Part shown: positions 1-64,000 of the stretch, in pieces | How the letters are laid out: the number at the start of each line of letters is the position of its first letter | Position numbering within the stretch: the first letter of the stretch is position 1 | DNA from: Gemmatimonadota bacterium | GTDB lineage: Bacteria > Gemmatimonadota > Gemmatimonadetes > Palauibacterales > Palauibacteraceae | DNA: 64,000 nucleotides | Direction: 5' to 3' | NCBI GenBank assembly: GCA_049668445.1 | Contig: JBATJK010000299.1 | Location: 55,973-119,972, forward strand | Notes under the pieces: generated by a model | What the model was told of the DNA's origin: nothing | What the model saw: only the letters and a program-made list of their open reading frames with translations | The model's database searches: none | Program-made: the position numbers and the translations under genes

Positions 1-11
1 TCTCTGGATGG

Positions 12-1520
12 TTGCGCCTGCGGCGGCTCGCGATGTTGCTGGTGGGATTCTGGTTCCTGCTCGGTAGCCCGGGAGGAACGCTCTCCGGGGCCCGGGACGA
101 TGCGGCGCGCCCTGACGAGCCTGCAGCAGCCTCCACACACGTAGCCTACGGTGCGATCGGGCACTGGGCCGGTGTCAGCGCCCGGCAGGAGGCCGAGGGC
201 CCGGGCGACGGGGCGGAGGGAGGGCATGCGTCGGCTGAATCTCAGGATGATGCCGAGGGGCACGGCGTTCAAATCCGCGATGTGTTCTTCATTCTCATCG
301 TCATACTGCTGTCGGGGAAATTCCTCGGGGAACTGGTCGAGAGAAGGGGACAACCCGCGGTCCTCGGAGAACTCGTGGCCGGCGTCATTCTCGGCGGAAG
401 CGTACTGGGCGTCATCCCGGACGCCGGCACCGAGATGTACGAAATCATTCACGTGTTCGCCGAAATCGGGGTCTCGATACTGCTGTTCGAGATCGGCCTG
501 GAGACGGACCTCAAGGAGATGTTCAGCGTCGGGCGTACCGCGTCGGCGGTCGCCCTGATCGGGGTCATCTTCCCGTTCGGGCTTGGGTTCCTCTACTGGT
601 ACATGGCGAATCCGAGCATCGGGGTCACACCCGAGGGCATCAGCTTCGTCATAGTCTGCATCTTCGTGGGGGCGACCCTGACGGCCACCTCGGTCGGGAT
701 CACCGCGCGCGTACTCTCGGACCTCGAGAGGATGCATACCGCGGAAGCCCGGATCATCATCGGAGCCGCCGTAATCGACGATGTCCTCGGGATTGTGATC
801 CTGGCGGTGGTGGCGGGTCTTGCCTCCGGGGCGGCGGTTGGCCTGTTCGCGATCAGCAAGATCTTCATTTTCGCGGTCGGCTTCCTGGTGCTCGCGGTGG
901 TGATCGGAAACCGCTTCGCACCGATCCTGTTCGACGCGGTGGACAAGATGCGCGTGCGAGGTGTTCTCCTGGTGACCGCGTTCTGCTTCGCCCTGGGTAT
1001 CGCGGCCCTCGCCGACTGGGCGGGCTCCGCGATGATCATCGGCGCCTTTGCCGCTGGCCTGGTCCTTTCGTCCACGAATCAGTTCGACTCGGTGGTCGAG
1101 AAGATCGAGCCGGTCGCCGATGTGTTCACACCGATCTTCTTCGTCGTCGTAGGGGCACCCGTCAACGTCCACCTGTTCATCCCCGGATCTGCCGACTTCG
1201 ACGGGGCCGTGCTGGTCGTGGGCCTCATCCTCACCGCGGTGGCCATCTTCGGTAAGCTGGTCTCCGGCCTGGCGGTGAGACGGGCGGGTATCAGTAAGCT
1301 GGTGGTCGGTGTGGGTATGGTTCCGAGGGGAGAGGTGGGTCTGATCTTTGCCGCCATTGGCCTGTCCGCCGGCATCCTTTCCGGCGAGGTGTATAGTGCC
1401 ATCCTCATCATGGTCATCCTCTCGACGTTCGTCGTACCGCCCGTGTTGAAGATTCTCTTCGCCCGTCAGCCGCAACCGGTGGCTCCGTCGATCGAGGAAC
1501 TGGAGGACACCCATTTCTGA
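12..1520 (+). CDS. cation:proton antiporter (CPA2 / Kef-NapA type) with an N-terminal extension of about 90 aa
   Basis: ORF 12..1520 starts at TTG 12, with an alternative ATG at 33. From about residue 90 it reads VFFILIVILLSGKFLGELVERRGQPAVLGELVAGVILG. About 11-13 hydrophobic segments follow, and MVPRGEVGLIFA lies near the C-terminus. This is the typical Na+/H+-exchanger family pattern. The start is uncertain because the gene sits at the window edge. Confidence 0.8.
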   Translation: MRLRRLAMLLVGFWFLLGSPGGTLSGARDDAARPDEPAAASTHVAYGAIGHWAGVSARQEAEGPGDGAEGGHASAESQDDAEGHGVQIRDVFFILIVILLSGKFLGELVERRGQPAVLGELVAGVILGGSVLGVIPDAGTEMYEIIHVFAEIGVSILLFEIGLETDLKEMFSVGRTASAVALIGVIFPFGLGFLYWYMANPSIGVTPEGISFVIVCIFVGATLTATSVGITARVLSDLERMHTAEARIIIGAAVIDDVLGIVILAVVAGLASGAAVGLFAISKIFIFAVGFLVLAVVIGNRFAPILFDAVDKMRVRGVLLVTAFCFALGIAALADWAGSAMIIGAFAAGLVLSSTNQFDSVVEKIEPVADVFTPIFFVVVGAPVNVHLFIPGSADFDGAVLVVGLILTAVAIFGKLVSGLAVRRAGISKLVVGVGMVPRGEVGLIFAAIGLSAGILSGEVYSAILIMVILSTFVVPPVLKILFARQPQPVAPSIEELEDTHF

Positions 1521-1590
1521 GTCGGCAGCTGCCGGGTCGACGTCGAGCGATAAGCCCCTCGCCGCGCCCATACTGGACCGGCAGGAGATC

Positions 1591-2034
1591 GTGCGACTGC
1601 ACGGGCGTCCTCGCGACTACCGACTCGTGTTCACGAACGGAGTATTCGACTTGCTGCACCGTGGCCACGTTGCATCCCTCCAGGCCGCTCGGTCCCTGGG
1701 TGACCGGCTCGTTGTGGGGGTAAACTCCGACGAATCCACTCGTCGCCTGAAGGGGCAGGCTCGGCCGTATCAATCGGAGATGGACAGGGCTGCGATTCTC
1801 GCGGCCATCCGCTTCGTCGACGCCGTGACGGTGTTCGAGGAGGACACACCGGAGGAGATCATCTCGCAGCTTCTGCCGGATGTGCTGGTCAAGGGGACGG
1901 ACTACTCGGAGGACCAGATCGCGGGCGCGGCGGCGGTTCGGCGGGCGGGCGGAGACGTCGTGCTCGTCGAACTCGAGGCCGGTCTTTCCAGCTCGGGACT
2001 GGCTCACAGGATCCAGGCCGGGGGAGTGGATTGA
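1591..2034 (+). CDS. cytidylyltransferase-like adenylyltransferase (RfaE domain II-like, D-beta-D-heptose 1-phosphate adenylyltransferase family)
   Basis: GTG 1591 is preceded by GGAG. It carries the FTNGVFDLLHRGHV (HxGH nucleotidyltransferase) motif, VVGVNSDES...KG, and is 147 aa long. Confidence 0.75.
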   Translation: MRLHGRPRDYRLVFTNGVFDLLHRGHVASLQAARSLGDRLVVGVNSDESTRRLKGQARPYQSEMDRAAILAAIRFVDAVTVFEEDTPEEIISQLLPDVLVKGTDYSEDQIAGAAAVRRAGGDVVLVELEAGLSSSGLAHRIQAGGVD

Positions 2035-3008
2035 TGGGAGACGAGGCAGAGGTGACGGACGCGTCCGGGACGCCGCCTTCTGGACATCTTAACGGGCCGG
2101 GGGACCTGTTCTCGCTGACGAAGCCACGCATTACCCTGATGGTACTGATCACCTCCGGGGCTGGTTTCCTGCTGGGATCCCGTGCAGACGTGGACGGCTG
2201 GACTCTCCTGGCGGCCTCGGTAGGAATCTGGTTGGTAGCGAGTGGAACGAGCGCACTCAACCAGGTCATTGAACGCGACATCGATGCCATGATGCAGCGT
2301 ACGCGGGGCAGGGCGCTTCCCACCGGAAGAGTGACCCCGGCAGCCGCGACGTGGTTCTCGATCGCGCTATCGGCCCTGGGTGTGGGCATCCTCGCCGTAT
2401 TCGTGAATCCGCTCACGGCACTTCTCGCCGTACTTGCGCTCCTGAGCTACATCCTCGTGTACACGCCCATGAAGAGAGTCTCGTCTCTTTCCACGCTCGT
2501 GGGTGCGGTGCCGGGAGCCCTGCCAATCCTCGGCGGCTGGACGGCTGCCACAGGATCTCTGGACCCCGGGGGGTGGGCGCTGTTCGGGATTCTCTTCTTC
2601 TGGCAGCTTCCGCACTTCCTGGCGCTCGCATGGATGTACAGCGAGGACTACCGGCGGGGCGGTTTGAAGATGCTCGGGGTGTCAGATCCCGCCGGGAGGC
2701 AGACGAGGCACCAGTCTGTGCTGTACGCCCTGGCGCTGCTGCCCACGAGCCTGCTCCCCGTACTCCTGGGCCTTGCCGGCGGTTTCTACGCCTTTGCGGC
2801 CCTCCTTCTCACGGGCGCCTACCTGGCGAGCGCTATCCGTTTTGCGGCCAGAGCCGATTCTCCCGCAGCACGGGGGCTCTTCCGTGTTTCCTTGCTGTAT
2901 CTGCCGGTTCTGTTGCTGTTTCTGACGCTGGACGGTGCTGGCTCCATCGGGACCACGACGGAGTCCGGCCCCACGATGACCATCGGAAGTCCGTTGGCGG
3001 GCGAGTAG
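2034..3008 (+). CDS. ctaB: protoheme IX farnesyltransferase (heme o synthase)
   Basis: ATG 2034 overlaps the upstream stop (TGATG). It has a UbiA-type motif, NQVIERDIDAMMQRTRGRALPTGR, multiple TM segments, and WQLPHFLALAWMY. Confidence 0.85.
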   Translation: MGDEAEVTDASGTPPSGHLNGPGDLFSLTKPRITLMVLITSGAGFLLGSRADVDGWTLLAASVGIWLVASGTSALNQVIERDIDAMMQRTRGRALPTGRVTPAAATWFSIALSALGVGILAVFVNPLTALLAVLALLSYILVYTPMKRVSSLSTLVGAVPGALPILGGWTAATGSLDPGGWALFGILFFWQLPHFLALAWMYSEDYRRGGLKMLGVSDPAGRQTRHQSVLYALALLPTSLLPVLLGLAGGFYAFAALLLTGAYLASAIRFAARADSPAARGLFRVSLLYLPVLLLFLTLDGAGSIGTTTESGPTMTIGSPLAGE

Positions 3009-3011
3009 AAG

Positions 3012-3662
3012 GTGCCTCCGGTGGTCCAACGGAAGCTCCTTCTCGCGACGCGCAACGCCCACAAGGTTCGTGAGATCGTGGAGCTCCTCGAGGGACTGCC
3101 CCTTGAGGTCTCTTCCCTTCGGGATATTGGAATCGCCCGCCTGCCGGGCGAAGACGACGTCGAGATATTCGGGACGTTTGAGCAGAATGCACTGGCCAAG
3201 GCCCGGTTCTACCGGATGCACACGGGGATGGACGTCGTGGCGGATGATTCCGGCCTCTGCGTAGATGCCCTCGAGGGAGGACCTGGCGTAAGGTCCCGGC
3301 GCTTCGCGGCCGATCACGGGCTGGAGGGGGCGGATCAGGATGCGGCGAACAACCAGTGCCTCCTGCGGCTGCTCGAACAGGTAGAAGACGCCGAGAGAAG
3401 CGCGCACTACCGGTGCGCTCTGGCTTGCGTGACAGCCGACCGTACTCTGGTGGTCGGAGGCCGGGTGGACGGGAGGATCACCCGGGCAGAGAGGGGCCGC
3501 GGAGGGTTCGGGTACGATCCACTGTTCCTCCTTCCCGAGTACGGCCAGACGTTTGGCGAACTACCGCCGGAGGTGAAGGCCGCGATCAGCCACAGGGCGG
3601 AGGCGATCCGGTCGTTTCGTCGTTGGCTGGAACCTCTTGAATCCCAGGAGTCGCTTCGATGA
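3012..3662 (+). CDS. rdgB: non-canonical purine NTP pyrophosphatase (RdgB/HAM1 family)
   Basis: GTG 3012. Motifs KLLLATRNAHKVREI, GFGYDPLF and SHRA are typical Ham1/RdgB signatures. Confidence 0.85.
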   Translation: MPPVVQRKLLLATRNAHKVREIVELLEGLPLEVSSLRDIGIARLPGEDDVEIFGTFEQNALAKARFYRMHTGMDVVADDSGLCVDALEGGPGVRSRRFAADHGLEGADQDAANNQCLLRLLEQVEDAERSAHYRCALACVTADRTLVVGGRVDGRITRAERGRGGFGYDPLFLLPEYGQTFGELPPEVKAAISHRAEAIRSFRRWLEPLESQESLR

Positions 3663-4204
3663 GTATTGGACCGAAGACGTTCACTCGCGGCGCACTCGCG
3701 CTGGTCTTCCTGTCCGGGCTGCCGGGATCCTTGCTGGCGCAGGAGAGCCCTCCCTCCGCCGCCCCGGGGGACGTCGAGTCCGCCGACGCCATCATTGCGG
3801 CGGTCTACGACGTGATCTCCGGGCCGGCCGGCGCTGAGCGGGACTGGGATCGAATGCGCTCGCTATTCCTGCCGGGGGCCCAGCTGACTCCGTCGTTCCC
3901 GAATCCAGAGGGCGGATACGGTTTTCGTTACATGGACGTCGAGGAGTGGATCGAGGGGGCGACGGGTTGGTTTGCGGAGAATGCCTTCTTCGAGGTCGAG
4001 ATCCACCAGGTGGCCGAGAGCTATGGGCATATCGCCCACGCGTTCAGCACGTACGAGTCGCGGAGGGAGGCCGATGGCGAGCCGTTCACCCGCGGGATCA
4101 ACAGTTTCCAGCTCATGTTCGACGGTCGGCGTTGGTGGATCGTGAACATCTTCTGGCAGGGCGAGACCGAATCCGAGCCAATTCCCAGCCAGTACCTGCC
4201 GTGA
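3659..4204 (+). CDS. secreted NTF2-like (SnoaL/DUF4440-like) hypothetical protein
   Basis: ATG 3659 overlaps the rdgB stop (ATGA). It has a signal peptide, ALALVFLSGLPGSLLAQE, and a C-terminal RRWWIVNIFWQGE typical of NTF2-fold proteins. Confidence 0.55.
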   Translation: MSIGPKTFTRGALALVFLSGLPGSLLAQESPPSAAPGDVESADAIIAAVYDVISGPAGAERDWDRMRSLFLPGAQLTPSFPNPEGGYGFRYMDVEEWIEGATGWFAENAFFEVEIHQVAESYGHIAHAFSTYESRREADGEPFTRGINSFQLMFDGRRWWIVNIFWQGETESEPIPSQYLP

Positions 4205-4535
4205 ACTGACCCCTCCCTGGACCCGGGCCCGGCGAACGTCGTCGGGTTCGGCTGTGCAACCCCCGTCACCTGGTTCGTCATCAGGAGCAGGAACGAACTG
4301 TCCACCGATGACGCGAGGGATACGATGCACTCGACGGAAACCGTTTTCCGAGTCACGCTGATCTCTTCTGCTGGGCTCTTGATGTGTGCCTGTTCGGTAC
4401 CCACGAATCCGGAGTCGCCGCCCCGGGCTGCCGAGTTGGCGGCCAGCCAACCACCCGCAGAGACTGTGAGATACCTCCTCCCTGCTCCGGATCGGTGGCC
4501 TGTCTCATCCGCTTGCCGGGCTCGAACCGTCGAAG

Positions 4536-5132
4536 ATGGCAGGGGCGCAGGACTTGACCCGGGCCCTTCGGACTCCCGAGATGTATGTTCAGTCAGCATT
4601 GCGGGACACTTCGAGAACGAGGACCGGCTTGGGAACCGATTGGGCGGCGATCTACGAGGCGTCGTACGACGACCTGGTGCGTTTCCTGTACCGCATGGTG
4701 TGGGAGGAGGACCGGGCGCACGACCTCGTTCAGGAGACCTTCGTGCGGGCCCTTCGACACGATCCGGAGCAGCCTCGGGCGTGGCTGTTTTCGGTAGCAC
4801 GCAATCTGGCGCGCGACGAGGCCCGTACGGCGATTCGCCGACGACGCCAACTGGCGCTGGTTCGGGTTGAAGAGTCAGACCGCGTTGCGGAGGATGTGGA
4901 TCAGGAGATGGAGCGCACGGAGCGACACCAGGCCGTCGAGGCGGCTCTCGATCGATTGAGCGAGAGGGATCGCGAGGTCCTGCTGCTGTGGGACGCAGGG
5001 CTGAGCTATGACGAGATCGCTGAGCAGACGGGGCTGGCTCGCGGAGCTATCGGAACGACCCTCTCGAGGGCGCGTCGGCGACTGGTCGACGCGCACAGGA
5101 CGGGAGAGGACCAGAATGCCACACATCCCTGA
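4536..5132 (+). CDS. RNA polymerase sigma-70 factor, ECF subfamily
   Basis: Region 2 reads IYEASYDDLVRFLYRMVWEEDRAHDLVQETFVRAL. Region 4 reads REVLLLWDAGLSYDEIAEQTGLARGAIGTTLSRARRRL. The start could also be ATG 4581. Confidence 0.85.
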   Translation: MAGAQDLTRALRTPEMYVQSALRDTSRTRTGLGTDWAAIYEASYDDLVRFLYRMVWEEDRAHDLVQETFVRALRHDPEQPRAWLFSVARNLARDEARTAIRRRRQLALVRVEESDRVAEDVDQEMERTERHQAVEAALDRLSERDREVLLLWDAGLSYDEIAEQTGLARGAIGTTLSRARRRLVDAHRTGEDQNATHP

Positions 5133-6276
5133 AGGCCAGCTGCATGCCTGGATTGATGGTGCGATCCCCGAGGGCTCGGAGGAGGGGCGTACCGTCCGTC
5201 TCCACCTCGAAGCGTGCTCGGACTGCGCCGCGCGCCTCGAAGATGCTCGCGCGTTGCGCGATGCTGCAGGAGAGATCCTGGAGTCGGTCATTCCTCTCGG
5301 ATCGGCACCACCCTTCGAGCAGATCCAGCAACGAGCTCGGGCCGGGGCAGGCGAGCCAAAGCCGTCGGCTTCCCGGAGCGGCCGGGTGCGAATGGGATGG
5401 CTGTCGCCCCAGCGGCTTGGCTGGGCGGCAACGATCGCCCTCGCCCTCGGGGCCGGTTGGATCGGGCGGGCCGTGCTCGAAGAAAAGGGCTGGACGGACC
5501 CGTTCCACGAGGGACAGGTGCAAGCAGTCAGCCCCGCCGTTGATTCGGAAGCCGCCCGTCAGAACGCGGCGGAGCTTCTTGCGGACGACGCGGTGGGAGA
5601 GGCCGAGTCGAAGGAACTCGGTCTGCGGAAGGACCGCCTGGCCGAAGCCAGCGAGGAACCCTCGAAGGCTGCCGCGGCTCCTCGAGCCGAAGAGACCGCT
5701 CCGGTGGAGTTGCGGGCCCAGGGAGGAGTGGCTCGTGAGCAAGCTCCCGCAGATGCCGCCGACGAGTCTGAGGTGGATGCGGACCAGGGAGGGGCGGACG
5801 GGGTCATGGCACCGGCCGCGGAGGACCGTAGTCGTGATTCCAGGGCCAAGTCCGTTCGCCCCCCGATCGATCCGTGGCACTCCATCCCCGAGGTTCGCGT
5901 CGCGCCGACCTCGGACGTCGTCGGGTGCTATCGGCTCGAGTTTTCCTGGTCGCCTGAAACGGGCTATCTGCCAGGGACGCTGGAACTGACTCGCGACGAA
6001 CCGGCGGGCCGAGCCGGGCAATCCATCTTCTCCATCGCTGTCCCCGGTCAAGCGCAGCCGCTGCTGCACGAGGCGATCTGGGCGTCCCCCGCATCGGATT
6101 CGGTCTGGGTCCGTCTGGTCACGGGCGAGGAACGGGCGGCGTTCACCGTGCGCGCGGGGCGGGCGCAGTCGAATTGGGTTGGGGAGGGGCGTGTCTGGAT
6201 GCCTGGCTCTCCAGTCTCCGCCGGACAGGTGCGCGGTGCCGTGAGCCTGGTACGGACCGACTGCGAGCCGTCGTGA
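5116..6276 (+). CDS. anti-sigma factor (zf-HC2 type) with one TM segment and a long extracytoplasmic domain
   Basis: ATG 5116 overlaps the last 17 nt of the sigma gene. It carries the H-x3-C-x2-C motif HLEACSDCAARL and a TM segment WAATIALALGAGWIG. The ORF-track start at 5008 lies inside the sigma gene and was rejected. Confidence 0.7.
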   Translation: MPHIPEGQLHAWIDGAIPEGSEEGRTVRLHLEACSDCAARLEDARALRDAAGEILESVIPLGSAPPFEQIQQRARAGAGEPKPSASRSGRVRMGWLSPQRLGWAATIALALGAGWIGRAVLEEKGWTDPFHEGQVQAVSPAVDSEAARQNAAELLADDAVGEAESKELGLRKDRLAEASEEPSKAAAAPRAEETAPVELRAQGGVAREQAPADAADESEVDADQGGADGVMAPAAEDRSRDSRAKSVRPPIDPWHSIPEVRVAPTSDVVGCYRLEFSWSPETGYLPGTLELTRDEPAGRAGQSIFSIAVPGQAQPLLHEAIWASPASDSVWVRLVTGEERAAFTVRAGRAQSNWVGEGRVWMPGSPVSAGQVRGAVSLVRTDCEPS

Positions 6277-6560
6277 ACCGGGAGGACCGTACGGGGCCTG
6301 ACCTGCTGCGGCGCCTTCGGACGGCGAGGGCCATCTACGAAGGCATCTACTTCGTCCCATACCGGATGACGATCCACCGCGAGTATTTGCGCCAGAGGGA
6401 CCTGTTGTTCGTGCTCGGATTCGCGGATCTGCTCGGCGTGCCCAGCCCGTTGCAGTTCTATACGCTTGAACTGCTCCCGGAAGTACTGGAGCAGTTCCAC
6501 GAGTGGCACCTTCGCATGGGAATGGCCGAGGCCCCGGAGGGAGGCTTCCGGTGCTGCTGA
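6273..6560 (+). CDS. small conserved-looking protein ending in Cys-Cys-stop
   Basis: GTG 6273 overlaps the anti-sigma stop (GTGA). Third codon positions are GC-rich throughout. The sequence is helix-like: IYEGIYFVPYRMTIHREYLRQRDLLFVLGFADLLGVPSPLQFYTLELLPEVLEQFHEWHLRMGM. The C-terminus is GGFRCC*. The upstream part of ORF-track entry 6174..6560 overlaps the anti-sigma gene. Confidence 0.5.
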   Translation: MNREDRTGPDLLRRLRTARAIYEGIYFVPYRMTIHREYLRQRDLLFVLGFADLLGVPSPLQFYTLELLPEVLEQFHEWHLRMGMAEAPEGGFRCC

Positions 6561-6597
6561 GCGCGGCGTGAGCCACCTTGAGGCCCTGCAGGAGGCC

Positions 6598-7554
6598 ATG
6601 GCACGCCCCCTCCTGTTCTTCGGCGGCAAGGGCGGGGTAGGGAAGACCACTTTGGCGGCAGCCCGGGCCCTCGAGTCAGCCGCCCAGGGCACCCGAACGC
6701 TTCTCGTGTCTACTGATCCGGCCCACTCGACCAGTGACGCCCTGGAAGTCACGCTGGGGCCGGAGCCCCGGGAGGTCTCGTCGGATCTGTGGGCGATGGA
6801 GTTGGACCCGGCCACTGAGACCGAGCGCTATGTGGCGGAGGTACGGGAGCGCATCGCGGACGCTGTCCCGCCGCGCCTGGCCGGTGAAGTGGAACGCCAG
6901 CTGGACGTTGCCCGGGCCTCGCCCGGCTCCCAGGAAGCCGCCCTCTTTGATCGCTTCGCGAGGATCATCGCCGAACGACGATACGAGCGGATCGTATTCG
7001 ACACAGCCCCTTCGGGACAGACGCTTCGTCTCCTTTCCCTCCCGGAACTGATGACGACCTGGATGGGGTCGCTGATCTCACAGAGGAAGAAGGTCACCGC
7101 CCTGGGGCGGATGTGGCGCAATGTGGCCGGAGAGGCGGCCGGCTCTGAATCGCAGGGCAGGGATGTGGTGATCGAGGCACTGGAAGAGCGACGTGAGCGC
7201 TTCTCGAACGCGCGCGATATGCTCTGTGATCCATCTCGCACCGCGTTTCTGTTCGTCACCGTCGCCGAGCGATTGCCCGTGCTCGAGACGCACCGGATCA
7301 TGACGGCGCTTTCAAGGCACGGCATTCCGGTAGGAGGCGTGATCGTGAATCAACTCCTTCCCGGCACCACCACCGATGCGTTCCTCGTCCGGCGTAAGGC
7401 CAGGGAAGCGGCACACCTTGCCGACATCGCGATCCGTTTCGAAGATTGGCCCGTCGGCTACCTGCCGCTCCTCGACCGTGACCCCGTCGGGGCGGATCAA
7501 CTGGAGAGCCTGTTCGGCTTGCTCCGTGCGCACGGGACGGAGGCCCCTGCTTGA
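6598..7554 (+). CDS. ArsA/Get3(TRC40)-family P-loop ATPase, single-domain (half-size)
   Basis: P-loop FFGGKGGVGKTT, STDPAHS, and DTAPSGQTLRLLSLPE (canonical DTAPTGHT, with Gln replacing His). The start is ATG 6598, with an alternative GTG at 6568. Confidence 0.85.
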   Translation: MARPLLFFGGKGGVGKTTLAAARALESAAQGTRTLLVSTDPAHSTSDALEVTLGPEPREVSSDLWAMELDPATETERYVAEVRERIADAVPPRLAGEVERQLDVARASPGSQEAALFDRFARIIAERRYERIVFDTAPSGQTLRLLSLPELMTTWMGSLISQRKKVTALGRMWRNVAGEAAGSESQGRDVVIEALEERRERFSNARDMLCDPSRTAFLFVTVAERLPVLETHRIMTALSRHGIPVGGVIVNQLLPGTTTDAFLVRRKAREAAHLADIAIRFEDWPVGYLPLLDRDPVGADQLESLFGLLRAHGTEAPA

Positions 7555-9311
7555 GCTCCATCGTACTCCTCGTGATCGGCGTCACCGCCTTCATCGCCGG
7601 ATACAGGATCTACTCACGTTACATCGCCCGCAGCATCTATCAGCTCGATCCTGACTTTGTCACGCCAGCGCACGAGTTCGAGGACGGGGTGGACTTCGTG
7701 CCAACGAACCGGCACGTCCTGTTCGGCCATCACTTCACGTCCGTTGCCGGGGCGGCTCCGATCGTGGGGCCGGCTATCGCGGTGATCTGGGGGTGGCTGC
7801 CGGCTTTCCTCTGGGTCGTGGTGGGCACGGTCTTCGCCGGTGCGGTACACGATTTCGGCACCCTGTGGATTTCGACGCGTCACAAGGGCAACTCGATCGG
7901 CACGCTGGCCGAGTCCATCGTCGGCGATCGGGCACGGGTTCTCTTCCTGCTCCTGATCTTCTTCCTGCTCCTGATGGTCAACGCGGTGTTCGCGGTGATC
8001 ATCGCGAACCTGTTCATGGCGAATCCGGGAGCGGTGCTGCCGGTGTGGGGAAGCCTGGTTGTGGCGCTGGTGGTGGGCTTTCTGATCTATCGAACGGGTG
8101 CCGGGATCCTTGCCCCGTCTCTTGCGGCCCTGGTCATTCTGTACGCCCTGATCTGGGTTGGGCAGTATGTACCCTTCACACTTCCTGACCTCCTCGGTCT
8201 GGGGCCCACGGGCGCTCAACTGGCCACCGCTGCGGGGGATCCGGCGGTCGCGGCCGCCGCGGCAGCACAGGACGGACAGCGGGTGGGCTGGATCATCATC
8301 CTGTTCGCGTACACCTTTGTCGCCAGCGTTCTCCCGGTGTGGTTGCTCCTGCAGCCGCGCGACTACGTGAACGGGCACCAGCTGTTTGTCGCCCTCGGTA
8401 TCATCGGCGCCGGAGTGATCGTCGCGAACCCTGAGGTGGTGGCCCCCGCGGTGAACACGAACCTGCCGGCGGACGCCCCGGGTTGGTTTCCCCTTCTGTT
8501 CATCACAATCGCCTGTGGTGCCATCAGCGGCTTCCACGGTCTCGTGGCGTCCGGTACGTCGTCGAAGCAGCTGGATCGAGAGCCGGATGCGCGCTACGTC
8601 GGATATGGGGGAGCGCTGGGCGAGGGAGCCCTGGCTCTGACCTCGATCCTGGCGACGACCGCAGGATTCGCAGTCTACGTCGGAATCGATGGGTGGCATG
8701 CCCACTACGGATCCTGGGCCGCGGCCTCTACCGGCGCTACCACGGCCTTCGTCAACGGGGTAGGCGTCCTCGCAGAAGGAATCGGGATTCCCCACGGGGT
8801 AGCCACGATCTTCGCGGCGGTGGTGGTGATCAGTTTCGCCGCCACCACGCTGGATACCAGCGTGAGGCTGCAGCGCTATATCATCGCCGAACTGGGTGTA
8901 GAGTACCGGCTGAAGGCCGTCCAGAATCGGTGGGTAGGCACGCTCATCGCCGTTGCCAGTTGTGCCTTGCTGGCGCTCGGGCTGGACCGAGGGGCGGGCG
9001 GGATGCGTCTGTGGCCTCTGTTCGGGACGACGAACCAGCTCCTCGCCGGACTCAGCCTTCTGGTCCTCACACTGTTCCTGCTCAAGCTGGGAAGACGTGT
9101 CTGGGTTACGGCGATCCCGATGGCGTTTCTGCTGGTCATGACGACGTGGGCGATGGTGCTCAACCTGGTTCGATTCGTAACGAATGACCAGGTGCTTCTC
9201 GCCGCCGTAGGGGGAGCGATCTTCGTCCTGGAGCTCTGGCTGCTGTTCGAGGCTGCCGCTGCCGTCCGGCGACTCATGGTTGGGCTCTCAAGAGCATCCG
9301 ATAAGGTCTGA
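7551..9311 (+). CDS. cstA: carbon starvation protein A (peptide/pyruvate transporter family)
   Basis: TTG 7551 overlaps the ArsA-like stop (TTGA). The N-terminus is YRIYSRYIARSIYQLDPDFVTPAHEFEDGVDFVPTNRHVLFGHHFTSVAGAAPIVGP, and there are more than 14 TM segments. Confidence 0.9.
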   Translation: MSSIVLLVIGVTAFIAGYRIYSRYIARSIYQLDPDFVTPAHEFEDGVDFVPTNRHVLFGHHFTSVAGAAPIVGPAIAVIWGWLPAFLWVVVGTVFAGAVHDFGTLWISTRHKGNSIGTLAESIVGDRARVLFLLLIFFLLLMVNAVFAVIIANLFMANPGAVLPVWGSLVVALVVGFLIYRTGAGILAPSLAALVILYALIWVGQYVPFTLPDLLGLGPTGAQLATAAGDPAVAAAAAAQDGQRVGWIIILFAYTFVASVLPVWLLLQPRDYVNGHQLFVALGIIGAGVIVANPEVVAPAVNTNLPADAPGWFPLLFITIACGAISGFHGLVASGTSSKQLDREPDARYVGYGGALGEGALALTSILATTAGFAVYVGIDGWHAHYGSWAAASTGATTAFVNGVGVLAEGIGIPHGVATIFAAVVVISFAATTLDTSVRLQRYIIAELGVEYRLKAVQNRWVGTLIAVASCALLALGLDRGAGGMRLWPLFGTTNQLLAGLSLLVLTLFLLKLGRRVWVTAIPMAFLLVMTTWAMVLNLVRFVTNDQVLLAAVGGAIFVLELWLLFEAAAAVRRLMVGLSRASDKV

Positions 9312-9569
9312 GTAGCCTCGCGCCTCGGGAACCCTTTTGGACCCTGCCTGGTTGGTATGGCACGGTGGTATGGCGGCCGTGGCGAGTGGGCCGCATGTTG
9401 CCTGCCGTTTCTCGAATCGATCAAGAACGCTTTTGCGGAGCAATATTATGTCGGAGGTGCTGTCTCTCCTTGCCCTGGTGGTAGTAGCAGTCGTCTGGAG
9501 CCGCACGGGTTGCGGCTGAGGCAAGCGCTGACCCGCCGTGGGCGGGTTCACACCTTGAAATAGCTATGC

Positions 9570-9593
9570 GGAGGGCGGCTTCAGCCGCCCTCC
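9570..9593. terminator. perfect 10-bp GC hairpin (GGAGGGCGGC-TTCA-GCCGCCCTCC) between convergent genes
   Basis: Read directly from the sequence. It lies 12 nt past the stop of the minus-strand FAD oxidase gene. It has no U-tract, which is common in GC-rich genomes. Confidence 0.5.
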
Positions 9594-9605
9594 GGCGCAT
9601 CTGGA

Positions 9606-11108
9606 TCAGGCTGAGGGCCTGATGTTCGCGTTCAAGCGGAACAGATTGTCTGGATCGTACTGCTTCTTGACCGCCGCAAGACGCTCGTAGTTTCCCCGGA
9701 AGTTGGCGTTGACCGGCTTCCCACCATCCAGCGGCTGGTCGTTGACGTACCAACCGTTGGTATACGATTCGAGGTTCTTCCAGTAGGCCCGCTCCCAGGC
9801 GATGTGCTCTGAAGGGTCTTCCCCATGTGCCCAGTCGACGGCGCTCAGGATGTTCCCCATCGAGTCCCGATACGCGAAAGCGGTGGCGTCGCTGGGGACC
9901 CTGCTGATCGCGCCCCCGCTCTGCTGGAAGAACACGGCCGTGTCCCGGCCTGGCCCGCCCTCGAGTCCGTCCAGAATGTCATCGATCATCGCGCCGGACA
10001 TCTCGTTCACGAAACCACTCTTCAGGTACGACGCGCGGGCTCGTGGATCGTCCGAATCCCCTGACTTCTGCAAGGCCACGTAGTCCATGGCCTTGAACCC
10101 ATCGAAGACCGGCTTCCCGACCTTCGTGATCGGGGCCAGCACCTTCTCAGCCTCGTTCTCAGGACCGGAATAGCAGACCGCGACGCCGCAGGCGGGGTCA
10201 CGACCGTCCGGATACGAAACGAAGAAGCCCATCGCCAGCTCATCCGGGGAGGCGTGCGAGTATTCGGAATACATGGAGAGCAGGTCACGGGCACTCTCGA
10301 TCGGAAACACCATGGCCCCGCCGACAACCTGTCGTTGCATGGGGTGCAGCTGGAACTCGAAGCTGGTCACGATTCCGAAGTTGCCGCCGCCGCCTCGCAC
10401 CGCCCAGAAGAGATCCTTGTTCTCCTTGGCGTTCGCATGGTGCCACTCCCCATCCGCCGTCACGATGTCGACAGACCGCAGGTTGTCGATCGAGAGACCG
10501 AACCTGCGCCCGAGGCGCCCGAAGCCGCCGCCCGTAACCAGCCCGCCCGCGCCCGTATGAGACACGGTGCCCATGGTCGTCACCAGACCGAAGGCCATGG
10601 CCTCACGGTCGACCGGCCCGAGCAGACTCCCCCCGGAGACCCAGGCCGTGCGAGCGTTCGGATCGATGCGGACATCCCGGAACAACGACAGGTCGATCTG
10701 CATCCCTCCGTCGCACGTTGACTTCCCGGATGCACTGTGACCGCCACACTTGACCGCGACCAGCAGATTGTCGTGATTCCGGGCGAAGTCGACGGCGGCC
10801 CTGATGTCGGCGACGCCCGTAGGTCGGACTACCAGCGCCGGATACTTGTCGAACGACGGGTTGAGGATCAGGCGGGACTCGTCGTATCCGCTGTCCCCAG
10901 CAAGCAGCACGGGACCGTCCATGCGAGCCGCCAGCTCCGCGATGTCCTTGCCCTGGAGAACGATTTCTTCTCCAGCGCCGGTGATGGCCGGAACATCGGG
11001 CGGCTCCTGCGGGGCCTCCTGAAAGAGCGCGGCAAACGACCGACTGCGAGGAACGGAGACGGCTGCTGTGGCTGCAAGCGTAGACCGGACGAACATTCGT
11101 CGCTTCAT
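9606..11108 (-). CDS. Tat-exported FAD-binding oxidoreductase (FAD-linked oxidase with C-terminal BBE-like domain)
   Basis: Twin-arginine signal MKRRMFVRSTLAATAAVSVP. FAD_binding_4-like VKCGGHSASGKS and GGGGNFGIVTSFEFQLHP. C-terminal NYERLAAVKKQYDPDNLFRLNANI. Confidence 0.85.
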   Translation of the reverse strand: MKRRMFVRSTLAATAAVSVPRSRSFAALFQEAPQEPPDVPAITGAGEEIVLQGKDIAELAARMDGPVLLAGDSGYDESRLILNPSFDKYPALVVRPTGVADIRAAVDFARNHDNLLVAVKCGGHSASGKSTCDGGMQIDLSLFRDVRIDPNARTAWVSGGSLLGPVDREAMAFGLVTTMGTVSHTGAGGLVTGGGFGRLGRRFGLSIDNLRSVDIVTADGEWHHANAKENKDLFWAVRGGGGNFGIVTSFEFQLHPMQRQVVGGAMVFPIESARDLLSMYSEYSHASPDELAMGFFVSYPDGRDPACGVAVCYSGPENEAEKVLAPITKVGKPVFDGFKAMDYVALQKSGDSDDPRARASYLKSGFVNEMSGAMIDDILDGLEGGPGRDTAVFFQQSGGAISRVPSDATAFAYRDSMGNILSAVDWAHGEDPSEHIAWERAYWKNLESYTNGWYVNDQPLDGGKPVNANFRGNYERLAAVKKQYDPDNLFRLNANIRPSA

Positions 11109-11285
11109 GGATGTCCTCTGCTGTAGGGGAATGTTGCCTCACCGAGTGTACTCAAATTGGGAATACGAGCAAAGCCCAACCCCCTGTCATGAAGGAAAGG
11201 AGGCGGATGACGGCTCGCTATCGTGCTTCTGCCTTGACCGACACGAGCTGCGGAAGGTAGGATGACGGCCGCAATCGAAACGCAA

Positions 11286-11359
11286 CGGGGAGTAGCTCAG
11301 TCCGGCAGAGCACTGGCTTTGGGAGCCAGGGGCCGCGGGTTCAAATCCCGCCTCCCCGA
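11286..11359 (+). tRNA. tRNA-Pro (anticodon UGG), no encoded CCA
   Basis: Folded manually. Acceptor CGGGGAG/CTCCCCG, D-stem GCTC/GAGC, anticodon stem CTGGC/GCCAG with loop TTTGGGA, T-arm GCGGG-TTCAAAT-CCCGC, discriminator A. Total 74 nt. Confidence 0.9.
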
Positions 11360-11451
11360 TTAGGGCCGCGGGTAACTCGCACGCTTCGCGTGCTCAAGGT
11401 CTCGCTGCGCTCGACGCCAAATCCCGCCTCCCCGATTAGGGCCGCGGGTAA
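11342..11451 (+). repeat. 34-bp perfect direct repeat: the last 18 nt of tRNA-Pro plus 16 nt of flank, duplicated
   Basis: CAAATCCCGCCTCCCCGATTAGGGCCGCGGGTAA occurs at 11342-11375 and again at 11418-11451. The 42-nt spacer contains the hairpin GCACGC-TTC-GCGTGC (11379-11393). Confidence 0.9.
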
Positions 11452-11489
11452 ACCCCGACTACGACTTCGTCGGCAGCCGGCCACGACCG

Positions 11490-11903
11490 TCAGACTTCGA
11501 GTGCCGCCGTCGCCCTGGGATAGTCCTCGGCGCGAATGTACAGGACGTATCCGTACGCGCCTTTCCCGTCGGTGACCGCGGTCGAGGCGTACACGTTCAC
11601 GCGCGATTGGAACAGTTGCTGGTGTACGGCGACCAGGGCGCCCAGTTCATCATCGCCCTGTACCAGCAGCGCCGGGTGGGGACCATCGAGTGTCATTCCG
11701 GCACCGGATGCCGCGTTCTCCAGCCTGGCGGATTCCTCGGGGAACAGGGTCATCTGGGTGCGGATCGGCCCCACGGGCACGGCCGTGAAAGCCAGCAGAT
11801 TCACCCCAAGCGAAGCGAGACGAGACAGGATCTTGTACGCCTCGCCGGGCTGATCTTCTACCGTGGTATAGTAGTACTCCACGCGGCGGATTCGGTAGGC
11901 CAT
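11490..11903 (-). CDS. ACT-domain-like small-molecule-binding protein
   Basis: ATG 11903 (MAYRIRRVEYYYTTVEDQPGEAYKILSRLASLGVNLLAF). It has two ACT-like beta-alpha-beta-beta-alpha-beta halves. The ORF-track N-terminal extension was rejected. Confidence 0.55.
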   Translation of the reverse strand: MAYRIRRVEYYYTTVEDQPGEAYKILSRLASLGVNLLAFTAVPVGPIRTQMTLFPEESARLENAASGAGMTLDGPHPALLVQGDDELGALVAVHQQLFQSRVNVYASTAVTDGKGAYGYVLYIRAEDYPRATAALEV

Positions 11904-12096
11904 CACATTCCTCCGTGCTGCGGTTCGGCCAGGTCGGAGTCCCTGGCTCCTAGCCATGTGGCGCCCCGGGGGAGAGGCGCGCGCTGTCGTGTGCGGCGTC
12001 ACGGACGTGCCGTCGCGGAACGTCCATGCTCAACAATACACCGGGACGCCCGGGAAGGTCGAGTCCCGCTCCAGCGAGGAGCGCGGTTCGAGGCAG

Positions 12097-14220
12097 CTAC
12101 TTACCTGGCCGGTATCTCCGCACCAGGTCCGCCTCGATCTGGTCCTCCGTGAAGGAAATCGGCTTGAGTTCACCCCGGGAGAACATCTCCGTCTGGTCAT
12201 CGAAGTGTTCGGCCGACGAATCGCCCGTCTGGCCGAAGACCAGGATGGAATATCCCCTGGGGATGGAATCGAACTCGACCGCCAGGATCCACGCGTCACC
12301 ACTGTAGGCCCGCAACAGGCCATCCTCATCCGGCTCGAAGGCGAGGTGACGGAAACATCCGAGGAAGGACGGACATCCACTGACCGGGGCATCCACTTCG
12401 CCCCAGCGAACCCTGTGCACGTCTCCCCAGGCAACGTCCCAGCTTCCGTAGCGCTCGGTCGCCTCGTCTACGGCAGCGGCAAAGGCCTGCGCGGCTAGCT
12501 GGGGGTTGTCCAGCCCCCGGGGCGTCGTGGTGGGCTCGAGAGGGTCCCACGTCCGGGCGTAGTCTCCTCCCAGGCGCTCGTACTCACCTACCCACAACTC
12601 GAAGAGCGCGCCGCCCCGACTGTCCGCCCTCGAGGTGTTGTCCCAGGCCTCTATGAGGTCGATGGCGTCGGCCACTTCCCCAGCCGCGCCGGAGGTCCGG
12701 ACGGCCCGGACCAGGTCGTCCTTCACCCGGTCGGCCATCAGCATCCTCGGCGAGTGCTTCAGTTCGATGACCTGCTCGAGAGTCACACCCTCGGCGCTGC
12801 GGAGAAGTTCGAGCGCCAATTGGCTGCGCAGTCGGAGGCTCGGCTCCGGCCATGCCGCCGGAATGGCCGGAGCGTCAATCCGCTGCTCGAGATTCGAGTA
12901 GTGAAACGAGTCGTTCTCGTTGTGGAGATACCCGCTGCCCGGGTTAAGGAGCTGGGGCAAGGAGTCAAAGGGCACCAGGTCCTGCCACACATCGCTCCGC
13001 GAGCTGATGGGAATCGCCACCGTATCACGTCCCGATGCGTGGAGAAGCACAGGCATGGCCGCGTTCCAAACGTAGAAGATGTTCCCGGCGGCATCGGCGT
13101 AGGTGAAGCTGGATTCCTTCATCGCCTGGAGGCGCATGGCGTCCTTCCACTCCTCGAGCGTTGAGGCCTGCATCATGTGGAGGAACTGCTCCGTGCGCCG
13201 GTACTCACCCCAATCCGCCGAGCGAACCACGTAGATGGTGTCGGCGGTGCGATCGACGACCGGGCCGATGTCCGTATCGAGGAATGCACGAGTGACGGAC
13301 TCCGATCCCGACGGACCTGAGACCTTGACCTCCAACTCCGTGGATTGCAGTGGAACCGATTCCCCGTCCAGCAGGTAGGCGTCGGGATTCTCAGGATCTA
13401 CCGTCAGGGCGTAGAATTCCTCGACGTCGGGCGAGTTGTTCGTCGTGCTCCAACCGAGGTTGCTGTTGAATCCACCGTTGAAGTACATGGGGTATCCGAC
13501 CCTGAAGTCACCGTAGAAGTCGATTACACCCGGCACGGTGATGTGCGCTTCGTAATAGACGCTGTACCGACCCGCTCCCCACGAAAGATGGGGGTTTCGG
13601 ACGAGGATCGCATTGCCGCTCGCCGTGCGGGACGGGCCCAGGGCCCAGGCGTTGGAGCCGTCACCGGAATCCGCCGCCGAGTCCCTCGCCGCGCGCCGCA
13701 CCGCCTGGCTGGCCAGGAATCGCCTTGTGGCCCCCTCCAGTCTCTCATCCACCCAGTGCGCAGCAACGTCGACGCCCGTAAACCGGTCGCTGGCCCACTC
13801 CTGCACCCGCTCCGGATGCAACGCGACGTACCGGTTAACCGCGGCAGCGTAACCTTCATAGATGCCCCTGGTTTCCTCGTCCAGGGTCGGATACGCCTGC
13901 TCCGCCAGTTGATGGCGGCGGCGCCACCAGAAATCAGACTCGACCAGGTCCGGGCCATTGAACAGCGCCAGTTCACCCCTGGCCATGGTGAGTCGCTCCA
14001 CCACCAGCCGGCCATAGTCCTCCATGTGCGCCCACGCGAGCCCGTAGGCCATGGCCCCGAGGTCCTCCGCGAGGATGTGGGGGACTCCGTACGATGTCCG
14101 CCGAATCTCGACCCGGTCAGCGTACTCCCCGCCCGCATCGCCCTGGCATCCGGACAGCGCAAACAGGAGGGGAGTCAGGATCCATACTCGACTTGGACTT
14201 GCCCGTCGGGATGCCGTCAT
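12097..14220 (-). CDS. penicillin acylase family Ntn-hydrolase (possible acyl-homoserine-lactone / beta-lactam acylase), lipoprotein
   Basis: ATG 14220 (MTASRRASPSRVWILTPLLFALSGCQG, with a lipobox). The nucleophile motif is GDGSNAWALGPSRTASGNAILVRNPHLSW. The ORF-track extension to 14619 was rejected. Confidence 0.85.
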   Translation of the reverse strand: MTASRRASPSRVWILTPLLFALSGCQGDAGGEYADRVEIRRTSYGVPHILAEDLGAMAYGLAWAHMEDYGRLVVERLTMARGELALFNGPDLVESDFWWRRRHQLAEQAYPTLDEETRGIYEGYAAAVNRYVALHPERVQEWASDRFTGVDVAAHWVDERLEGATRRFLASQAVRRAARDSAADSGDGSNAWALGPSRTASGNAILVRNPHLSWGAGRYSVYYEAHITVPGVIDFYGDFRVGYPMYFNGGFNSNLGWSTTNNSPDVEEFYALTVDPENPDAYLLDGESVPLQSTELEVKVSGPSGSESVTRAFLDTDIGPVVDRTADTIYVVRSADWGEYRRTEQFLHMMQASTLEEWKDAMRLQAMKESSFTYADAAGNIFYVWNAAMPVLLHASGRDTVAIPISSRSDVWQDLVPFDSLPQLLNPGSGYLHNENDSFHYSNLEQRIDAPAIPAAWPEPSLRLRSQLALELLRSAEGVTLEQVIELKHSPRMLMADRVKDDLVRAVRTSGAAGEVADAIDLIEAWDNTSRADSRGGALFELWVGEYERLGGDYARTWDPLEPTTTPRGLDNPQLAAQAFAAAVDEATERYGSWDVAWGDVHRVRWGEVDAPVSGCPSFLGCFRHLAFEPDEDGLLRAYSGDAWILAVEFDSIPRGYSILVFGQTGDSSAEHFDDQTEMFSRGELKPISFTEDQIEADLVRRYRPGK

Positions 14221-14287
14221 GTCGCTTACCTCGTGGGACACGGTCACAGGTACGTTCCAAGGCCATCGGGAATCGAGTCGAAACGTA

Positions 14288-15550
14288 ATGACGAGCGCGT
14301 CCGGGAGACAGGTACTTGATGGCGCACTACCGGCGATAGGCGCGGGCCTCACCGGCTTCTTCGTCTCCGTCTCCGCTTGTGCGCCGGAACAGCCCCGGCA
14401 TCCCGAGGTCGTGCCGGGTATCGAGGTCCTTGCCGGAGACTCTGCGCATATCCTGGCCGGACTCCGCGTAGGCCTCATCACCAACCACACGGGCGTTTCC
14501 CGGGACGGTACGCCGGCGGCACAGCTTCTTCTCGACGCGGGGATCGACATCCGGGCACTTCTCGCTCCCGAGCACGGCCTGCGGGGGAGCGGGCAGCCAG
14601 GCCAGGCCGTTCCGGACACAATCGATCAGCTATCCGGACTCCCGGTCCATTCGCTGTACGGCGAGCGCCTCACGCCTGACCCGGCGTTGCTGCAGGAACT
14701 CGACGCACTGGTGTTCGATGTCCAGGACGTGGGAGCCCGCTACTACACCTACGTGTCCACCATGGCCGAGGCGATGCGCGCCGCCGCCGGATCCGGGCTC
14801 CTGTTCGTCGTGGCGGATCGACCGAATCCCATCGGCGGAGAGTTGGTGCAGGGAAACGTGCTGGATTCCGCGTTCGCGTCGTTCGTGGGCCTCTTCCCGG
14901 TGCCCATGCGACACGGCATGACCGCGGGAGAACTCGCACTGATGTTCAACGATGAGTTCGGCATCGGAGCCCGGCTACTCGTAGTCCCCGCCAGTGGCTG
15001 GATCCGGTCTGCCTGGGCAGATCAAACGGGTGTGCCCTGGATCCCCACGTCGCCCAACATGCCCGACCTTGAAAGCGCCACGCACTATCCGGGTACCTGC
15101 CTGTTCGAGGGGACGAGCCTGTCAGTGGGTCGCGGTACCGAGCGCCCGTTTCAGCAGATCGGGGCCCCATGGCTGGACCCGGAGGAAGTAATCGCCGGCA
15201 TGGCCGCGGTGTCCCTGCCGGGAGTTCGCCTGGCGCCCGTGAGCTTCACGCCACGCGGCGCGGACGACGGCAAGTTCGAGGGACGACTGGTGCGCGCGAT
15301 CCGATTGGAGGTGACGGACCGGGGGGCTTACGATCCGACCAGGACAGCTGTGGCGCTGCTGCGGGAAATGCGGCGATCCGCTGGTGCCGACTGGGCCTGG
15401 CGCGCGGCGGCGTTCGACCGGCTGGCGGGAACCGATGGGCTCCGGGTAGCCCTGGACTCCGGCGTGCCGCTGGATCAGATCGTCGAAGGCTGGGCCGCGG
15501 CGCGACAGGACTTCCGGATGGTTCGCGTCCAGTACCTGCTCTATCGGTGA
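14288..15550 (+). CDS. DUF1343 family protein (exo-beta-N-acetylmuramidase NamZ-like)
   Basis: GLITNHTGV, APEHGLRG, SGLPVHSLYGE, and DALVFDVQDVGARYYTYVSTM are the DUF1343 hallmark. The start is probably ATG 14288, because 14051 and 14219 would overlap the divergent acylase gene. Confidence 0.8.
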   Translation: MTSASGRQVLDGALPAIGAGLTGFFVSVSACAPEQPRHPEVVPGIEVLAGDSAHILAGLRVGLITNHTGVSRDGTPAAQLLLDAGIDIRALLAPEHGLRGSGQPGQAVPDTIDQLSGLPVHSLYGERLTPDPALLQELDALVFDVQDVGARYYTYVSTMAEAMRAAAGSGLLFVVADRPNPIGGELVQGNVLDSAFASFVGLFPVPMRHGMTAGELALMFNDEFGIGARLLVVPASGWIRSAWADQTGVPWIPTSPNMPDLESATHYPGTCLFEGTSLSVGRGTERPFQQIGAPWLDPEEVIAGMAAVSLPGVRLAPVSFTPRGADDGKFEGRLVRAIRLEVTDRGAYDPTRTAVALLREMRRSAGADWAWRAAAFDRLAGTDGLRVALDSGVPLDQIVEGWAAARQDFRMVRVQYLLYR

Positions 15551-15577
15551 GCTGCGGCCCCCGATCCCGGCCCCCGG

Positions 15578-16273
15578 CTAGTCCTCCTCCACGACCTCCG
15601 CCAGCTTCTTCTCGTCATAGTAGTCGAGCTTGTGCAGAGGCATGACGACGCTCGACAGCACGTTCAGAACGTGTGCTGCGATCCTCTTGTAGAAACGCGC
15701 ACCCATGACGATGCACGTCGCTGTCGAGGCCGGGTAGTCGCTGCGAGCCACTCTGCCAACGACGGCGTCACACCGACGCGTCAGGTCCCGCCCTTCACGA
15801 ATCAGCTCCACCGCCCTCTCGTGGTCGGACGACTCGAACACGGGCACGACCTCGGCGAATCCGCGCTCTATCTCAGTGCGAATCTCTCTCATCTCGTGGA
15901 CGATCTCGTCGTCCGGCAAAGCGGACGGGTGATAGTCCCGGACCTCGGAGAGGTTCTTGGCGTAGTCGCCGATGCGCTCGACGTCCTTCACCAGGCTCAT
16001 CAGGAGCAGGCAATAGGGCACCGATGTCCTCTCAGATGACAGCGAGAGGTGGGCGATCACCTGCTTTCGGATCTTCCTCTCCAGCTTGTTGACCTTGACG
16101 TCGGTCTTGTAGACAGCCGTCCTGGCGTCTGCCTGGAGGGATTCCGAGAAATAGACCTCCCCGGCGACGATGGTCATGTCGTAGGTAAGGCCCAACATTT
16201 TCGAGAACTTCTCTCCCATTTCGGCTAGCGGCTCACCGGCGCGGAAGATGCTGAGCAGTTCCTTGAGCATCAC
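15578..16273 (-). CDS. PhoU-like / DUF47-type regulator associated with Na/Pi transporter
   Basis: The protein is 231 aa and helical. It sits immediately downstream of the Na/Pi cotransporter gene with a 10-nt gap. It has repeated PhoU-like helices (RIGDYAKNLSE). Confidence 0.65.
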   Translation of the reverse strand: MMLKELLSIFRAGEPLAEMGEKFSKMLGLTYDMTIVAGEVYFSESLQADARTAVYKTDVKVNKLERKIRKQVIAHLSLSSERTSVPYCLLLMSLVKDVERIGDYAKNLSEVRDYHPSALPDDEIVHEMREIRTEIERGFAEVVPVFESSDHERAVELIREGRDLTRRCDAVVGRVARSDYPASTATCIVMGARFYKRIAAHVLNVLSSVVMPLHKLDYYDEKKLAEVVEED

Positions 16274-16283
16274 GTACCTCCGA

Positions 16284-17408
16284 TTACAGCGCCCGGTTCA
16301 ACAATGCGAACAGGGCGGGTAGGCCATAAAACAGAATCAGGATATAGGCAATCGCCATCGTCTTGGACCTGACCGCGAGCCGGGCCAGGCGTCTCGCCAT
16401 ATTCAGCGGGATCTCCCGTATCCTCTTGACGGGATAGATCAGCGCCGTAGCGCTGACGTTGAACAGCAGATGAACCACGGCGATCGTCACCCCGGCCAGC
16501 GCATTCGGTCCCGTGACCGCCAGAGCGGCCAGGAACGCCGTGACGGTCGTGCCGATGTTGGCCCCGATCGTGATCGGGAAAGCCTGCTCGAGCGTGATCA
16601 GACCCGCTCCCGCGAGAGGCACCAGCAAAGACGTGGTGATTGAACTGGACTGCACCATCACGGTGACCACTATTCCGAGAATCATGGCCACGATAGGAGA
16701 GGTGTACAGCCCGCGCGACACCATCGTCTCGACCCGGGAACTCATGGCGCCCCGCATCACCTTCACCAGGAACAGCAGGGCGAAGTAGATCAGAAGGCCC
16801 GAGACCAGGATGAGGAGAGTCGCCTGGAGGCGCTCGGAATCCGAGACCGCGTGGATCCCTCCCTTGATGGGCTTGAGAGCCGCCTTCAGCGCACCCTTGA
16901 TCGGGCTGTCGTATTGCACCCCGCCGAGGCCCGTGAGAGAGGACGACAGCCAGGTCGCGGTCTTCTGCAGATACCCCGTGGCCATCTCGAGCGGGAGCAG
17001 AATGACCACGGCCATGAAGTTGAAGAAGTCGTGGACGGTCGCGACCGAGAAGGCCCGGTAGAACTCGTCCTTCCGTCCCATGTGGGCCAGGGAGACGAGA
17101 GTGTTCGTCACCGTCGTACCGATGTTGGCGCCCATGATCATCGGGACGGCGTTGGCTATGGGGAGCGCGTTCTCGGGCGCCGCGACCAGGCCCACGATGA
17201 GCGAGGTGGAAACGGAAGAGCTCTGGACCAGAGTCGTGGCAAGGATCCCCACCATGAGGCCCATGAACGGATTCTCGGTCGCCTGGAAGAAGGAGTCCAG
17301 CAATCCGCGTCCGAGGGACTTGAACGCGTCCCCCAAGCCGTTGACACCCAGGAGGAAGATGAACAGCAGTGCCAGCACCGTGAGGACACGCGCCAGCGGG
17401 TGTTCCAT
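16284..17408 (-). CDS. Na+/phosphate cotransporter family protein (NptA/YjbB-like)
   Basis: Duplicated Na_Pi_cotrans motifs: QSSSVSTSLIVGLV...ANIGTTVTN and QSSSITTSLLVPLA...ANIGTTVTA. The start is ATG 17408, with an alternative GTG at 17453. Confidence 0.85.
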   Translation of the reverse strand: MEHPLARVLTVLALLFIFLLGVNGLGDAFKSLGRGLLDSFFQATENPFMGLMVGILATTLVQSSSVSTSLIVGLVAAPENALPIANAVPMIMGANIGTTVTNTLVSLAHMGRKDEFYRAFSVATVHDFFNFMAVVILLPLEMATGYLQKTATWLSSSLTGLGGVQYDSPIKGALKAALKPIKGGIHAVSDSERLQATLLILVSGLLIYFALLFLVKVMRGAMSSRVETMVSRGLYTSPIVAMILGIVVTVMVQSSSITTSLLVPLAGAGLITLEQAFPITIGANIGTTVTAFLAALAVTGPNALAGVTIAVVHLLFNVSATALIYPVKRIREIPLNMARRLARLAVRSKTMAIAYILILFYGLPALFALLNRAL

Positions 17409-17893
17409 GAGCGGACGTACGGCGTTTGGGCGAAGCCCGGCGTCGGCATCCACAGCTGATCTCTACTGATAGAGGTAAGCGGCGTCCAGAACCCCAGGCC
17501 TACCACCCGTAGGGGCGGACGAGCAGTGGTTCGGCCGCAAAGTGCCGGGAGGGGTGTCCGGCAGCAAGCCCCCCCGGATCGTGCGATCAGAATCCCCAAT
17601 CTCGTAGGAGAACGCCCCGGCGGAACGGGAAGAGCGTGGCGGATCCCACCGACTCTCGTGCGGGGACTGCTCGCGATCTCGACGCTCGAAGGGTGAAATA
17701 TCGTTGGAGAATCGAACGGTCGGGTGTTGAATCCTGGGACAGACCTCCTAAGACTCTGTCCCTCTTCAGGATAGCCATGTGGACCCCCTGCTTCGACCTG
17801 AACAGGCGTTGAATTGTTCGACAATGCCGCCTCGAGGACCCCTCCATGGATCGCGGCTCTGTGACTTGATAACTACATACGCTAGAGCAAGTT

Positions 17894-17916
17894 GCAGGTC
17901 TGCGCACTGGACCTGC
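17894..17916 (+). promoter_or_regulatory. 7-bp inverted repeat GCAGGTC-N9-GACCTGC abutting the -24 element
   Basis: Read directly from the sequence. It lies 6 nt upstream of TGGCAC. Its function is unknown; it could be a regulator or IHF-type site, or simply a hairpin. Confidence 0.25.
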
Positions 17917-17921
17917 GCCCG

Positions 17922-17936
17922 TGGCACCCGGCTTGC
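17922..17936 (+). promoter_or_regulatory. sigma-54 (-24/-12) promoter TGGCAC-CCGGC-TTGC
   Basis: This is an exact match to the TGGCAC-N5-TTGC core. It lies 52 nt upstream of ATG 17988 and 106 nt upstream of the SD-supported ATG 18042. An NtrC-type sigma-54 activator is encoded at the end of the same gene run. Confidence 0.6.
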
Positions 17937-18041
17937 CTTACAAGTAGCTGAACGGCTACGCCCGGCCGCATAACTGGCCTCCCCGAGATGACGGGGCTGG
18001 TCGGAACCGGACTGAAGGGCAGAACAGCCGGGGAGGATACA

Positions 18042-18701
18042 ATGCTCGCAACCGTCTTCTTGGTAATCGTGGTGACCTTGCTGACCGGTCATTACTTCCT
18101 CGTGGAGCGACCGCGCCGACTCGCTGCTGAGTCCTCGAGTCGCCCCCTCGCTCTCCCGTTGCGGCAGCTCGTCAATCGGTTGCCTGCGGGTGTCTTCCTG
18201 CAGCCGACCTTCACCTGGGGGCAGGTGCGACCTGGCGGAGACGTCGAAATCGGAGTGCACCCAATGCTGCTGTCGCTGCTCGGTCCCAGCCCGGAGCTGG
18301 AAATGCGCAGCGCGGGTGAGCACGTCGACAAGGGGGACCCCCTTATGACAGTTGGTAGCGGGGAGAGGCGTCTCGTTGTCCGATCGCCGGTCGCGGGCAG
18401 CATCACCATGGCCAACGCGACTCCGCCGGTGGAGACGGAGTGGCAGAGCCGAAGCGACCGAACCTGCGTGATCCAGCCGGAGAGTCTGTCCAGCGAGGTA
18501 CCCGGTTGGATGATCGGACAAACGGCGATCGACTGGAGCAGGGAGCAGTACGGACGCATTCGCGACCACCTCCTGGAGCGATCCGCCGATCCCCAGACAG
18601 GGCTCGCTCTGGCGGATGGTGGAGAACTGCCGGTAGGGGCCCTCAACCAGCTGAATGCGGCTGATTGGGTGAACTTTGAAGAAGAGTTCCTGAACGGCTG
18701 A
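18042..18701 (+). CDS. membrane-anchored GcvH-fold (barrel-sandwich hybrid) protein, paralog A, lacking the lipoyl-lysine
   Basis: ATG 18042 has GGGGAGGA 6 nt upstream. The N-terminal TM is MLATVFLVIVVTLLTGHYFLV, followed by ERPRR. The core GEHVDKGDPLMTVGSGERRLVVRSPVAGSITMAN resembles GcvH. The C-terminal LADGGELPV...WVNFEEEFL is shared with paralogs D and E. Confidence 0.6.
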   Translation: MLATVFLVIVVTLLTGHYFLVERPRRLAAESSSRPLALPLRQLVNRLPAGVFLQPTFTWGQVRPGGDVEIGVHPMLLSLLGPSPELEMRSAGEHVDKGDPLMTVGSGERRLVVRSPVAGSITMANATPPVETEWQSRSDRTCVIQPESLSSEVPGWMIGQTAIDWSREQYGRIRDHLLERSADPQTGLALADGGELPVGALNQLNAADWVNFEEEFLNG

Positions 18702-18770
18702 CGCTGGCGGTAACCAACTGACGGGAGACAACGGTTACCCCCCGGACCTTTCATCTCTCAGGAGGCCGAG

Positions 18771-19643
18771 ATGCGTAGACGGACTGCCGTAAAGACCCTG
18801 GCCCTTGCCGCCGGTTCCACACTGGCGGGAAAGAACCTGGCCCAGGCCAGCACTTCTGGCGGAGAAGAAAACCTCGCCGCCACGGCTGAGTCCGCCTCAA
18901 TCCTGGTGGATACGACCAAGTGCCTGGGGTGCAGGATGTGCGAGCGTGCCTGCGCCGAGGCCAATGGCCTGCCCGAGCCGGCGAAGTCAGTGGAGCCGGG
19001 AGAGCAGCGGGACACCACGGAAACCCAGTGGACGGTCGTCAACCGATATGAGACCGAGACCGGCCCGGTTAACGTCAAGCGCCAATGCATGCACTGCCTG
19101 CAGCCGGCCTGCGCCTCCGCATGCCTCACCCGGGCCATGTACAAGACGGACGCCGGGCCGGTGATCTGGAGGGGAGACAAGTGCATGGGTTGCCGCTTCT
19201 GCATGCTCTCCTGTCCGTTCGACGTTCCGAAGTTCGAATACCACAGCGCGAATCCGCGCATTCAGAAGTGCAGGATGTGCTTCGACCGCTTGCAGGAGGG
19301 CGACCTGCCGGCTTGTGTCTCGGGCTGCCCGGCGAAGGCGACCGCTTTCGGCACCCGGAGCGAGATGCTGGACCTCGCCTGGTCGAGGGTGTACGCGGAG
19401 CCCGACAAGTACGTCCACCACGTCTATGGTGAGCATGAGGCAGGTGGCACGGGAGTTCTGTACCTGGCCTCCGTGCCCTTCGACCAGCTCGGATTCCGCA
19501 CCGACCTGAGTCCGCAAGCGTATCCGACCTTCACCCGTGAATTCCTCTATTCGGTCCCGTTCATCCTGACGATGTTCCCGCCGTTCCTGCTCGCGGTCAG
19601 CAAGGCAACGGCCGGAAACCGCCAGGAGGGAGGGGAGGGCTGA
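18771..19643 (+). CDS. Tat-exported 4x[4Fe-4S] ferredoxin-type subunit with C-terminal TM anchor (HybA/DsrO/NrfC-like)
   Basis: AGGAGG precedes ATG 18771. Twin-arginine signal [15 protein letters not shown]. Four Cys clusters: [36 protein letters not shown] and CRMC...CVSGCP. C-terminal hydrophobic segment [18 protein letters not shown]. Confidence 0.85.
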
Positions 19644-19645
19644 TC

Positions 19646-20908
19646 ATGGCAACCGTAACTGCGGACACACCCGGATTCTGGAACGGGACCCGGCGCTTCG
19701 GTCGGTTTCTGGCCGGCGAAATGAAGCCTCGCGGGAAGATCATCACGCCCTTCAACGTGATCACGATCGCGATCATGGCCGTCGCTGCCGTGATCCTGTA
19801 CATCCGCTTCACGCAGGGCCTGGGAGCGGTCACCAACCTCTCGCAGGATGTTCCTTGGGGCCTGTGGATCGGCTTCGACGTAATCACTGGAGTCGCGTTC
19901 GCCGGGGGGGCCTACGTCCTCTGCTTCATGGTCTACATCCTGAACCAGGAGAAGTACCACCCCATCGTGCGCGTGACGGTTCTGAACGGCTTCCTGGCGT
20001 ACGTTTTCTATGCCGGGGCCTTGCTGCTCGACCTCGGACGCCCGTGGAACGTGATCAATCCGATCATCGGCAACTCGTTCGGCGTGAGTTCGGTCCTGTT
20101 CCTGGTCGCCTGGCACTTTCTCCTCTACATGACGGCGGAGCTCCTCGAGTTTGCACCGGCCATCGCCGAGTGGGCGGGTTGGCCCCGCCTGCGTCGCTGG
20201 CTGAACCGCCTGACGCTCGGAGCGGTGATCTTCGGCATTACGCTTTCCACCCTGCACCAATCGGGTCTCGGGGCCCTGTACATGATGGCCCGCGACAAGG
20301 TGCACCCGCTCTGGTACTCGGAGTTCATTCCAATCATGTTCTTCGTTTCGAGCATCTTCGCTGGACTCTCCATGGTGATCTTCGAGGGTTCGATCACGCA
20401 CCGCGTGTTCCACCACCGGGTCGGAGAAGACCTGGAGCGCTCCCACGACAGCATCGTCCGCGGCCTGGCGCGGATCTGCGCCGGGACCCTCTTCGTATAT
20501 CTGTTCCTGCAGGTGCTCGTGTTCGTACACGGACAGAAATGGGAGTACCTGGCAACGGGGTGGGGAGCCTGGTACCTGCTTGAGATGATCGGCTTTGTCC
20601 TCGTCCCCATCGGGTTCTTCCTTCATGGAGTGGCGAAGAAGCGTCCCCGGCTGATCGGTACGGCCGCGGTGCTGACCTTGATCGGGATCGTGCTCAACCG
20701 TCTCAACATCTCGGTGATCGCCTTCAAGTGGTACCTGCCGGTGCGCTACGTGCCCACCTGGCAGGAGATCGTCGTCACACTCGCCGTCCTGTCGGCCGAG
20801 ATCTGGGTGTTCCGCTGGGTGGTCAACCGGATGCCGGTCCTGGACTCCAGTCATGTACGAGCGGAGGCAGTTGAGGAGGCCGACCATGCGCCGGCTTCCG
20901 CAGCCTGA
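19646..20908 (+). CDS. NrfD/HybB/DsrP/PsrC-type polytopic membrane (quinone-interacting) subunit
   Basis: ATG 19646 lies 2 nt after the upstream stop. The protein is 420 aa with about 10 TM segments. Its N-terminal PFNVITIAIMAVAAVILYIRF...GLWIGFDVITGVAFAGG is typical of the NrfD family. Confidence 0.85.
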   Translation: MATVTADTPGFWNGTRRFGRFLAGEMKPRGKIITPFNVITIAIMAVAAVILYIRFTQGLGAVTNLSQDVPWGLWIGFDVITGVAFAGGAYVLCFMVYILNQEKYHPIVRVTVLNGFLAYVFYAGALLLDLGRPWNVINPIIGNSFGVSSVLFLVAWHFLLYMTAELLEFAPAIAEWAGWPRLRRWLNRLTLGAVIFGITLSTLHQSGLGALYMMARDKVHPLWYSEFIPIMFFVSSIFAGLSMVIFEGSITHRVFHHRVGEDLERSHDSIVRGLARICAGTLFVYLFLQVLVFVHGQKWEYLATGWGAWYLLEMIGFVLVPIGFFLHGVAKKRPRLIGTAAVLTLIGIVLNRLNISVIAFKWYLPVRYVPTWQEIVVTLAVLSAEIWVFRWVVNRMPVLDSSHVRAEAVEEADHAPASAA

Positions 20909-20920
20909 GAGGTGAGACCA

Positions 20921-21619
20921 ATGGAAGGCATGGGTGCAGTGGATATCTTCGCGACAAAGGGGATCGAGTACCTGATCGTAATCGGCTTCCTGGTCGCCCT
21001 CGTGTTCTACTGGAAGCTGCTGGGCAGCACGGAGCCCAGCCCCGTTCCCAGTACCTCGAGACGGTCGGGCAGGGGTTGGTTCTCGGCTCCGCGAGACTAC
21101 CTGTTCCACCCGGGACACGCATGGGCAGCCCACGAGGGGAATCGCGTATTCCGCGTGGGCATGGATGACTTCGCGCAGCAACTGATTGGCGAGCCATCCG
21201 CACTCGAGCTGCCGAGCCCCGGAGAGCATCTGAGGCAAGGAGAGCTGGGCTGGACCGTGAAGGTCGGCCCTCGTGCCGTGCGGATGTTGTCCCCTGTCGA
21301 TGGAGTCGTCGAATCGGTCAACCCGGAAGTCGGCGGTTCACCGGGAATCGTGAATGACGACCCGTATGAGGGGGGCTGGCTGATGAAGGTCCGTGTGGCC
21401 GACGCCGACCAGCCCAGACGCAACCTTCTCGCGGCCGACATGGCCAGGGAATGGCTCGACCGGGCCGCCGAAGGCCTGCGGACCATGTGGACGCGGGAAC
21501 TGGGAGTGGCCCTGCCCGATGGTGGCGCCCCCGTGAAGGGGTTCGGGCGAGCGATGTCGGAGGACCACTGGGACGAACTGGCGGAGGAACTTCTCCTCAG
21601 TTCGAGCCTGCCGGAATAG
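20921..21619 (+). CDS. membrane-anchored GcvH-family protein, paralog D, lacking the lipoyl-lysine
   Basis: ATG 20921 (alternative GTG 20912) lies 12 nt after the NrfD-like stop. The TM is IEYLIVIGFLVALVFYWKLL. The GcvH signature is FHPGHAWA...VGMDDFAQQLIG...SPVDGVVESVNPEV...NDDPYEGGWLMKVRV. Pro occupies the lipoyl-Lys position. Confidence 0.7.
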   Translation: MEGMGAVDIFATKGIEYLIVIGFLVALVFYWKLLGSTEPSPVPSTSRRSGRGWFSAPRDYLFHPGHAWAAHEGNRVFRVGMDDFAQQLIGEPSALELPSPGEHLRQGELGWTVKVGPRAVRMLSPVDGVVESVNPEVGGSPGIVNDDPYEGGWLMKVRVADADQPRRNLLAADMAREWLDRAAEGLRTMWTRELGVALPDGGAPVKGFGRAMSEDHWDELAEELLLSSSLPE

Positions 21620-21670
21620 CAGGGACCAGGCGAGCACGAGGACGTTCACGCACAGACCTGGGAGCTTGAG

Positions 21671-22471
21671 ATGGTTACTGCGGGGATGGCAAGACAGCCC
21701 GAAGAAGCGCTTCCCTGCATCTGGGTACTGTCCGGTGTGCTGAGTTATCACTTGTGCGATCGCAACTACGAGTGCGATGGGTGTGAGTTGTATCACGCTC
21801 TCAGCGGAGAAGGAAGAGCATCCTGTCACCACGCCGAAGGGACTTCGCCGGGGTCGATCGACATACTCGACGCGGCGTCGCCCTCGGGGCAGGCCAGCTC
21901 ACACCTTTCGCACTTGCTGGCGGGGTGCCGGCTGTATCTCGACCGACCCTACAGGCCCCCGCACTTCTGGCTCACGCAAACCGAGGGGGATCTGGTCACC
22001 GTAGGCCTGGACGGGTCTCTTCTGCGCATGCTCCGTCCGATTCGCCGGGTCGTGAGTCCTGGGCCGGGGCTCTACCTGGAGCGGGATCAGCCGTGCGGCT
22101 GGATAGCCAGGGAGCACATGGCCGTGCCGCTGAAGATGCCGATCGCCGGAGAAGTTGTTGAAGCCAACTCGACCTTTGCGGCAGCAGACGAGCCGTGCCG
22201 ACTCCCCGATGGCGACGACTGGTTGTTCCGGGTCCGCCCAGCCGAGTCGCTGGAGGCGGTTTCGGGCATCGTGAACGCTGAAGGTACTCTGGCCTGGTAC
22301 GCCGATCGTCTGCGAACCGTCAAGCGGGCGATCCTGCAATCGCTTTCCGTACCTGAGGGATCAACCGTGGGGCCGGTTCTGGCGGACGGTGGGGCCCCGC
22401 TGTCCTCCCTGGAGCGTGTTCTGGGCACGAAGGCATTCGAGGAACTGATCGCCGCCATCGCGCACGGCTGA
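21671..22471 (+). CDS. soluble GcvH-fold protein, paralog E, with N-terminal C-x12-C-x5-C-x2-C motif
   Basis: ATG 21671. The N-terminus is PCIWVLSGVLSYHLCDRNYECDGCELY. The core is HFWLTQTEGDLVTVGLD...MPIAGEVVEAN...DDWLFRVRP. The C-terminal LADGGAPL...FEELI is shared with paralogs A and D. Confidence 0.6.
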   Translation: MVTAGMARQPEEALPCIWVLSGVLSYHLCDRNYECDGCELYHALSGEGRASCHHAEGTSPGSIDILDAASPSGQASSHLSHLLAGCRLYLDRPYRPPHFWLTQTEGDLVTVGLDGSLLRMLRPIRRVVSPGPGLYLERDQPCGWIAREHMAVPLKMPIAGEVVEANSTFAAADEPCRLPDGDDWLFRVRPAESLEAVSGIVNAEGTLAWYADRLRTVKRAILQSLSVPEGSTVGPVLADGGAPLSSLERVLGTKAFEELIAAIAHG

Positions 22472-22649
22472 GGACTCGACCGCCCTCGCAGTACAAGAAG
22501 ATCTGCACTACTCGAACCCTCTCCCCCGGGCACGTATTGTGCAAGGATTCAACACCGCAGAACGCGTTCGCTGCTGATCCGCCGGACAGTGCCCCCTTCG
22601 CACTTCCATGGCCGTCGATTGGGCCTGCGGCGCTAAAGCGAGGCATTGC

Positions 22650-24308
22650 ATGGGCAAGCCTGCCTGGACCTCGGTTCTGAAGTCTGCCATCAGCATACGA
22701 CTGTTCGCGATCCTCTTCCTCTCGATCCTCGGGCTGTTCTTCATCTATACGAGCATCTGTAACCACTATCGGGACACAATGACACTGGAACTCGTTCGCT
22801 CCGAGGCGTTTCGGGCCAGTAGCTTCATCAAGAAGAGCCTCGAAGTGGAGATGATGGAGAAGGAGCGGGAGCACATCCACCGCACGGTGCGTCAGCTGGG
22901 CGCCGAGCCGGGTATGGAAGGGATCCGGATCTACAATGACCGAGGGCAAATACGGTTCTCCAGCCTGGCCGACGAGATCGGTACGAGTGTGCCGCTCGAC
23001 TCGGATGCCTGCCGCGCCTGCCACGGCAGCGGCGATCCGCCAAGCGTTCTTCCGAGCGGAGAGCAGGGGCAGATCTACACCCGTGGAGATCAGGGCCGGG
23101 TTCTCGGGATCCTGAACCCGATCCTCAACGAGCCGAACTGCGCGACGGCAGGGTGCCATGATCCGGACCAGAAAGTGCTCGGCGTTCTCGACGTCCAGCT
23201 CTCACTGGCCACCGTCGATGCGGCCATGTCGGCGGCGACCTGGCGCAGCGGACTCGTCGGACTGGCAATCATCTTCGTGTCTGCCCTGGTGATCGCCCTC
23301 ATCGTCTACAACGCCATCCATATTCCGGCCAAGAAACTGCAGCTCGGCACGGAGGCCCTCGCCGCAGGGAACCTCGACGTATCGATCGATCTGAAGCGCT
23401 CGGACGAGCTGGGGCAGCTGGCCCGTTCATTCAACGAAATGGCCCGCAGTCTCAAGACCGCAGACGCCGAGCTGCGGGATTGGTCACAAACGCTGGAAGA
23501 CCGGGTGACCGAGAAGACCGCTGAACTCGAGTCGATCAGTCGGCAGATGATCCAGGTGGAGCGGGCCGCCTCACTCGGCCGCATGGCGGCGACCGTGGCC
23601 CATGAGCTCAACAACCCGCTCTCCGGCATCGTGACCTACTCCCGCGTGATCGCCCGCAAGGTCGAGAAGGACATGGAAGAGGGGGAGCGCCGGGACAAGA
23701 TCGTCGAGGAGTTGGATCTGATCCGCTCCGAGTCGATGCGGTGCGGCCGAATCGTGAAGGACCTCCTCACGTATGCCCGTGAGTCGCCTCACGAGTTCAA
23801 GGCCGAGCACCTGCACGAGCTGGTCGAACGCGTCACAAACCTGGCCGGGCATCATCTGCAGCTCGGTTCGGTCGAGGTGACCGTGCTGCCAGACCTGGCC
23901 AACGACACGGTGGTGTGCGACGGCGATCAGATCGTTCAGGCACTGCTGGCGCTGATGATCAACGCCGTGGAGGCGATGCCGGAAGGTGGCCAACTCACGC
24001 TCCGCACCGCGCCGGGTGAATCCGATCCCGAGAGAAACGTGCTGCTGGCCGTCGAGGATACCGGGAGCGGCATCCCGGAGGCCATCCGGGGCCGGATCTT
24101 CGACCCCTTCTTCAGTACGAAGGCGGAGACCAGTGGCGTCGGGCTCGGGCTCGCCGTCGTGTACGGCATCATCAGCCGCCACGGTGGCACCATTCGCGTT
24201 GAATCCGGGCCTGGACCCGGCACCACCTTCCTGATCGAACTGCCCCGCGAGCCGGTCACGGCTCCTCCATCCACGTATGAGCTGGACATCAACGAGTGGC
24301 GGACATGA
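22650..24308 (+). CDS. sensor histidine kinase (TM - periplasmic loop with CXXCH and CX4CH motifs - TM - HAMP - HisKA - HATPase)
   Basis: Two TM segments flank a loop of about 165 aa that contains CRACH and CATAGCH. The HAMP domain reads LAAGNLDVSIDLKRSDELGQLARSFNEMA. The H-box is AATVAHELNNPLSGI. The G-boxes are EDTGSGIP and GVGLGLAVVYGI. The start is ATG 22650, or 22608. Confidence 0.85.
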   Translation: MGKPAWTSVLKSAISIRLFAILFLSILGLFFIYTSICNHYRDTMTLELVRSEAFRASSFIKKSLEVEMMEKEREHIHRTVRQLGAEPGMEGIRIYNDRGQIRFSSLADEIGTSVPLDSDACRACHGSGDPPSVLPSGEQGQIYTRGDQGRVLGILNPILNEPNCATAGCHDPDQKVLGVLDVQLSLATVDAAMSAATWRSGLVGLAIIFVSALVIALIVYNAIHIPAKKLQLGTEALAAGNLDVSIDLKRSDELGQLARSFNEMARSLKTADAELRDWSQTLEDRVTEKTAELESISRQMIQVERAASLGRMAATVAHELNNPLSGIVTYSRVIARKVEKDMEEGERRDKIVEELDLIRSESMRCGRIVKDLLTYARESPHEFKAEHLHELVERVTNLAGHHLQLGSVEVTVLPDLANDTVVCDGDQIVQALLALMINAVEAMPEGGQLTLRTAPGESDPERNVLLAVEDTGSGIPEAIRGRIFDPFFSTKAETSGVGLGLAVVYGIISRHGGTIRVESGPGPGTTFLIELPREPVTAPPSTYELDINEWRT

Positions 24309-25648
24309 AGAACGGCAAGAAGATACTGATCGTGGACGATGAGATGTCGGTCCGGAACTCTCTGCGGGAGTGGTTTCTCGAGGACGGATTCGCGGTGGAG
24401 ACCGCCGAGGATGGCAACGCTGCCCTGCAGCGGATGCACTCCGGACCCTACGACATCGTGATCATCGATCTCAAGATGCCGGGGATGGACGGAATCACGC
24501 TGGAACGACGTATCCGCGAGATCGACAAGGACGCCGCCATCATCATCCTCACGGCCTTTGCCTCGGTAGAAACGGCCGTAGAGGCCCTGAAATTGGGTGC
24601 GTTCGACTACGTGACCAAACCCGTCGACCCCGACGAGCTCTCCAACACGGTCCGCAACGCTCTCAAACAGCGTCAGCTCGAGGCTGAGAATACGCGCCTC
24701 AAAGCGAAGGTCTCCGAGCTCACGCTACCGTCGCCGATCATTGGCGACAGTTCGAGAATGCGCCGGGTCCTCGACATGATCTCGACCGTCGCGGGAACGG
24801 ACGCCAACGTGGTGATCCGGGGGGAGAGCGGAACAGGGAAGGAGTTGATCGCCAGGGCTATCCACACCCAGAGCGAGCGACGCTTCTTCCCGATCGTGGC
24901 GGTCAACTGCGGCTCGATCCCGGAGACTCTCCTGGAGAGCGAACTCTTCGGTCACGAGAAGGGGGCGTTTACGGGCGCCCAGTACCGCAGGAAGGGGAAG
25001 ATCGAGCTGGCGCATGGGGGTACGCTGTTCCTCGACGAGATCGGCGACATACCGACGAAGATGCAGGTCGACCTGCTCCGAGTGCTGGAGACCAGGCGAT
25101 TCCATCGGCTGGGGGGCAACCAGGAGATCACCTCCGACTTCAGGCTGGTCTGCGCCACGAATCGTGACCTGGAGGCCCTGATCGAGGAGGGCAGTTTCAG
25201 GGAGGACTTGTACTATCGGATCAACGTATTCGTGATCGACTTGCCCCCGCTTCGCGATCGTCCCGAGGACATTCCGGCGCTCACCCGTCACTTCATCGAG
25301 AAGTACGCTCATGCGATGGGTAAGCCCGTGAAGGAAATATCTCCGGAGGTAGAGGCGTTACTGGTCTCGTATGCCTGGCCTGGGAACGTGCGCGAGTTGG
25401 AGAACGCGGTGGAACGGGCGATGGTGATCGGTCGGGAGCCCTCCGTTCAGCCGGAGGACCTGCCAGTGCCCCTGGCCCGCTCGGAAGCGGAACCGGAGGG
25501 CTCGACGCTGGCGGCCATCGAGCGGCGTCATATTGAGCGCGTGCTCCGGGCAGAGCAGGGGAATATCACCCGAGCGGCTGCGGCGCTCGGCATCGATCGG
25601 GGCACGCTCTACAACAAACTCCGACGCTACGACATTGAGCGCACTTAG
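24305..25648 (+). CDS. sigma-54-dependent response regulator (NtrC/ZraR family: REC - AAA+ - Fis HTH)
   Basis: ATG 24305 overlaps the kinase stop (ATGA). REC domain KILIVDDE...DIVIIDLKMPGMDG. Walker A GESGTGKE. GAFTGA motif EKGAFTGA. HTH TRAAAALGIDRGTLYNKLRRY. Confidence 0.9.
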   Translation: MKNGKKILIVDDEMSVRNSLREWFLEDGFAVETAEDGNAALQRMHSGPYDIVIIDLKMPGMDGITLERRIREIDKDAAIIILTAFASVETAVEALKLGAFDYVTKPVDPDELSNTVRNALKQRQLEAENTRLKAKVSELTLPSPIIGDSSRMRRVLDMISTVAGTDANVVIRGESGTGKELIARAIHTQSERRFFPIVAVNCGSIPETLLESELFGHEKGAFTGAQYRRKGKIELAHGGTLFLDEIGDIPTKMQVDLLRVLETRRFHRLGGNQEITSDFRLVCATNRDLEALIEEGSFREDLYYRINVFVIDLPPLRDRPEDIPALTRHFIEKYAHAMGKPVKEISPEVEALLVSYAWPGNVRELENAVERAMVIGREPSVQPEDLPVPLARSEAEPEGSTLAAIERRHIERVLRAEQGNITRAAAALGIDRGTLYNKLRRYDIERT

Positions 25649-26202
25649 TGGTCACTCGCATTGAGCTCGGCTTTCTCAACGGGTACGCTCCGTCCTGGGC
25701 GGAGCGCATCGTAGAGGGATCGGCCCTGGTCCTGGGGTACCCGGTGGGGGCGGTCGAGCTAGAGATGGAGTTGCCGAGGTACTATTCGGCCGACCGGGGG
25801 CAGTACAACGCCACTTTGATCCTGGCCGGGCTGCTGCGGTATCACTCGGACCCCGAGAGCAAGATCGTCGGAATCACCCGAGTGGACTTGTTTATTCCCG
25901 TTCTCACGTTCGTGTTCGGGCAGGCGCAGCTCGACGGGCCGGGGGCTCTCGTATCCACACACAGGTTGCGCAACGAGTATTACGGACTCCCGCGCGATCG
26001 CGAGCGACTGGTGGACCGCACGATCAAGGAAGTGGTCCACGAGGTAGGGCACTCTTTCGGCCTGGTCCATTGCCAGGACTACAGCTGCGTGATGCACGCC
26101 GCCACCTACGTGGAGGACGTGGACCTCAAGTCCTCGCGTTTCTGCGCGTCCTGCGAGTCGCAGCTTCACAAAGATGCAATACGACCCCGAGAGACCGTCT
26201 GA
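25648..26202 (+). CDS. archaemetzincin-family zinc metallopeptidase (M54)
   Basis: GTG 25648 overlaps the regulator stop (TAGTG). HEVGHSFGLVHCQDYSCVMH...FCASC fits HEXXHXXGX3CX4CXM...CXXC. Confidence 0.8.
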   Translation: MVTRIELGFLNGYAPSWAERIVEGSALVLGYPVGAVELEMELPRYYSADRGQYNATLILAGLLRYHSDPESKIVGITRVDLFIPVLTFVFGQAQLDGPGALVSTHRLRNEYYGLPRDRERLVDRTIKEVVHEVGHSFGLVHCQDYSCVMHAATYVEDVDLKSSRFCASCESQLHKDAIRPRETV

Positions 26203-26208
26203 CGCCCT

Positions 26209-27315
26209 TCAGGCTGTCGCCTCGAAGACGGAATCTCCGAGGACGTCCATTCTCGGGCGCACTCCGAGTCCGGGGGCCGTCGGGGCTGACATCCTGCCGT
26301 CCACCCGCCGAGGTGCGCCGTCCGCCGTTTCCACGGTCACGTAGCTGTTGAAATCGGTGGCCGTGAACAGGTGCCGGGGAGGGGTGCTGTGCGCGAGGTG
26401 GGCAATGGACGCCGTGACAATGTCACCGCCCCAGGTGTCCTCGATCGTGATCCCCAGGCCGAGCGATACACACAGGTCCCTGGCCTGCCGGGCCCGGGTC
26501 AGGCCGCCCAGCTTGCTTATCTTCAGGTTCACGACATCCGCGGCGGCATCCGCGTGCGCCCGCACAAGCGTGGCCACCGAATCGATACACTCGTCGAGTA
26601 CGAACGGGTGGTCGATTCGACGTCGAACTCCCAGGCACTCCTCATACGAGGCACACGGTTGCTCGATATAAACGTCTACGTCCCGGACGGCGCGTGCGAC
26701 TCGGAGGGCCTCGTGCCGCAGCCAGCCAGTATTGGCGTCGGCGATAAGCACATCTCCCCTCTCCAGTACGGCCGCCACGGCTCGGATCCGCTCGACGTCC
26801 GTCTCCACGTCCGCGCCGACCTTGAGCTGGAACCGCCGGTAACCTTCGCTCCGGTACTCGGCGACCCTCGAGGCCATGAGATCCGGTGACTCCTGCGAGA
26901 TCGCCCGATACAGCACGAAGTCGGGGCCGACCCGCCCTCCCAGAAGCTCGCTTACGGGAAGCCCGGTCGCCTTGCCCAGGATGTCCCAACACGCGACGTC
27001 GATCGCCGACTTCACGTAGGCGTGCCCCTTCATGGCCGTGTCCATCGCCCGATTCACCACGTCGAGTTGGCGCGGATCCAGTCCCAGCAGGGCGGGGACG
27101 AGCTCGATGATTCCGGTCCGGGCTCCCTCCGCGTAGGACGGAAGGTAGACCGGCCCGAGAGGGCAGACTTCCCCGAAACCCTCGAGTCCGTCGTCCGTCA
27201 ACAGACGAACCACAGTCGAGTCAAACACCTGGACCGACTTGCCGCCGGACCAGTTGTAGGACCCCTCGTGCAGGGGGAGATCTACCTGGTACAGGCTCAG
27301 ACCGACGATTCGCAT
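26209..27315 (-). CDS. enolase-superfamily enzyme (mandelate racemase / muconate lactonizing enzyme family)
   Basis: N-terminal capping domain MRIVGLSLYQVDLPLHEGSY. Barrel motifs FQLKVGAD, IADANTGW, YIEQP and VLDECI. Confidence 0.8.
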   Translation of the reverse strand: MRIVGLSLYQVDLPLHEGSYNWSGGKSVQVFDSTVVRLLTDDGLEGFGEVCPLGPVYLPSYAEGARTGIIELVPALLGLDPRQLDVVNRAMDTAMKGHAYVKSAIDVACWDILGKATGLPVSELLGGRVGPDFVLYRAISQESPDLMASRVAEYRSEGYRRFQLKVGADVETDVERIRAVAAVLERGDVLIADANTGWLRHEALRVARAVRDVDVYIEQPCASYEECLGVRRRIDHPFVLDECIDSVATLVRAHADAAADVVNLKISKLGGLTRARQARDLCVSLGLGITIEDTWGGDIVTASIAHLAHSTPPRHLFTATDFNSYVTVETADGAPRRVDGRMSAPTAPGLGVRPRMDVLGDSVFEATA

Positions 27316-27532
27316 CCCTACCTCCGCGTACGGGCTCCTACCTCCAGGCGCTGGGCCGCAGTTCTGGTGTCAAGCTGCACGGGTGGTGAGCGGACCGATA
27401 GGGGCACGGTCTTCGAGTTTGAGCACCCGCCTGGAAGCCGCGGGTCTTGCCCAACCCTCGTGATCAGGCCGTATCTTACAGTGGTAATTGAGCGATCTCA
27501 GTACTGGGCCTGACCACGAAAGGCTGGCCGGA

Positions 27533-29326
27533 ATGTCCGTCCGGGACGACCGCGACTGCTGGAACCTGCAAGATATCTATGCCGATACCGACTCGTGGGA
27601 TGCGGCGCTGACGGTCATCCAGGAGGGCATCGAAGCGCTGAAGACTTTCCAGGGGACGTTCTCGTCCGGGGCGGGCGCTCTCCTCGAATGCCTCGAGATT
27701 CACGTGAGGGTTCTGAAAGAGATGTACCGTGCTTCATCGTACGCCTCGATGCGGTATCACGAGGATACGAGGGTCGGGGTCACGGCAGGGATGGAGCAAC
27801 GGGCCGGCCTGGTGGCCACGAGACTTTCGGAGGCCGCGAGCTTCATCGAGCCCGAGATCCTCTCCCTGGGACAGGACACGGTCAACGCCTACATCGAAGA
27901 CGAGCCTGCACTGGAGACGTACCGACACCAGCTCGATGACATTCTCCGCAGGGGCGCGCACACCCGGAGCGCCACGGAGGAGGAGATCATCGCGGCCGCC
28001 GGCCTGGTCACCGAGGTGCCTTCGAGTGCGTACGGCATGCTCGCCAACGCGGACGCTCCGTGGCCCATGGTCACTCTGTCCGACGGAACGGAATTCCTCC
28101 TGAACCAGGCTGGCTACTCGCGCTACCGCAGCGCCGCGGACCGGGGCGACCGAGAGCACGTGTTCCGCGCCTTCTTCGACGTATGGCGTCGCTTTGGCCG
28201 GACTTTTGGCACGATGCTTTATGCGCAGGTCAAGCGCGACGTGTTCTACTCCCGGGTCCGCAAGTACGGTAGCTCGCTCGAGGCATCCCTCGACGCGGAC
28301 CGGATCCCCGCCAGCGTCTACCAGACCCTCGTCGAGCAGGCCAACGAGCACCTTCACGTGCTGCACCGATATTTCCGGCTGAGAGCGCGGATGATAGGTG
28401 TCGATGACATGTGCTACTGGGATATCTATCCACCTCTCGTTTCGGGCGAGCTGGATTTCCCCATCGAGCGGGGCAAGGAGCTGGTGCTGGACGCGATGCT
28501 GCCGCTCGGCCCCGAGGCCCGGCAGTCGATCGCCGATGGCTTCGAGGCACGCTGGATGGACGTGTATCCCCGGCAGGGCAAGAAGTCGGGGGCCTACATG
28601 AACGGTCACGTGTACGCCGTCCACCCGTACGTCTTGATGAACTACAACGACGACTACGAGTCCGTGTCGACACTGGCCCACGAGTGGGGACACGCTCTCC
28701 ACTCTTACCTGACCAATCAGACCCAGCACTTCATAAACGCGGACTACTCGATATTCGTGGCCGAGGTGGCGTCCACCCTGAACGAGGCTCTACTGCTGCA
28801 TCGAATGCTCGAAGAGTCAACCAGCCCGGCAGAGAGGCTGTTCTACCTGGGCCACGCCCTCGAGCAGCTGCGCGGCACCTTCTTCCGGCAGTCCATGTTC
28901 GCCGAGTTCGAGCTGGCCATCCACGAGAGAGTCGAGGGAGGAGAAGCCCTCACTGCCGACGATTTCAGTGAGCTGTACGGTGAGTTGATACAGAGATACC
29001 ACGGTCACGAAGACGGAGTCGTGCACATCGACGAGATCTTCCACCTGGAATGGGCCTACATTCCGCACTTCTACTACAACTTCTACGTGTATCAGTACGC
29101 GACTTCCGTGGCCGCTGCTTCGTACCTCGCGGAGCAGATACTGGACGGCGTACCCGGAGCGACCGAAGCCTACCTGGACCTCTTGAGGGCAGGAGGGGCA
29201 GGGTACCCCTACGATCTTCTAGTGAAGGCCGGTGTCGACCTCGCCGGGCCCGAGCCTTACCGGGCCCTGATGCGGAGAATGGGCCGAATCATGGATGAGA
29301 TCGAGGGCTTGATAGAGGACCACTAG
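27533..29326 (+). CDS. pepF: oligoendopeptidase F (M3B family)
   Basis: HEWGHALH zinc motif and FVAEVASTLNEALL. The length is about 600 aa. The start is ATG 27533, with an alternative TTG at 27488. Confidence 0.85.
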   Translation: MSVRDDRDCWNLQDIYADTDSWDAALTVIQEGIEALKTFQGTFSSGAGALLECLEIHVRVLKEMYRASSYASMRYHEDTRVGVTAGMEQRAGLVATRLSEAASFIEPEILSLGQDTVNAYIEDEPALETYRHQLDDILRRGAHTRSATEEEIIAAAGLVTEVPSSAYGMLANADAPWPMVTLSDGTEFLLNQAGYSRYRSAADRGDREHVFRAFFDVWRRFGRTFGTMLYAQVKRDVFYSRVRKYGSSLEASLDADRIPASVYQTLVEQANEHLHVLHRYFRLRARMIGVDDMCYWDIYPPLVSGELDFPIERGKELVLDAMLPLGPEARQSIADGFEARWMDVYPRQGKKSGAYMNGHVYAVHPYVLMNYNDDYESVSTLAHEWGHALHSYLTNQTQHFINADYSIFVAEVASTLNEALLLHRMLEESTSPAERLFYLGHALEQLRGTFFRQSMFAEFELAIHERVEGGEALTADDFSELYGELIQRYHGHEDGVVHIDEIFHLEWAYIPHFYYNFYVYQYATSVAAASYLAEQILDGVPGATEAYLDLLRAGGAGYPYDLLVKAGVDLAGPEPYRALMRRMGRIMDEIEGLIEDH

Positions 29327-29859
29327 GGGTCTGCTTCGAGTTCGAGGAGGATCCCCTCCTCGGCCGCGACTTCCCTCCAGTAGACCCAGCCGACTCCGGC
29401 GAGGAAGCCATCCCTCAGAACAACAGGCTCCAGTTCGTCGTCGGACACGACCCCATCGTCTTCGACGAGGCGCGCGTAGTAGAACAGGACCTCCCACGTG
29501 TGCTCGCCGGCCTCGTAGGTCCCCGTGCGCATGGGGTTGTATAGCGCGGGCGCGCTCGAGCCAGTCATTATCTGTACCTGCACGACGCCCATGCTGTCTC
29601 TCTCTGTGCGCGCCTGTCCGCTCCCCTCCGTTCCCAGCGGGCGAGGCAGGGCCCGGGTGCCCATGATCGACACGACCTCGTCGCGAGACATTCCGGGAGT
29701 GAGGCGAGAGACGTTCGCCTCGTTCGCCTCACGGAACCCGCCCGCGGACTGCATGGTTGCCGAGGAACAGGCCCACGACATCCACGCCACCGCGCCCACG
29801 GCGACATGCGCCGTGAGCGCCCGCCGCCAGTCACGCAGGGCTCCCCGGGGGCGTCGCAC
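29323..29859 (-). CDS. secreted SmpA/OmlA-like (DUF3192-like) protein
   Basis: LTPGMSRDEVVSIMGT...NPMRTGTYEAGEHTWEVLFYY. The start is uncertain. GTG 29859 avoids the 37-nt overlap with the upstream gene that ORF-track start 29919 would create. Confidence 0.45.
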   Translation of the reverse strand: MRRPRGALRDWRRALTAHVAVGAVAWMSWACSSATMQSAGGFREANEANVSRLTPGMSRDEVVSIMGTRALPRPLGTEGSGQARTERDSMGVVQVQIMTGSSAPALYNPMRTGTYEAGEHTWEVLFYYARLVEDDGVVSDDELEPVVLRDGFLAGVGWVYWREVAAEEGILLELEADP

Positions 29860-29882
29860 AGAGCGAGAGCTCCTTCTGCGGA

Positions 29883-32800
29883 CTAAGGCCAACGCGGTAC
29901 GCCGCGACCCGGTGTCCACGGTACGCCGGCCTCCTCCAGCCGGTCCTCGAGGTGAGGCAGCTCTACGTCCACCAACTGCCGCAGCTCCTCGACCATGCCC
30001 GCGAACAGATCCGAGGCCAGGGCCATCTGTTCACGCTGTGTGCCCGTGGGGCTCGAAGTGTTGGACCACTGTCCGCCGACTACCGTCTGCACCCGGCTCA
30101 CTATGCCAGGCATCGCCGGCTCGCTGCGCCTGGACCGGGTACGATCTCCGTTCAAGAGTTCTCGCAGGTCCGTGAGTTCGAGTTCCATGGCCCGTACCTC
30201 GGCCCGGAGGTCCTCATCCACTCCCGGCGTGATTTCGACCGCATGTTTGATGATCTCCAGGCGGTCCGCCGCATCAGCCGCCGCCCGGGCCGCGCCGAGT
30301 ACGGCGCGCTGAAGCCGCCCGGCCTCGCGCTGGAACGCCAGCTTCGCCTCTCGATCAGCCTGGGGAAGACTGGGGGTACCCAGCACCTCGACTTCGAAGG
30401 GCTCCGGCCCGGCCAACACGGTCGTCACACCATCGACTCGCTGCTCCAGCGTCACCGTGTAGGTGCCCGGAAGCGCCGCCGGACCGTTCCCGTCGTCTCC
30501 CAGCTCCAGTGGCGCAAAGCCCGGATACCGGAAGTCCCAGGTCGCCCGGTGCAGGCCGGACGAAGAAGATCCCGCCACTCTCCTGACGAACTCGCCGCTC
30601 TCCGTCCGCACCACGAGCGAGATGCCGGGCTCTTCCTGCCGGTCTTCCCGCTTCAGCGCATCCCAGGACGGGTAGCGAACGTCTCCGCCCTCCTTGGCCA
30701 GCGCCTTCTCCTCCTTGCGCCGGGCCTGCTCATCCGTACGAAGACTCTCGCCGAGGAAGTAGGTGAATGCGGCGCCGAACGGGGGATTCGGAGCCGTGAA
30801 CAGCCTGGCGCCCTGGCTCGCCTTCTCACCGCCGCCGAGAGGCCCGGAGCGCACGTACATCCACGAATCCCTGGTGGGGAAGATGTGGCCCGCCTGCTCG
30901 AGCAACTCGTCGGTCAGATGCCGTAACGCCGAGTAGTAGTCGAGGACGAAGAACCCCCTCCCGAACGAGGCAGCCACTACATCGTCCTCCCGGCGCTGGA
31001 TCTCGATATCGCGGATGGCGATGGTCGGGATTCCCGACTTCATCTTCAGCCAGGAGCCGCCTCCAGCAAGGCTCGTGAACAGGCCGAACTCCGTTCCCAC
31101 GAACAGTAGATTCGGGCTCAGGTGGTCCTCGGCGATGGTGTAGGTCGATCCGCGCGACGGCAGGTCGCTCGAGATCGACTTCCAGGAGCGCCCTCGATCC
31201 CGGCTCACCAGGACGTAGGGCTCGAAGTCCCCGCGCTTGTGGTTGTTCAGCACGGCGTACACCGTGTTGGGGTCGTGCCAGGATGCCTCCAGGTCGTTCA
31301 CGTACGTCATTTCCGGAACATCGGGCAGATCGTCCACCCGCCTCCAGGTGGCCCCTCCATCCTCTGACACCTGGATCAGTCCATCGTCGGTTCCGACGTA
31401 GATCAGGTCCTCGACGAGCGGGGACTCCGTGAGGGCGACGATGGTGCCGTAGAAGGACGTCGAGTTGTTCTTCGCTACCGCGTCCACGCTCCACACCCGG
31501 CCCATCACCTCCAGTTGGTTTCGGTCCAGGTTGCGTGTAAGGTCCGGGCTCACGGGACGCCATGAATCTCCGCGATCTTCACTTCTGAACAGTATCTGAG
31601 AACCGTAGTACAGCCGGGAGGCGGAGTGAGGAGAGATCAGCAGCGCGGAGTCCCAGTTCCAGCGAAGGGGCGGCCCGTCGGCGCCCGGTTGGGGGCGAAT
31701 GTCAATCTCCTCTCCGGTGCTTCGATCGAAGCGGATGAGGCCACCGTACTGCCACTGCGAGTAGACGATATTGGGGTTCTCGGGATCCACCGCTGGATCG
31801 AACCCATCTCCACCGACCGTGATGAACCAGTCGCTGTTGCGAATCCCGTGCTGGTTGATAGTCCGGGAGGGCCCGCCCTGCGTGTTGTTGTCCTGTGTGC
31901 CGCCGTACACGTTGTAGAACGGCACCGCGTTGTCCACCGCGACCTTGTAGAATTGCGTTACCGGCAGGTTGGCCTTGAAGTCCCAGTTGGCCCCGCGGTC
32001 CCAGCTCTCATACAGCCCGCCGTCTCCGCCTATCAGCAGATGGTCGTCAGCTTCCGGGTCGATCCACAGCGCGTGGTCGTCCACGTGACGCCACTCGCCC
32101 CCCAGCCGCGACCAGGTCTTTCCTCCATCCTCCGTCACCTGCGTGCGGGTGTCGAGCGAATACACTCGATCGAATCTGTGGGGATCCGCAACGAGTTCCT
32201 GGTAGTACTGTGGACTGCTCGCGACGTAGTCGCTCTGTCGGGACCAGCTCTTCGCACGGTCGGAGGATCGAAAGAACCCACTCTTTCCGTCGGCCGCCTC
32301 GACGATTGCATAGAGCACGTCGGGGTTCTGTGGGGACATGGCCAGGCCTATGCGTCCCTTGTCCCCGCCAGGAAGACCCTTGTTGGCCTGCTTCCAAGAG
32401 ACCCCGCCATCCAATGACTTGTATACGCCCGAACCGGGTCCACCGTTGATGAGGGTCCAGACGTGGCGTCTGCGTTGGTAGGCGGCGGCATAGAGGACAT
32501 CGGGATTCCGCGGATCCATCAGGAGGTCCGTCACCCCCGTGTCCTCATCGATCTCCAGAACGAGGTCCCAGGTCTCGCCGCCGTCCGCGGTCCGAAATAC
32601 GCCCCGATCTCCGCCACTTGCCCACAGAGGTCCCTGAGCGGCGACGAGAACGACGTCGGAATCGCGCGGATCCACCAATATCTTCGCGATGTGCTCTGAC
32701 TGCTCGAGGCCCATGAGGTCGAAGGATCGACCACCGTCCACCGACTTGTAGAGACCGTCCCCGTAGCCGACGCTCCTCTGGCTGTTGTTCTCGCCCGTAC

Positions 32801-33161
32801 CGACCCAGACGACCAGCGGGTCCGCGGGGTCAACCGTCACCGTCCCTATCGAATACGAGCCGTAGCTGTCGAAGATGGGCTTCCAGGTTACCCCGGCGTT
32901 GATCGTCTTCCACACGCCGCCCGAGGACACTGCCACGTACCAGGTCGTCGGGTGATCCGGGTGAATCGCCAGGTCCCCGATCCGGCCGGACGTGAGTGCT
33001 GGACCGATGGCCCTGAACTCGAGTCCTTTCAGCAGGGACGAGTCCAGGCTCGGACGTCCTCCATCGTCTTCTCCCTCCGCCTCACCGTCCTGGGCGTACA
33101 GCGTCACAGGGAAGAGAACTGCAAGTAGCAGCAACAGGTGAGGAAGGCGGTTATAAGTCAT
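29883..33161 (-). CDS. BNR/Asp-box repeat, sortilin(VPS10)-like beta-propeller protein, secreted, paralog 1
   Basis: Signal peptide LPHLLLLLAVLFPVTLYAQ. Repeated S-x-D-x-G-x-T-W boxes: SVDGGRSF, TADGGETW, SLDGGVSW, TEDGGKTW, SEDGGATW and SRDRGRSW. The protein is 1092 aa. Confidence 0.8.
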   Translation of the reverse strand: MTYNRLPHLLLLLAVLFPVTLYAQDGEAEGEDDGGRPSLDSSLLKGLEFRAIGPALTSGRIGDLAIHPDHPTTWYVAVSSGGVWKTINAGVTWKPIFDSYGSYSIGTVTVDPADPLVVWVGTGENNSQRSVGYGDGLYKSVDGGRSFDLMGLEQSEHIAKILVDPRDSDVVLVAAQGPLWASGGDRGVFRTADGGETWDLVLEIDEDTGVTDLLMDPRNPDVLYAAAYQRRRHVWTLINGGPGSGVYKSLDGGVSWKQANKGLPGGDKGRIGLAMSPQNPDVLYAIVEAADGKSGFFRSSDRAKSWSRQSDYVASSPQYYQELVADPHRFDRVYSLDTRTQVTEDGGKTWSRLGGEWRHVDDHALWIDPEADDHLLIGGDGGLYESWDRGANWDFKANLPVTQFYKVAVDNAVPFYNVYGGTQDNNTQGGPSRTINQHGIRNSDWFITVGGDGFDPAVDPENPNIVYSQWQYGGLIRFDRSTGEEIDIRPQPGADGPPLRWNWDSALLISPHSASRLYYGSQILFRSEDRGDSWRPVSPDLTRNLDRNQLEVMGRVWSVDAVAKNNSTSFYGTIVALTESPLVEDLIYVGTDDGLIQVSEDGGATWRRVDDLPDVPEMTYVNDLEASWHDPNTVYAVLNNHKRGDFEPYVLVSRDRGRSWKSISSDLPSRGSTYTIAEDHLSPNLLFVGTEFGLFTSLAGGGSWLKMKSGIPTIAIRDIEIQRREDDVVAASFGRGFFVLDYYSALRHLTDELLEQAGHIFPTRDSWMYVRSGPLGGGEKASQGARLFTAPNPPFGAAFTYFLGESLRTDEQARRKEEKALAKEGGDVRYPSWDALKREDRQEEPGISLVVRTESGEFVRRVAGSSSSGLHRATWDFRYPGFAPLELGDDGNGPAALPGTYTVTLEQRVDGVTTVLAGPEPFEVEVLGTPSLPQADREAKLAFQREAGRLQRAVLGAARAAADAADRLEIIKHAVEITPGVDEDLRAEVRAMELELTDLRELLNGDRTRSRRSEPAMPGIVSRVQTVVGGQWSNTSSPTGTQREQMALASDLFAGMVEELRQLVDVELPHLEDRLEEAGVPWTPGRGVPRWP

Positions 33162-33367
33162 AGCCCCTCCGAGGAAGGAGTCGCACGTCGGGAGATGGAC
33201 GGAAGCGTCTCGGACGCTCCTTCAGCCCGGGAACATTGCTCACGGCCCCGGCTTGGGCCTCAAACTATCTCCCGGACAGGGGCAGCGGTATAGCTCGAAA
33301 CGGATGGGACTCGTATTCTCCGGGGCCGCCCCCTGGAGACGCGGAACCCAGCTGAAAGGAGACAGTC

Positions 33368-36300
33368 ATGCCCCTGCCTCGAGGCTCGAGGATCAGCAGA
33401 CGTTGCGTCGCTATGCTGGCATTTGTCGCACTTGTGAGTGCCATACCGGCGGGTCCGGCAGTGGCCCAGGCCGTGGTCGACACATCCCTGCTCGCGGGCA
33501 TGAAGTACCGTTCGATTGGACCACCCCGTGGCGGAAGGGTCACCGCGGTCGCCGGCATGGCCTCGGAGCCGCTCTCCTACTTCATGGGCAGTACGGGTGG
33601 TGGCGTGTGGAGATCCGAAGACGCGGGGAGCAGCTGGGACAACGTGTCGGACGGCCATTTTTCGGCGGCCTCCGTGGGGGCGATCGCGGTGGCCGAATCC
33701 GACCCGAACGTGGTGTGGGTAGGCATGGGATCGGCGTGCATCCGGGGCAATACCTCGCAGGGAGATGGCGTGTACCGATCCGTGGACGGCGGCCGTTCAT
33801 GGACCCATTCCGGTCTTCCGGAGGCAGGGCAGATCGGTCGAATAGTGGTTGACCCCAGGGATCCCGATGTGGCCTTCGTGGCCGCCCTTGGTCACCCGTT
33901 CGGTCCGAATCCTGAGCGCGGCGTGTACCGCACACGAAATGGTGGAGCGGACTGGGAGCGGGTGCTGTTCATCAGCGACAGCACGGGCGCCGTGGACCTG
34001 GCTCTGAACCCCGCCAACCCCAGGATCATCTACGCGGGAATGTGGCGCGCGGAACGAAAGCCCTGGACCATGATCAGCGGAGCGGAAGAGGGCGGGGTCT
34101 ACCGCAGCACGGACTCGGGCGACTCGTGGACCCGGCTCGAGGGAGGCCTTCCGGACGGCCTCGTCGGCAAGACCGCCGTTACCGTTTCGCCCGCCAACCC
34201 CGACCGGGTGTGGGTCCTGGTCGAGGCCCCTGACGGTGAGGGGGGGGTCTACCGGTCCGATGACGCGGGAGAGACCTGGGACCAGGTGAACACGAATCGA
34301 AATCTCCAGCAGAGAGCGTGGTATTACACCCACATCTACGCCGATCCGGTCGACGAGAACACGGTGTATGCGCTCAATGTCAACATGTGGAAGTCCATTG
34401 ACGGAGGCCGGACCTTCGAGAGCATCAGCGTACCGCATGGAGACACGCACGACCTGTGGATCAATCCGGCGGATCCCGAAGTCATGATCATCGGAAACGA
34501 TGGCGGGGCCCAGGTATCCCTGAATGGCGGCGGCAGCTGGTCCACCATGTACAACCAGCCGACAGCCGAGATCTACAGGGTCTTCGTGGACGAGCGGTTC
34601 CCGTACCGGGTGTACGGCTCGCAGCAGGACAACAGCACGATCTCGCTGCCCAGCCAGGGCATCGGTGGTCTCACACCCTCCGAACAGTGGCGATCGGCCG
34701 GCGGTTGCGAGAGCGGGCATATCGCGATCGACCCCCGAGACCCGGACGTGACGTACGCCGGTTGCTACGGCGGCTCTATTTCGAGAGTGAACTACCGGAC
34801 GGGCGCCTTCCGGCAGATCCTGGTCTATCCACAGATGCAGCTTGGCCAGGCCCCGAAGACGCTTCGCTATCGCTTCCAGTGGAACGCCCCCATCCGCCTC
34901 TCACCGCACGATCCCGACGTGCTGTATCACACGTCACAGTCCGTCCATCGCTCCACCGACGGTGGCAGCAACTGGGAGACCGTCAGCCCTGATCTCACCC
35001 GCAACGACACGACCAGACAGGACTTCGCCGGTGCTCCCATCACGATGGACAACACAGGTGTCGAGGTATACGGGACTGTCTTCTCGTTCGAGGAGTCTCG
35101 CCTGGAGCCGGGATTGCTGTGGGCAGGCTCGGACGATGGCCGGGTACACGTGTCGCGCGACAGCGGTTCGACGTGGAGCGATGTCACGCCACGGGGCATG
35201 CCGGAGTGGGGGACGGTCAACACCATCGAGGTCTCTCCCCATGCGCCCGGGCGCGCGCTGGTCGCCGTGCACCGGTATCGGGAGGACGACTTCACTCCGT
35301 ACGTCTTCAAGACGGACGACTATGGCGAGAGCTGGGATGAGATCGCAGACGGTAACGGCATACCCAATGGGCACTTCGTGCGAGTAGTAAGAGAGGACCC
35401 CGTGCGATCGGGACTCCTGTTCGCCGGGACGGAGTACGGCATGTATGTATCGTTCGACGACGGGGACCGGTGGCAGGAACTGCAACTCAATCTTCCGGTC
35501 ACTCCGATCACCGACATGAGAGTGCAGCGGGGCGATCTCGTCGTGGCCACCCAGGGCCGGTCATTCTGGATCCTGGACGACCTGTCGCCCCTCAGGCAGA
35601 TGGACCAGGCGCTGGAGGGCGACGATGCCCATCTCTTCCTGCCGGCCGAGGCCTTTCGGGCGCGTCTTTCGGGCGGGGGGCCGGACGGTCGGCCAGGCGG
35701 AGCCATCCTGTATTACTACCTGCCCGAGGAGCCCGAAAGCGTGGTTGCGCTCGAGGTCCTCGACTCGGCCGGCGAAGCGCTTCGAACCTACACCTGGGAG
35801 CCTGAGGACTCGGACGAGACCGAAGCCCGGTTCGAACGAACCCTGGAAGGCGACTCCATACCGGCGTCCGCAGGCCTGAATCGAGCAAGCTGGGATCTCC
35901 GGCTGGGTCGCCCCGACCTGCTCGACGACGCGGTGATCTGGGGGTTCACGGGAGGGCCGCTAGTGGCGCCCGGCACGTACCAGGTGCGGCTTACGGTGGG
36001 CGACTGGTCGAGCACGCGCCCGCTGGAGCTACTGCCTGACCCACGGCTGGACCTTTCCGACGGCGATCAATCCGCTCAGTTCGAGCTCATGCTGCAGATC
36101 CGGAAGTCCCTGCAGGACTCCCACCGGGCAGTGGAAAGAATCCGATCCGTGCGCACGCAGCTAAAGGACATGGCCGAGCGGGGTGAGGAGGCCGGCTTCG
36201 GTGAAGACCTGCCTGCGTTGGCAGACTCCGCGGTCGCCCGTTTGACGCGGATCGAGAACGACCTCCTCCAGACGAAGAACGAGAGCGGGCAGGATCCCCT

Positions 36301-36547
36301 GAACTACCCGCCCAAGCTCGACAACCAGCTCGCCTATCTGTATGGCTACGTGGGGTTTTCCGACGGCCCGCCGACCGCCGGCGCCGTCGCCCGCTACGCT
36401 GACCTCGTGGCCGAGTTGGATTCGTGCCTGGGGGCACTTGAAGAGGTGCTGGCCGGCCCGGTGGCAGACTTCAACGAGGTTCTTCGTGCGAGGGGCGCGC
36501 CGGCAGTGATCGTCCCCCCGCTCAGCCCACCCCAACCGTCAGAGTAA
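33368..36547 (+). CDS. BNR/Asp-box repeat, sortilin-like beta-propeller protein, secreted, paralog 2
   Basis: Signal peptide MLAFVALVSAIPAGPAVAQA. Asp-boxes: SEDAGSSW, SVDGGRSW, TRNGGADW, STDSGDSW, SDDAGETW, SIDGGRTF, STDGGSNW and SRDSGSTW. It is collinear with paralogs 1 and 3. Confidence 0.8.
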   Translation: MPLPRGSRISRRCVAMLAFVALVSAIPAGPAVAQAVVDTSLLAGMKYRSIGPPRGGRVTAVAGMASEPLSYFMGSTGGGVWRSEDAGSSWDNVSDGHFSAASVGAIAVAESDPNVVWVGMGSACIRGNTSQGDGVYRSVDGGRSWTHSGLPEAGQIGRIVVDPRDPDVAFVAALGHPFGPNPERGVYRTRNGGADWERVLFISDSTGAVDLALNPANPRIIYAGMWRAERKPWTMISGAEEGGVYRSTDSGDSWTRLEGGLPDGLVGKTAVTVSPANPDRVWVLVEAPDGEGGVYRSDDAGETWDQVNTNRNLQQRAWYYTHIYADPVDENTVYALNVNMWKSIDGGRTFESISVPHGDTHDLWINPADPEVMIIGNDGGAQVSLNGGGSWSTMYNQPTAEIYRVFVDERFPYRVYGSQQDNSTISLPSQGIGGLTPSEQWRSAGGCESGHIAIDPRDPDVTYAGCYGGSISRVNYRTGAFRQILVYPQMQLGQAPKTLRYRFQWNAPIRLSPHDPDVLYHTSQSVHRSTDGGSNWETVSPDLTRNDTTRQDFAGAPITMDNTGVEVYGTVFSFEESRLEPGLLWAGSDDGRVHVSRDSGSTWSDVTPRGMPEWGTVNTIEVSPHAPGRALVAVHRYREDDFTPYVFKTDDYGESWDEIADGNGIPNGHFVRVVREDPVRSGLLFAGTEYGMYVSFDDGDRWQELQLNLPVTPITDMRVQRGDLVVATQGRSFWILDDLSPLRQMDQALEGDDAHLFLPAEAFRARLSGGGPDGRPGGAILYYYLPEEPESVVALEVLDSAGEALRTYTWEPEDSDETEARFERTLEGDSIPASAGLNRASWDLRLGRPDLLDDAVIWGFTGGPLVAPGTYQVRLTVGDWSSTRPLELLPDPRLDLSDGDQSAQFELMLQIRKSLQDSHRAVERIRSVRTQLKDMAERGEEAGFGEDLPALADSAVARLTRIENDLLQTKNESGQDPLNYPPKLDNQLAYLYGYVGFSDGPPTAGAVARYADLVAELDSCLGALEEVLAGPVADFNEVLRARGAPAVIVPPLSPPQPSE

Positions 36548-38624
36548 ACTGTCGCCCGGAGGCCGGAAGGCCGCACTGATCGTACACGGAGGCGTCCGCC
36601 AGGTTTTGGACGCCTCCGGTGATCCGCAGCGTCCGCTCGCGCGGTCCTCGACCGAGGGTCCAGGATCGGCCCAGCTCGATTCCTCCCCACGCGGCCTCGT
36701 CCAGGCGCACATCAGCCTCCAGGTCGGGGTGAACGCAGTACTGCTGACCGACATAACTCACCCTGAGGCGGGCCAATACCGCGGCCGGTAGCCGGACTCC
36801 GAGTTCCAGGCTGCCCGCCAGAGACGGTTGGTACTCCGGCTGCCGTTCGTCGCTCGGCGCCGCTGGATCGTCGATCGATACGCCCTGGAACGTTAAGTCG
36901 CCGTCGAGAAGAACCGACTTCCACCGGACTCCGCCGACCAGCTCCAGGCCAGTGGCCAGCACACGGTCACGATTCACGCGCTGGAAGCGCCCATCCCCGG
37001 CACTCGTCCGCACGATCCCGTCGGACAACCGATGATGAAATACCACCGCCTGCCATTGGCTGGAGGAGCCCCCACCCGTGAGCCCGAGTTCCACCGCGAG
37101 AAGGGTCTCCGGACCCAGTCCCGGATTCACCACGAAGCGGCCCAAGGCCCCGGAGTACAACTCCCGCAGTGAAGGCGCCCTCGTCCGTCGACTGATTCCA
37201 GCATGGGCCCTCCCTCGTACGGCGGGGACCCCCAGGGTGGCTGCCGCCTTTCCCCCCCAATCCCAGATCGCGGATCGCGACGGCTGGCTGCCCGTCTCAG
37301 GTGTATCGGATCCATCCAGGCTGGCACCCAGAAGCAGTCCGAGCCCATTGTCGTCGTCCCGACCCCAGAGCGGGATCGAGAGCTCCGCCGCACCACTGAA
37401 GAGGCGTTGTCGGTACCGATTCTGGCCACCCGGATTCAGGGTCTCGTCGTGGCGGGTCTCCGCTCCCGTGAGGCTCGCCCCCAGCTCTCCCCACCCGAGA
37501 GATTGGGCGCCGTCGGCTTTGAGCGTAAACGTTCTGTCCTCGCCGACCTCATGGCCGGTCACCGCTGCGTAATCGGGAGAATCGTACTCGTCGATCTCGA
37601 AGCGACCGACGTCGATGGCACCTCGAAGGCTGAGGCTGCCCGAGCGAGGGCTCCCAGGTTCCCAGCCCATACCGGCGCCCAGAACGGTCACCCATCGACG
37701 TGTGACGGGGAGGCGCCACAACCGGGGCTCGGCAACGTGGAGCTCTGGAGCCACCCCGCGCTCGGCCCCGAAGGCCACAGACGAAAGTCCCAGCCACTGC
37801 CCGCGTTCACCCTGGACCCTCCCCGCGACGAAGGCATTCCACTGTTTGAGATCGCTGTTGATCTGCTGTCCGGGATCGGCGGAAGAAGGTTGCTCGATCG
37901 ATTCTCCGATGGGCCGGTAGTCCCATTGCCTGTACCCGCCGCCTGCCCGAACCTGAGCGGCTCCGCTGCCCAGACCGAAGCCCCGCTGACCGGACAGGTC
38001 CGCGCCCAGCGAGCCGCCGGTCCCGGCCCCGGCACGAGCCCGGATCGTGCTCGGTTCGTGCGGCTCCGAATACCTGGGGGCGACCCCGACCTGCACGACA
38101 CCGCCCAATACGTTGGGCCCGGCGAGGAGAGAAGAGAGCCCTCGAATCGCCGTGATCCGGGTCACACCGCTCAACGGAACCACGGACAGGTCCACCCGGT
38201 TGTCCCAACCGATCGTCAAGGGAATTCCATCCAACGAAACTGAGACCTGTCTTGATTCTGATCCCCTGAGCGTGATGTGGGTCTCGCCCCTGGAATTGTC
38301 CCGGACCCGAACGAGGGGCATCTCGCGGAGCATGTCCGCCAACGACAGGGCCGGCGGCGAGTCCGCCGAGTCGAGGTCGGCGATCAGCGCGCTCGCCGAG
38401 CCCAGGACCTGAGGCGTCGCCACCCGGGCTACCAGCGGATCCAGAACGGTCGGGGTGGTGTCGCGGGGTTGTGGGTGTACCTGCGCCTGGCCCGACTGGC
38501 TGGACCCGAGAACGATGGGCACGAGAACGCAAGCTGCGCGTGCCAGAACTCGCGTCAGCGCGAGGGAGGGGTGGCCGGTACTTAGCCGCCGGTTCGGGTA
38601 GGGGCTCGTGTCGCCAGGGTTCAT
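36522..38624 (-). CDS. TonB-dependent receptor (plug + beta-barrel)
   Basis: ATG 38624. TonB-box-like TVLDPLVARVA. The plug reads VRDNSRGETHITLRGSESRQVSVSLDGIPLT...ITAIRGLSSLLAGPNVLGGVVQV. A long beta-rich barrel follows. The 3' end overlaps the convergent paralog-2 gene by 26 nt. The last residue is Gly rather than the usual aromatic. Confidence 0.75.
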   Translation of the reverse strand: MNPGDTSPYPNRRLSTGHPSLALTRVLARAACVLVPIVLGSSQSGQAQVHPQPRDTTPTVLDPLVARVATPQVLGSASALIADLDSADSPPALSLADMLREMPLVRVRDNSRGETHITLRGSESRQVSVSLDGIPLTIGWDNRVDLSVVPLSGVTRITAIRGLSSLLAGPNVLGGVVQVGVAPRYSEPHEPSTIRARAGAGTGGSLGADLSGQRGFGLGSGAAQVRAGGGYRQWDYRPIGESIEQPSSADPGQQINSDLKQWNAFVAGRVQGERGQWLGLSSVAFGAERGVAPELHVAEPRLWRLPVTRRWVTVLGAGMGWEPGSPRSGSLSLRGAIDVGRFEIDEYDSPDYAAVTGHEVGEDRTFTLKADGAQSLGWGELGASLTGAETRHDETLNPGGQNRYRQRLFSGAAELSIPLWGRDDDNGLGLLLGASLDGSDTPETGSQPSRSAIWDWGGKAAATLGVPAVRGRAHAGISRRTRAPSLRELYSGALGRFVVNPGLGPETLLAVELGLTGGGSSSQWQAVVFHHRLSDGIVRTSAGDGRFQRVNRDRVLATGLELVGGVRWKSVLLDGDLTFQGVSIDDPAAPSDERQPEYQPSLAGSLELGVRLPAAVLARLRVSYVGQQYCVHPDLEADVRLDEAAWGGIELGRSWTLGRGPRERTLRITGGVQNLADASVYDQCGLPASGRQFTLTVGVG

Positions 38625-38776
38625 GTCCGACTGCAAACTGCCTTCTTGCCCCCCGCTCGTCCACTCCGTGTTCGGGCCCGGTAGCACGCGGGCCCGGGCG
38701 GACGATATGTTTCGGCAGCCGTCCGTCGATGGCGGCCCTCGAGTGCCAGAGCCACCCCGTTCTGCCAAGGTGAACG

Positions 38777-41700
38777 ATGATCACGGCCCATGAAAGCTGG
38801 TTGCCCTCCCTCGCCAGGATCGCTGCCTGTGCTGTCGTCGCAGCGCTCCATTCCGCTACCCCCGCGTTCGGCCAGGTCGATCCCGGGCTGCTCGCCGGAA
38901 TGACCGCCCGCTCCATCGGACCGGCGGGAATGAGCGGACGGGTAGCCGACGTGGTAGCCGCGCCCAGCGATCCGACGATCGTGTACGTCGGAGCCGCGAC
39001 GGGCGGCGTCTGGAAGTCGGTGAATGGAGGGCTCAACTTCGAGCCGGTCTTCGATGACCAGCCCGTAGCGGCGATCGGGGCCATCGCGGTCCACCCCACG
39101 GATCCAGACGTGGTATGGGTCGGCACCGGAGAAGGGAACGTTCGCAACAGCGTCTCGGTGGGCAACGGTGTCTACCGGACGCGAGACGGCGGGCGTACCT
39201 GGAAGCACCTCGGACTCGAGGCCACGGAGAGGATTCACCGCATCATCATTCACCCGCGCGACCCCAACACGGTGTGGGTGGCGGCCATGGGACAGGAGTG
39301 GGGAGAGAACCCGGAACGTGGCGTCTACCGCAGCACCGATGCCGGGGAGACCTGGGAGAAGATCCTCTACGTCAACGAGCGGAGCGGCGCGGCAGACCTG
39401 GTACTCGACCCCAGCAATCCCGACAAGCTGTTTGCCGCCATGTGGGACTACAGGCGCTGGCCGTGGTTCTTCAACTCGGGTGGGCCGGGGTCGGGTCTGC
39501 ACGTCAGCAGGGACGGCGGTGACACGTGGATCCGCCTGACGCCGGAGGACGGCCTCCCGCCGGGCGACCTCGGCCGTATCGGACTCGGAATCGCCGCGTC
39601 GGATCCGCGTATCGTGTACGCCTACATCGAAGCGAAAGAGAATGCGCTGTTCCGTTCCGACGACGGAGGCATCTCCTGGCGAGCAGTGGGGAAGGGCGAC
39701 AACGTGGGCAACCGGCCTTTCTACTACGCCGATATCCGGGTGGACCCCGAGCGGGCGGACAGAGTCTACAGTCTGTGGTCCGTCATCAGCGTGTCGGACG
39801 ACGGCGGACGCAGTTTCCGGCAACTCGTCGGCTGGGACATCCACCCGGATCACCACGCGATGTGGATCAACCCCGCGGACGCGTCTCACATCATCATCGG
39901 CAACGACGGGGGCGTGGCGATCAGCCGCGACCGCGGGCAGACGTGGCGCTTCGTCCGGAATCTCCCTCTCGCTCAATTCTATCACATCCGGGTCGACCTG
40001 GAGCAGCCGTACAACGTGTACGGGGGTATGCAGGACAACGGGTCATGGAAGGGACCGAGCACGGTGTTGGAGAACGGGGGCATCCGGAACTTCCACTGGG
40101 CGGAAGTCGGATTCGGGGACGGTTTCGACACCTCGCCAGATCCGGAAGATTCGATGCGCGGCTACTCCATGAGCCAGGAGGGCTTCCTGGCCCGCTGGGA
40201 CCTCCACACCGGAGAGCGTAAGGACATCCGGCCGGCCCCTGAGCCCGGTGGACTTCTCCGGTTCAACTGGAATGCGGGATTCGCGCAGGATCCTTTCGAC
40301 GCGGGCACCATCTATTACGGCAGCCAATTCGTCCACCGCTCGCGGGACCGGGGAGACACGTGGGAGATCATCAGCGGCGACCTCACGACCGACAACCCCG
40401 AGTGGCAGCGGCAGGCGGAAAGCGGAGGACTGACGCTCGATGTGACGGGCGCCGAGAACTTCACGAGCATCGTCTCCATCGCGCCAAGCCCGATTGCCGA
40501 GGGCGTTCTCTGGGTGGGAACGGACGACGGCCGACTTCACGTCACACGTGACGGGGGTGAGAGCTGGTCCAGCGTGGAGGACAACCTGCGCGGCGTCCCA
40601 GACAACACGTGGATTCCTCACATCGAACCGTCGCGCGTCGATGCTGGAGGAGCGTTCATCGTCCTCGACGACCACAGGCGCTCGAACTGGACTCCGTACG
40701 TCTTTCGCACGGATGACTACGGTACCCGGTGGACGCGCATCGCCGACGAGGACGACGTGTGGGGCTACGCCCTGTCCATCGCCCAGGATCCGGTGGACCC
40801 GGACCTGCTGTTCCTGGGCACGGAGTTCGGCCTCTGGGTCACGACCGACGGTGGTGGGGAGTGGTTCAAATGGACACACGGCGTGCCGACGGTCGGTGTG
40901 CGGGACCTGGTCGTGCATCCGCGCGATCATGATCTGGTCATCGGTACCCATGGGCGAGCGGCATATATCCTCGACGATGTCAGCCCACTGCGCGGACTCG
41001 ATGGGGCGGTGCTCAACGAGAACCTGCACCTGTTTCCGGTGTCTGACGCCGTGCAGTACCGCAGTCGGCAGACCGGAGCGAGCCGCTTCCCCGGGCACGG
41101 AGAGTTCCGTGGCGAGAGCCGTTCCACGGGCGCGCTCATCACCGTCGTAGTCAACGGTGATGAACTGCCGCACCCCGACGAGTGGAAGGAGAGGGAGCGC
41201 CAGGAAGCCGCCAGGGCCGGGGACGCCCCGGCAACGTCGACTGATGAGGTCGAGGAGGCTGAAGCGGATGGGGAAAGGACCCTGATCGAACTCAGCGTGG
41301 CGGACGAATCCGGGACCGTCATTCGGACCTGGGAAGAGGAGGTTCACCTTGGGCTGAACCGGGTGTCGTGGAACCTTCGCCGAGACGGGTTCGAGCGACC
41401 CGACACGGGGAAGGGAGATGCAGAGGACTCTGACTTCAGGCCGAGCGGGATTCGGGTTCTTCCCGGCTCCTACACGCTGACCGTGACGTTCGGAGACCAC
41501 GAACAAGCGTCGACCTTCTCGGTCCTGGCGGATCCCAGAGAGAAGGCCAGTCCGGAGGACAGGAGGGCCAAGTACGAAGCGCTCCTCGCAGCCGGAGAAG
41601 TGCGCGAGTCGGTCGCCGATGCGCTGAGCCTGATCTATCGTATCCGGGCCGACCTGAAGGCGTCGCTCGACGCGGCCGACCGCATGTCTCCGGATGCCGA

Positions 41701-42064
41701 GGATGACCTTGGCGAGGACGCCGCGGAGGATGAAGAGGGCCTGGAAGGACAGGCTCGAGAGATACGGCGCCGACTCAAGGAAATCGAGGAGAGACTGTGG
41801 GTCCCGGACGACACCAAGGGCATCGTGTACTCGGATGATCGGGTGTGGAATCGGCTTGGTTATGCGATGGGTTCCATGCAATCGTCCTGGGACGCCCCGA
41901 CGGGCGCGCAACTTGCGTATCTCGCCGCGGCGGAGGGGGCGGCTGCCGAGGCGCTTCGCGATCTCGACACTCTGTATGCCGGTGAAGTAGCTTCGTTCAG
42001 GGAGGCGGTTCGTGCTGCGGGACTTATGTTGATGCCCGAGGAGGACACGCCCGCACTGCCATGA
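38777..42064 (+). CDS. BNR/Asp-box repeat, sortilin-like beta-propeller protein, secreted, paralog 3
   Basis: Signal peptide LARIAACAVVAALHSATPAFGQ. Asp-boxes: TRDGGRTW, STDAGETW, SRDGGDTW, SDDGGISW, SDDGGRSF, SRDRGQTW, SRDRGDTW, TRDGGESW and TTDGGGEW. The protein is 1095 aa. Confidence 0.8.
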   Translation: MITAHESWLPSLARIAACAVVAALHSATPAFGQVDPGLLAGMTARSIGPAGMSGRVADVVAAPSDPTIVYVGAATGGVWKSVNGGLNFEPVFDDQPVAAIGAIAVHPTDPDVVWVGTGEGNVRNSVSVGNGVYRTRDGGRTWKHLGLEATERIHRIIIHPRDPNTVWVAAMGQEWGENPERGVYRSTDAGETWEKILYVNERSGAADLVLDPSNPDKLFAAMWDYRRWPWFFNSGGPGSGLHVSRDGGDTWIRLTPEDGLPPGDLGRIGLGIAASDPRIVYAYIEAKENALFRSDDGGISWRAVGKGDNVGNRPFYYADIRVDPERADRVYSLWSVISVSDDGGRSFRQLVGWDIHPDHHAMWINPADASHIIIGNDGGVAISRDRGQTWRFVRNLPLAQFYHIRVDLEQPYNVYGGMQDNGSWKGPSTVLENGGIRNFHWAEVGFGDGFDTSPDPEDSMRGYSMSQEGFLARWDLHTGERKDIRPAPEPGGLLRFNWNAGFAQDPFDAGTIYYGSQFVHRSRDRGDTWEIISGDLTTDNPEWQRQAESGGLTLDVTGAENFTSIVSIAPSPIAEGVLWVGTDDGRLHVTRDGGESWSSVEDNLRGVPDNTWIPHIEPSRVDAGGAFIVLDDHRRSNWTPYVFRTDDYGTRWTRIADEDDVWGYALSIAQDPVDPDLLFLGTEFGLWVTTDGGGEWFKWTHGVPTVGVRDLVVHPRDHDLVIGTHGRAAYILDDVSPLRGLDGAVLNENLHLFPVSDAVQYRSRQTGASRFPGHGEFRGESRSTGALITVVVNGDELPHPDEWKERERQEAARAGDAPATSTDEVEEAEADGERTLIELSVADESGTVIRTWEEEVHLGLNRVSWNLRRDGFERPDTGKGDAEDSDFRPSGIRVLPGSYTLTVTFGDHEQASTFSVLADPREKASPEDRRAKYEALLAAGEVRESVADALSLIYRIRADLKASLDAADRMSPDAEDDLGEDAAEDEEGLEGQAREIRRRLKEIEERLWVPDDTKGIVYSDDRVWNRLGYAMGSMQSSWDAPTGAQLAYLAAAEGAAAEALRDLDTLYAGEVASFREAVRAAGLMLMPEEDTPALP

Positions 42065-42105
42065 ATCACGGGCATCGATCGGTCTGCCGACAGGGAGGAG
42101 ACAGT

Positions 42106-42309
42106 ATGGAGGTCAAAGTGCTTCTGCAGGGACCTGACACGGTCCACCCGCTGGTTATTACTGTGCCGGAAGGTGAGGACCCCACGCAACGTCTGTCTTC
42201 CGCTATCGCCCAGAACGCGGCGGTGTTCACGATAGGAGTCAGCTCGTTCCGTACTGACAGAGTCCTCGCCGTCACCATCCAGGAACCGAACCTGCGTACG
42301 TCCTGGTAG
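42106..42309 (+). CDS. small hypothetical protein (67 aa)
   Basis: ATG 42106 is preceded by GGGAGGAG, with a 5-nt spacer. I recognise no family. It lies between paralog 3 and the convergent M64 peptidase gene. Confidence 0.3.
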   Translation: MEVKVLLQGPDTVHPLVITVPEGEDPTQRLSSAIAQNAAVFTIGVSSFRTDRVLAVTIQEPNLRTSW

Positions 42310-42315
42310 GGTCGC

Positions 42316-43779
42316 CTACGAAGAGTAGAGGGCTATCACGCGCTCGATAGCTCTCTGACACACGCGGCAGAAGTAGTCCGTCCGCGTGAACATGATACAA
42401 TCGGTCTCTGACCGGTACAGACCTCTGGATTCGTACATGGCTCCCTCGAAGGCACCGACGTGCCCCGAGTGCTCCATCGCGTGAAGTAGCTCGCTTTCGA
42501 TTCTCCTCTGTTCCTCGAAGAGCGCATCGAACTGGGCTTCCGGTGCCTGCCGGTCGATGAGTGCTTCCCTCCTCGCCTGGATCGATCGAGCGTGCTCCTC
42601 GTACTCCTCTTTGTCCCACGGCGTCGGAAGAGGCCGGCCCGCCTCCACCAGGTCACCCCACTTGAGATCCTCGGGATCCAGCAGCGCGGTCACGTTGGGC
42701 TCCCAGGGCTCAGGGCGACGCGTGTCACCCGTCTCGTAGGCGACACTGGACGTGTAGTACTCATCTGCCAGGCCAGCGAAGTGGTGGCCGAACTCGTGCA
42801 CGAAGATGTAATCGGCGAATTCCGTATCGACAGCTGTCGTCGCCTGGAAGTTATGGATGCCGCCACCGCCGTACTGCTTTTCATTTACGAGTATTTCGAC
42901 GAACTCGTAGGGAGCGGCCGACAGCACGTCTCTCAAGCGGCGGTTGTCGAACGTGAGCAGGTAGCGCTCCGAACCGAAGATGTTGTACTCGGCCGAGACC
43001 GGCGTTCGCCGAAACTGCCGCACGTGTGGCCGGTTCACGCCGGAGGTTTCGGACGGGAGGTCGATCGCCCAGACATTGAAATCGGACCTGCGTGACTTGA
43101 ACGGCTCCGTCTCGAAGAGCCGTTCGACCAGCCGAGTGACGTCCGAGTGGAACTTGTCCATCTCGGCTTCGGTGTAGCCCTCACCGAGGAGTACGAGATC
43201 GACCTTTTCGGTGGGATCGCCATTCTCGAACACCGGCCACACCCGCCCCTCCATGGGCGGCTGTGCCGGATTCACGAAGCGGGAGTCCGGGTCGAGCGGA
43301 ACGGACCACAACTCGCGAAAGGCGCCCTCGGCGTCCCTCTTCTTGAGGACCACCTGGACCCGCTGCAGTGGCCAGGGAAATCGAAGCGACTCGTGAAATG
43401 TCCGGTATGTCCGTCGAGCCTCACCCGTCGTCTCCCACTCTCCATAGATCGAAGCGAATCCGCGCGAGTAGATGACCCGGTTGCTGCTCGGGTCGATGAT
43501 CTCGAACAGGTACTTGCCCAGGTTCGTGTCGTCTACCAGCTGCGTGAGGCTGCCCGCCCACGGGCCGTCAGACACCACCCGGTCCAGCGCCAGGATCTCC
43601 TCGCCCATTCCGCCGGAGTGGAAGTAGTCGAGTCTCATGGTCCGCTGTCGGAAGTGATCGTCGAAATCGGTCGGAAGTGCCTGCGCTCGTACAGAACCGA
43701 TATCCAGGCAGAGCAGCGCCATCGTGACCCCGAGAACGATCCGTGCGGCGGGCGAGTGAGTACTGACGAGACCGAACAT
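42316..43779 (-). CDS. M64 family metallopeptidase (IgA-peptidase-like), secreted
   Basis: ATG 43779 is preceded by AGGAGG. Signal peptide ARIVLGVTMALLCLDIGSVRAQA. Zinc motif FVHEFGHHFAGLADEYY. The ORF-track extension to 44334 was rejected. Confidence 0.85.
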   Translation of the reverse strand: MFGLVSTHSPAARIVLGVTMALLCLDIGSVRAQALPTDFDDHFRQRTMRLDYFHSGGMGEEILALDRVVSDGPWAGSLTQLVDDTNLGKYLFEIIDPSSNRVIYSRGFASIYGEWETTGEARRTYRTFHESLRFPWPLQRVQVVLKKRDAEGAFRELWSVPLDPDSRFVNPAQPPMEGRVWPVFENGDPTEKVDLVLLGEGYTEAEMDKFHSDVTRLVERLFETEPFKSRRSDFNVWAIDLPSETSGVNRPHVRQFRRTPVSAEYNIFGSERYLLTFDNRRLRDVLSAAPYEFVEILVNEKQYGGGGIHNFQATTAVDTEFADYIFVHEFGHHFAGLADEYYTSSVAYETGDTRRPEPWEPNVTALLDPEDLKWGDLVEAGRPLPTPWDKEEYEEHARSIQARREALIDRQAPEAQFDALFEEQRRIESELLHAMEHSGHVGAFEGAMYESRGLYRSETDCIMFTRTDYFCRVCQRAIERVIALYSS

Positions 43780-43968
43780 GGTGCCTCCTGTCGAGGGACT
43801 GAATTCTGAGGCAAGGTCGTAGCGGTGGAAGCAGGCCACAAGGACGCCTGGTCGAGGGTCAGGATACCTCAGGACGCCCCGATAGCGTAGCTTGCGCCAT
43901 GGCCCCACAAGGTGGGGAATACACCTGGTATCGCCCGTCCGGAGGGAAGGCGAGAGAGGGACTGCCAG

Positions 43969-44607
43969 ATGGCACTGGAAGCCGTGGAGGGCATGATCGT
44001 CGATGCCCTTGCCGACGAACAGAAGACCGGACGCCTCGCCAACGCTCTTCGCGAGCGAGCCGCGGCGCATGGCCGCTCTCCAGGCGATGACGACGTGCGT
44101 GGCGCCGTTGGATTTGTCGTCGAGTACGTGGAGCATGTCCCGGCCTACCTGCGTGATGGTCTCGAGGCCGCACGGATGGTGGGACGCGAGGAGGAGATGT
44201 CGACCGTCATTCGAGAGGCGACTGAATACTGGTTGACCGAGGCGGACATCATTCCCGACCGCCTCGGACTCCTGGGGATCCTCGACGACGCTTACTACTC
44301 GCTCACCTTGATGCAGGCGGTGTCTGACCGGCACGAGGAGGAAGTCGGCCGGGCATTGTTCTCACGGAACCTCAAGGCGGCGAACGCTTCCATCCGCAAC
44401 CTGATCGGTGAACCGGCGGCCTCCCAGATCGACATGTTTGTGGGCACGCGATTGGACGCCGACCCCATGACGCAGATGGTGCGGGCTTTGACCGCGATCA
44501 GTTCTCACCGCGGCGCTTTCCCGATCCCGCGTCGAGACAGGATATGGGGAGACCGTTCGACGGAGGAGATCGTGCAGGCCCGCCTCGGAGGCCTGGGGCT
44601 GGCCTGA
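43969..44607 (+). CDS. hypothetical protein with DUF1232-like IPD...LG.LDD motif
   Basis: ATG 43969. The motif TEADIIPDRLGLLGILDDAYYSL resembles the DUF1232/YkvA core. There is no other recognisable domain. Confidence 0.45.
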   Translation: MALEAVEGMIVDALADEQKTGRLANALRERAAAHGRSPGDDDVRGAVGFVVEYVEHVPAYLRDGLEAARMVGREEEMSTVIREATEYWLTEADIIPDRLGLLGILDDAYYSLTLMQAVSDRHEEEVGRALFSRNLKAANASIRNLIGEPAASQIDMFVGTRLDADPMTQMVRALTAISSHRGAFPIPRRDRIWGDRSTEEIVQARLGGLGLA

Positions 44608-44723
44608 GTTGGTTCTTTTGCGGGTCCGCTCGGCACGGTAGTTTGGGCGCGCATCGATCGCAGTACGTCGAGTCTGCCGCGTACCACCCCGTCACGACAC
44701 GTAACACGACCACGGAGAATACG

Positions 44724-46058
44724 ATGTCCGAGATATCAGTACCGGCCAGCGAAGTGTTTCCGATCCTGGAGAGGAACATTCTCGTGGACGGTTTTCACAT
44801 CGTGATCGATCTGGACAAGTCGAGTGGTTCGGTCATGGTCGACGCCCTGACCGGCAAAGAGTACATCGACTGCTATACGTACTTCGCAACTCTCCCGATC
44901 GGCCACAACCATCCGAAGATGGACGATCCGGGTTTTCGATCCTCGCTCATGAGGGCGGCTGTGGCCAATCCGGCCAACAGCGATGTCTATTCTCGAGAGT
45001 ACGCGGGATTCGTGGACACGTTCCGGCGTGTAGCGGTGCCTGACGCGTTTCGGTACCTGTTCTTCGTGGCGGGGGGAGCGCTGGCGGTTGAGAACGCCAT
45101 GAAGGCCGCGTTCGACTGGAAGTCCCGGCTCAACGAGCAGAATGGGATAGAAGGCGGCGGCGACCGGATCCTGCACTTCAGGCACGCGTTCCACGGGCGC
45201 AGCGGCTATACGCTCTCCGTCACGAATACCGACCCCACCAAGACGGCTCGCTTCCCGAAGTTCGACTGGCCCCGGATTTCGAGCCCCGCGATGCAGTTCC
45301 CGTTGGACGAGGACGCGACTGCAGCGGCCGAGGAAGCTTCGGTTGCCGAGATCGAGGAGGCCTTCCGGGCGGACCCGCACGGAATCGCGGCCATCCTGAT
45401 CGAGCCGATCCAGGGCGAGGGAGGAGACCGCCATTTCCGTCCCGTGTTCCTGCAGCGCCTCCGCGAACTAGCTGACCGTCACGAGGCACTTCTGATCTTC
45501 GACGAAGTACAGACCGGGCTCGGCCTGACCGGATCCATGTGGGCCTTTGAGACGTTGGGTGTGACACCCGATATCGTGGCGTTCGGGAAGAAGACCCAGG
45601 TTTGCGGGATCATGAGCACGAAGCGCATCGACGGTGTCGAGGACAACGTGTTCCACGTGTCATCGCGCATCAATTCGACTTGGGGCGGGAACCTGGTCGA
45701 CATGATCCGCTGCGCCCGCTACCTGGAGATCGTCGAGGAAGACGACCTGGTAGAGAACGCAGCCAGGGTAGGGGAGCACCTCATGCGTGGACTCCGGGAA
45801 GTTCAGGTTGAATTCCCGGCGGTCACAAACGTGCGAGGCCTGGGCCTCATGATCGCCTTCGACCTGCCGGATGGAACCACAAGGGATGCGCTTCGGGGAC
45901 AGTGCTGGGACAACGGCCTGGCGACCCTGGTCTGCGGTCCTCGCTCGATCCGCTTCCGCCCCCCGCTCACCTTCAGCGTGGCTGATGCCGACCGATCGCT
46001 CGAAATCCTCCGCGACTGCCTGGCGGCGGTGGTCGAGCCCCTGGCCGGCGCCGTATAG
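44724..46058 (+). CDS. lat: L-lysine 6-transaminase (class III PLP aminotransferase)
   Basis: ATG 44724. The N-terminus VDGFHIVIDLDKSSGSVMVDALTGKEYIDCYTYFATLPIGHNHP is typical of Lat. It also has LIFDEVQTGLGLTG and FGKKTQVCG (PLP-Lys). Confidence 0.8.
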   Translation: MSEISVPASEVFPILERNILVDGFHIVIDLDKSSGSVMVDALTGKEYIDCYTYFATLPIGHNHPKMDDPGFRSSLMRAAVANPANSDVYSREYAGFVDTFRRVAVPDAFRYLFFVAGGALAVENAMKAAFDWKSRLNEQNGIEGGGDRILHFRHAFHGRSGYTLSVTNTDPTKTARFPKFDWPRISSPAMQFPLDEDATAAAEEASVAEIEEAFRADPHGIAAILIEPIQGEGGDRHFRPVFLQRLRELADRHEALLIFDEVQTGLGLTGSMWAFETLGVTPDIVAFGKKTQVCGIMSTKRIDGVEDNVFHVSSRINSTWGGNLVDMIRCARYLEIVEEDDLVENAARVGEHLMRGLREVQVEFPAVTNVRGLGLMIAFDLPDGTTRDALRGQCWDNGLATLVCGPRSIRFRPPLTFSVADADRSLEILRDCLAAVVEPLAGAV

Positions 46059-46186
46059 ACGAGACGGAACGAGAGTCAGGCTTGGTTCCGGCACACGCAG
46101 AACCGGCCGGGTCCCCGCGCCCCGGGGAGGGAGGCTTCCCCAGGAGCGCACGGCCCGGCCGGTAGGTCGTTACCCGCCGTCTTAAC

Positions 46187-46675
46187 TCAGATGAAGATCG
46201 TCTGAGCTCCCTCTGACTTGTCGAAGAAGTCCATCGCCGTGATGATGTCCTTGACCTGGGGAAGCAGATCCTTCTTGTCGATGTCCATCATCTCCGCCGC
46301 CATCTGGCACCCGTAGATCTCGGCCCCCGCATCGTCGAGGATCTCGATCATCTCCCGCACCGTCGGGATATCGAGTTCGTCGATCTTCTTCTTCATCATC
46401 TTGGTGGCGAGTCCCTCCATCCCCGGGAGCCCGGCGACCATGGCCGGCATGTGCGTCGCCGGATTGCCTACGATCCCCGTGTGCAGTTTGTCGACTCTCT
46501 TGTCGTGGATCACGTCCATGCCCCAGAACGTGAAGAAGAGGACAGCATCGATCCCCATCATGCGCGCCGCGTTCGCCAGGATCAGACCGGGATAGGCCAT
46601 ATCGAGGCTTCCCTTGGAACAAATAATGGCGACTTTCCGCGGTGCGTCGCCGTTCCCGTTTCCGTTGTCCGTCAT
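46187..46675 (-). CDS. DsrE/DsrF/DrsH-like sulfur-carrier family protein (DsrE3-like)
   Basis: KVAIICSKGSLDMAYPGLILANAA...VLFFTFWGMD and the conserved Cys in EIYGCQMA. The protein is 162 aa. Confidence 0.75.
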   Translation of the reverse strand: MTDNGNGNGDAPRKVAIICSKGSLDMAYPGLILANAARMMGIDAVLFFTFWGMDVIHDKRVDKLHTGIVGNPATHMPAMVAGLPGMEGLATKMMKKKIDELDIPTVREMIEILDDAGAEIYGCQMAAEMMDIDKKDLLPQVKDIITAMDFFDKSEGAQTIFI

Positions 46676-46742
46676 GACTAATCTCTTTCTGTTTGGCGGG
46701 GAGCGTCAGCTCCGCGCGAGTCTATTCGGAGCACCTGCGATC

Positions 46743-47060
46743 TCAGATGCAGCCCTTCGGTTTCGTGAGGCCGGATATCTTCGATGAGAGGATTCCCGGG
46801 CCCTTGGGGAACAGCTGATACATCTCCTTCATCGACACGCCAGCGTTCTTCGTGATTCGGCGCACGCCCGGCGCCTCACCCTTGTCAGCGGCATCCCGCC
46901 GGCAGAAGTCGATGACCTGCCAGTGCTTGTCCGTCAGCGGGTCAATCCCCGCCTCACGTGCCAGTTCAGCGGCGATTTCGGGGCTCCACTGGTCCGGATT
47001 CAACATGAAACCGTCCTCGTTCACTTCGATTTCCTGTCCTGCAATCGTCGTCGTGCTCAT
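46743..47060 (-). CDS. TusE/DsrC/DsvC-family sulfur relay protein (single C-terminal Cys)
   Basis: AGGAGA precedes ATG 47060. FMLNPDQWSPEIAAELAREAGI..LTDKHWQVIDFCRRD. The C-terminal arm ends in KPKGCI*, with the penultimate Cys conserved. The second DsrC-type Cys, 10-11 residues upstream, is absent. Confidence 0.8.
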   Translation of the reverse strand: MSTTTIAGQEIEVNEDGFMLNPDQWSPEIAAELAREAGIDPLTDKHWQVIDFCRRDAADKGEAPGVRRITKNAGVSMKEMYQLFPKGPGILSSKISGLTKPKGCI

Positions 47061-47107
47061 CTTCTGTCTCCTTCATGAATACGCCGCGGCTGGCGCTCGC
47101 GTCTCGC

Positions 47108-47650
47108 TCAAGTCGCGGAAACGTTGGTCTCACTCTCGCCGCCCAGCTCTCGCAGGACGGTCAGGAACATCGTCAAGCCCTTCCGGACCTCGGGATCGCG
47201 GAACGACCGGAGCAACCCGATTCTCCCCAGGGGTTCGGCCGGGGCTTCCTTGAGGGCACCCGCTGCCTTATCGGCCAGCTCCAGGACCTCGGGCTGCGTC
47301 AGGCTCCGAACTGTATGCAGAATGTGAACCACGTTGTCGCCCAGCGCCTTCACATCTTCCTGCGTGAACGAGGTCGAGATCGTGTGCAAAACGCCCGCCG
47401 ACTCCTTCAGGAAGTCGATCACGCCCGCCTGCTCAAGTTCGTGGAGCTTTCGGTAGGCTATGAGCATCCCCTCGTGTGCGATCGGCACGAAGTCCTCGCG
47501 CAGATCCTCGAGGCTCTCCAGTTGCCTGCCCAGATCCTCCGTCACCTCGACAACGGAGTCGAGCTTGCGGTTGATCTCACTCAGTGTGGCGGCGAGATCA
47601 GCGGTGGGCGCGACGTCGACGCCGCCTCCCTGGTCATTGACGTTCAGCAT
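47108..47650 (-). CDS. DUF1641 domain protein
   Basis: The protein is helical and about 180 aa. It lies directly after the SQR-like gene. The start is ATG 47650, 2 nt after that gene's stop, with an alternative GTG at 47662. From memory, the pairing of an SQR-like flavoprotein with DUF1641 is recurrent in annotated genomes. Confidence 0.65.
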   Translation of the reverse strand: MLNVNDQGGGVDVAPTADLAATLSEINRKLDSVVEVTEDLGRQLESLEDLREDFVPIAHEGMLIAYRKLHELEQAGVIDFLKESAGVLHTISTSFTQEDVKALGDNVVHILHTVRSLTQPEVLELADKAAGALKEAPAEPLGRIGLLRSFRDPEVRKGLTMFLTVLRELGGESETNVSAT

Positions 47651-47652
47651 AG

Positions 47653-48885
47653 TCAGCTCCACTTCCCGGCCATCGACATCCGGGACTCAACACCCGGAAT
47701 CTCCGCGCCCTTGAGAAGCATGTTCCAGTAGATCCAGCGGAAGGCCATCTTGCCCCAGTGATTCATCTCGCTCTCGCCAAGTAGACTCAAAGGGCCTACG
47801 CCCGGCACCGGGTACTTTCCGGGCAGGGGCTCGACATCGTAGTTGAAGTCGATCAGGACGGCCTTGCCGAAGCCGGTCTCAATGAAGCAGTTGGCATGTC
47901 CGTCGAACTCGTCGATCAAGGGGCGGCCCTTGATTGCCCGCAGGAGGTTTTCTTCCAGAACCTCGCCCTGGAAATGGGCGACAGAACCCGCCTTGGAACT
48001 CGGAAGATCAGTCGCATCGCCAAGGACGAAGATGTTCTCGAATCCGTCCGCCTGGAGCGTGTTCTTGTTCGTCGGAATGAACGACAGCTCATCGCCCATG
48101 TCCGAGCGCTCGATGGTCTCGCTCCCCATATGAGTCGGTATCGTCACAAGGAGGTCGTACGGGATATCCCTTTCGTCCCAGCTCCTCAGAGTTCCATTCG
48201 CGCCATCGACCGAACCGGCCGAGAACAGGCCCTCGACCTTGATGTTCTTCTTGTCGAGAATGTCGCCCAGCATGGCCGAAGCACGGGGCTTGGTGAAGGC
48301 TCCCTCCAGGGGCGTGGCATAGACGATCTCCGTCTTGTCCCGCACGCCCTTTTCCGTCAGGTACCAGTCGGCAAGGCACACGAACTCGATCGGCGCAATC
48401 GGGCACTTGATCGGCATCTCCACGACGTTCAGGACCAACCGCCCTCCCTCCCACGACTCGAGCGCCGCCTCAAGCCTGGCCGCACCATCAAGCGTGTAGA
48501 AGTCGAACGCGGTCTCCTGCCACCCATGATCGGTCAGGCCCTCAGTTTCCTCGGGGACGATTCTGCTTCCCGTCGCAATGACGAGGAAGTCGTACTCGAG
48601 CTCCGTACCCCCGCTGAGCCGCACCTTGTTCTGATCAGGAGCGATCGCATCGATCTCCGAGATGATGAAGTCGACGCCTCTCGGGATATACCTGGACCTC
48701 GGCTTGATCACGTCTCGCGTGCGATAGATGCTGAACGGAATGAACAGTAGGCCGGGCTGATATATATGCCGATCGTCCTGGTCCACGACGGTGATCTCCC
48801 ACTCGTCCAGATCCAGGTTTCGCCTCATCTTGGCCGCCATCATGGTGCCGGCGGTGCCAGCACCCAGAATGAGCAGCTTCTTCAT
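47653..48885 (-). CDS. NAD(P)/FAD-dependent oxidoreductase, sulfide:quinone oxidoreductase-like
   Basis: GGAGGA precedes ATG 48885. Rossmann motif KKLLILGAGTAGTMMAAK. It also has PIKCPIAPIEF and VLGDATDLPSSKAGS. The protein is 410 aa. Confidence 0.8.
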   Translation of the reverse strand: MKKLLILGAGTAGTMMAAKMRRNLDLDEWEITVVDQDDRHIYQPGLLFIPFSIYRTRDVIKPRSRYIPRGVDFIISEIDAIAPDQNKVRLSGGTELEYDFLVIATGSRIVPEETEGLTDHGWQETAFDFYTLDGAARLEAALESWEGGRLVLNVVEMPIKCPIAPIEFVCLADWYLTEKGVRDKTEIVYATPLEGAFTKPRASAMLGDILDKKNIKVEGLFSAGSVDGANGTLRSWDERDIPYDLLVTIPTHMGSETIERSDMGDELSFIPTNKNTLQADGFENIFVLGDATDLPSSKAGSVAHFQGEVLEENLLRAIKGRPLIDEFDGHANCFIETGFGKAVLIDFNYDVEPLPGKYPVPGVGPLSLLGESEMNHWGKMAFRWIYWNMLLKGAEIPGVESRMSMAGKWS

Positions 48886-48958
48886 TGATCCTCCGGTCCA
48901 GGGTCATGGGCCCCCGATCCACGTTGGGGAGCCCTTCGCAGGTCTGCGACGCCTATGT

Positions 48959-48973
48959 GCAACGTCAGTGCCA
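48959..48973 (-). promoter_or_regulatory. sigma-54 (-24/-12) promoter TGGCAC-TGACG-TTGC(A) on the minus strand
   Basis: The plus strand reads GCAACGTCAGTGCCA. The site is an exact core match, 74 nt upstream of the SQR-like ATG. A sigma-54 activator gene is divergent, about 340 nt away. Confidence 0.6.
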
Positions 48974-49070
48974 GAGATCGACATTCGACGATAACGCGCT
49001 ACTACGGTGTCAGTTAGAGAGATCGTTGGGCCCTTTTCTCTTCTCAAGATCCCGTGTCGAGAAACAATGC

Positions 49071-49253
49071 GTTGCAACATTTGGAACAGGTCGCTACGTT
49101 TCGTTTCGTTTTGCACCTTAGTCGTGATCACGGGTGGACGGTATGGGAGGCGTGTCACAGTCGTAACTTGCTGTGCTGTCTTTTGTTACAGATATGTCTC
49201 GCCTTAGCGCACCCTTCTTGCAACGCAACATCGTGGCGCACAGTCTTGCGCAA
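49071..49253. promoter_or_regulatory. candidate enhancer (UAS) palindromes built on TTGC/GCAA
   Basis: GTTGCAAC at 49071-49078, TTGCAACGCAAC at 49218-49229 and TTGCGCAA at 49246-49253. They lie about 100-280 nt upstream of the sigma-54 promoter in the visibly AT-richer divergent intergenic region. Confidence 0.3.
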
Positions 49254-49309
49254 CCGGGGGAAGTGACCGGAGACCGGCCGCCCGATCGCAGCCAGACAGG
49301 GAAGGTTCG

Positions 49310-51094
49310 ATGAACAACTCGGTGATGTCAGATGTGGAAGCGACGGGCGAGGATCGCCGCCTCGCGCACCTGATCGACCTGGCGGGCCTGGCCTGGTTTG
49401 AGGTCGACGCGGACCGGAACATCGTCGCCATGAGCCCGGCCCTCGAGCATCTGACGGGTTTTGATGCCGACGACGTCCTGGGGAGATCCTGCCTTACCGC
49501 CATCCGGTGTAACGAGTGCCTCAAAGGCTGCGGTGTGTTCCGCCATGGTACGGTTCGGCGAGCTCAACTCAGTATCTACCGGTCGGATGGCAGCGAGGCC
49601 CAGGTTTACAAGTCGGGGCAGGTTCTCAGGGACGAGGCGGGCAACATCACGGGAGCCGTTGAGATCGTCGAGCTGCGCGAACCCGAGACTACGCTGACCG
49701 GCGAGTCCTCGCCCGAATTGAGTTCCCTGTTGAGCGGTCTCGGAAGGGAGTTCGTGACGGCAGACGCCGAGATGCGAGTGCTGGCGTGCTCGACTGCATT
49801 GCCGGGGCTCCTGGGGCTCGAGCAGGAAGCTCTGGTCGGTCGCCCCCTGACGAGTCTGTTCACCGGCGAGCTCTTCGACGAAGAGGGGGCGGTCGCAAGT
49901 GCGATCCTCGCGGGAGAGCGGAGAGAGGGTTGGAGGGCCTCCCTGCTCGGGGCCGATGGGCAGGAGATTCCCGTTTCGCTCAGCATCGGACCGGTTGATA
50001 CATCGGACACGTGCGGCGGGTTGGATTCGCGGGTCGTGGTGATGATTCGCCCCGAGGACCTCGAGTCCCGCGAAGCACCGTCGTTCGAGGGGATTATCTC
50101 ACGCTCGGCCTCAATGCAGAGGATCTTCCGGATCATCGAGCTCCTTCGAGACAATGACTCCACCGTTCTCATCACGGGCGAGAGCGGTACTGGCAAGGAG
50201 CTGGTGGCGCGAGCGCTTCACTCCACGTCGCATAGGGCGGACGGGCCGTTCATCGAGGTCAACTGCGCGGCCATCCCAAGCGAATTGCTGGAGAGTGAGC
50301 TCTTCGGACATGTCCGGGGCGCGTTCACCGGAGCAGTGCGCGACAGGGCGGGGCGGTTCGAACTCGCGGAGGGGGGCACCCTCTTCCTGGACGAGATCGG
50401 CGATCTGGCTCTGGGTCTCCAGGCCAAGATCCTGAGGTTTCTCCAGGAGCATACATTCGAGAGAGTGGGCGACACCCGGACCCGCCGAGTGGACGTGCGA
50501 GTGATTGCGGCCACGCACGTCGACCTCGTGCGAGCCGTAGCGGAACGGAAGTTCCGAGAAGACCTCTACTATCGATTGCGCGTCGTGCCGATGGAGATAC
50601 CTCCTCTGCGCGACAGACGAGAGGATCTGGAGCTTCTGATCCGGGCGTTCCTGGATCGTATCGGGAGAGAGCGGGGCCGGTCCCTGCGACTCGCCCCATC
50701 CGCCAGCCGGGCTCTTCTCACATACAAGTGGCCCGGCAATGTGCGGGAACTCCAGAACGCGCTGGAGTACGCGACGACTGTGTGCGAAGGTCAGACCATT
50801 CACATCAAGGATCTTCCTTCCGAGGTTGGACGCTACGGCGGAGAACGCATGGCGCCTGGCCAGGCGCCGGGCGTGCCCGCTTCACCGACCCCGGAGACAG
50901 CCTCCGCGATGACGGCACTGCCCGTCGCGCGGCGCTCTCTCGCGGAACAGGGCCTCAGTCCCACGGAGATGTCCGAGGCGGAGAACATCCTCGCAGAGCT
51001 TGAATCCGCCCGCTTTCATAGGGGACTGGCCGCTGAGCGTCTCGGGATGAGTCGCACCACTCTGTGGCGGAAGATGAAGCAATACCGTTTGTGA
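49310..51094 (+). CDS. sigma-54-dependent transcriptional activator (PAS sensor domains - AAA+ - Fis HTH), no receiver domain
   Basis: GESGTGKELVARALH, the GAFTGA motif VRGAFTGA, WPGNVRELQN, and the HTH MSRTTLWRKMKQYRL. The N-terminal PAS-like region contains C-x5-C-x2-C-x3-C. Confidence 0.9.
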   Translation: MNNSVMSDVEATGEDRRLAHLIDLAGLAWFEVDADRNIVAMSPALEHLTGFDADDVLGRSCLTAIRCNECLKGCGVFRHGTVRRAQLSIYRSDGSEAQVYKSGQVLRDEAGNITGAVEIVELREPETTLTGESSPELSSLLSGLGREFVTADAEMRVLACSTALPGLLGLEQEALVGRPLTSLFTGELFDEEGAVASAILAGERREGWRASLLGADGQEIPVSLSIGPVDTSDTCGGLDSRVVVMIRPEDLESREAPSFEGIISRSASMQRIFRIIELLRDNDSTVLITGESGTGKELVARALHSTSHRADGPFIEVNCAAIPSELLESELFGHVRGAFTGAVRDRAGRFELAEGGTLFLDEIGDLALGLQAKILRFLQEHTFERVGDTRTRRVDVRVIAATHVDLVRAVAERKFREDLYYRLRVVPMEIPPLRDRREDLELLIRAFLDRIGRERGRSLRLAPSASRALLTYKWPGNVRELQNALEYATTVCEGQTIHIKDLPSEVGRYGGERMAPGQAPGVPASPTPETASAMTALPVARRSLAEQGLSPTEMSEAENILAELESARFHRGLAAERLGMSRTTLWRKMKQYRL

Positions 51095-51205
51095 GGTATG
51101 GAACCCGCGGCAGCTTCAGACGTATGATCGGGTCGAACGAGGGGACCAATGACTCCGCCTCGGCGGGGCTTGCTATATGGTCGCGTGGCGACCTGGAGGT
51201 GCTGG

Positions 51206-51607
51206 ATGGGCAGACTGGTGCAATTTCTCGTGGGGGGACTCGTCGCGGTCGCCGTGCTGGCGACCGGAGCATGTGGAAGCGATGAGCCTACCGGTCCAGA
51301 CACCGGCGCTCTCGACGTTCTTCTCACCATGGAGGGGACGGACCTGGACCCCAACGGCGGCACCCTGATCTTCAACGATGAAGTGGTAGGGACCCTGGTC
51401 AGAGATGTCAGGTTCCGCATGGAGAGCGTCGAGGTCGGAATTCACGTCATCGAGGTGACGGGAATTGAAGCAAACTGCACCAGCCTGGGAACCAACGAGC
51501 GGAACGTCACCGTTAGAGCAGGCCAGCGAGCCGAGGAGCAGTTCAGTTTTCTCTGCGAATCCACCGGTGGGAAGGACCCGGGGGACGGCGGGGAACCCGT
51601 GGACTGA
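51206..51607 (+). CDS. small lipoprotein, beta-rich (hypothetical)
   Basis: ATG 51206. Signal peptide and lipobox LVAVAVLATGAC. A rho-independent terminator follows. Confidence 0.5.
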   Translation: MGRLVQFLVGGLVAVAVLATGACGSDEPTGPDTGALDVLLTMEGTDLDPNGGTLIFNDEVVGTLVRDVRFRMESVEVGIHVIEVTGIEANCTSLGTNERNVTVRAGQRAEEQFSFLCESTGGKDPGDGGEPVD

Positions 51608-51634
51608 CATACACCGATTGTTGGCAGCACCCAG

Positions 51635-51668
51635 TGGCCGGCGGTCCCGCACACCGCCGGCCATTTTT
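51635..51668 (+). terminator. rho-independent terminator (TGGCCGGCGG-N9-CCGCCGGCCA-TTTTT)
   Basis: A perfect 10-bp stem followed by a T5 tract, 28 nt after the lipoprotein stop. Confidence 0.7.
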
Positions 51669-51679
51669 CATCGGAGGGG

Positions 51680-52075
51680 CTAAGAGCGCGTGGGGATCCC
51701 CTTCGGCTCCACATAGCTGATGAACCGTTCCCGCTTGAGCAGTCGAACAAGGTGCCCCAACCGTTGATTCACGGGTTCCACCCGATCTCCAAACTCCTCT
51801 CGAACCAGTGTGGCCAGGTCTCCGACGTCGATGCTCCCGCTCATTCTGAGCCAGGCAAAAGAACCCACCTCGTCAAGCCGGATCCGTGGAGGGGCCAGCA
51901 TGAAGGACACCCAGCCTCCCAGGGACCGCGGTCCGCGCACGCGCGGACGACGCCGAACGAGCGTGACGACCCCGCTCTCGTCTTCCTCCCACCCCACCTC
52001 GCGAACGGGAGTCATGTCGAGAAGGTTCGGCCCGGCGCGCGTGCCAGCGTGGCGCTCGGACCTGTCTCGTCGCAT
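51680..52075 (-). CDS. PqqD-family (RRE-like peptide-binding) protein
   Basis: ATG 52075 shares a base with the OPT stop (TGATG). LDEVGSFAWLRMSGSIDVGDLATLVREEFGDRVEPVNQRLGHLVRLLKRERFISY fits the PqqD winged-helix pattern. Confidence 0.6.
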   Translation of the reverse strand: MRRDRSERHAGTRAGPNLLDMTPVREVGWEEDESGVVTLVRRRPRVRGPRSLGGWVSFMLAPPRIRLDEVGSFAWLRMSGSIDVGDLATLVREEFGDRVEPVNQRLGHLVRLLKRERFISYVEPKGIPTRS

Positions 52076-54063
52076 CACCCGGCTTCACCTCCCGATCCGC
52101 TTCTCAGGTTCTTCAACGGCAACCAGGCCAGCAGGCCGATCACCGCGGGGTAGGCGAGGAGGCCCAGCACGAAGCTGCCGTCGCCTGCCGGCGTGAGTGC
52201 AGCCTTCCAGCGAGCCAACACCGGCACGAAGTCCTGACCCAGGAACAGGAAGGCCAGGGTCACGGCCATCAGAGATTCTCCGGCGATGAACCCTGAAGAG
52301 AGCAGGATTCCCTTGTTCTCGGATTCCTTCCGTTGGCCTTCAGTGGCCCCCATCTTCTTCTGCCTCCACTCGAAGAACGCCTTGATGAGCCCTCCGACGA
52401 AGATCGCTGCGGTCGAATAGAACGGGAGGTACATCCCGACCGCGATCAACATGGGGGCGGGCGCGTTCACCAGGATGAGACCGACGGCGAAGAACATGCC
52501 GGTGATCACCAGCGGCCAGGCCATCTCTCCGCCGACGATACCGTTGGCGATCAAGGCCATCAGGCCGGCCTGCGGAGCCGGGAGCTCGGCGGAGCCGATC
52601 GTGTAGGCCGCATGCATCACGTTCAGTGCGATAGCCAGGACGACCGCGGCGCCGATTACCCCGATAATCTCGCCGATCTCCATGCGCCATGGAGTCCCGC
52701 CCAGCAGATGTCCCACCTTCAGATCCTGCATCATGTCGCCCGCGACCCCCGCGGCACAGCAGACCACCCCGGCCACCGCGAGCACGCCGGCTACGCCGCT
52801 GATGTCGGTCAATCCGATCGCCACCATGAGAATGGCGGCAACCAGAAGCGCCGTCAGGGTCAAACCGGAAATGGGGTTGTTGGAGTTTCCGATCAGGCCG
52901 ACCAGGTACCCCGCGACAGCCGCGAACAGGAATCCGAGAACCAGCATGACCGCCGTGAGGATCGCGGCGCCCAGAACGGAGCCGGTGAAGTACAGGTACA
53001 GGAAGAAGGTCGCGACCCCCATCGCTCCGATGCCGAGAAGCACCCAGTTGAGCGGAAGGTCGACTTCGGTCCGAGGGGCCCTCTCTCCATCTACCGGTCC
53101 GAGCTTCATGTCAGCCAGCGCCTTTCGGATCCCGGAGACCAGCGGTCCCCTCAGACCCCACAGAGTCCAGAACGCCGCCACGATCATGGTGCCGACGGCG
53201 AGGGGCCGGACCTGGTTGAACCACACGTCCTCGCTGAGCGTCACGAGGTCTCGGGCCGAATCCAACCCCACGCTCAGCCCCGGATTGAGGAAGACGGCCA
53301 GGGGGACGAGGAAGAGCCAGCCCATGACCGCCCCGGCGAACAGGATCGCGGCCACTCGGAATCCGACGATGTAGCCGACTCCCATGAGCATCGGGGAAGC
53401 CGCCGGCGTCTGCATGTAGAGTCCTCCGCCGGCATACTCCGTCTTCTCGCCAAGGACGGAGATCGAGGACTGCCCGAAGGCGATGGCTCCAGCCGTCTTC
53501 TCCTTGATGAGCATGATGCCGTTGGAGTTCTTGAAGAGCTCCCATACGGCGGCCAGCACGATGCCCCCGAACACGAACTTGGCACCGGTCTGTCCGCCCT
53601 GTCCCGCCTTCACGATCTCGGCCGCCGCCACACTCTCCGGAAAGGGAAGGTCGGCCTCCACGACCAGCGTGCGACGAAGCACGATCACGAAGAGCACGCC
53701 CACGACTCCACCCACCAGCATGATCGCGGTGCTCTCCCAGTAGCGCAGCGTGTCCCAGGCCCCTGTAATGACGAAGGCCGGGATCGTGAAGATCGCCCCG
53801 GCCATGAGGGACTCTCCCACGGACGCAGTAGTACGGGCGATGTTCTCCTCGAGGATCGTACCCCGGAATGGCCTGAGCACCGCCATCGCGACCACCGCCG
53901 CCGGGAAAGCCGCGGCCACGGTCAGCCCCGCCTTCATTCCCACATACGCGTTGGCCGCGCCAAGAACGATGGCCATGAGAACGCCCAGGATCACTGCCTT
54001 GAACGTCAACTCCGCCATGTTCGTATCAGCCGGTACGTAGGGAACGTCCCTCCGGTCGCTCAT
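52075..54063 (-). CDS. OPT-family oligopeptide transporter, paralog 1
   Basis: 662 aa with about 16 TM segments. The N-terminus ELTFKAVILGVLMAIVLGAANAYVGMKAGLTVAAAFPAAV is typical of bacterial OPT. Confidence 0.9.
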   Translation of the reverse strand: MSDRRDVPYVPADTNMAELTFKAVILGVLMAIVLGAANAYVGMKAGLTVAAAFPAAVVAMAVLRPFRGTILEENIARTTASVGESLMAGAIFTIPAFVITGAWDTLRYWESTAIMLVGGVVGVLFVIVLRRTLVVEADLPFPESVAAAEIVKAGQGGQTGAKFVFGGIVLAAVWELFKNSNGIMLIKEKTAGAIAFGQSSISVLGEKTEYAGGGLYMQTPAASPMLMGVGYIVGFRVAAILFAGAVMGWLFLVPLAVFLNPGLSVGLDSARDLVTLSEDVWFNQVRPLAVGTMIVAAFWTLWGLRGPLVSGIRKALADMKLGPVDGERAPRTEVDLPLNWVLLGIGAMGVATFFLYLYFTGSVLGAAILTAVMLVLGFLFAAVAGYLVGLIGNSNNPISGLTLTALLVAAILMVAIGLTDISGVAGVLAVAGVVCCAAGVAGDMMQDLKVGHLLGGTPWRMEIGEIIGVIGAAVVLAIALNVMHAAYTIGSAELPAPQAGLMALIANGIVGGEMAWPLVITGMFFAVGLILVNAPAPMLIAVGMYLPFYSTAAIFVGGLIKAFFEWRQKKMGATEGQRKESENKGILLSSGFIAGESLMAVTLAFLFLGQDFVPVLARWKAALTPAGDGSFVLGLLAYPAVIGLLAWLPLKNLRSGSGGEAG

Positions 54064-54235
54064 CCGTTGCCTCCGGTGTGTGGAGCGCTATGCGCTGCGC
54101 GGGTTCGGGGTTGTGGACGCGAGAGGGCCCACGCCGTATCGTGCCGAAGTTGTCGTCGAGTGACCGTACCCGCCAGCGTGATCGATCCCGCGACGAGGCC
54201 GAGTGAAGCCCCGTGGCGTACCAACAGGAGGGACC

Positions 54236-55690
54236 ATGACCTTCGTTTCAGAACTTCAGCCTTCCGCCGTCTGGGCGTATTTCGACCAGCTACTGACCAT
54301 ACCGCGGGGTTCCAAGAAGGAAGATCGGGCCCGTGAGTTCGTCATCTCGGTCGCCGACCGCCTGGGGCTTGAACACACCGTGGATCAAACCGGCAACGTG
54401 GTGGTCCGAAAGCCGGCCTCTGCTGGCAACACCTCCACGACCCCCACGATTCTCCAGTCCCATCTCGACATGGTGCAGGAGAAGAACTCTGACGTGGAGT
54501 TCGACTTCGACAACGACGCCATTCGACCTGTTCTCGACGGGGAGTACCTGCGAGCGGACGGGACCACGCTCGGATCGGACAATGGCATCGGCGTCGCGAC
54601 GATGCTCGCGATCATGGAAGCCACCGATCTGACGCACGGGCCACTAGAGTTCCTCTTCACGATCGACGAGGAGACGGGCCTCACGGGCGCCGGTGGCCTG
54701 GGCGAAGGGCTGTTCCAGGGACGGAGACTGATCAATCTCGATTCGGAGGAAGAGCGGGTTCTGACGATCGGCTGCGCGGGAGGCGCAGACTCCCATCTTC
54801 ACCTGGCGGTGGAGAGGTCTCCGCTCGAGGAAGGAAGCAGCGCGATTTCCGTTCGGGTCTCCGGGCTGAAAGGCGGCCACTCTGGCGTCGACATTCACCT
54901 GCAGCGCGGCAACGCGATCAAGATTATCGCCCGGGCACTGTATGCAGCGGCGCTGGCGGAACCCGTTCGCATCGCTTCGTTCGGAGGCGGCAATGCGCAC
55001 AACGCGATTCCGCGGGAGGTCTCGGGCGTCGTGGTGGTCCCCTCGGCGAATGGCATCCCGGCAGTAGTCGGGGAGATCCTGACCTCCGAACTCGAGGCTG
55101 CGGCAGCCGAACTATCGGCGGCCGACCCCGGCATGTCGTTCGAGGTCACGGATACGCCTCTTCCGGCCAACGCGCTGACGCAGGCATCCACACGGCAACT
55201 CCTTTCGCTCGTCACGGCGTTACCACACGGCGTGATGGCGATGAGCAACGATATCGAGGGCCTGGTGGAGACCAGCACCAACCTCGCCGTGGTCCGCGAG
55301 GAAGCGGGGCGGGCCTTCGTGCTCATGAGCAGTCGCAGTTCGGTGATGTCGGCGCTCGAAGCCCTGCGGCAGCGAATCCGCGCGTTCGCGGACCTGTCCG
55401 GAGCCGATCTCGAAGAGAAGGACGGCTACCCGGCGTGGCAGCCCGATGTGAGCTCCGCTCTCTTGCATGTCGTGAAGGAGGTACACGAGAGGATTGCCGG
55501 AGAAGCCGAAATCGGAGCCGTTCACGCGGGCCTCGAGTGCGGAATCATCGGTGAGAAGTACCCGGGGATGGACATGATCTCGTTCGGCCCGCAGATCGAC
55601 TTTCCTCACTCTCCCGACGAGCGGGTGAAGGTGGCCACGGTCGGGGAGTTCTACGAGGTCCTCACGGCGGTGCTGGCGGAACTCGACTGA
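54236..55690 (+). CDS. pepD: aminoacyl-histidine (Xaa-His) dipeptidase, M20C
   Basis: ATG 54236. Motifs IPRGSKKE, LQSHLDMVQEKN, GTTLGSDNGIGVA and FTIDEETGLTGA. Confidence 0.85.
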   Translation: MTFVSELQPSAVWAYFDQLLTIPRGSKKEDRAREFVISVADRLGLEHTVDQTGNVVVRKPASAGNTSTTPTILQSHLDMVQEKNSDVEFDFDNDAIRPVLDGEYLRADGTTLGSDNGIGVATMLAIMEATDLTHGPLEFLFTIDEETGLTGAGGLGEGLFQGRRLINLDSEEERVLTIGCAGGADSHLHLAVERSPLEEGSSAISVRVSGLKGGHSGVDIHLQRGNAIKIIARALYAAALAEPVRIASFGGGNAHNAIPREVSGVVVVPSANGIPAVVGEILTSELEAAAAELSAADPGMSFEVTDTPLPANALTQASTRQLLSLVTALPHGVMAMSNDIEGLVETSTNLAVVREEAGRAFVLMSSRSSVMSALEALRQRIRAFADLSGADLEEKDGYPAWQPDVSSALLHVVKEVHERIAGEAEIGAVHAGLECGIIGEKYPGMDMISFGPQIDFPHSPDERVKVATVGEFYEVLTAVLAELD

Positions 55691-55790
55691 CGCGGACCAG
55701 GAAGGGTCAATACGTGCCGTTAGCCTTTGGATCGTGTAACGAATCCGCTATCTTGTCCTGAGGCGACAACTTGCTGAGTAGGGAGGCCGG

Positions 55791-55910
55791 ATGCTGAAGC
55801 AGGGTGAAGTGATCGGGGTGTGGGTGTGGGGAGTTGTAGTATGGATCATACTTGCATTTGCATTCGGGGATTTCTGGTGGTTCCGTCCCCTGTATCGCCA
55901 GTTCTTCTAG
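55791..55910 (+). CDS. possible 39-aa Trp-rich hydrophobic micro-protein
   Basis: It is not in the ORF track because it is under 60 aa. ATG 55791 lies 4 nt after GGGAGG. The translation is MLKQGEVIGVWVWGVVVWIILAFAFGDFWWFRPLYRQFF*. Confidence 0.3.
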   Translation: MLKQGEVIGVWVWGVVVWIILAFAFGDFWWFRPLYRQFF

Positions 55911-56066
55911 CAGACAGGATTGGCGCGCCCTGGGGTGGCGCGGACGTCCAGAAACGCAGGTCGCGAGACGGTGACCAACGCTGCTGGACGCGAGCCAGCC
56001 AGGATGTCATCTTCAACGGTGCGTTACGGTAACGACGGTTCCACGTCACTCGCCAGGGAGGACTCG

Positions 56067-56147
56067 ATGGCCGACAAGAACAAGAAGAAGACTTATCTGA
56101 TCCTGATCGGTGTCTTGCTCGTCGTGCTACTGATCACCTTTCTCTGA
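56067..56147 (+). CDS. possible 26-aa single-TM micro-protein
   Basis: ATG 56067 lies 5 nt after GGGAGGA. The translation is MADKNKKKTYLILIGVLLVVLLITFL*. A long hairpin follows. Confidence 0.3.
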   Translation: MADKNKKKTYLILIGVLLVVLLITFL

Positions 56148-56158
56148 GGTGACCACGG

Positions 56159-56202
56159 GGAACCGGCGCGCGACGCTCTCTTCAGCGTTCGCAGCCGGTT
56201 CC
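56159..56202. terminator. long hairpin (GGAACCGGC ... GCCGGTTCC) between convergent ORFs
   Basis: A 9-bp perfect outer stem with additional inner pairing. It lies 12 nt after the micro-ORF stop and 12 nt after the OPT-2 stop on the other strand. Confidence 0.45.
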
Positions 56203-56213
56203 TCTCTGATCCA

Positions 56214-58190
56214 TCAGGTGACCTCCCGGTCCGCCGTGCCGTGCCTGAGGATGAACCACGCCATGATTCCAAGAATCGCGCCGATGGTCGCAAGGGCAAG
56301 CATCTCCTCCAAGTAGTGCGGAAGATGAGGCGCGAAGCCTTCAATGCGCTGGCCGCCCCTGAGGCCGACCCAGAGAGCCAGTACCACACCCGTCAGCCCT
56401 CCGCCGCCGACGAGTCCGGAGCCGAAGAGAACGCCCTGCTCGCGTCGTCGCTCCGCCTCCGCGGGTGCCTGCTTTCTGGTCAACGCGTACCTGAGGACAC
56501 CCCCCGCGAACACGGCCGCCATGGTCTCCAGAGGAAGGTATACTCCGACCGCGAAAGCCAGCACCGGCATCTTGAAAGCGGAGGCGATGAGTCCGATCGC
56601 AACGCCCGCACCGATGAGCATCCACGGCAGGTTCTGATCGAGCACGCCATCGATGACGAGAGCCATCAGGGTCGCCTGCGGCGCCGGAAGCTCGGGCCCA
56701 CCGAGCCCGCCGGGGACGTTGTTCTGCAGGAGCATCACGACCAGTACGACCACGCCGGCTGAGGTGATGACACCAATCAGCTCTCCGATCTGCTGGTAAC
56801 GCGGGGTGGCGCCAAGTATGAAGCCCGTCTTCAGATCCTGCGAGGTATCGCCCGCAATCGAGGCGGCGATAGCCACCGCGGTCCCCACCATCAGGGCCGT
56901 CGCCTTGCCCGCCATGTCCGTCCACCCGAAGGCCAGGAACACCAGACTCGTTCCGAGCAACGTGGCGATCGTCATTCCGGACGTCGGATTCGAGGTAACT
57001 CCCACCAATCCGACGATGCGTGAACTCACGGTGACGAAGAAGAAGGCGAATACGGCGATCAACAGGCTGGCCAGTGCTCGAATCGGGACCGAATCGAGGT
57101 ATCCGAGAATGCCTGGAACGAAGGTCAACACGGCCAGGATCGCCAGCAGGATGATGAGCACCGTGCGAGGTGAGAGGTCCCGGTCTGTCCTGTCCACCGC
57201 CTGGATCGCATCGGAAGCCCCCCGGGAAATCTGCTGCACACCGAGCCGGAAGGACTCGATCATGGTCGGTATCGATCGTATCAGAGTGATCAGTCCGCCT
57301 GTGGCCACAGCCCCGGCCCCGATATAGCGCACGTACCGGTTCCAGATTTCGTCCGTGCTCATGTCCCGGATCAGCTTGACCGTCTCCGGGTAGAGTGGTT
57401 CCGCCAGGCCCGATCCCCAGAGGTAGATCGCCGGAATGATGATCAGGGCCGAGAGAACGCCCCCGGCCACCATGACGGTGGCAATCCGGATGCCAAGGAT
57501 GTATCCCACGCCTATCAGGGGAGGAGAGACGCTGATCGTGACGGCGGCGCGTGCAGGAAGACCCACCTCGAAGACGCCTCGGACCAGCTTGAGGCCGTCG
57601 GTAAGGAGCTTGAACGCCATGCCCACGCCGATGCCCCAGAATACTCCGGCCGCCTGCTCGCCCCCTTCCTCGGCCGCGACCAGTACCTCGGCACAGGCCA
57701 TGCCCTCCGGATATGGTAGGCTGCCATGTTCCCGCTTGATCAAGTACCGACGAAGGGGGATCATGGAGACGACGCCGATCAACCCACCACACATCGCGAG
57801 GAGGGTGACCTGCAGCCACTCCGGGTTGAGCCCCCAGATGAACAGGGCCGGAATCGTAAACAGGACACCGGAAGCCACAGACGAACTCGCAGACCCCACG
57901 GTCTGCGACATGTTCGTCTCGAGGATACTGTGACTGAGTCCAAACGCTCGGAACACCCTGAAGGCAACCACGGTGAGCACAGCCACCGGGATCGAGGTGC
58001 TGATCGTCAGGCCGGCCTTCAACCCGAGGTAGGTGTTGGCCGCGCCGAAGATCAGTCCGAGTACGATCCCCGCGAGGACGGCCTTGACCGTGAACTCCGT
58101 CAGCGTCTGGCCGGCTGTCAGGGGGACGTACTCCTGTCCCTCTTCAATGGCGTACGCCGTGGGAGGCAGCTTCCTGCCGCTCACGTGCAT
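56214..58190 (-). CDS. OPT-family oligopeptide transporter, paralog 2
   Basis: 658 aa. TEFTVKAVLAGIVLGLIFGAANTYLGLKAGLTISTSIPVAV is collinear with paralog 1. Confidence 0.9.
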   Translation of the reverse strand: MHVSGRKLPPTAYAIEEGQEYVPLTAGQTLTEFTVKAVLAGIVLGLIFGAANTYLGLKAGLTISTSIPVAVLTVVAFRVFRAFGLSHSILETNMSQTVGSASSSVASGVLFTIPALFIWGLNPEWLQVTLLAMCGGLIGVVSMIPLRRYLIKREHGSLPYPEGMACAEVLVAAEEGGEQAAGVFWGIGVGMAFKLLTDGLKLVRGVFEVGLPARAAVTISVSPPLIGVGYILGIRIATVMVAGGVLSALIIIPAIYLWGSGLAEPLYPETVKLIRDMSTDEIWNRYVRYIGAGAVATGGLITLIRSIPTMIESFRLGVQQISRGASDAIQAVDRTDRDLSPRTVLIILLAILAVLTFVPGILGYLDSVPIRALASLLIAVFAFFFVTVSSRIVGLVGVTSNPTSGMTIATLLGTSLVFLAFGWTDMAGKATALMVGTAVAIAASIAGDTSQDLKTGFILGATPRYQQIGELIGVITSAGVVVLVVMLLQNNVPGGLGGPELPAPQATLMALVIDGVLDQNLPWMLIGAGVAIGLIASAFKMPVLAFAVGVYLPLETMAAVFAGGVLRYALTRKQAPAEAERRREQGVLFGSGLVGGGGLTGVVLALWVGLRGGQRIEGFAPHLPHYLEEMLALATIGAILGIMAWFILRHGTADREVT

Positions 58191-58210
58191 CTCCTCTGGT
58201 GGCGTGTTTC

Positions 58211-58684
58211 ATGTTGAACGGGATGGACACAGAAGCCGAAGGTATGCTCCAGCGGGCGCGCGTCAACAAGTCCGGTGATCCTGTGGTCCTGTTCGACGGC
58301 TGGTGCCCCCTGTGCGTCGGGGCCGTGCGCTTCGTCCTCCGAGCGGACCGCAGAGCCCGTTTCTCGTTTGCGTCCCTCGACTCGCCGGCGGCGAAGGAAC
58401 TCCTGGACACGTGTGAGGCCGAACCCGCGGTTCTCGAGTCCGCCCGGGCCGGTTCCACGGTCGCCCTGGTGCGGCGCGGCAAGTTGTATGTCCGAAGTGA
58501 CGCAGCCCTTCGCATCGTCGGAGACCTGCCCCTGCCGTGGAGAGCCATGAGGCTGCTTCGCGTGGTCCCGCGTTTCCTGCGGGACGGGGTGTATTCGGCC
58601 GTGGCGAGCCGCCGTCACGAGTTGTGGGGCAGGCTCGATTCCTGCCATGTGCCCGAGCCAGCGGACCGCGGCCGGTTCCTCTAG
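58211..58684 (+). CDS. thiol-disulfide oxidoreductase DCC family (DUF393)
   Basis: VVLFDGWCPLCVGAVRFVLRADRRARFSFASL is the DCC motif. The start is uncertain: GTG 58199, ATG 58211 or ATG 58223. Confidence 0.7.
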   Translation: MLNGMDTEAEGMLQRARVNKSGDPVVLFDGWCPLCVGAVRFVLRADRRARFSFASLDSPAAKELLDTCEAEPAVLESARAGSTVALVRRGKLYVRSDAALRIVGDLPLPWRAMRLLRVVPRFLRDGVYSAVASRRHELWGRLDSCHVPEPADRGRFL

Positions 58685-59412
58685 CTGACCGCTCCGGACC
58701 GCCGCTCCCCAGGGGGAAGGACTCGGCCCTCGAGTTCACCGACCCCTTCGATCCAGGCGCGATACTTGTCTCCGGGAATCAGCGGGCCGACACCGGCCGG
58801 AGTGCCGGTGAACACGAGGTCGCCGGCGGCCAACTCTACCAGGTGCGACAGATGGGAGAGCGTTTCCTCCGGGGACCAGACCAGATCCGCCAGATCCGCG
58901 GCCTGCCTCACCTCGTCGTTCACGCTCAGGCCAATGGAACCGCTCCGCGGATGGCCCGCGTCAGTGAATCGGGCGACGGCCGAGGAGGGAGCGGAGCGGT
59001 CGAAGCCCTTGGCCATGTCCCAGGGTCGCGCGTCGGCTTTCGCCGCCCGTTGAAGGTCTCGACGGGTGAGATCCACCCCCACGGCATACCCATAGATCAG
59101 ATCCCGGCACTGATTCGGTTCCAGGCTTGCCCCGCCGGCGCCAAGCGCCAGGACCAGCTCGACCTCGTGGTGCAGTTCCACCGTGGAGGCGGGATAGGGC
59201 ATGTCACCACCCAGGGGCAGGATCGCATCCGCTGGCTTCGAGAAGAAGAAGGGGGCCTCCCGATCCGGGTCGCCTCCCATCTCTCTAGCATGCGAAGCGT
59301 AGTTGCGTCCCACGCAGTAGATCCGCCTGACAGGAAAGAGACTCGTGAGGCCCTGAACCGGAAGGGCCGGGCGGACGATCCGGTCGAAGACATAGTGCTC
59401 GGCCTCGTTCAC
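58681..59412 (-). CDS. fumarylacetoacetate hydrolase (FAH) family protein
   Basis: GTG 59412 overlaps the upstream stop (GTGA). Motifs RIYCVGRNYASHAREMG, FFFSKP, HHEVELV and GDLVFTGTPAGVG. Confidence 0.85.
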   Translation of the reverse strand: MNEAEHYVFDRIVRPALPVQGLTSLFPVRRIYCVGRNYASHAREMGGDPDREAPFFFSKPADAILPLGGDMPYPASTVELHHEVELVLALGAGGASLEPNQCRDLIYGYAVGVDLTRRDLQRAAKADARPWDMAKGFDRSAPSSAVARFTDAGHPRSGSIGLSVNDEVRQAADLADLVWSPEETLSHLSHLVELAAGDLVFTGTPAGVGPLIPGDKYRAWIEGVGELEGRVLPPGERRSGAVS

Positions 59413-60623
59413 GGGCTCTCTCCTGAATCCGGCATCGCTACGCTCCCTCCGCGAACCAGTTCCTCGATCCGATCGTCCGAGTAGTCGAGAAGATCGGACA
59501 GCACCAGGTACGCGTGCTCAGACAGCGCCGGCGGACGGGCCAGATCGGTCACTCGTTCAGTACCGTCGCCGAACACCCTGGTTCGGACCGCGGAGGCCCC
59601 GGAAACGTCCGAGAGGACGAGCTGCGCGCCCAGCGGGTCGAGAAGCGCCTCCCGTACGTCCCGCACTTCGCCTGCCGGCACGCCGGCCGCCCGGAGACGA
59701 TCGAACAGCGGTCGCCGATCCCACTCTCCCACCAGGGCAGACAGCCGGGATTCCAACTCTGCCCGGTTGCGCACCCTCAGCGAATTGGTCGAGAAACGAG
59801 GATCGGCCGCGAGACCCTCATCGTCCAGGCAGCGGACGAGTCGGTGGAACTGCCGGTCTGATCCGACCGCAAGCACTATGTAGCCGCCATCCCTGCATCG
59901 ATAAGAGTTGCCGTAGGGCACGATATTGGGGTGAGCAGAGCCAATGCGCTGCGGCACCACCCCGGTCATCAGCCAGTTCGAGGCCTGGTTGGCCAGCGCC
60001 GCCACCCCCGACTCGAACAACGAGACCGATACGCGTCGTCCACGCCCCGACTCGGCACGCTCCAACAGGGCAGCCAGTATCCCCTGCTTCAACTGATGGC
60101 CCGCCAGCACGTCCATCAGGGCGACGGGCATCTTGAGCGGCCCACTTGCCTCCGTGCCGTTCATGCTCGTGAATCCGGTCTCGGCCTGGATGACCGCATC
60201 ATAACCCACGCGAGGATCGTCATCTCCATAGGCCGTGACTTCGGCGTAGACCAGGCGAGCGTTCAGGCTGGACAAGGTCTGGAAGTCGACACCGAATCGT
60301 GCCGCGTCGCCCTTCTTGTAGCTCGCGACGACAACGTCCGCCTGCCGCACCAGGTCGTGAACCACGGCCCGCCCATCCCCGGTCCGGAGGTCAACCGCGA
60401 TGGACTGTTTGCCCCAGTTGATCGAGCTGAAGTAGGCTGCGGGCGCCCCGGGATCCTCGGTCGGACTCCTCCAGGAGCGGGTCACGTCGCCGCCGGTCTC
60501 CGGGTTCTCGACCTTGATGACCCGGGAACCCAATTCAGCGAAGAACATGCCAACCGCCGGACCGGCGAGCACGTTGGCCAGTTCCACCACGACGAGTCTT
60601 TCGAAGACGCTGCCATCACTCAT
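59409..60623 (-). CDS. class III CoA-transferase (CaiB/BaiF family)
   Basis: VVELANVLAGPAVGMFFAELGSRVIKVE, and the conserved Asp region within PVALMDVLAG. Confidence 0.85.
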   Translation of the reverse strand: MSDGSVFERLVVVELANVLAGPAVGMFFAELGSRVIKVENPETGGDVTRSWRSPTEDPGAPAAYFSSINWGKQSIAVDLRTGDGRAVVHDLVRQADVVVASYKKGDAARFGVDFQTLSSLNARLVYAEVTAYGDDDPRVGYDAVIQAETGFTSMNGTEASGPLKMPVALMDVLAGHQLKQGILAALLERAESGRGRRVSVSLFESGVAALANQASNWLMTGVVPQRIGSAHPNIVPYGNSYRCRDGGYIVLAVGSDRQFHRLVRCLDDEGLAADPRFSTNSLRVRNRAELESRLSALVGEWDRRPLFDRLRAAGVPAGEVRDVREALLDPLGAQLVLSDVSGASAVRTRVFGDGTERVTDLARPPALSEHAYLVLSDLLDYSDDRIEELVRGGSVAMPDSGESP

Positions 60624-60744
60624 GTCGCCATTATGGTGCTGCGGGTGGGCGGGGCAACAGGCCTCGCGCGCGCATGTTTGCGTCGCACGGGGCTGCAGGA
60701 CACTTTCCGCGCCGTCGATCGCACTCCAGAAAAGGACACTCTAC

Positions 60745-62328
60745 ATGCCTGTTCGTGAATCGCGTGGCCCGGCACTGCCTCTCGCAGGTCTCGCGCTCGT
60801 CCTGGCGGCCTGCTCGTCATCCGGCAGAACCGAGCCCGAAGTCGAGCTCTCGCCCGTCGAGGCCGTGATCAGCCCGGCCGCAGGTGCCGAGACGATCACG
60901 GCCGATGAGATGATGGCCCATATCTCGTTTCTGGCCAGTGACGATCTGGGCGGTCGAGACACTCCGAGTCCAGGCCTTGAACAGGCCGCTGTCTATCTCG
61001 AGGAGGCGTTCCGTTCCGCCGGCCTGGAGCCGGCGGGAGACGACGGGTCGTTCGTGCAGCGCTGGACCTTCGAGCAGACATCGCTCCGAGCAGCGGAAGT
61101 GGCCGTGGAGATCACGTCGGGAGAAAGCACCGAGATCCTCGAACACGCGATCGACTTCTTCGTCCTGCCATCGGCAGACGAGGTCGTATCGGGATCCATC
61201 GAGTTCCTCGGGCCCATCTCCGTGCTTCTGGGCGATTCGATACCGGAGTCCACGGGCCGAATCGCCATCGTCACGACGCCTCCCTCGATGGGCATGGAAA
61301 TCCTGCTGGCGGCTCGAGCGGCAGGAGAAGCCGGCGCCGCCGGGCTGGTGCTCGTTCTAGATCCGCAACTTCCGCCTGAAGTAATTGCGATGGTGGCGGG
61401 CCAGATCAATGGAAGTGGCCTGCCCGATCAGCCGGTTCCCACGGTGGGAGTGACGTGGAACGCAGCGCAGCAGATCGTCGCCGGAGCGGGGGCGGACCTC
61501 GAAGACCTTCTGTCCGCCTACGAGGCGGAAGGCGGCCTCACCGCTCCTGTTCAGTTGGAGGGCCCTGAACTGACGATCCGCACGCCGAGAGACGTTGCCA
61601 TTTCCACTCCGCCCAATGTGGTGGGGCTGCTGCGGGGCAGCGATCCGGAACTTGCGGAGACGTACGTGGTTCTCACCGCGCACTTCGATCATGTCGGGAT
61701 CGGGGAAGCCAACGCCGAGGGCGACTCGATCTACAATGGAGCCGACGATGACGCATCGGGAACGGCCGTCCTGCTGGAAGTGGCCCAGGCTTTCCAGGCC
61801 CTTCCGAGGTCGCCCGGGAGAAGCGTTGTCTTCCTGGCGGTGAGTGGGGAAGAAAAGGGACTTCTGGGCGCGGCGCACTTCGCAGAGGAGCCCACGGTGC
61901 CGCTCAGCGGAATCGTCGCCAACATCAATCTCGACATGATCGGAAGAAACGCCCCGGACACGCTCATTGCCGTAGGCCAGGAGTTCACGTCACTGGGAGA
62001 CCTTTCGAGGACCATCGCGTCCCACCATCCGGAGATCGGGCTGACGATTGCGCCGGATCCGGACCCGTCTGAGCAGGCGTTCTTCCGGAGTGACCACCTG
62101 GTGTTCGTGAAGAAGGACATTCCGGCGATCTTCTTCACGACCTGGGATCACGAGGATTATCACCAGCCGTCGGACGAGGCCCACGCGATCGACGCGGACA
62201 AGGCCGCGCGCGTGGCCCGCCTGACCTTTTTCCTCATCTGGCACGTCGCCGAAGACGAGACGCCGCCGAGTTGGAACGAAGGCTCCCTGGACGAGGTGCA
62301 CGCGATCCTCGAGGATTCGCCCTTCTGA
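60745..62328 (+). CDS. M28 family aminopeptidase with PA domain, lipoprotein
   Basis: ATG 60745. Lipobox LALVLAACSS. Motifs VVLTAHFDHVG, NGADDDASGTAVLLEVA, FLAVSGEEKGLLGA and HQPSDE. Confidence 0.8.
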   Translation: MPVRESRGPALPLAGLALVLAACSSSGRTEPEVELSPVEAVISPAAGAETITADEMMAHISFLASDDLGGRDTPSPGLEQAAVYLEEAFRSAGLEPAGDDGSFVQRWTFEQTSLRAAEVAVEITSGESTEILEHAIDFFVLPSADEVVSGSIEFLGPISVLLGDSIPESTGRIAIVTTPPSMGMEILLAARAAGEAGAAGLVLVLDPQLPPEVIAMVAGQINGSGLPDQPVPTVGVTWNAAQQIVAGAGADLEDLLSAYEAEGGLTAPVQLEGPELTIRTPRDVAISTPPNVVGLLRGSDPELAETYVVLTAHFDHVGIGEANAEGDSIYNGADDDASGTAVLLEVAQAFQALPRSPGRSVVFLAVSGEEKGLLGAAHFAEEPTVPLSGIVANINLDMIGRNAPDTLIAVGQEFTSLGDLSRTIASHHPEIGLTIAPDPDPSEQAFFRSDHLVFVKKDIPAIFFTTWDHEDYHQPSDEAHAIDADKAARVARLTFFLIWHVAEDETPPSWNEGSLDEVHAILEDSPF

Positions 62329-62344
62329 CGGTGTCGGTCGACCG

Positions 62345-62371
62345 CCCCCTGCGTGACGCAGCCGCAGGGGG
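62345..62371 (+). terminator. hairpin CCCCCTGCG-N9-CGCAGGGGG after the M28 gene
   Basis: A 9-bp perfect stem starting 17 nt after the stop. There is no clear T-tract. Confidence 0.45.
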
Positions 62372-62460
62372 TGGGTACATTCCTTCCCGGTCACTCTGAA
62401 TTCGGAGCGACGGAGATCGTCGGTCCGCCCAGCCCGAACCCGAGCCTCCGGAGGCCATCC

Positions 62461-64000
62461 ATGGTTTCCTTCGTTTCCGCCAGGCAGATCGTACTCACCC
62501 TGGTCACCGCCGTGCTAGTTCTCTCACCGCACCCGCTGCGGGGCCAAAGCCAGGATGTTCTCACTGAACATCGGGTCGCTGGTATCCGGTCTGTGGGGCA
62601 GGTCGTGGCCTCCCCCGACGGTGGCCAGGTCGCGTATACGGTCGTCGTACCTCGAGAACCGTTCGTCGATGCCGACGGTCCCGCATGGTCCCATCTGTAT
62701 CTGCTCGACGTGGCGACCGGCGAGTCCAGGCGGTTCGTGGGAGGCGAAGTGAACATCAGCGGTCTGCGTTTCTCCCCGGACGGAGCGAGCGTGCTGTATC
62801 TCTCTCGCAGGGAGGGGGACAGTAACCGCGTGCTGTACTCCATCCCCGTGGGGGGAGGGGAGTCCACTCGCCTGCTGGAGCACTCCACTTCCGTCAGCAG
62901 CTATGCACTCAGTCCCAGCGGCGACCGAGTCGCGTTTCTGGCGACGGATGCGGAACCGGAGGTTCGTAGGACGTTGCGGGAGGATGGATTCAAAGCCATA
63001 GCCTATGAGGAGGACGTGCCTTTCTCTCGGGTGTGGATTGCCGAGCGCCGAAGCGGAGAACAGGCTTTCGCGGGTGCCTGGTGCCTCGAACTCGAGGGCA
63101 ACGCCTCCAGCCTGTCCTGGTCACCCGCCGGCGACAAGATCGCGGTCGCTCTCGCGCCGACACCCCTGATCGACGATTCCTACATGCACAGGCGTCTGCA
63201 CGTCGTTGACCCGGCCTCCGGTACGGTCGTTGCCCGGATCGGCAACCCTGGAAAGCTGGGAGCCACCGCCTGGAGCCCTGACGGAGCACACCTGGCGTTC
63301 ATCTCGGCTGAGACGATCAACGACCCGAAGGAGGGCCGTCTGATGGTGGCCGACTCGGAAACCGGCGAGTTCCGGGATGTAATACCCGGATTCGAGGGCC
63401 ATTTCACCTGGGCAGCCTGGACCGACGCTCGCACGATCCGGTACCTGGCTGACGTGGGCACCGAGACGGAGATCGGAGAGGTGCGCGTCGACGGATCGAA
63501 CCGATCGGTCATCGTCGCACCGGGCGACGCGGTATTCACGTCGTTCGGCGTATCCGACGACGGGGACGTCATGGTCCTGGCCGGTGAGCGGTACACACAC
63601 CCGACAGAGCTGTTCGTCCAGGTTGGCGGGAAGGGCACCCCAGAGCGGGTCACGGACTCCAATCCCTGGCTGGCCGACATCAGGCTGGCGCCGCAGGAGG
63701 TCGTTCGGTGGAGCGCCCGGGATGGCCTCGAACTGGAAGGGGTTCTCATACGTCCGCTGGGCGAGGTGGACGGCCGTACGTATCCCCTGATCGTGCACGT
63801 TCACGGTGGCCCTGAAGCCCACAATCACAACGGGTGGCTCACCTCCTACTCCCGTCCGGGGCAGATCGCCGCAGCCCGGGGCATCGCCGTGCTGTACCCC
63901 AACTACAGGGCCAGCACCGGACGTGGTGTCGAGTTCAGCATGCTGGACCACGCCGACATGGGTGGCCGAGAGTTCGACGACGTGGTGGACGGGGTGGACC
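62461..64000 (+). CDS. S9 family serine peptidase (prolyl oligopeptidase / acylaminoacyl-peptidase type, beta-propeller N-domain), 3'-truncated by the window edge
   Basis: I translated this myself from ATG 62461: MVSFVSARQIVLTLVTAVLVLSPHPLRGQS... The TolB-like repeats include FSPDGASVLY and WSPDGAHLAF. The sequence ends in YPLIVHVHGGPEAHN...YPNYRASTGRG. No stop codon occurs before position 64000. Confidence 0.8.
   Translation, partial: MVSFVSARQIVLTLVTAVLVLSPHPLRGQSQDVLTEHRVAGIRSVGQVVASPDGGQVAYTVVVPREPFVDADGPAWSHLYLLDVATGESRRFVGGEVNISGLRFSPDGASVLYLSRREGDSNRVLYSIPVGGGESTRLLEHSTSVSSYALSPSGDRVAFLATDAEPEVRRTLREDGFKAIAYEEDVPFSRVWIAERRSGEQAFAGAWCLELEGNASSLSWSPAGDKIAVALAPTPLIDDSYMHRRLHVVDPASGTVVARIGNPGKLGATAWSPDGAHLAFISAETINDPKEGRLMVADSETGEFRDVIPGFEGHFTWAAWTDARTIRYLADVGTETEIGEVRVDGSNRSVIVAPGDAVFTSFGVSDDGDVMVLAGERYTHPTELFVQVGGKGTPERVTDSNPWLADIRLAPQEVVRWSARDGLELEGVLIRPLGEVDGRTYPLIVHVHGGPEAHNHNGWLTSYSRPGQIAAARGIAVLYPNYRASTGRGVEFSMLDHADMGGREFDDVVDGVD

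Follow-up and report, generated by a model that had tools for sequence, protein, structure and literature searches.

The window (the whole 64 kb stretch of DNA that was analyzed) contains an operon of eight genes on the forward strand, spanning positions 18042–26202 (Table 1). All seven open reading frames of the first-pass annotation were recovered on this strand, with boundaries unchanged or shifted by a few codons, and the operon extends one gene further, to an archaemetzincin that had been left out. The first gene, A, starts as annotated at 18042; this ATG is conserved in relatives and comes with a GGAGG ribosome-binding site. An upstream ATG at 17988 was rejected as a start because it is not conserved. 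The true start of the kinase may be the ATG at 22650. Intergenic gaps from A to the kinase were 69, 2, 12, 51, and 136 nt, followed by overlaps of 4 nt (the ATGA described earlier at the kinase stop and regulator start, which was verified) and 1 nt. No terminator-like sites were found between the genes on the coding strand; the sole site on that strand (22721) lies within the kinase gene. The operon genes are translationally coupled. The window also contains a separate sulfur-carrier operon, with DsrE-like and DsrC-like genes, at a distance of ~20 kb.

Table 1. Features of the operon and its upstream region (positions in the 64 kb window).
Feature	Position	Strand	Description
Candidate activator-binding region	17736–17916	+	Tentative, on weak evidence: inverted repeats and a partly conserved block
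Sigma-54 promoter	17922–17936	+	−24/−12 type; perfect match to TGGCAC-N5-TTGC
A	18042–18701	+	N-terminal TM anchor, lipoate-free GcvH-like domain (predicted cytoplasmic), C-terminal extension
B	18771–19643	+	Tat-exported, tail-anchored 4x[4Fe-4S] protein, HmcB-like
C	19646–20908	+	NrfD-family integral membrane subunit, HmcC-like
D	20921–21619	+	HmcD-like N-terminal TM helix, linker, lipoate-free GcvH-like domain (predicted cytoplasmic), C-terminal extension
E	21671–22471	+	Soluble; N-terminal Cys4 module, lipoate-free GcvH-like domain, C-terminal extension
Sensor histidine kinase	22608–24308	+	TM, periplasmic domain, TM, HAMP, HisKA, HATPase (Pfam)
NtrC-type sigma-54 activator	24305–25648	+	REC, AAA+ with GAFTGA, HTH_8
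Archaemetzincin (peptidase M54)	25648–26202	+	Overlaps regulator stop codon by 1 nt

The promoter sequence, TGGCACCCGGCTTGC, is one of two perfect sigma-54 consensus matches in the 64 kb window, and its GG and TTGC elements are kept in close relatives. Many related loci also had sigma-54-like elements 5' of their first structural gene. The candidate activator-binding region contains the inverted repeats GGGACAGA-N11-TCTGTCCC (17736–17762) and GCAGGTC-N9-GACCTGC (17894–17916), as well as a block, GCGTTGAA...TTCGACA (~17806–17830), whose conservation is partial.

The iron-sulfur protein B and the membrane protein C were compared with Pfam and NCBIfam profiles. B matched Fer4_11 (73.6 bits) and C matched NrfD (55 bits) in Pfam. 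Read by eye, the B translation shows a Tat motif (RRR), four complete cysteine groups with 16 cysteines in all, and a C-terminal tail that is hydrophobic; the nearest solved structure was FdnH (E 2e-34). Within the cluster, conservation was highest for C, with 55–98% identity across phyla. The two had been described as a HybA/HybB-like pair; however, B scored higher against HmcB than against HybA (300.7 vs. 203.8 bits), and C higher against HmcC than against HybB (403.4 vs. 260.1 bits), with all four scores under the NCBIfam cut-offs. Hmc and Nhc are quinone-interacting complexes of sulfate reducers. The core of the operon is the same B-C-D module, with B resembling HmcB, C resembling HmcC, and the N-terminus of D resembling HmcD. 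Because D is an HmcD homologue fused to a GcvH-like domain, the core represents the Hmc/Nhc B-C-D module rather than a HybA/HybB orphan, and because B, C, and D all fall under the NCBIfam equivalog cut-offs, they are relatives of the Hmc subunits and not orthologues. We found no paper describing the operon, in agreement with its earlier description as a candidate undescribed system.

GcvH-like domains were identified in D (81 bits against Pfam GCV_H), E (34 bits), and A (18.7 bits, under the Pfam cut-off of 22.2). The A and D families aligned over 205 columns in hhalign (probability 99.5%, E 5e-23), and E aligned to the D family with a probability of 99.0%; on these profile comparisons, A, D, and E are paralogues. 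The D protein carries an invariant FATKGxEY in its N-terminal TM helix and scored 18.6 bits against the NCBIfam HmcD profile (under the cut-off of 34), and many D-family members matched PF28260 (DVU_0533). The AF2 model of D showed a helix at 11–37, a disordered stretch at 39–53, and a GcvH fold with pLDDT >90, while that of E matched GcvH in Foldseek with a TM-score of ~0.8–0.86 normalized to the target. The Cys4 module of E (C-x12-C-x5-C-x2-C; invariant C16, C29, C35, and C38) was kept in 43 loci, and two further invariant cysteines, C86 and C142, lie in or near the GcvH domain. In other architectures, this type of module also stood alone as a repeat, and in some proteins it was the sole output of receiver domains. 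The C-terminal extension of A contains an ADGG-x-P...W..F motif.

In none of the three proteins is the lipoyl-lysine retained, which bears out their description as non-lipoylatable. The position is occupied by Pro in D (aligned to M. tuberculosis GcvH), by a variable His149 in E, and by Glu with an adjoining Arg in A, and it varies within each family. The GcvH-like domains are predicted to be cytoplasmic based on the charges flanking the TM helices. Across 80 D homologues, the N-terminal flank averaged 1.0 K/R and 2.2 D/E and the C-terminal flank 2.8 K/R and 0.8 D/E, and the TM helix of A, which begins at residue 1–2, is followed by ERPRR, in agreement with the earlier placement of A and D by the positive-inside rule.

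The kinase contains CRACH and CATAGCH in the periplasmic loop between its two hydrophobic segments. The loop had been described as carrying c-haem motifs; CRACH is a CxxCH, but CATAGCH is a Cx4CH and not a second CxxCH (Cx3CH in some homologues). A CxxCH followed ~43 residues on by a Cx3-4CH was present in 53/55 kinase homologues, and the sensor-domain consensus was kept across phyla. The sensor region had no match in the PDB and only a weak sensor match in Pfam (21.2 bits vs. a cut-off of 27). The motifs suggest that haem may be attached at these sites. The regulator matched Sigma54_activat and Response_reg at 239 and 114 bits (Pfam). The archaemetzincin has an HEVGHSFGLVH motif and a C-terminal Cys pair, lacks a signal peptide, and scored 89 bits against Peptidase_M54 (Pfam) and 154.8 bits against NCBIfam archmetzin, above the cut-off of 145.

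The distribution of the cluster was investigated in species-representative genomes, where 275 matching stretches were found and 80 loci were examined. The gene set recurred in about eight phyla, with loci labeled Gemmatimonadota, Bacteroidota/Ignavibacteria, Calditrichota, KSB1, Thermodesulfobacteriota/Syntrophales, Myxococcales, Acidobacteriota, and Krumholzibacteriia. Presence was counted in the 31 loci with enough flanking DNA: B was found in 31/31, C in 30/31, a second GcvH-like gene and the regulator in 27/31 each, the M54 protease in 25/31, and the kinase in 24/31. This survey, which the first-pass annotation had suggested, indicates a conserved unit and not a chance juxtaposition; the operon is a real eight-gene unit kept across many bacterial phyla. 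A few loci (L048, L049, and L053) contained B-C-D without a kinase or regulator nearby. No molybdoenzyme or molybdopterin, hydrogenase, or formate dehydrogenase gene recurred in the 80 loci or occurred in the window flanks. Likewise, no cytochrome b or HdrD/DsrK-like gene was conserved beside the cluster and no lipoate ligase, Hdr, or glycine-cleavage P/T/L gene was near it, in related loci or in the window flanks. Molybdopterin, hydrogenase, and HdrD/DsrK-like partners, reported as absent from the locus, are also not conserved in the relatives, and apart from the cytochromes described below no catalytic gene proved to be conserved there.

Multihaem cytochromes were also described as absent, and this holds for the entire 64 kb window but not for the family. 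Between about one quarter and one third of the relatives encode a multihaem cytochrome c of class III, either within the cluster or adjoining it. In 15 loci, class III cytochromes c (PF02085) with TmcA/HmcA/9Hc-like matches lie directly 3' of the NrfD gene, an arrangement seen in Thermodesulfobacteriota variants and in a sister cluster. A multihaem cytochrome was located within 7 kb in 12/31 full loci, several Gemmatimonadota relatives are flanked by large multihaem cytochromes, and in some loci pairs of cytochrome b561 and multihaem cytochrome genes, or large cytochrome genes, adjoin the cluster. Given these neighbors, the partner lacking here would most simply be a periplasmic c-type cytochrome encoded elsewhere.

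The sister cluster consists of FeS, NrfD, cytochrome c, and kinase genes, and its NrfD protein, at 354.5 bits for HybB and 270.6 bits for HmcC, is closer to the former profile. In this cluster, receiver domains are joined to the GcvH-like domain, some of these fusions also bear an A-type TM anchor, and the fusion family (REC+GCV_H) comprises at least 120 full-length clusters at 90% identity. These fusions point to a regulatory role for the GcvH-like domains rather than a cofactor-carrying one. Of the electron- or signal-relay proposed earlier, the signaling half gains support from the fusions, while a transmembrane electron relay is unlikely, since a haem b subunit is absent and NrfD proteins, to our knowledge, contain no redox cofactor and no haem. 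The lack of haem b also counts against the reading given below, as it leaves the cytoplasmic domains no evident means of sensing or affecting electron flow except conformationally, through NrfD.

We infer, with roughly even confidence, that the operon, under sigma-54 control, encodes an Hmc/Nhc-type cytochrome c:quinone module that includes new regulatory subunits of the GcvH fold. The four [4Fe-4S] clusters of B would form a wire in the periplasm, with the protein anchored by its C-terminal helix, and C would provide an NrfD-type quinone/quinol site. Together they could link the (mena)quinone pool to periplasmic c-type cytochromes by electron exchange, in a direction and with partners that are themselves conjectural; the partner cytochromes are encoded in the cluster in some relatives and, we assume, elsewhere in this genome. 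D would be the HmcD-type single-helix subunit, and D and its paralogue A would each hold a lipoate-free GcvH-fold domain at the cytoplasmic face, with E as a third, soluble paralogue bearing a putative metal-binding Cys4 module. These domains would be non-catalytic and would most likely serve the NrfD module in regulation or as adaptors, without carrying lipoate or electrons. The kinase may sense a periplasmic redox signal through its two Cys-His (haem c-type) motifs and activate the NtrC-type regulator, which would switch on the operon from the −24/−12 promoter, with the co-transcribed archaemetzincin as a probable conserved accessory.

The operon could instead be a sensory input device and not a respiratory one. 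B and C would then equilibrate the kinase haems with the quinone pool, along a path from quinol through the FeS wire to those haems, the GcvH-like proteins would relay the state of NrfD to cytoplasmic signaling partners, and the main output would be transcription of other genes, e.g., those for multihaem or CbcBA-like cytochromes. This would fit the kinase being the sole c-haem-type protein, with conserved Cys-His motifs, in clusters like that of the window, the linkage of kinase, regulator, and structural genes across phyla, and the use of both GcvH-like domains and the Cys4 module as receiver outputs. The cytochrome genes adjoining some loci (b561/multihaem pairs or large cytochromes) would be plausible targets, and Geobacter offers a precedent in the sigma-54 regulator BccR, which controls the cytochrome pair CbcBA. 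However, kinases whose cluster also encodes a class III cytochrome of its own retain the haem motifs, which means that the kinase is not just a substitute for that partner. An FeS protein with four clusters together with an NrfD subunit would also be a costly input, the operon's own sigma-54-dependent promoter suits a regulated effector at least equally well, and B-C-D occurs at the three loci without a nearby kinase or regulator. We therefore regard a purely sensory device as unlikely, though a serious candidate.

It is more doubtful that B and C anchor a conventional hydrogenase, formate dehydrogenase, or molybdoenzyme encoded elsewhere, with the GcvH-like genes as passengers or assembly factors. 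No gene for such an enzyme recurred in the 80 loci or lay in the window flanks; the recurring extra genes are cytochromes c. The GcvH-like genes are interleaved and conserved with B and C across phyla, and one of their products carries the HmcD-type helix. These points outweigh the good scores of B and C against HybA (204 bits), HybB (260 bits), and the formate dehydrogenase beta subunit, the preference of the sister-cluster NrfD protein for HybB, and FdnH being the nearest solved relative of B. We consider it very improbable that the GcvH-like proteins are swinging-arm carriers which bear a lipoate or thiol cofactor (cf. sHdr LbpA and GcvH-L) and accept sulfur or reducing equivalents that the membrane module supplies. 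The fold is clear, E has conserved cysteines, including the invariant C86 and C142, and the DsrE-like/DsrC-like operon is in the same window, but the residues at the lipoyl-lysine position and their variability, the lack of nearby lipoate ligase, Hdr, and glycine-cleavage genes, and the use of the same domain as a receiver output all speak against it. The membrane would also offer no cofactor path, NrfD proteins being established as haem-free.

Hmc/Nhc complexes are already known; on our best reading, what would be new in this operon is the presence of GcvH-fold regulatory subunits on a module of that type.

Eight close-set ORFs were found on the + strand at 17922-26202, headed by a sigma-54 promoter. 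The gaps between the genes were 69, 2, 12, 51, and 136 nt, followed by an ATGA overlap and a TAGTG overlap. No terminator-like site was detected on the coding strand between the operon genes, the sole + strand site (22721) being located within the kinase gene, and neither a terminator nor an inverted repeat was found in the 136-nt gap between E and the kinase. Third-position GC was 0.74-0.84 in seven of the ORFs and fell below the 0.74 filter in E. The first-pass annotation had described seven of these genes as an operon, which our analysis retained, but had left out the eighth, encoding an archaemetzincin. Its start for A at ATG 18042 was borne out, since this codon and its leader are kept in close relatives and ATG 17988 is not conserved. 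The neighboring genes are unrelated and on the opposite strand; they encode a Na/Pi cotransporter with PhoU on the upstream side and an enolase-superfamily protein on the downstream side.

Coordinates and family matches of the operon genes and other features in the window.
Feature	Position	Strand	Description
Sigma-54 promoter	17922-17936	+	perfect TGGCAC-N5-TTGC; two such elements occur in the 64 kb
Leader	17937-18041		promoter to A, ~105 nt
A (GcvH-like protein)	18042-18701	+	GCV_H weak, 18.7 bits (Pfam)
B (4x[4Fe-4S] Tat protein)	18771-19643	+	Fer4_11 73.6 bits (Pfam); HmcB 300.7 vs. HybA 203.8 bits (NCBIfam)
C (NrfD-type membrane protein)	19646-20908	+	NrfD 55 bits, above Pfam cut-off; HmcC 403.4 vs. 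HybB 260.1 bits
D (GcvH-like protein)	20921-21619	+	GCV_H 81 bits; weak N-terminal HmcD match
E (GcvH-like protein)	21671-22471	+	GCV_H 34 bits
Cys4 module of E	21716-21790		E residues 16-40; C-x12-C-x5-C-x2-C; unannotated repeat domain
Sensor kinase	22608-24308	+	HAMP, HisKA, HATPase
Regulator	24305-25648	+	REC, sigma-54 AAA+, HTH_8
Archaemetzincin	25648-26202	+	NCBIfam archmetzin 154.8 bits vs. cut-off 145; Pfam M54 89 bits
Second sigma-54 operon	46187-51094	-	operon for Pyr_redox_2 flavoprotein, DUF1641, DsrC/TusE-like, and DsrE-like proteins; activator gene divergent
Second sigma-54 promoter	48959-48973	-	the window's other perfect sigma-54 promoter

Many Gemmatimonadota and Thermodesulfobacteriota loci likewise have a sigma-54-type element ahead of their first structural gene. 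Among close relatives, conservation is higher in the leader between the promoter and A than in the sequence preceding the promoter. A riboswitch or leader RNA was considered here and rejected, as no Rfam match rose above noise and the fold z-score was -1.3, the predicted fold being not significantly more stable than that of shuffled sequence. The second sigma-54 operon in the window, with a divergent PAS-PAS-sigma-54 activator gene, looks like a FisR-type sulfide/sulfur-carrier operon.

The first-pass annotation had called for a survey of gene neighborhoods, and the gene set was found to recur across phyla. The D family comprises at least 702 clusters at 90% identity, and a scan of one genome per species returned 275 matching stretches, the 80 best of which formed our locus set. 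These 80 best loci carry the labels Gemmatimonadota, Bacteroidota, Ignavibacteria, Chlorobiota, Calditrichota, KSB1, Thermodesulfobacteriota, Syntrophales, Myxococcales, Acidobacteriota, and Krumholzibacteriia. Searching them with the eight window proteins (tblastn) revealed two arrangements. Most lineages have the order GcvH-like, B, C, D, E, kinase, regulator, M54, and the Thermodesulfobacteriota have the complete set in a rearranged order. Components were counted in the 31 loci with enough flank: B was present in 31/31, C in 30/31, the regulator and a further GcvH-like gene in 27/31 each, the M54 protease in 25/31, and the kinase in 24/31. Chance juxtaposition of the genes is rejected by this cross-phylum synteny. 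The nearest relatives among the 80 best loci, mostly labelled Gemmatimonadota MAGs, share 78-91% protein identity with the window, which probably stems from this group. One locus labelled Akkermansiaceae (L009, CAXMRU010000052.1) has a cluster with 75-90% protein identity to the window; this contig is probably mis-binned, because the window otherwise matches Gemmatimonadota MAGs.

The closest known systems are Hmc and Nhc of Desulfovibrio. The likeness extends to a Tat four-cluster FeS protein, an NrfD-type subunit, and a single-helix HmcD-type subunit in the order B-C-D and, in relatives, to a class III multihaem cytochrome c with HmcA/TmcA/9Hc-like matches beside the NrfD gene. Both a cytochrome b and an HdrD-like cytoplasmic subunit are lacking, as they are in Nhc. 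HmcB was the best NCBIfam match of B, in which four Cys groups and RRR were present, and HmcC was the best match of C, with scores below the equivalog cut-offs of 420 and 550 bits, respectively; the N-terminus of D scored 18.6 bits against HmcD, for which the cut-off is 34. Unlike HmcD, D carries an extra GcvH-like domain of ~170 residues, predicted to be cytoplasmic, with two more GcvH-like paralogues alongside. HmcA, the 16-haem periplasmic cytochrome c, is absent from the window, as is an NhcA cytochrome gene, and HmcE (cytochrome b) and HmcF (HdrD-like CCG protein) are absent from the operon and its flanks and not recurrent in the 80 loci. Compared with the four-gene nine-haem cytochrome complex NhcABCD, the B-C-D part is present, and the cytochrome gene is absent in the window but present in variant loci. 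The haem-motif kinase, sigma-54 activator, and archaemetzincin are additions to the Hmc/Nhc plan, and the host phyla, unlike those of Hmc/Nhc, are mostly not sulfate reducers. With three scores below cut-off, HmcA, HmcE, and HmcF absent, and the HmcD homologue bearing an extra domain, the comparison does not establish membership in Hmc/Nhc.

B and C had initially been likened to HybA and HybB of E. coli hydrogenase 2, which likewise pair a Tat-signal, C-terminally anchored FeS protein with a haem-free NrfD-type subunit. These matches are significant (204 and 260 bits) but more distant, both proteins scoring higher against HmcB and HmcC, and the Hyb assignment was dropped. Unlike in HybOABC, no hydrogenase structural or maturation genes were seen in the window flanks or among the 80 loci. 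C had no match in the PDB by sequence.

Potential partners were sought by all-against-all clustering of the 3,901 flank ORFs (80 residues or longer) in the 80 loci. No molybdopterin, hydrogenase, HdrD/DsrK-like, or other enzyme family was recurrent in these loci, in agreement with the lack of molybdopterin, hydrogenase, and HdrD/DsrK-like genes in the first-pass annotation. Its statement that multihaem cytochromes are missing holds for the window, where no ORF with two or more CxxCH motifs was found anywhere in the 64 kb, but not for the relatives, as a cytochrome with at least three CxxCH motifs lies within 7 kb of the cluster in 12/31 full loci. The only recurrent extras were a small class III cytochrome c directly 3' of the NrfD gene (15 loci), large multihaem cytochromes adjoining the cluster (11 loci, Gemmatimonadota relatives included), a ~400-residue cytochrome with eight CxxCH motifs after D-D' in one Gemmatimonadota subgroup, a TM protein of 92 residues, and, in five delta-type loci, a cytochrome b561. 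The cytochromes were placed in class III (PF02085) by Pfam and NCBIfam, with TmcA/HmcA/nine-haem-like matches, and some relatives have class III cytochromes with 4 to 13 haems. Very large multihaem cytochrome genes directly flank the cluster in the Gemmatimonadota relatives L047 (~3400-7000 and 15160-20230) and L081 (6027-11177), and likewise in L016, L020, and L022; the flanking cytochrome genes in these relatives carry 9 to 21 CxxCH motifs. Beside the delta-type clusters of L044 (5045-7817), L042, L058, L074, and L076, the gene for a large multihaem cytochrome c sits next to one for a cytochrome b561 (Ni_hydr_CYTB), the two genes being divergent in L042, L044, and L058.

A and E are paralogues of D across the GcvH domain (hhalign probabilities of 99.5%, E 5e-23, and 99.0%, E 2e-18, respectively), and all three share a C-terminal helical extension with an xDGGxP...W motif. 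AF2 models of D and E were confident over the domain (pLDDT >90), Foldseek returned GcvH structures only (target-normalised TM-score ~0.72-0.86), and profiles matched GcvH chains in the PDB (E 1e-25 for D). Carriers were recognized by a conserved Lys in the hairpin, eight residues ahead of the P in the PxxG motif. The lipoyl lysine of glycine cleavage H protein and other lipoyl carriers is missing from A, D, and E. Specifically, this column holds Pro in D and His149 in E (aligned to solved GcvH) and Glu in A (aligned to an E2 lipoyl domain), and it is variable within each family. The proteins thus share fold and sequence family with glycine cleavage H, LbpA (sHdr), and GcvH-L (Streptococcus), but differ in the missing lysine, the C-terminal extension, and the N-terminal TM anchors or Cys4 module; nor are P/T/L, Hdr, LplA, or macrodomain/sirtuin genes found nearby, unlike in the neighborhoods of those proteins.

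The N-terminus of D has an invariant FATKGxEY followed by a TM helix. Database annotation assigns this region to PF28260 (DVU_0533) in ~40% of the listed family members, and as a weak match on P0100; we take DVU_0533 to be the HmcD locus. Across 80 D homologues, the helix is flanked on average by 1.0 K/R and 2.2 D/E on its N-side and by 2.8 K/R and 0.8 D/E on its C-side. In A, the helix opens at residue 1-2, with ERPRR or a similar sequence after it. These charge counts place the GcvH-like domains of A and D in the cytoplasm by prediction, consistent with the positive-inside argument made initially.

E lacks a TM segment, and its N-terminus carries a Cys4 module, C[IV]W[VM]xAGxxxYxLCDRx[YF]xCxxC, kept in 43 loci. 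The module matched no Pfam family, was modelled with pLDDT <50, and gave GATA-type zinc fingers as its only PDB profile matches (E ~0.5-0.9). It has 309 representatives in a library of 1.84 billion proteins, where it occurs in tandem copies ahead of other GCV_H domains, with 2Fe-2S/4Fe-4S ferredoxin domains, and as the sole output of receivers. Such architectures were seen in P0196, P0199, P0227, P0244, and P0323. In Thermodesulfobacteriota loci, E is replaced by a GcvH-like protein bearing one or two copies of a different Cys pattern, CPFLxExKxxFCxAFPxxK...C...CPxY (L044:8733-9650, L055:6712-7620, L074:968-1984, and similar), a pattern that also stands ahead of the Cys4 module in P0214, P0233, and P0257.

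In loci with the labels Ignavibacteria, Bacteroidota, and Calditrichia (L025:1-7794, L051, L034, L060, L040, and L061), a related sister cluster immediately precedes the window-type cluster; the complete genome CP065001 (L085, 3937-11164) has the sister cluster alone. The sister cluster encodes an FeS protein, an NrfD protein that shares ~32% identity with C and more resembles HybB, a class III cytochrome c with 11 to 13 haems, and a ~630-residue kinase with the same Cys-His sensor motifs. It also contains two response regulators with a GcvH-like domain as their sole output, one of them with an A-type N-terminal TM anchor. This REC+GCV_H architecture comprises at least 120 full-length clusters at 90% identity, named in the source, where at all, only 'response regulator' or 'CheY-like'. 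In this gene neighborhood, the GcvH-like domain and the Cys4 module thus each serve as effector ends of phosphorelay proteins. Of the evidence available, this hints most strongly at a regulating or docking role as opposed to cofactor carriage.

The kinase has a loop of ~165 residues between two hydrophobic segments, containing CRACH and, 43 residues on, CATAGCH. CxxCH followed by Cx3-4CH at equal spacing was present in 53/55 kinase homologues, and the consensus RIYNK.G.I.FS ... C..CH ... NPI.NE..C....CH ... LGVLDV is kept across phyla. Cx4CH is a known variant of haem c attachment in class III cytochromes, and from these motifs we infer that the periplasmic domain of the kinase binds haem. The sensor domain had no PDB match by sequence even at E 10 and scored 21.2 bits against Mcp40H-20_sensor, below the Pfam cut-off of 27. 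Kinase and regulator are predicted to form an NtrC-type two-component system, given the HisKA/HATPase kinase, the REC-AAA+ (GAFTGA)-HTH regulator, and the -24/-12 promoter. The zinc site HExxHxxGxxH of the archaemetzincin was read in translation as HEVGHSFGLVH.

A functional analogue is found in Geobacter sulfurreducens, in which cbcBA encodes a BccR-controlled, sigma-54-regulated quinone oxidoreductase induced at low redox potential. Both systems join a sigma-54 activator with a receiver domain to a quinone-linked electron-transfer module of the cytoplasmic membrane, and CbcBA-like pairs of cytochrome b561 and multihaem cytochrome adjoin some Thermodesulfobacteriota versions of the cluster. 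The components differ, being a cytochrome b and a seven-haem cytochrome c in cbcBA and FeS, NrfD, HmcD-GcvH, and GcvH paralogues here; the BccR/cbcBA paper mentions neither GcvH-like proteins nor archaemetzincin.

The explanation we prefer is a sigma-54-controlled quinone module of the Hmc/Nhc type with GcvH-fold regulatory or adaptor subunits, and as a whole it has, in our judgment, an even chance of being correct. B and C would form a periplasm-facing quinone-reactive module trading electrons with c-type cytochromes, with D as the HmcD-type helix subunit. The lipoate-free GcvH-fold domains of A, D, and E would lie on the cytoplasmic side and have a regulatory or adaptor role. Kinase and regulator would turn the operon on from its sigma-54 promoter upon a periplasmic redox cue, and the archaemetzincin would be a conserved accessory. 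The transmembrane electron relay proposed in the first-pass annotation is unlikely because the operon has no haem b subunit and NrfD proteins contain no cofactor; a conformational or signalling link is possible.

Three other readings were weighed against this quinone module. The module could chiefly be an input device for the kinase, which we consider unlikely, if the most credible of the three. That it anchors an enzyme encoded elsewhere, as HybA/HybB-type pairs might suggest, appears improbable next to the partner search, which returned cytochromes and no recurrent enzyme family in the 80 loci. That the GcvH-like proteins carry a cofactor, as their fold and family would suggest, seems very improbable given the missing lipoyl lysine and the receiver-fused forms.

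A broader proposal, which we advance tentatively and regard as unlikely, is that lipoate-free GcvH-fold domains are an unrecognised class of regulatory subunits for NrfD/FeS modules, counting membrane-tethered (A, D), soluble Cys4-bearing (E), and receiver-fused (sister cluster) forms. Such subunits would let a periplasmic haem-sensor kinase control electron flow post-translationally, by phosphorylation or NrfD gating, as well as via sigma-54. If true, at least eight phyla would have a respiratory complex under direct two-component control.

Literature searches on NrfD with GcvH, HmcB/HmcC with glycine cleavage, and GcvH-like proteins with response regulators returned nothing, and one on HmcB/C/D returned Desulfovibrio and Tat papers only. 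The journals covered, which are a partial set, yielded no account of the operon, of GcvH-like proteins with a TM anchor or a receiver fusion, or of the Cys4 module. A review of the NrfD family (PMC8076601) mentions neither glycine nor GcvH. What appears to be new here is the addition of putative cytoplasmic subunits and dedicated regulation to an Hmc/Nhc-type quinone module, the function being predicted entirely from sequence. Where the databases consulted give the GcvH-like proteins a source name, it is either 'glycine cleavage system H protein' or a bare 'response regulator', and the former label misleads metabolic reconstruction from metagenomes.

The system is real, widespread, and unannotated, and could offer a way into the regulation of NrfD modules. 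Many complexes of anaerobic respiration (Psr, Nrf, Dsr, Qrc, Hmc, ACIII) have an NrfD/FeS module at their core. To our knowledge, the regulation of their activity and the role of haem-free NrfD beyond quinone binding are largely unknown, and we know of the GcvH fold otherwise only as a lipoyl carrier. The operon offers a compact test case of wide occurrence in which an NrfD module has three dedicated cytoplasmic proteins and its own redox-type kinase, with the same fold placed under a receiver in the sister cluster. If the GcvH-like domains are regulatory, this would be a new use of the fold. It would also tie two-component signalling directly to electron flow through the quinone pool in phyla of sediment and soil that have many multihaem cytochromes, Gemmatimonadota, Ignavibacteria, and Calditrichota among them.

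Follow-up and report, generated by a model that had tools for sequence, protein, structure and literature searches.

The 64,000-nucleotide (64 kb) stretch of Gemmatimonadota DNA analysed here, referred to as the window, raises the question of what three proteins resembling the glycine cleavage H protein (GcvH) do beside genes for membrane redox proteins, when none of them has the lysine that carries lipoate. A check of the open reading frames confirmed those of the three proteins, A, D and E, all on the plus strand. With proteins B and C, they comprise the following features:

18042-18701, plus strand: protein A, with an N-terminal transmembrane (TM) helix (18042-18104), a degenerate GcvH-like domain and a C-terminal DGG (18615-18623)
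18363-18365, plus strand: Glu at the lipoyl position of A, residue 108 counted from ATG 18042
18771-19643, plus strand: protein B, a periplasmic 4x[4Fe-4S] protein resembling HmcB/HybA; its twin-arginine signal reads MRRRTAVK and its C-terminus forms a hydrophobic anchor
19646-20908, plus strand: protein C, NrfD-family integral membrane quinone-interacting subunit of HmcC/HybB type
20912-21619, plus strand: protein D, likely start ATG 20921, with an HmcD-like motif DIFATKG (20942-20962) and a TM helix (20963-21025)
21269-21271, plus strand: Pro at the lipoyl position of the GcvH-like domain of D, whose C-terminal DGG lies at 21518-21526
21671-22471, plus strand: protein E, soluble, with an N-terminal C-x12-C-x5-C-x2-C module (21716-21784)
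22115-22117, plus strand: His at the lipoyl position of the GcvH-like domain of E, whose DGG lies at 22385-22393

A, D and E form one family of GcvH-fold paralogues, as the sequence-only reading had proposed. The Pfam GCV_H model (PF01597, gathering score 22.2) matched D (8e-23, 81.1 bits) and E (3e-8, 34.1 bits); A remained under the gathering score (0.0017, 18.7 bits), and orthologues in the A position from other phyla reached 3e-23. Pairwise homology of A with D (E=1e-7) and with E (E=2e-5) spanned the GcvH domain and the C-terminal tail. The barrel-sandwich fold predicted earlier was borne out for D and E, since Foldseek matched their AF2 models (pLDDT 80.6 for D, with >90 in the GcvH domain, and 73 for E) to solved GcvH structures (PDB 1onl, 3hgb, 1htp) with target TM-scores of 0.88-0.93 for D and up to 0.86 for E. 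The family also kept the structural motifs of GcvH (HxW, G-x-D-x-A, LP..G, SP-x-G, N and PY..GW), and the genes for A to E were under purifying selection (dN/dS 0.04-0.19). The start of A at ATG 18042, as used before, was retained, being preceded by a conserved GGGGAGG Shine-Dalgarno; D probably starts at ATG 20921.

Canonical GcvH carries the lipoyl-lysine at the tip of a hairpin, 8 residues before a conserved Pro. In phmmer alignments, ungapped around this hairpin, the lipoyl-Lys of solved GcvH fell on Pro120 of D, His149 of E and the Glu of A, and MAFFT with four genuine GcvH sequences gave an identical lipoyl column; the substitutions reported earlier therefore stand, and a proper alignment left the modification hairpin of all three proteins without Lys. 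In the AF2 models, Pro120 and His149 sat at the turn between hairpin strands 112-118/121-126 (D) and 141-147/150-155 (E). The lipoyl column was variable, with Lys in only 4/40 (A), 2/69 (D) and 1/43 (E) orthologues, and no conserved cytoplasmic Lys was found in any of the three families (about 150 orthologues aligned); the sole invariant Lys was K16, in the periplasmic HmcD motif of D. A role as lipoyl or biotinyl carriers therefore appears very unlikely, in line with the doubt already raised about lipoyl carriage. As compared with GcvH, the three proteins have lost the lipoyl lysine, vary at the hairpin tip and have gained N-terminal helices or a Cys-rich module, along with a C-terminal tail.

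This tail, an extra module noted before in all three proteins, proved to be a shared helix-DGG-helix element, with D-G-G conserved at 86-100% in each orthologue set and located within the last 90 residues in 37/40 (A), 64/69 (D) and 37/43 (E) members. A search of 1.84 billion representatives gave 97 hits to it, all of them C-terminal and in this family, and its DGG loop was flexible and modelled with low AF2 confidence. At the other end, two paralogues are membrane-anchored (A and D) and one is Cys-rich (E), as had been described. Among relatives, the GcvH+DGG core carried a plain helix, an HmcD helix, a cytochrome c plus helix, two unrelated Cys-rich modules or an acetyl-CoA-synthetase-like enzyme, a variety on one core that fits a docking module.

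B and C have the composition of an NrfC/NrfD-type two-subunit quinone module, in which a Tat-signal Fer4_11 ferredoxin adjoins an NrfD-family protein. B matched Pfam Fer4_11 (1.6e-20, 73.6 bits) and C matched Pfam NrfD (1.1e-14, 55.3 bits), both above gathering; the twin-arginine signal and the anchor of B were identified by reading the sequence. In NCBIfam, B matched HmcB (1e-89) and HybA (3e-60), C matched HmcC (1e-120) and HybB (4.5e-77), and the N-terminus of D matched HmcD (0.0014 in the window and 1.8e-5 in the related locus L042). HmcB, HmcC and HmcD were the best NCBIfam matches of B, C and D, respectively, at scores below the Hmc equivalog cut-offs (300.7 vs. 420, 403.4 vs. 550 and 18.6 vs. 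34). Many homologues of D also matched Pfam PF28260 (DVU_0533), and by these profile matches the transmembrane helix of D is an HmcD homologue. The HmcB- and HmcC-like genes between the paralogues and the HmcD-type anchor of D had been missed by the sequence-only reading.

The orientation of D was established by a natural fusion (P0230) consisting of a signal peptide, 4 x CxxCH, the helix MFATKGVEYL, a GcvH-like domain and DGG, an order that sets the N-terminus outside and the C-terminus inside and thus places the GcvH domains in the cytoplasm. Cytochromes with 5 or 8 haems adjoined the cluster in a subset of related loci; in the 64 kb window there was no ORF with two or more CxxCH, that is, no multihaem cytochrome gene.

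A relative of D was encoded in at least 482 species genomes from about ten phyla, all uncultured; most hosts (Gemmatimonadota, Bacteroidota, Acidobacteriota and Planctomycetota) do not belong to the sulfate reducers. Gene order was counted in the 26 loci with full flanks among 80 related loci kept. B, C and the sigma-54 regulator were present in 26/26 of these, the kinase in 25/26, two or more GcvH-like genes in 25/26 and the M54 metallopeptidase in 22/26. A was missing in several lineages (Bacteroidota, Syntrophales), so a "trimer" is not universal. The best match outside the own locus stayed within type for 37/40 (A), 66/69 (D) and 42/43 (E) proteins. A, D and E are thus three separate orthologous groups, each recurring in about ten phyla, and the earlier claim that they had diversified in situ did not hold. 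By these comparisons the triplication is ancient and the block is inherited or transferred as a unit.

The surroundings of the five genes comprised these regulatory features:

17726-17741, plus strand: upstream palindrome 1, GTTGAATCCTGGGACA, putative enhancer-binding-protein site, exact GTYGAA-N4-KSGACA
17808-17823, plus strand: upstream palindrome 2, GTTGAATTGTTCGACA, putative enhancer-binding-protein site, about 100 bp upstream of the -24/-12 box
17922-17936, plus strand: sigma-54 -24/-12 promoter, TGGCACccggcTTGC, perfect consensus match
17937-18041, plus strand: 5' leader with a hairpin at 17944-17959, highly conserved between the window and the related loci L005-L007
22538-22553, minus strand: third palindrome copy with one mismatch, in the spacer between E and the kinase, adjoining a weak GG-N10-GC box (22528-22542)
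22608-24308, plus strand: HAMP histidine kinase (Pfam HAMP, HisKA, HATPase_c), periplasmic sensor with CRACH (23010-23024) and CATAGCH (23139-23159)
24296-25648, plus strand: NtrC-type sigma-54-dependent response regulator (Pfam Response_reg, Sigma54_activat 2e-71, HTH_8)
25648-26202, plus strand: archaemetzincin-like (M54) metallopeptidase (Pfam Peptidase_M54 3.9e-25) with HEVGHSFGLVH (26038-26070)

The sigma-54 box was one of only two perfect matches to TGGCAC-N5-TTGC in the window, and a near-consensus box occupied the equivalent position in 27/72 related loci, usually as the sole one in the locus. The two palindromes 100-190 bp upstream of it were the only exact matches to GTYGAA-N4-KSGACA in the 64 kb and were kept in L005-L007. 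With a perfect box upstream of the first gene and an NtrC-type regulator adjoining, RpoN dependence is predicted, and the A-E operon appears to be under sigma-54 two-component control; the third palindrome copy may mediate autoregulation. In the kinase, C135, C138, H139, C178 and C183 were 100% conserved and H184 91% (55 orthologues), and its periplasmic sensor is predicted to be of haem-c type. That this sigma-54 operon is linked to an archaemetzincin and to a two-component pair of response regulator and haem-type sensor kinase had likewise gone unnoticed before.

We favour, with a probability of about 0.55, the reading that A, D and E are non-lipoylated pseudo-GcvH subunits with a cytoplasmic accessory or scaffold role in an Hmc/Nhc-type cytochrome c:quinone module. 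B, which would be Tat-exported and tail-anchored with four [4Fe-4S] clusters, and C, a presumably cofactor-less NrfD-type subunit, would pass electrons between the quinone pool of the membrane and c-type cytochromes of the periplasm, the direction of flow and the redox partner in this genome being presumptive. D would be the HmcD single-helix subunit with a GcvH-fold extension on the cytoplasmic side, A a second helix-tethered copy, and E a soluble copy whose four-cysteine module may hold a metal or Fe-S as its ligand. The GcvH fold would serve as a protein scaffold or docking module and not as a swinging-arm carrier, and the helix-DGG-helix tail as a family-specific interaction element through which the copies could bind to one another and/or to C at its cytoplasmic face; we infer both this role and the physical assembly of A, D and E with B and C. 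The adjoining NtrC-type regulator would activate the sigma-54 promoter under the control of the kinase, and, given this promoter, this regulator and the haem-c-type sensor, expression is proposed to follow the periplasmic redox state. The maintenance of three to four copies, the near-invariant DGG and the cysteines of the soluble copy are not obviously explained by a scaffold, nor does this reading account for the co-conserved archaemetzincin.

Among the closest known systems are Hmc (HmcABCDEF) and Nhc (NhcABCD) of Desulfovibrio, whose HmcB, HmcC and HmcD most resemble B, C and the N-terminal helix of D. HmcA and NhcA are periplasmic multihaem cytochromes, HmcE is a cytochrome b and HmcF a CCG protein; no HmcA, HmcE or HmcF families were found in the cluster, and some relatives encode adjacent or fused periplasmic multihaem cytochromes (4-8-haem), in likeness to HmcA/NhcA. 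Unlike in Hmc, D bears a cytoplasmic GcvH-like extension and there are one or two additional GcvH-like subunits. NqrA of Na+-NQR and RnfC of Rnf have N-terminal barrel-sandwich domains that are lipoyl-like, lysine-less and cofactor-less and lie on the cytoplasmic side of membrane redox complexes. A weak Foldseek match to RnfC was obtained (9eri_C, E=0.12); these domains belong to another subfamily of the fold, not GCV_H, have no DGG tail and have unrelated membrane partners; the likeness is one of analogy. NrfD-type subunits are without cofactors. The same pairing of a Tat-exported, tail-anchored four-cluster ferredoxin with such a subunit is found in HybA/HybB of E. coli hydrogenase 2 and in NrfC/NrfD modules (PMC8076601), whereas no hydrogenase, molybdoenzyme or other catalytic partner is encoded with B and C here; a text search of that review of NrfD-type complexes gave zero occurrences of "glycine" or "GcvH". 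LbpA of sHdr sulfur oxidation (a system treated in eLife 2018, PMC6067878) is likewise a GcvH-like protein that has been taken up by a redox system other than glycine cleavage. LbpA keeps the lipoyl lysine and is accompanied by dedicated lipoate ligases and sHdr genes, whereas A, D and E are without the lysine and neither Hdr-like nor ligase families are recurrent in the loci. Geobacter CbcBA offers a regulatory parallel, as a quinone:cytochrome oxidoreductase operon with a sigma-54 promoter, which the adjoining redox-responsive NtrC-type regulator BccR induces as redox potential falls (doi 10.1101/2021.04.15.440034); unlike the cluster here, it consists of a dihaem cytochrome b and a 7-haem cytochrome c, without NrfD-type or GcvH-like proteins.

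A cytoplasmic redox output, which we regard as rather unlikely, would make the four-cysteine site of E an Fe-S cluster and the GcvH-like proteins substitutes for HmcE/HmcF, which would connect a cytoplasmic acceptor or donor with the pool of quinone or of periplasmic cytochromes by transmembrane or quinone-to-cytoplasm transfer. A Cys-rich module, of four or more cysteines, is present on the soluble copy in every case: Cx12Cx5Cx2C was present in 41/43 E orthologues, an unrelated CPFL...FCKA...C...CP repeat takes its place in Desulfobacterota-type loci, and a Gemmatimonadaceae tandem variant gained four cysteines per domain where DGG was lost. The cytoplasmic side of genuine Hmc is moreover redox-active, through HmcF. 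Against this, neither cytochrome b nor another transmembrane cofactor carrier was found in the cluster (window and related loci), and because NrfD-type subunits are cofactor-less a redox role for E would have no obvious electron path; besides, searches of Pfam families and PDB sequences detected no relative of its Cys module, which was modelled by AF2 at pLDDT <50 and would accommodate structural zinc equally well.

Signalling or regulated proteolysis, a reading that we hold to be distinctly unlikely, would give the proteins a mainly regulatory and not bioenergetic role: they would report the state of B and C to the kinase and regulator, or be substrates of the archaemetzincin, cleaved for instance at or after D-G-G. 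Across phyla the cluster is accompanied by kinase, regulator and M54. M54, whose start overlaps the stop of the regulator in the window, always adjoins one of the other two in related loci; its HExxHxxGxxH active-site motif is intact, and having no signal peptide it shares the compartment of the GcvH-like domains. DGG was lost in a single lineage, in which M54 and the kinase are likewise missing from the vicinity, but the correlation depends on that one lineage. Conservation of the residues after DGG (G210 and W220, 100% in D) speaks against a tail that is discarded; a periplasmic sensor belongs to the kinase itself, and with its sigma-54 promoter upstream of A the operon is a target of the regulator and not part of the sensor.

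It is improbable that the proteins carry some other group, either covalently through a non-lysine attachment (e.g., the DGG loop or a cysteine) or as a non-covalent ligand, even if the fold is intact under purifying selection, the invariant DGG loop is flexible, and one relative has an adenylate-forming (acetyl-CoA-synthetase-like) enzyme fused to the GcvH-like domain. The fusion is a single case, absent from six close relatives; the hairpin tip is unconserved in every one of the families, and the cluster has no conserved modifying enzyme such as a ligase or a lipoyl synthase. Furthermore, at Ser12, Glu14 and Asp67 of pea H protein, which we take to hold the aminomethyl-lipoyl arm, the alignment gave Gly, Ala and Arg in D.

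Genuine glycine-cleavage H or LbpA-type lipoate-binding proteins, as the public annotation "glycine cleavage system H (lipoate-binding) protein" and the Pfam GCV_H domain would have it, deserve hardly any credence and are refuted at the sequence level by the lysine loss in A, D, E and their orthologues, the NCBIfam TIGR00527 results (D 73.7 and E 26.3 vs. the equivalog cut-off of 115.85, no match for A) and neighbours that, in the window and the 80 related loci, are HmcB/HmcC-like proteins, kinase, regulator and M54 and not gcvT/gcvP or sHdr, as well as by the membrane anchors and extra modules.

A literature search found no publication on this GcvH-like/Hmc-like system. A, D and E are publicly named "glycine cleavage H protein", yet they are without the lysine that carries lipoate, and the complex of which they would be part represents a widely conserved, unstudied membrane electron-transfer system.

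The genes analyzed form an operon of five successive members, named A to E, in which A, D and E encode GcvH-fold paralogues, followed by genes for a histidine kinase, a response regulator and an archaemetzincin (M54). The features of the locus are:

17922-17936, sigma-54 box TGGCACccggcTTGC, a perfect match about 105 nt upstream of the ATG of A
18042-18701, + strand, gene A, 219 aa (longest ORF from 17988)
18771-19643, + strand, gene B, 290 aa
19646-20908, + strand, gene C, 420 aa
20912-21619, + strand, gene D, 235 aa (true start probably ATG 20921, 232 aa)
21671-22471, + strand, gene E, 266 aa
22608-24308, histidine kinase, downstream of A-E
24296-25648, sigma-54 response regulator, downstream of A-E
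25648-26202, M54 peptidase, downstream of A-E, starting on the stop codon of the regulator gene

The G+C content of the window was around 64% and its nearest relatives were Gemmatimonadota MAGs. Rfam and tRNA scans gave a tRNA-Pro (11286-11359) as sole match, and none at the operon locus. The genes directly upstream on the opposite strand (15578-17453, -), which code for a PhoU-domain protein and for a Na+/Pi cotransporter, are kept in the closest relatives only and are thus not part of the system.

The sequence-only reading had proposed that A, D and E are members of one paralogous family in which the lipoyl-lysine is replaced by Glu, Pro and His, respectively, and both points held as far as sequence and predicted structure show. 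In BLASTP, the matches of A with D (E=1e-7) and of A with E (E=2e-5) covered the GcvH-like domain plus the C-terminal tail, and D matched E at 6e-8. The Pfam model GCV_H recognized D (8e-23) and E (3e-8), A being sub-threshold (0.0017), and A-position orthologues of other phyla reached scores up to 3e-23. In phmmer alignments with solved H proteins, in which the hairpin was ungapped, Pro120 of D, His149 of E and a Glu of A lay opposite the lipoyl lysine; a MAFFT alignment with four genuine GcvH sequences placed the lipoyl column identically, leaving no Lys at the modification hairpin of any of the three proteins. The AF2 models of D (mean pLDDT 80.6, >90 in the GcvH domain) and E (mean pLDDT 73) located Pro120 and His149 in the turn that joins the two strands of the hairpin. 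The top Foldseek matches of both models were solved GcvH structures (target TM-score 0.88-0.93 and rmsd of about 1.5 Å for D; target TM-score up to 0.86 for E), in agreement with the fold that had been anticipated for these two proteins. In the pea H-protein structure the loaded lipoyl arm is held by Ser12, Glu14 and Asp67, positions at which D presents Gly, Ala and Arg in the phmmer alignment.

Orthologue sets were collected from 80 loci of species-representative genomes, typing the GcvH-like genes by position. The lipoyl column was occupied by Gly, Glu, Asp, Asn and others in the A-type (Lys in 4 of 40 sequences), by Ser, Gly, Pro and others in the D-type (Lys in 2 of 69), and by Asp, Gly, Glu, His and others in the E-type (Lys in 1 of 43). 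None of the three sets contained a conserved cytoplasmic lysine, the sole invariant Lys being K16 in the periplasmic N-terminal motif of D; a shifted lysine in D was discarded, as its only basis, a Lys lying three residues before the tip, lacks conservation. The loss of the lysine is a trait of the families, beyond this one genome. All five genes A-E are under purifying selection (dN/dS 0.04-0.19 against three relatives), so that pseudogenes or relics were rejected, and the database reading of genuine GcvH or LbpA proteins was refuted at the sequence level. A, D and E are functional proteins and most probably work without the carrier chemistry of GcvH.

The extra C-terminal module previously proposed as common to the three proteins was found throughout the orthologue sets, as a D-G-G motif some 30 residues before the C-terminal end (37/40 A-type, 64/69 D-type, and 37/43 E-type proteins), with a long helix ahead of it and two short helices behind. 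A profile of this DGG tail, built from the three window copies and run against 1.84 billion representative proteins, returned 97 matches, essentially all of them C-terminal in GCV_H proteins of 215-245 aa or fragments; a KH-domain protein and one other long match were spurious repeats. The tail defines the A/D/E GcvH-like family and is essentially confined to it. On the other hand, the suggestion that the three proteins diversified in situ was not correct. The best match outside the own locus stayed within the type in 37 of 40 A-type, 66 of 69 D-type and 42 of 43 E-type proteins, ruling against recent local duplication, and each type carries its own N-terminus: a plain helix in A, F[AS]TKG plus a helix in D only (53/69), and C-x12-C-x5-C-x2-C in E only (41/43). 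The types thus keep to their own kind and signatures while sharing a family-defining tail, and the triplication is ancient. The Cys-rich module of E had no Pfam match and no sequence relatives in the PDB (20-sequence profile; best E=0.14, spurious), and its AF2 confidence was below 50.

The products of B, C and the N-terminus of D relate the system to Hmc-type complexes. B presents a Tat signal (MRRRTAVK), a four-cluster ferredoxin and a hydrophobic anchor at its C-terminus, and is nearest to HmcB (1e-89) and then to HybA (3e-60). C belongs to the NrfD family and is nearest to HmcC (1e-120) and HybB. The N-terminus of D (DIFATKGIEYL plus a helix) matched HmcD models (NCBIfam 0.0014 in the window and 1.8e-5 in locus L042), and Pfam PF28260 "DVU_0533" is precomputed on many D homologues. 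B, C and D all remained under the NCBIfam equivalog cut-offs for Hmc, and HmcA, HmcE and HmcF are absent; the system is a relative of the B-C-D core of Hmc, as in Nhc, rather than the Hmc complex proper. No multihaem cytochrome partner is encoded in the 64-kb window. In subsets of the related loci a gene for a 5-haem c3/c7-like or an 8-haem cytochrome adjoins the cluster, and P0230 (413 aa), a protein retrieved with the DGG-tail profile, naturally fuses a four-haem cytochrome c (signal peptide and four CxxCH motifs) to the HmcD-like helix MFATKGVEYL, a GcvH-like domain and a DGG tail. This fusion ties the system to periplasmic cytochromes c and shows that whatever precedes the HmcD helix is periplasmic and the GcvH-like domain cytoplasmic, in agreement with the positive-inside distribution read from the sequences of A and D. 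In another protein, P0260, a D-type C-terminus continues into a cytochrome c7-like protein.

Among 599 pattern matches from 185,579 species genomes, at least 482 encode a relative of D. The hosts span about ten phyla and include Gemmatimonadota, Bacteroidota, Ignavibacteria/Chlorobiota, Calditrichota, Desulfobacterota (Syntrophales, Thermodesulfobacteriota), Acidobacteriota, Planctomycetota, Eisenbacteria, Krumholzibacteria, Myxococcota and Chloroflexota. All 80 kept loci were MAGs, and when a cultured host with omics data was sought, the 240 D homologues listed were without exception metagenomic or from MAGs. In the 26 kept loci with full 7 kb flanks, B, C and the sigma-54 regulator were always present (26/26), the kinase in 25, M54 in 22, at least two GcvH-like genes in 25, and at least three in 16. 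Gene order varied from A-B-C-D-E-kinase-regulator-M54 in the window to M54-x-D-B-C-cytochrome-kinase-regulator in some Desulfobacterota, and A was missing in Bacteroidota and Syntrophales.

Several variants combine the GcvH-like domain with other parts. In Gemmatimonadaceae, a tandem D-D (GcvH-GcvH) fusion has lost the DGG and gained four conserved cysteines per domain, located beside HxGH, within the PY loop, where the tail helix begins and in the loop that formerly carried DGG (L065, 6983-8239; also L027, L029, L058, L068, L072 and L073); it is followed by an 8-haem cytochrome, with A, E, kinase and M54 not nearby. Mostly in Desulfobacterota, a soluble GcvH-like protein bears a different Cys-rich N-terminus, CPFL..FCKAxPxKKMxP...C...CPxY, in place of the Cx12Cx5Cx2C of E; the unit, without Pfam match and unrelated to the Cys module of E, occurs once in L047 (1176-1886) and L070 (3341-4117) and twice in L018 (5216-6187), L025 (80-1012), L034 (3712-4620), L037 (5689-6663) and L048 (968-1984). 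Finally, in one Deltaproteobacteria MAG (L067, 8584-11061) an acetyl-CoA-synthetase-like adenylating enzyme directly after E is fused to a fourth GcvH-like unit with tail. It was considered as a possible loading enzyme and rejected, since six close metagenome relatives of the domain are ordinary E-type proteins lacking the enzyme, which makes the fusion a one-off. One GcvH-plus-tail core with many different N-terminal parts is the pattern expected of a docking or oligomerisation module.

Regulation of the operon was also traceable in the sequence. The window contains one other perfect sigma-54 box besides that upstream of A, and 27 of 72 related loci had a near-consensus box in the corresponding position, in most cases with no other match in the locus. 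Two exact copies of the palindrome GTTGAA-N4-KSGACA, the only ones in the window, lie about 100 and 190 bp upstream; a further copy with one mismatch overlaps a weak GG-N10-GC box in the spacer between E and the kinase gene (22528-22553), which suggests autoregulation of the kinase-regulator-M54 unit. Promoter, palindromes and the whole leader were conserved in three relatives. The leader of about 105 nt (17937-18041), without Rfam match, was nearly as conserved as coding sequence in these relatives and contains a hairpin, GTAGCT-GAAC-GGCTAC (17944-17959). No terminator or sigma-70 signal at the locus exceeded the shuffled expectation. The periplasmic domain of the kinase contains CRACH (23010-23024, C-x2-C-H) and CATAGCH (23139-23159, C-x4-C-H), and the whole C-x2-C-H as well as both cysteine pairs were invariant in 55 orthologues; the domain is thus probably a redox sensor binding c-type haem. 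The arrangement parallels that of BccR and cbcBA in Geobacter, where the cbcBA operon is BccR-dependent and induced as redox potential falls (doi 10.1101/2021.04.15.440034). The second perfect box (48959-48973, -) lies upstream of a gene for a 410-aa Pyr_redox_2 flavoprotein (47653-48885, -), divergent from which a PAS-domain sigma-54 activator is encoded (49310-51094, +); this looks like a second regulator/target pair.

In the best-supported model, B and C would form a module interacting with cytochrome c and quinone, on whose cytoplasmic face A, D and E would sit as lysine-less GcvH-fold subunits, two of them anchored by helices, the third soluble and bearing a Cys4 site. The DGG tail would hold them together, and induction of the operon would proceed via the kinase/regulator pair. 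Assembly, direction of electron flow and cytoplasmic role are the inferred parts of this model. A purely structural role does not explain why DGG is nearly invariant, why a Cys-rich soluble copy is always present, or why the archaemetzincin, whose zinc site HExxHxxGxxH is intact, is co-inherited with kinase and regulator across phyla. These features keep three other explanations in play. The first is a cytoplasmic redox head, which loses weight for lack of any transmembrane cofactor carrier. The second is a module for signalling or proteolysis, weakened by the conservation of the tail after the DGG. The third, a carrier with a non-lysine attachment site, is disfavored by the poor conservation of the hairpin and by the absence of a recurrent modifying enzyme.

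Beyond this B-C module with docked A, D and E, these subunits with their DGG tail and Cys4 member might constitute a previously unknown cytoplasmic module on NrfD-type complexes, either a new redox or energy-coupling head through which some process in the cytoplasm would be linked with periplasmic cytochromes or with the quinone pool, or a module governed by new processing or modification at DGG by the archaemetzincin. We regard this as unlikely; if true, DGG processing would provide the first physiological substrate for bacterial archaemetzincins.

The GcvH fold, the NrfC/NrfD module and the sigma-54 two-component system are of already known kinds; their combination and the pseudo-carrier subunits are new. 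No paper was found linking GcvH-like proteins with NrfD/Hmc-type complexes, and full-text searches pairing GcvH or glycine cleavage with NrfD, HybA/B, HmcB/C/D, archaemetzincin, Cbc complexes or Gemmatimonadota gave no description of the cluster; a text search of the NrfD review PMC8076601 found neither "glycine" nor "GcvH". At 90% identity the family falls into more than 1,200 protein clusters, and its every public name is "glycine cleavage system H (lipoate-binding) protein". The name is erroneous and will mislead metabolic reconstruction, for instance when glycine cleavage or a reductive glycine pathway is inferred from MAGs. The finding has practical weight for annotation and is relevant to research on anaerobic and periplasmic respiration. 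The system offers a clean case of a cofactor-carrier fold turned into what is probably a structural or docking subunit, and a handle both on the role of bacterial archaemetzincins and on what occupies the cytoplasmic side of NrfD-type complexes, the proton pathway of which is a matter of debate. A/D/E-type proteins mark an uncharacterised, widespread NrfD-type respiratory module of uncultured soil and sediment bacteria, whose regulatory logic is clear: a sensor kinase with probable haem together with a sigma-54 regulator, plus a defined promoter and its putative binding sites.
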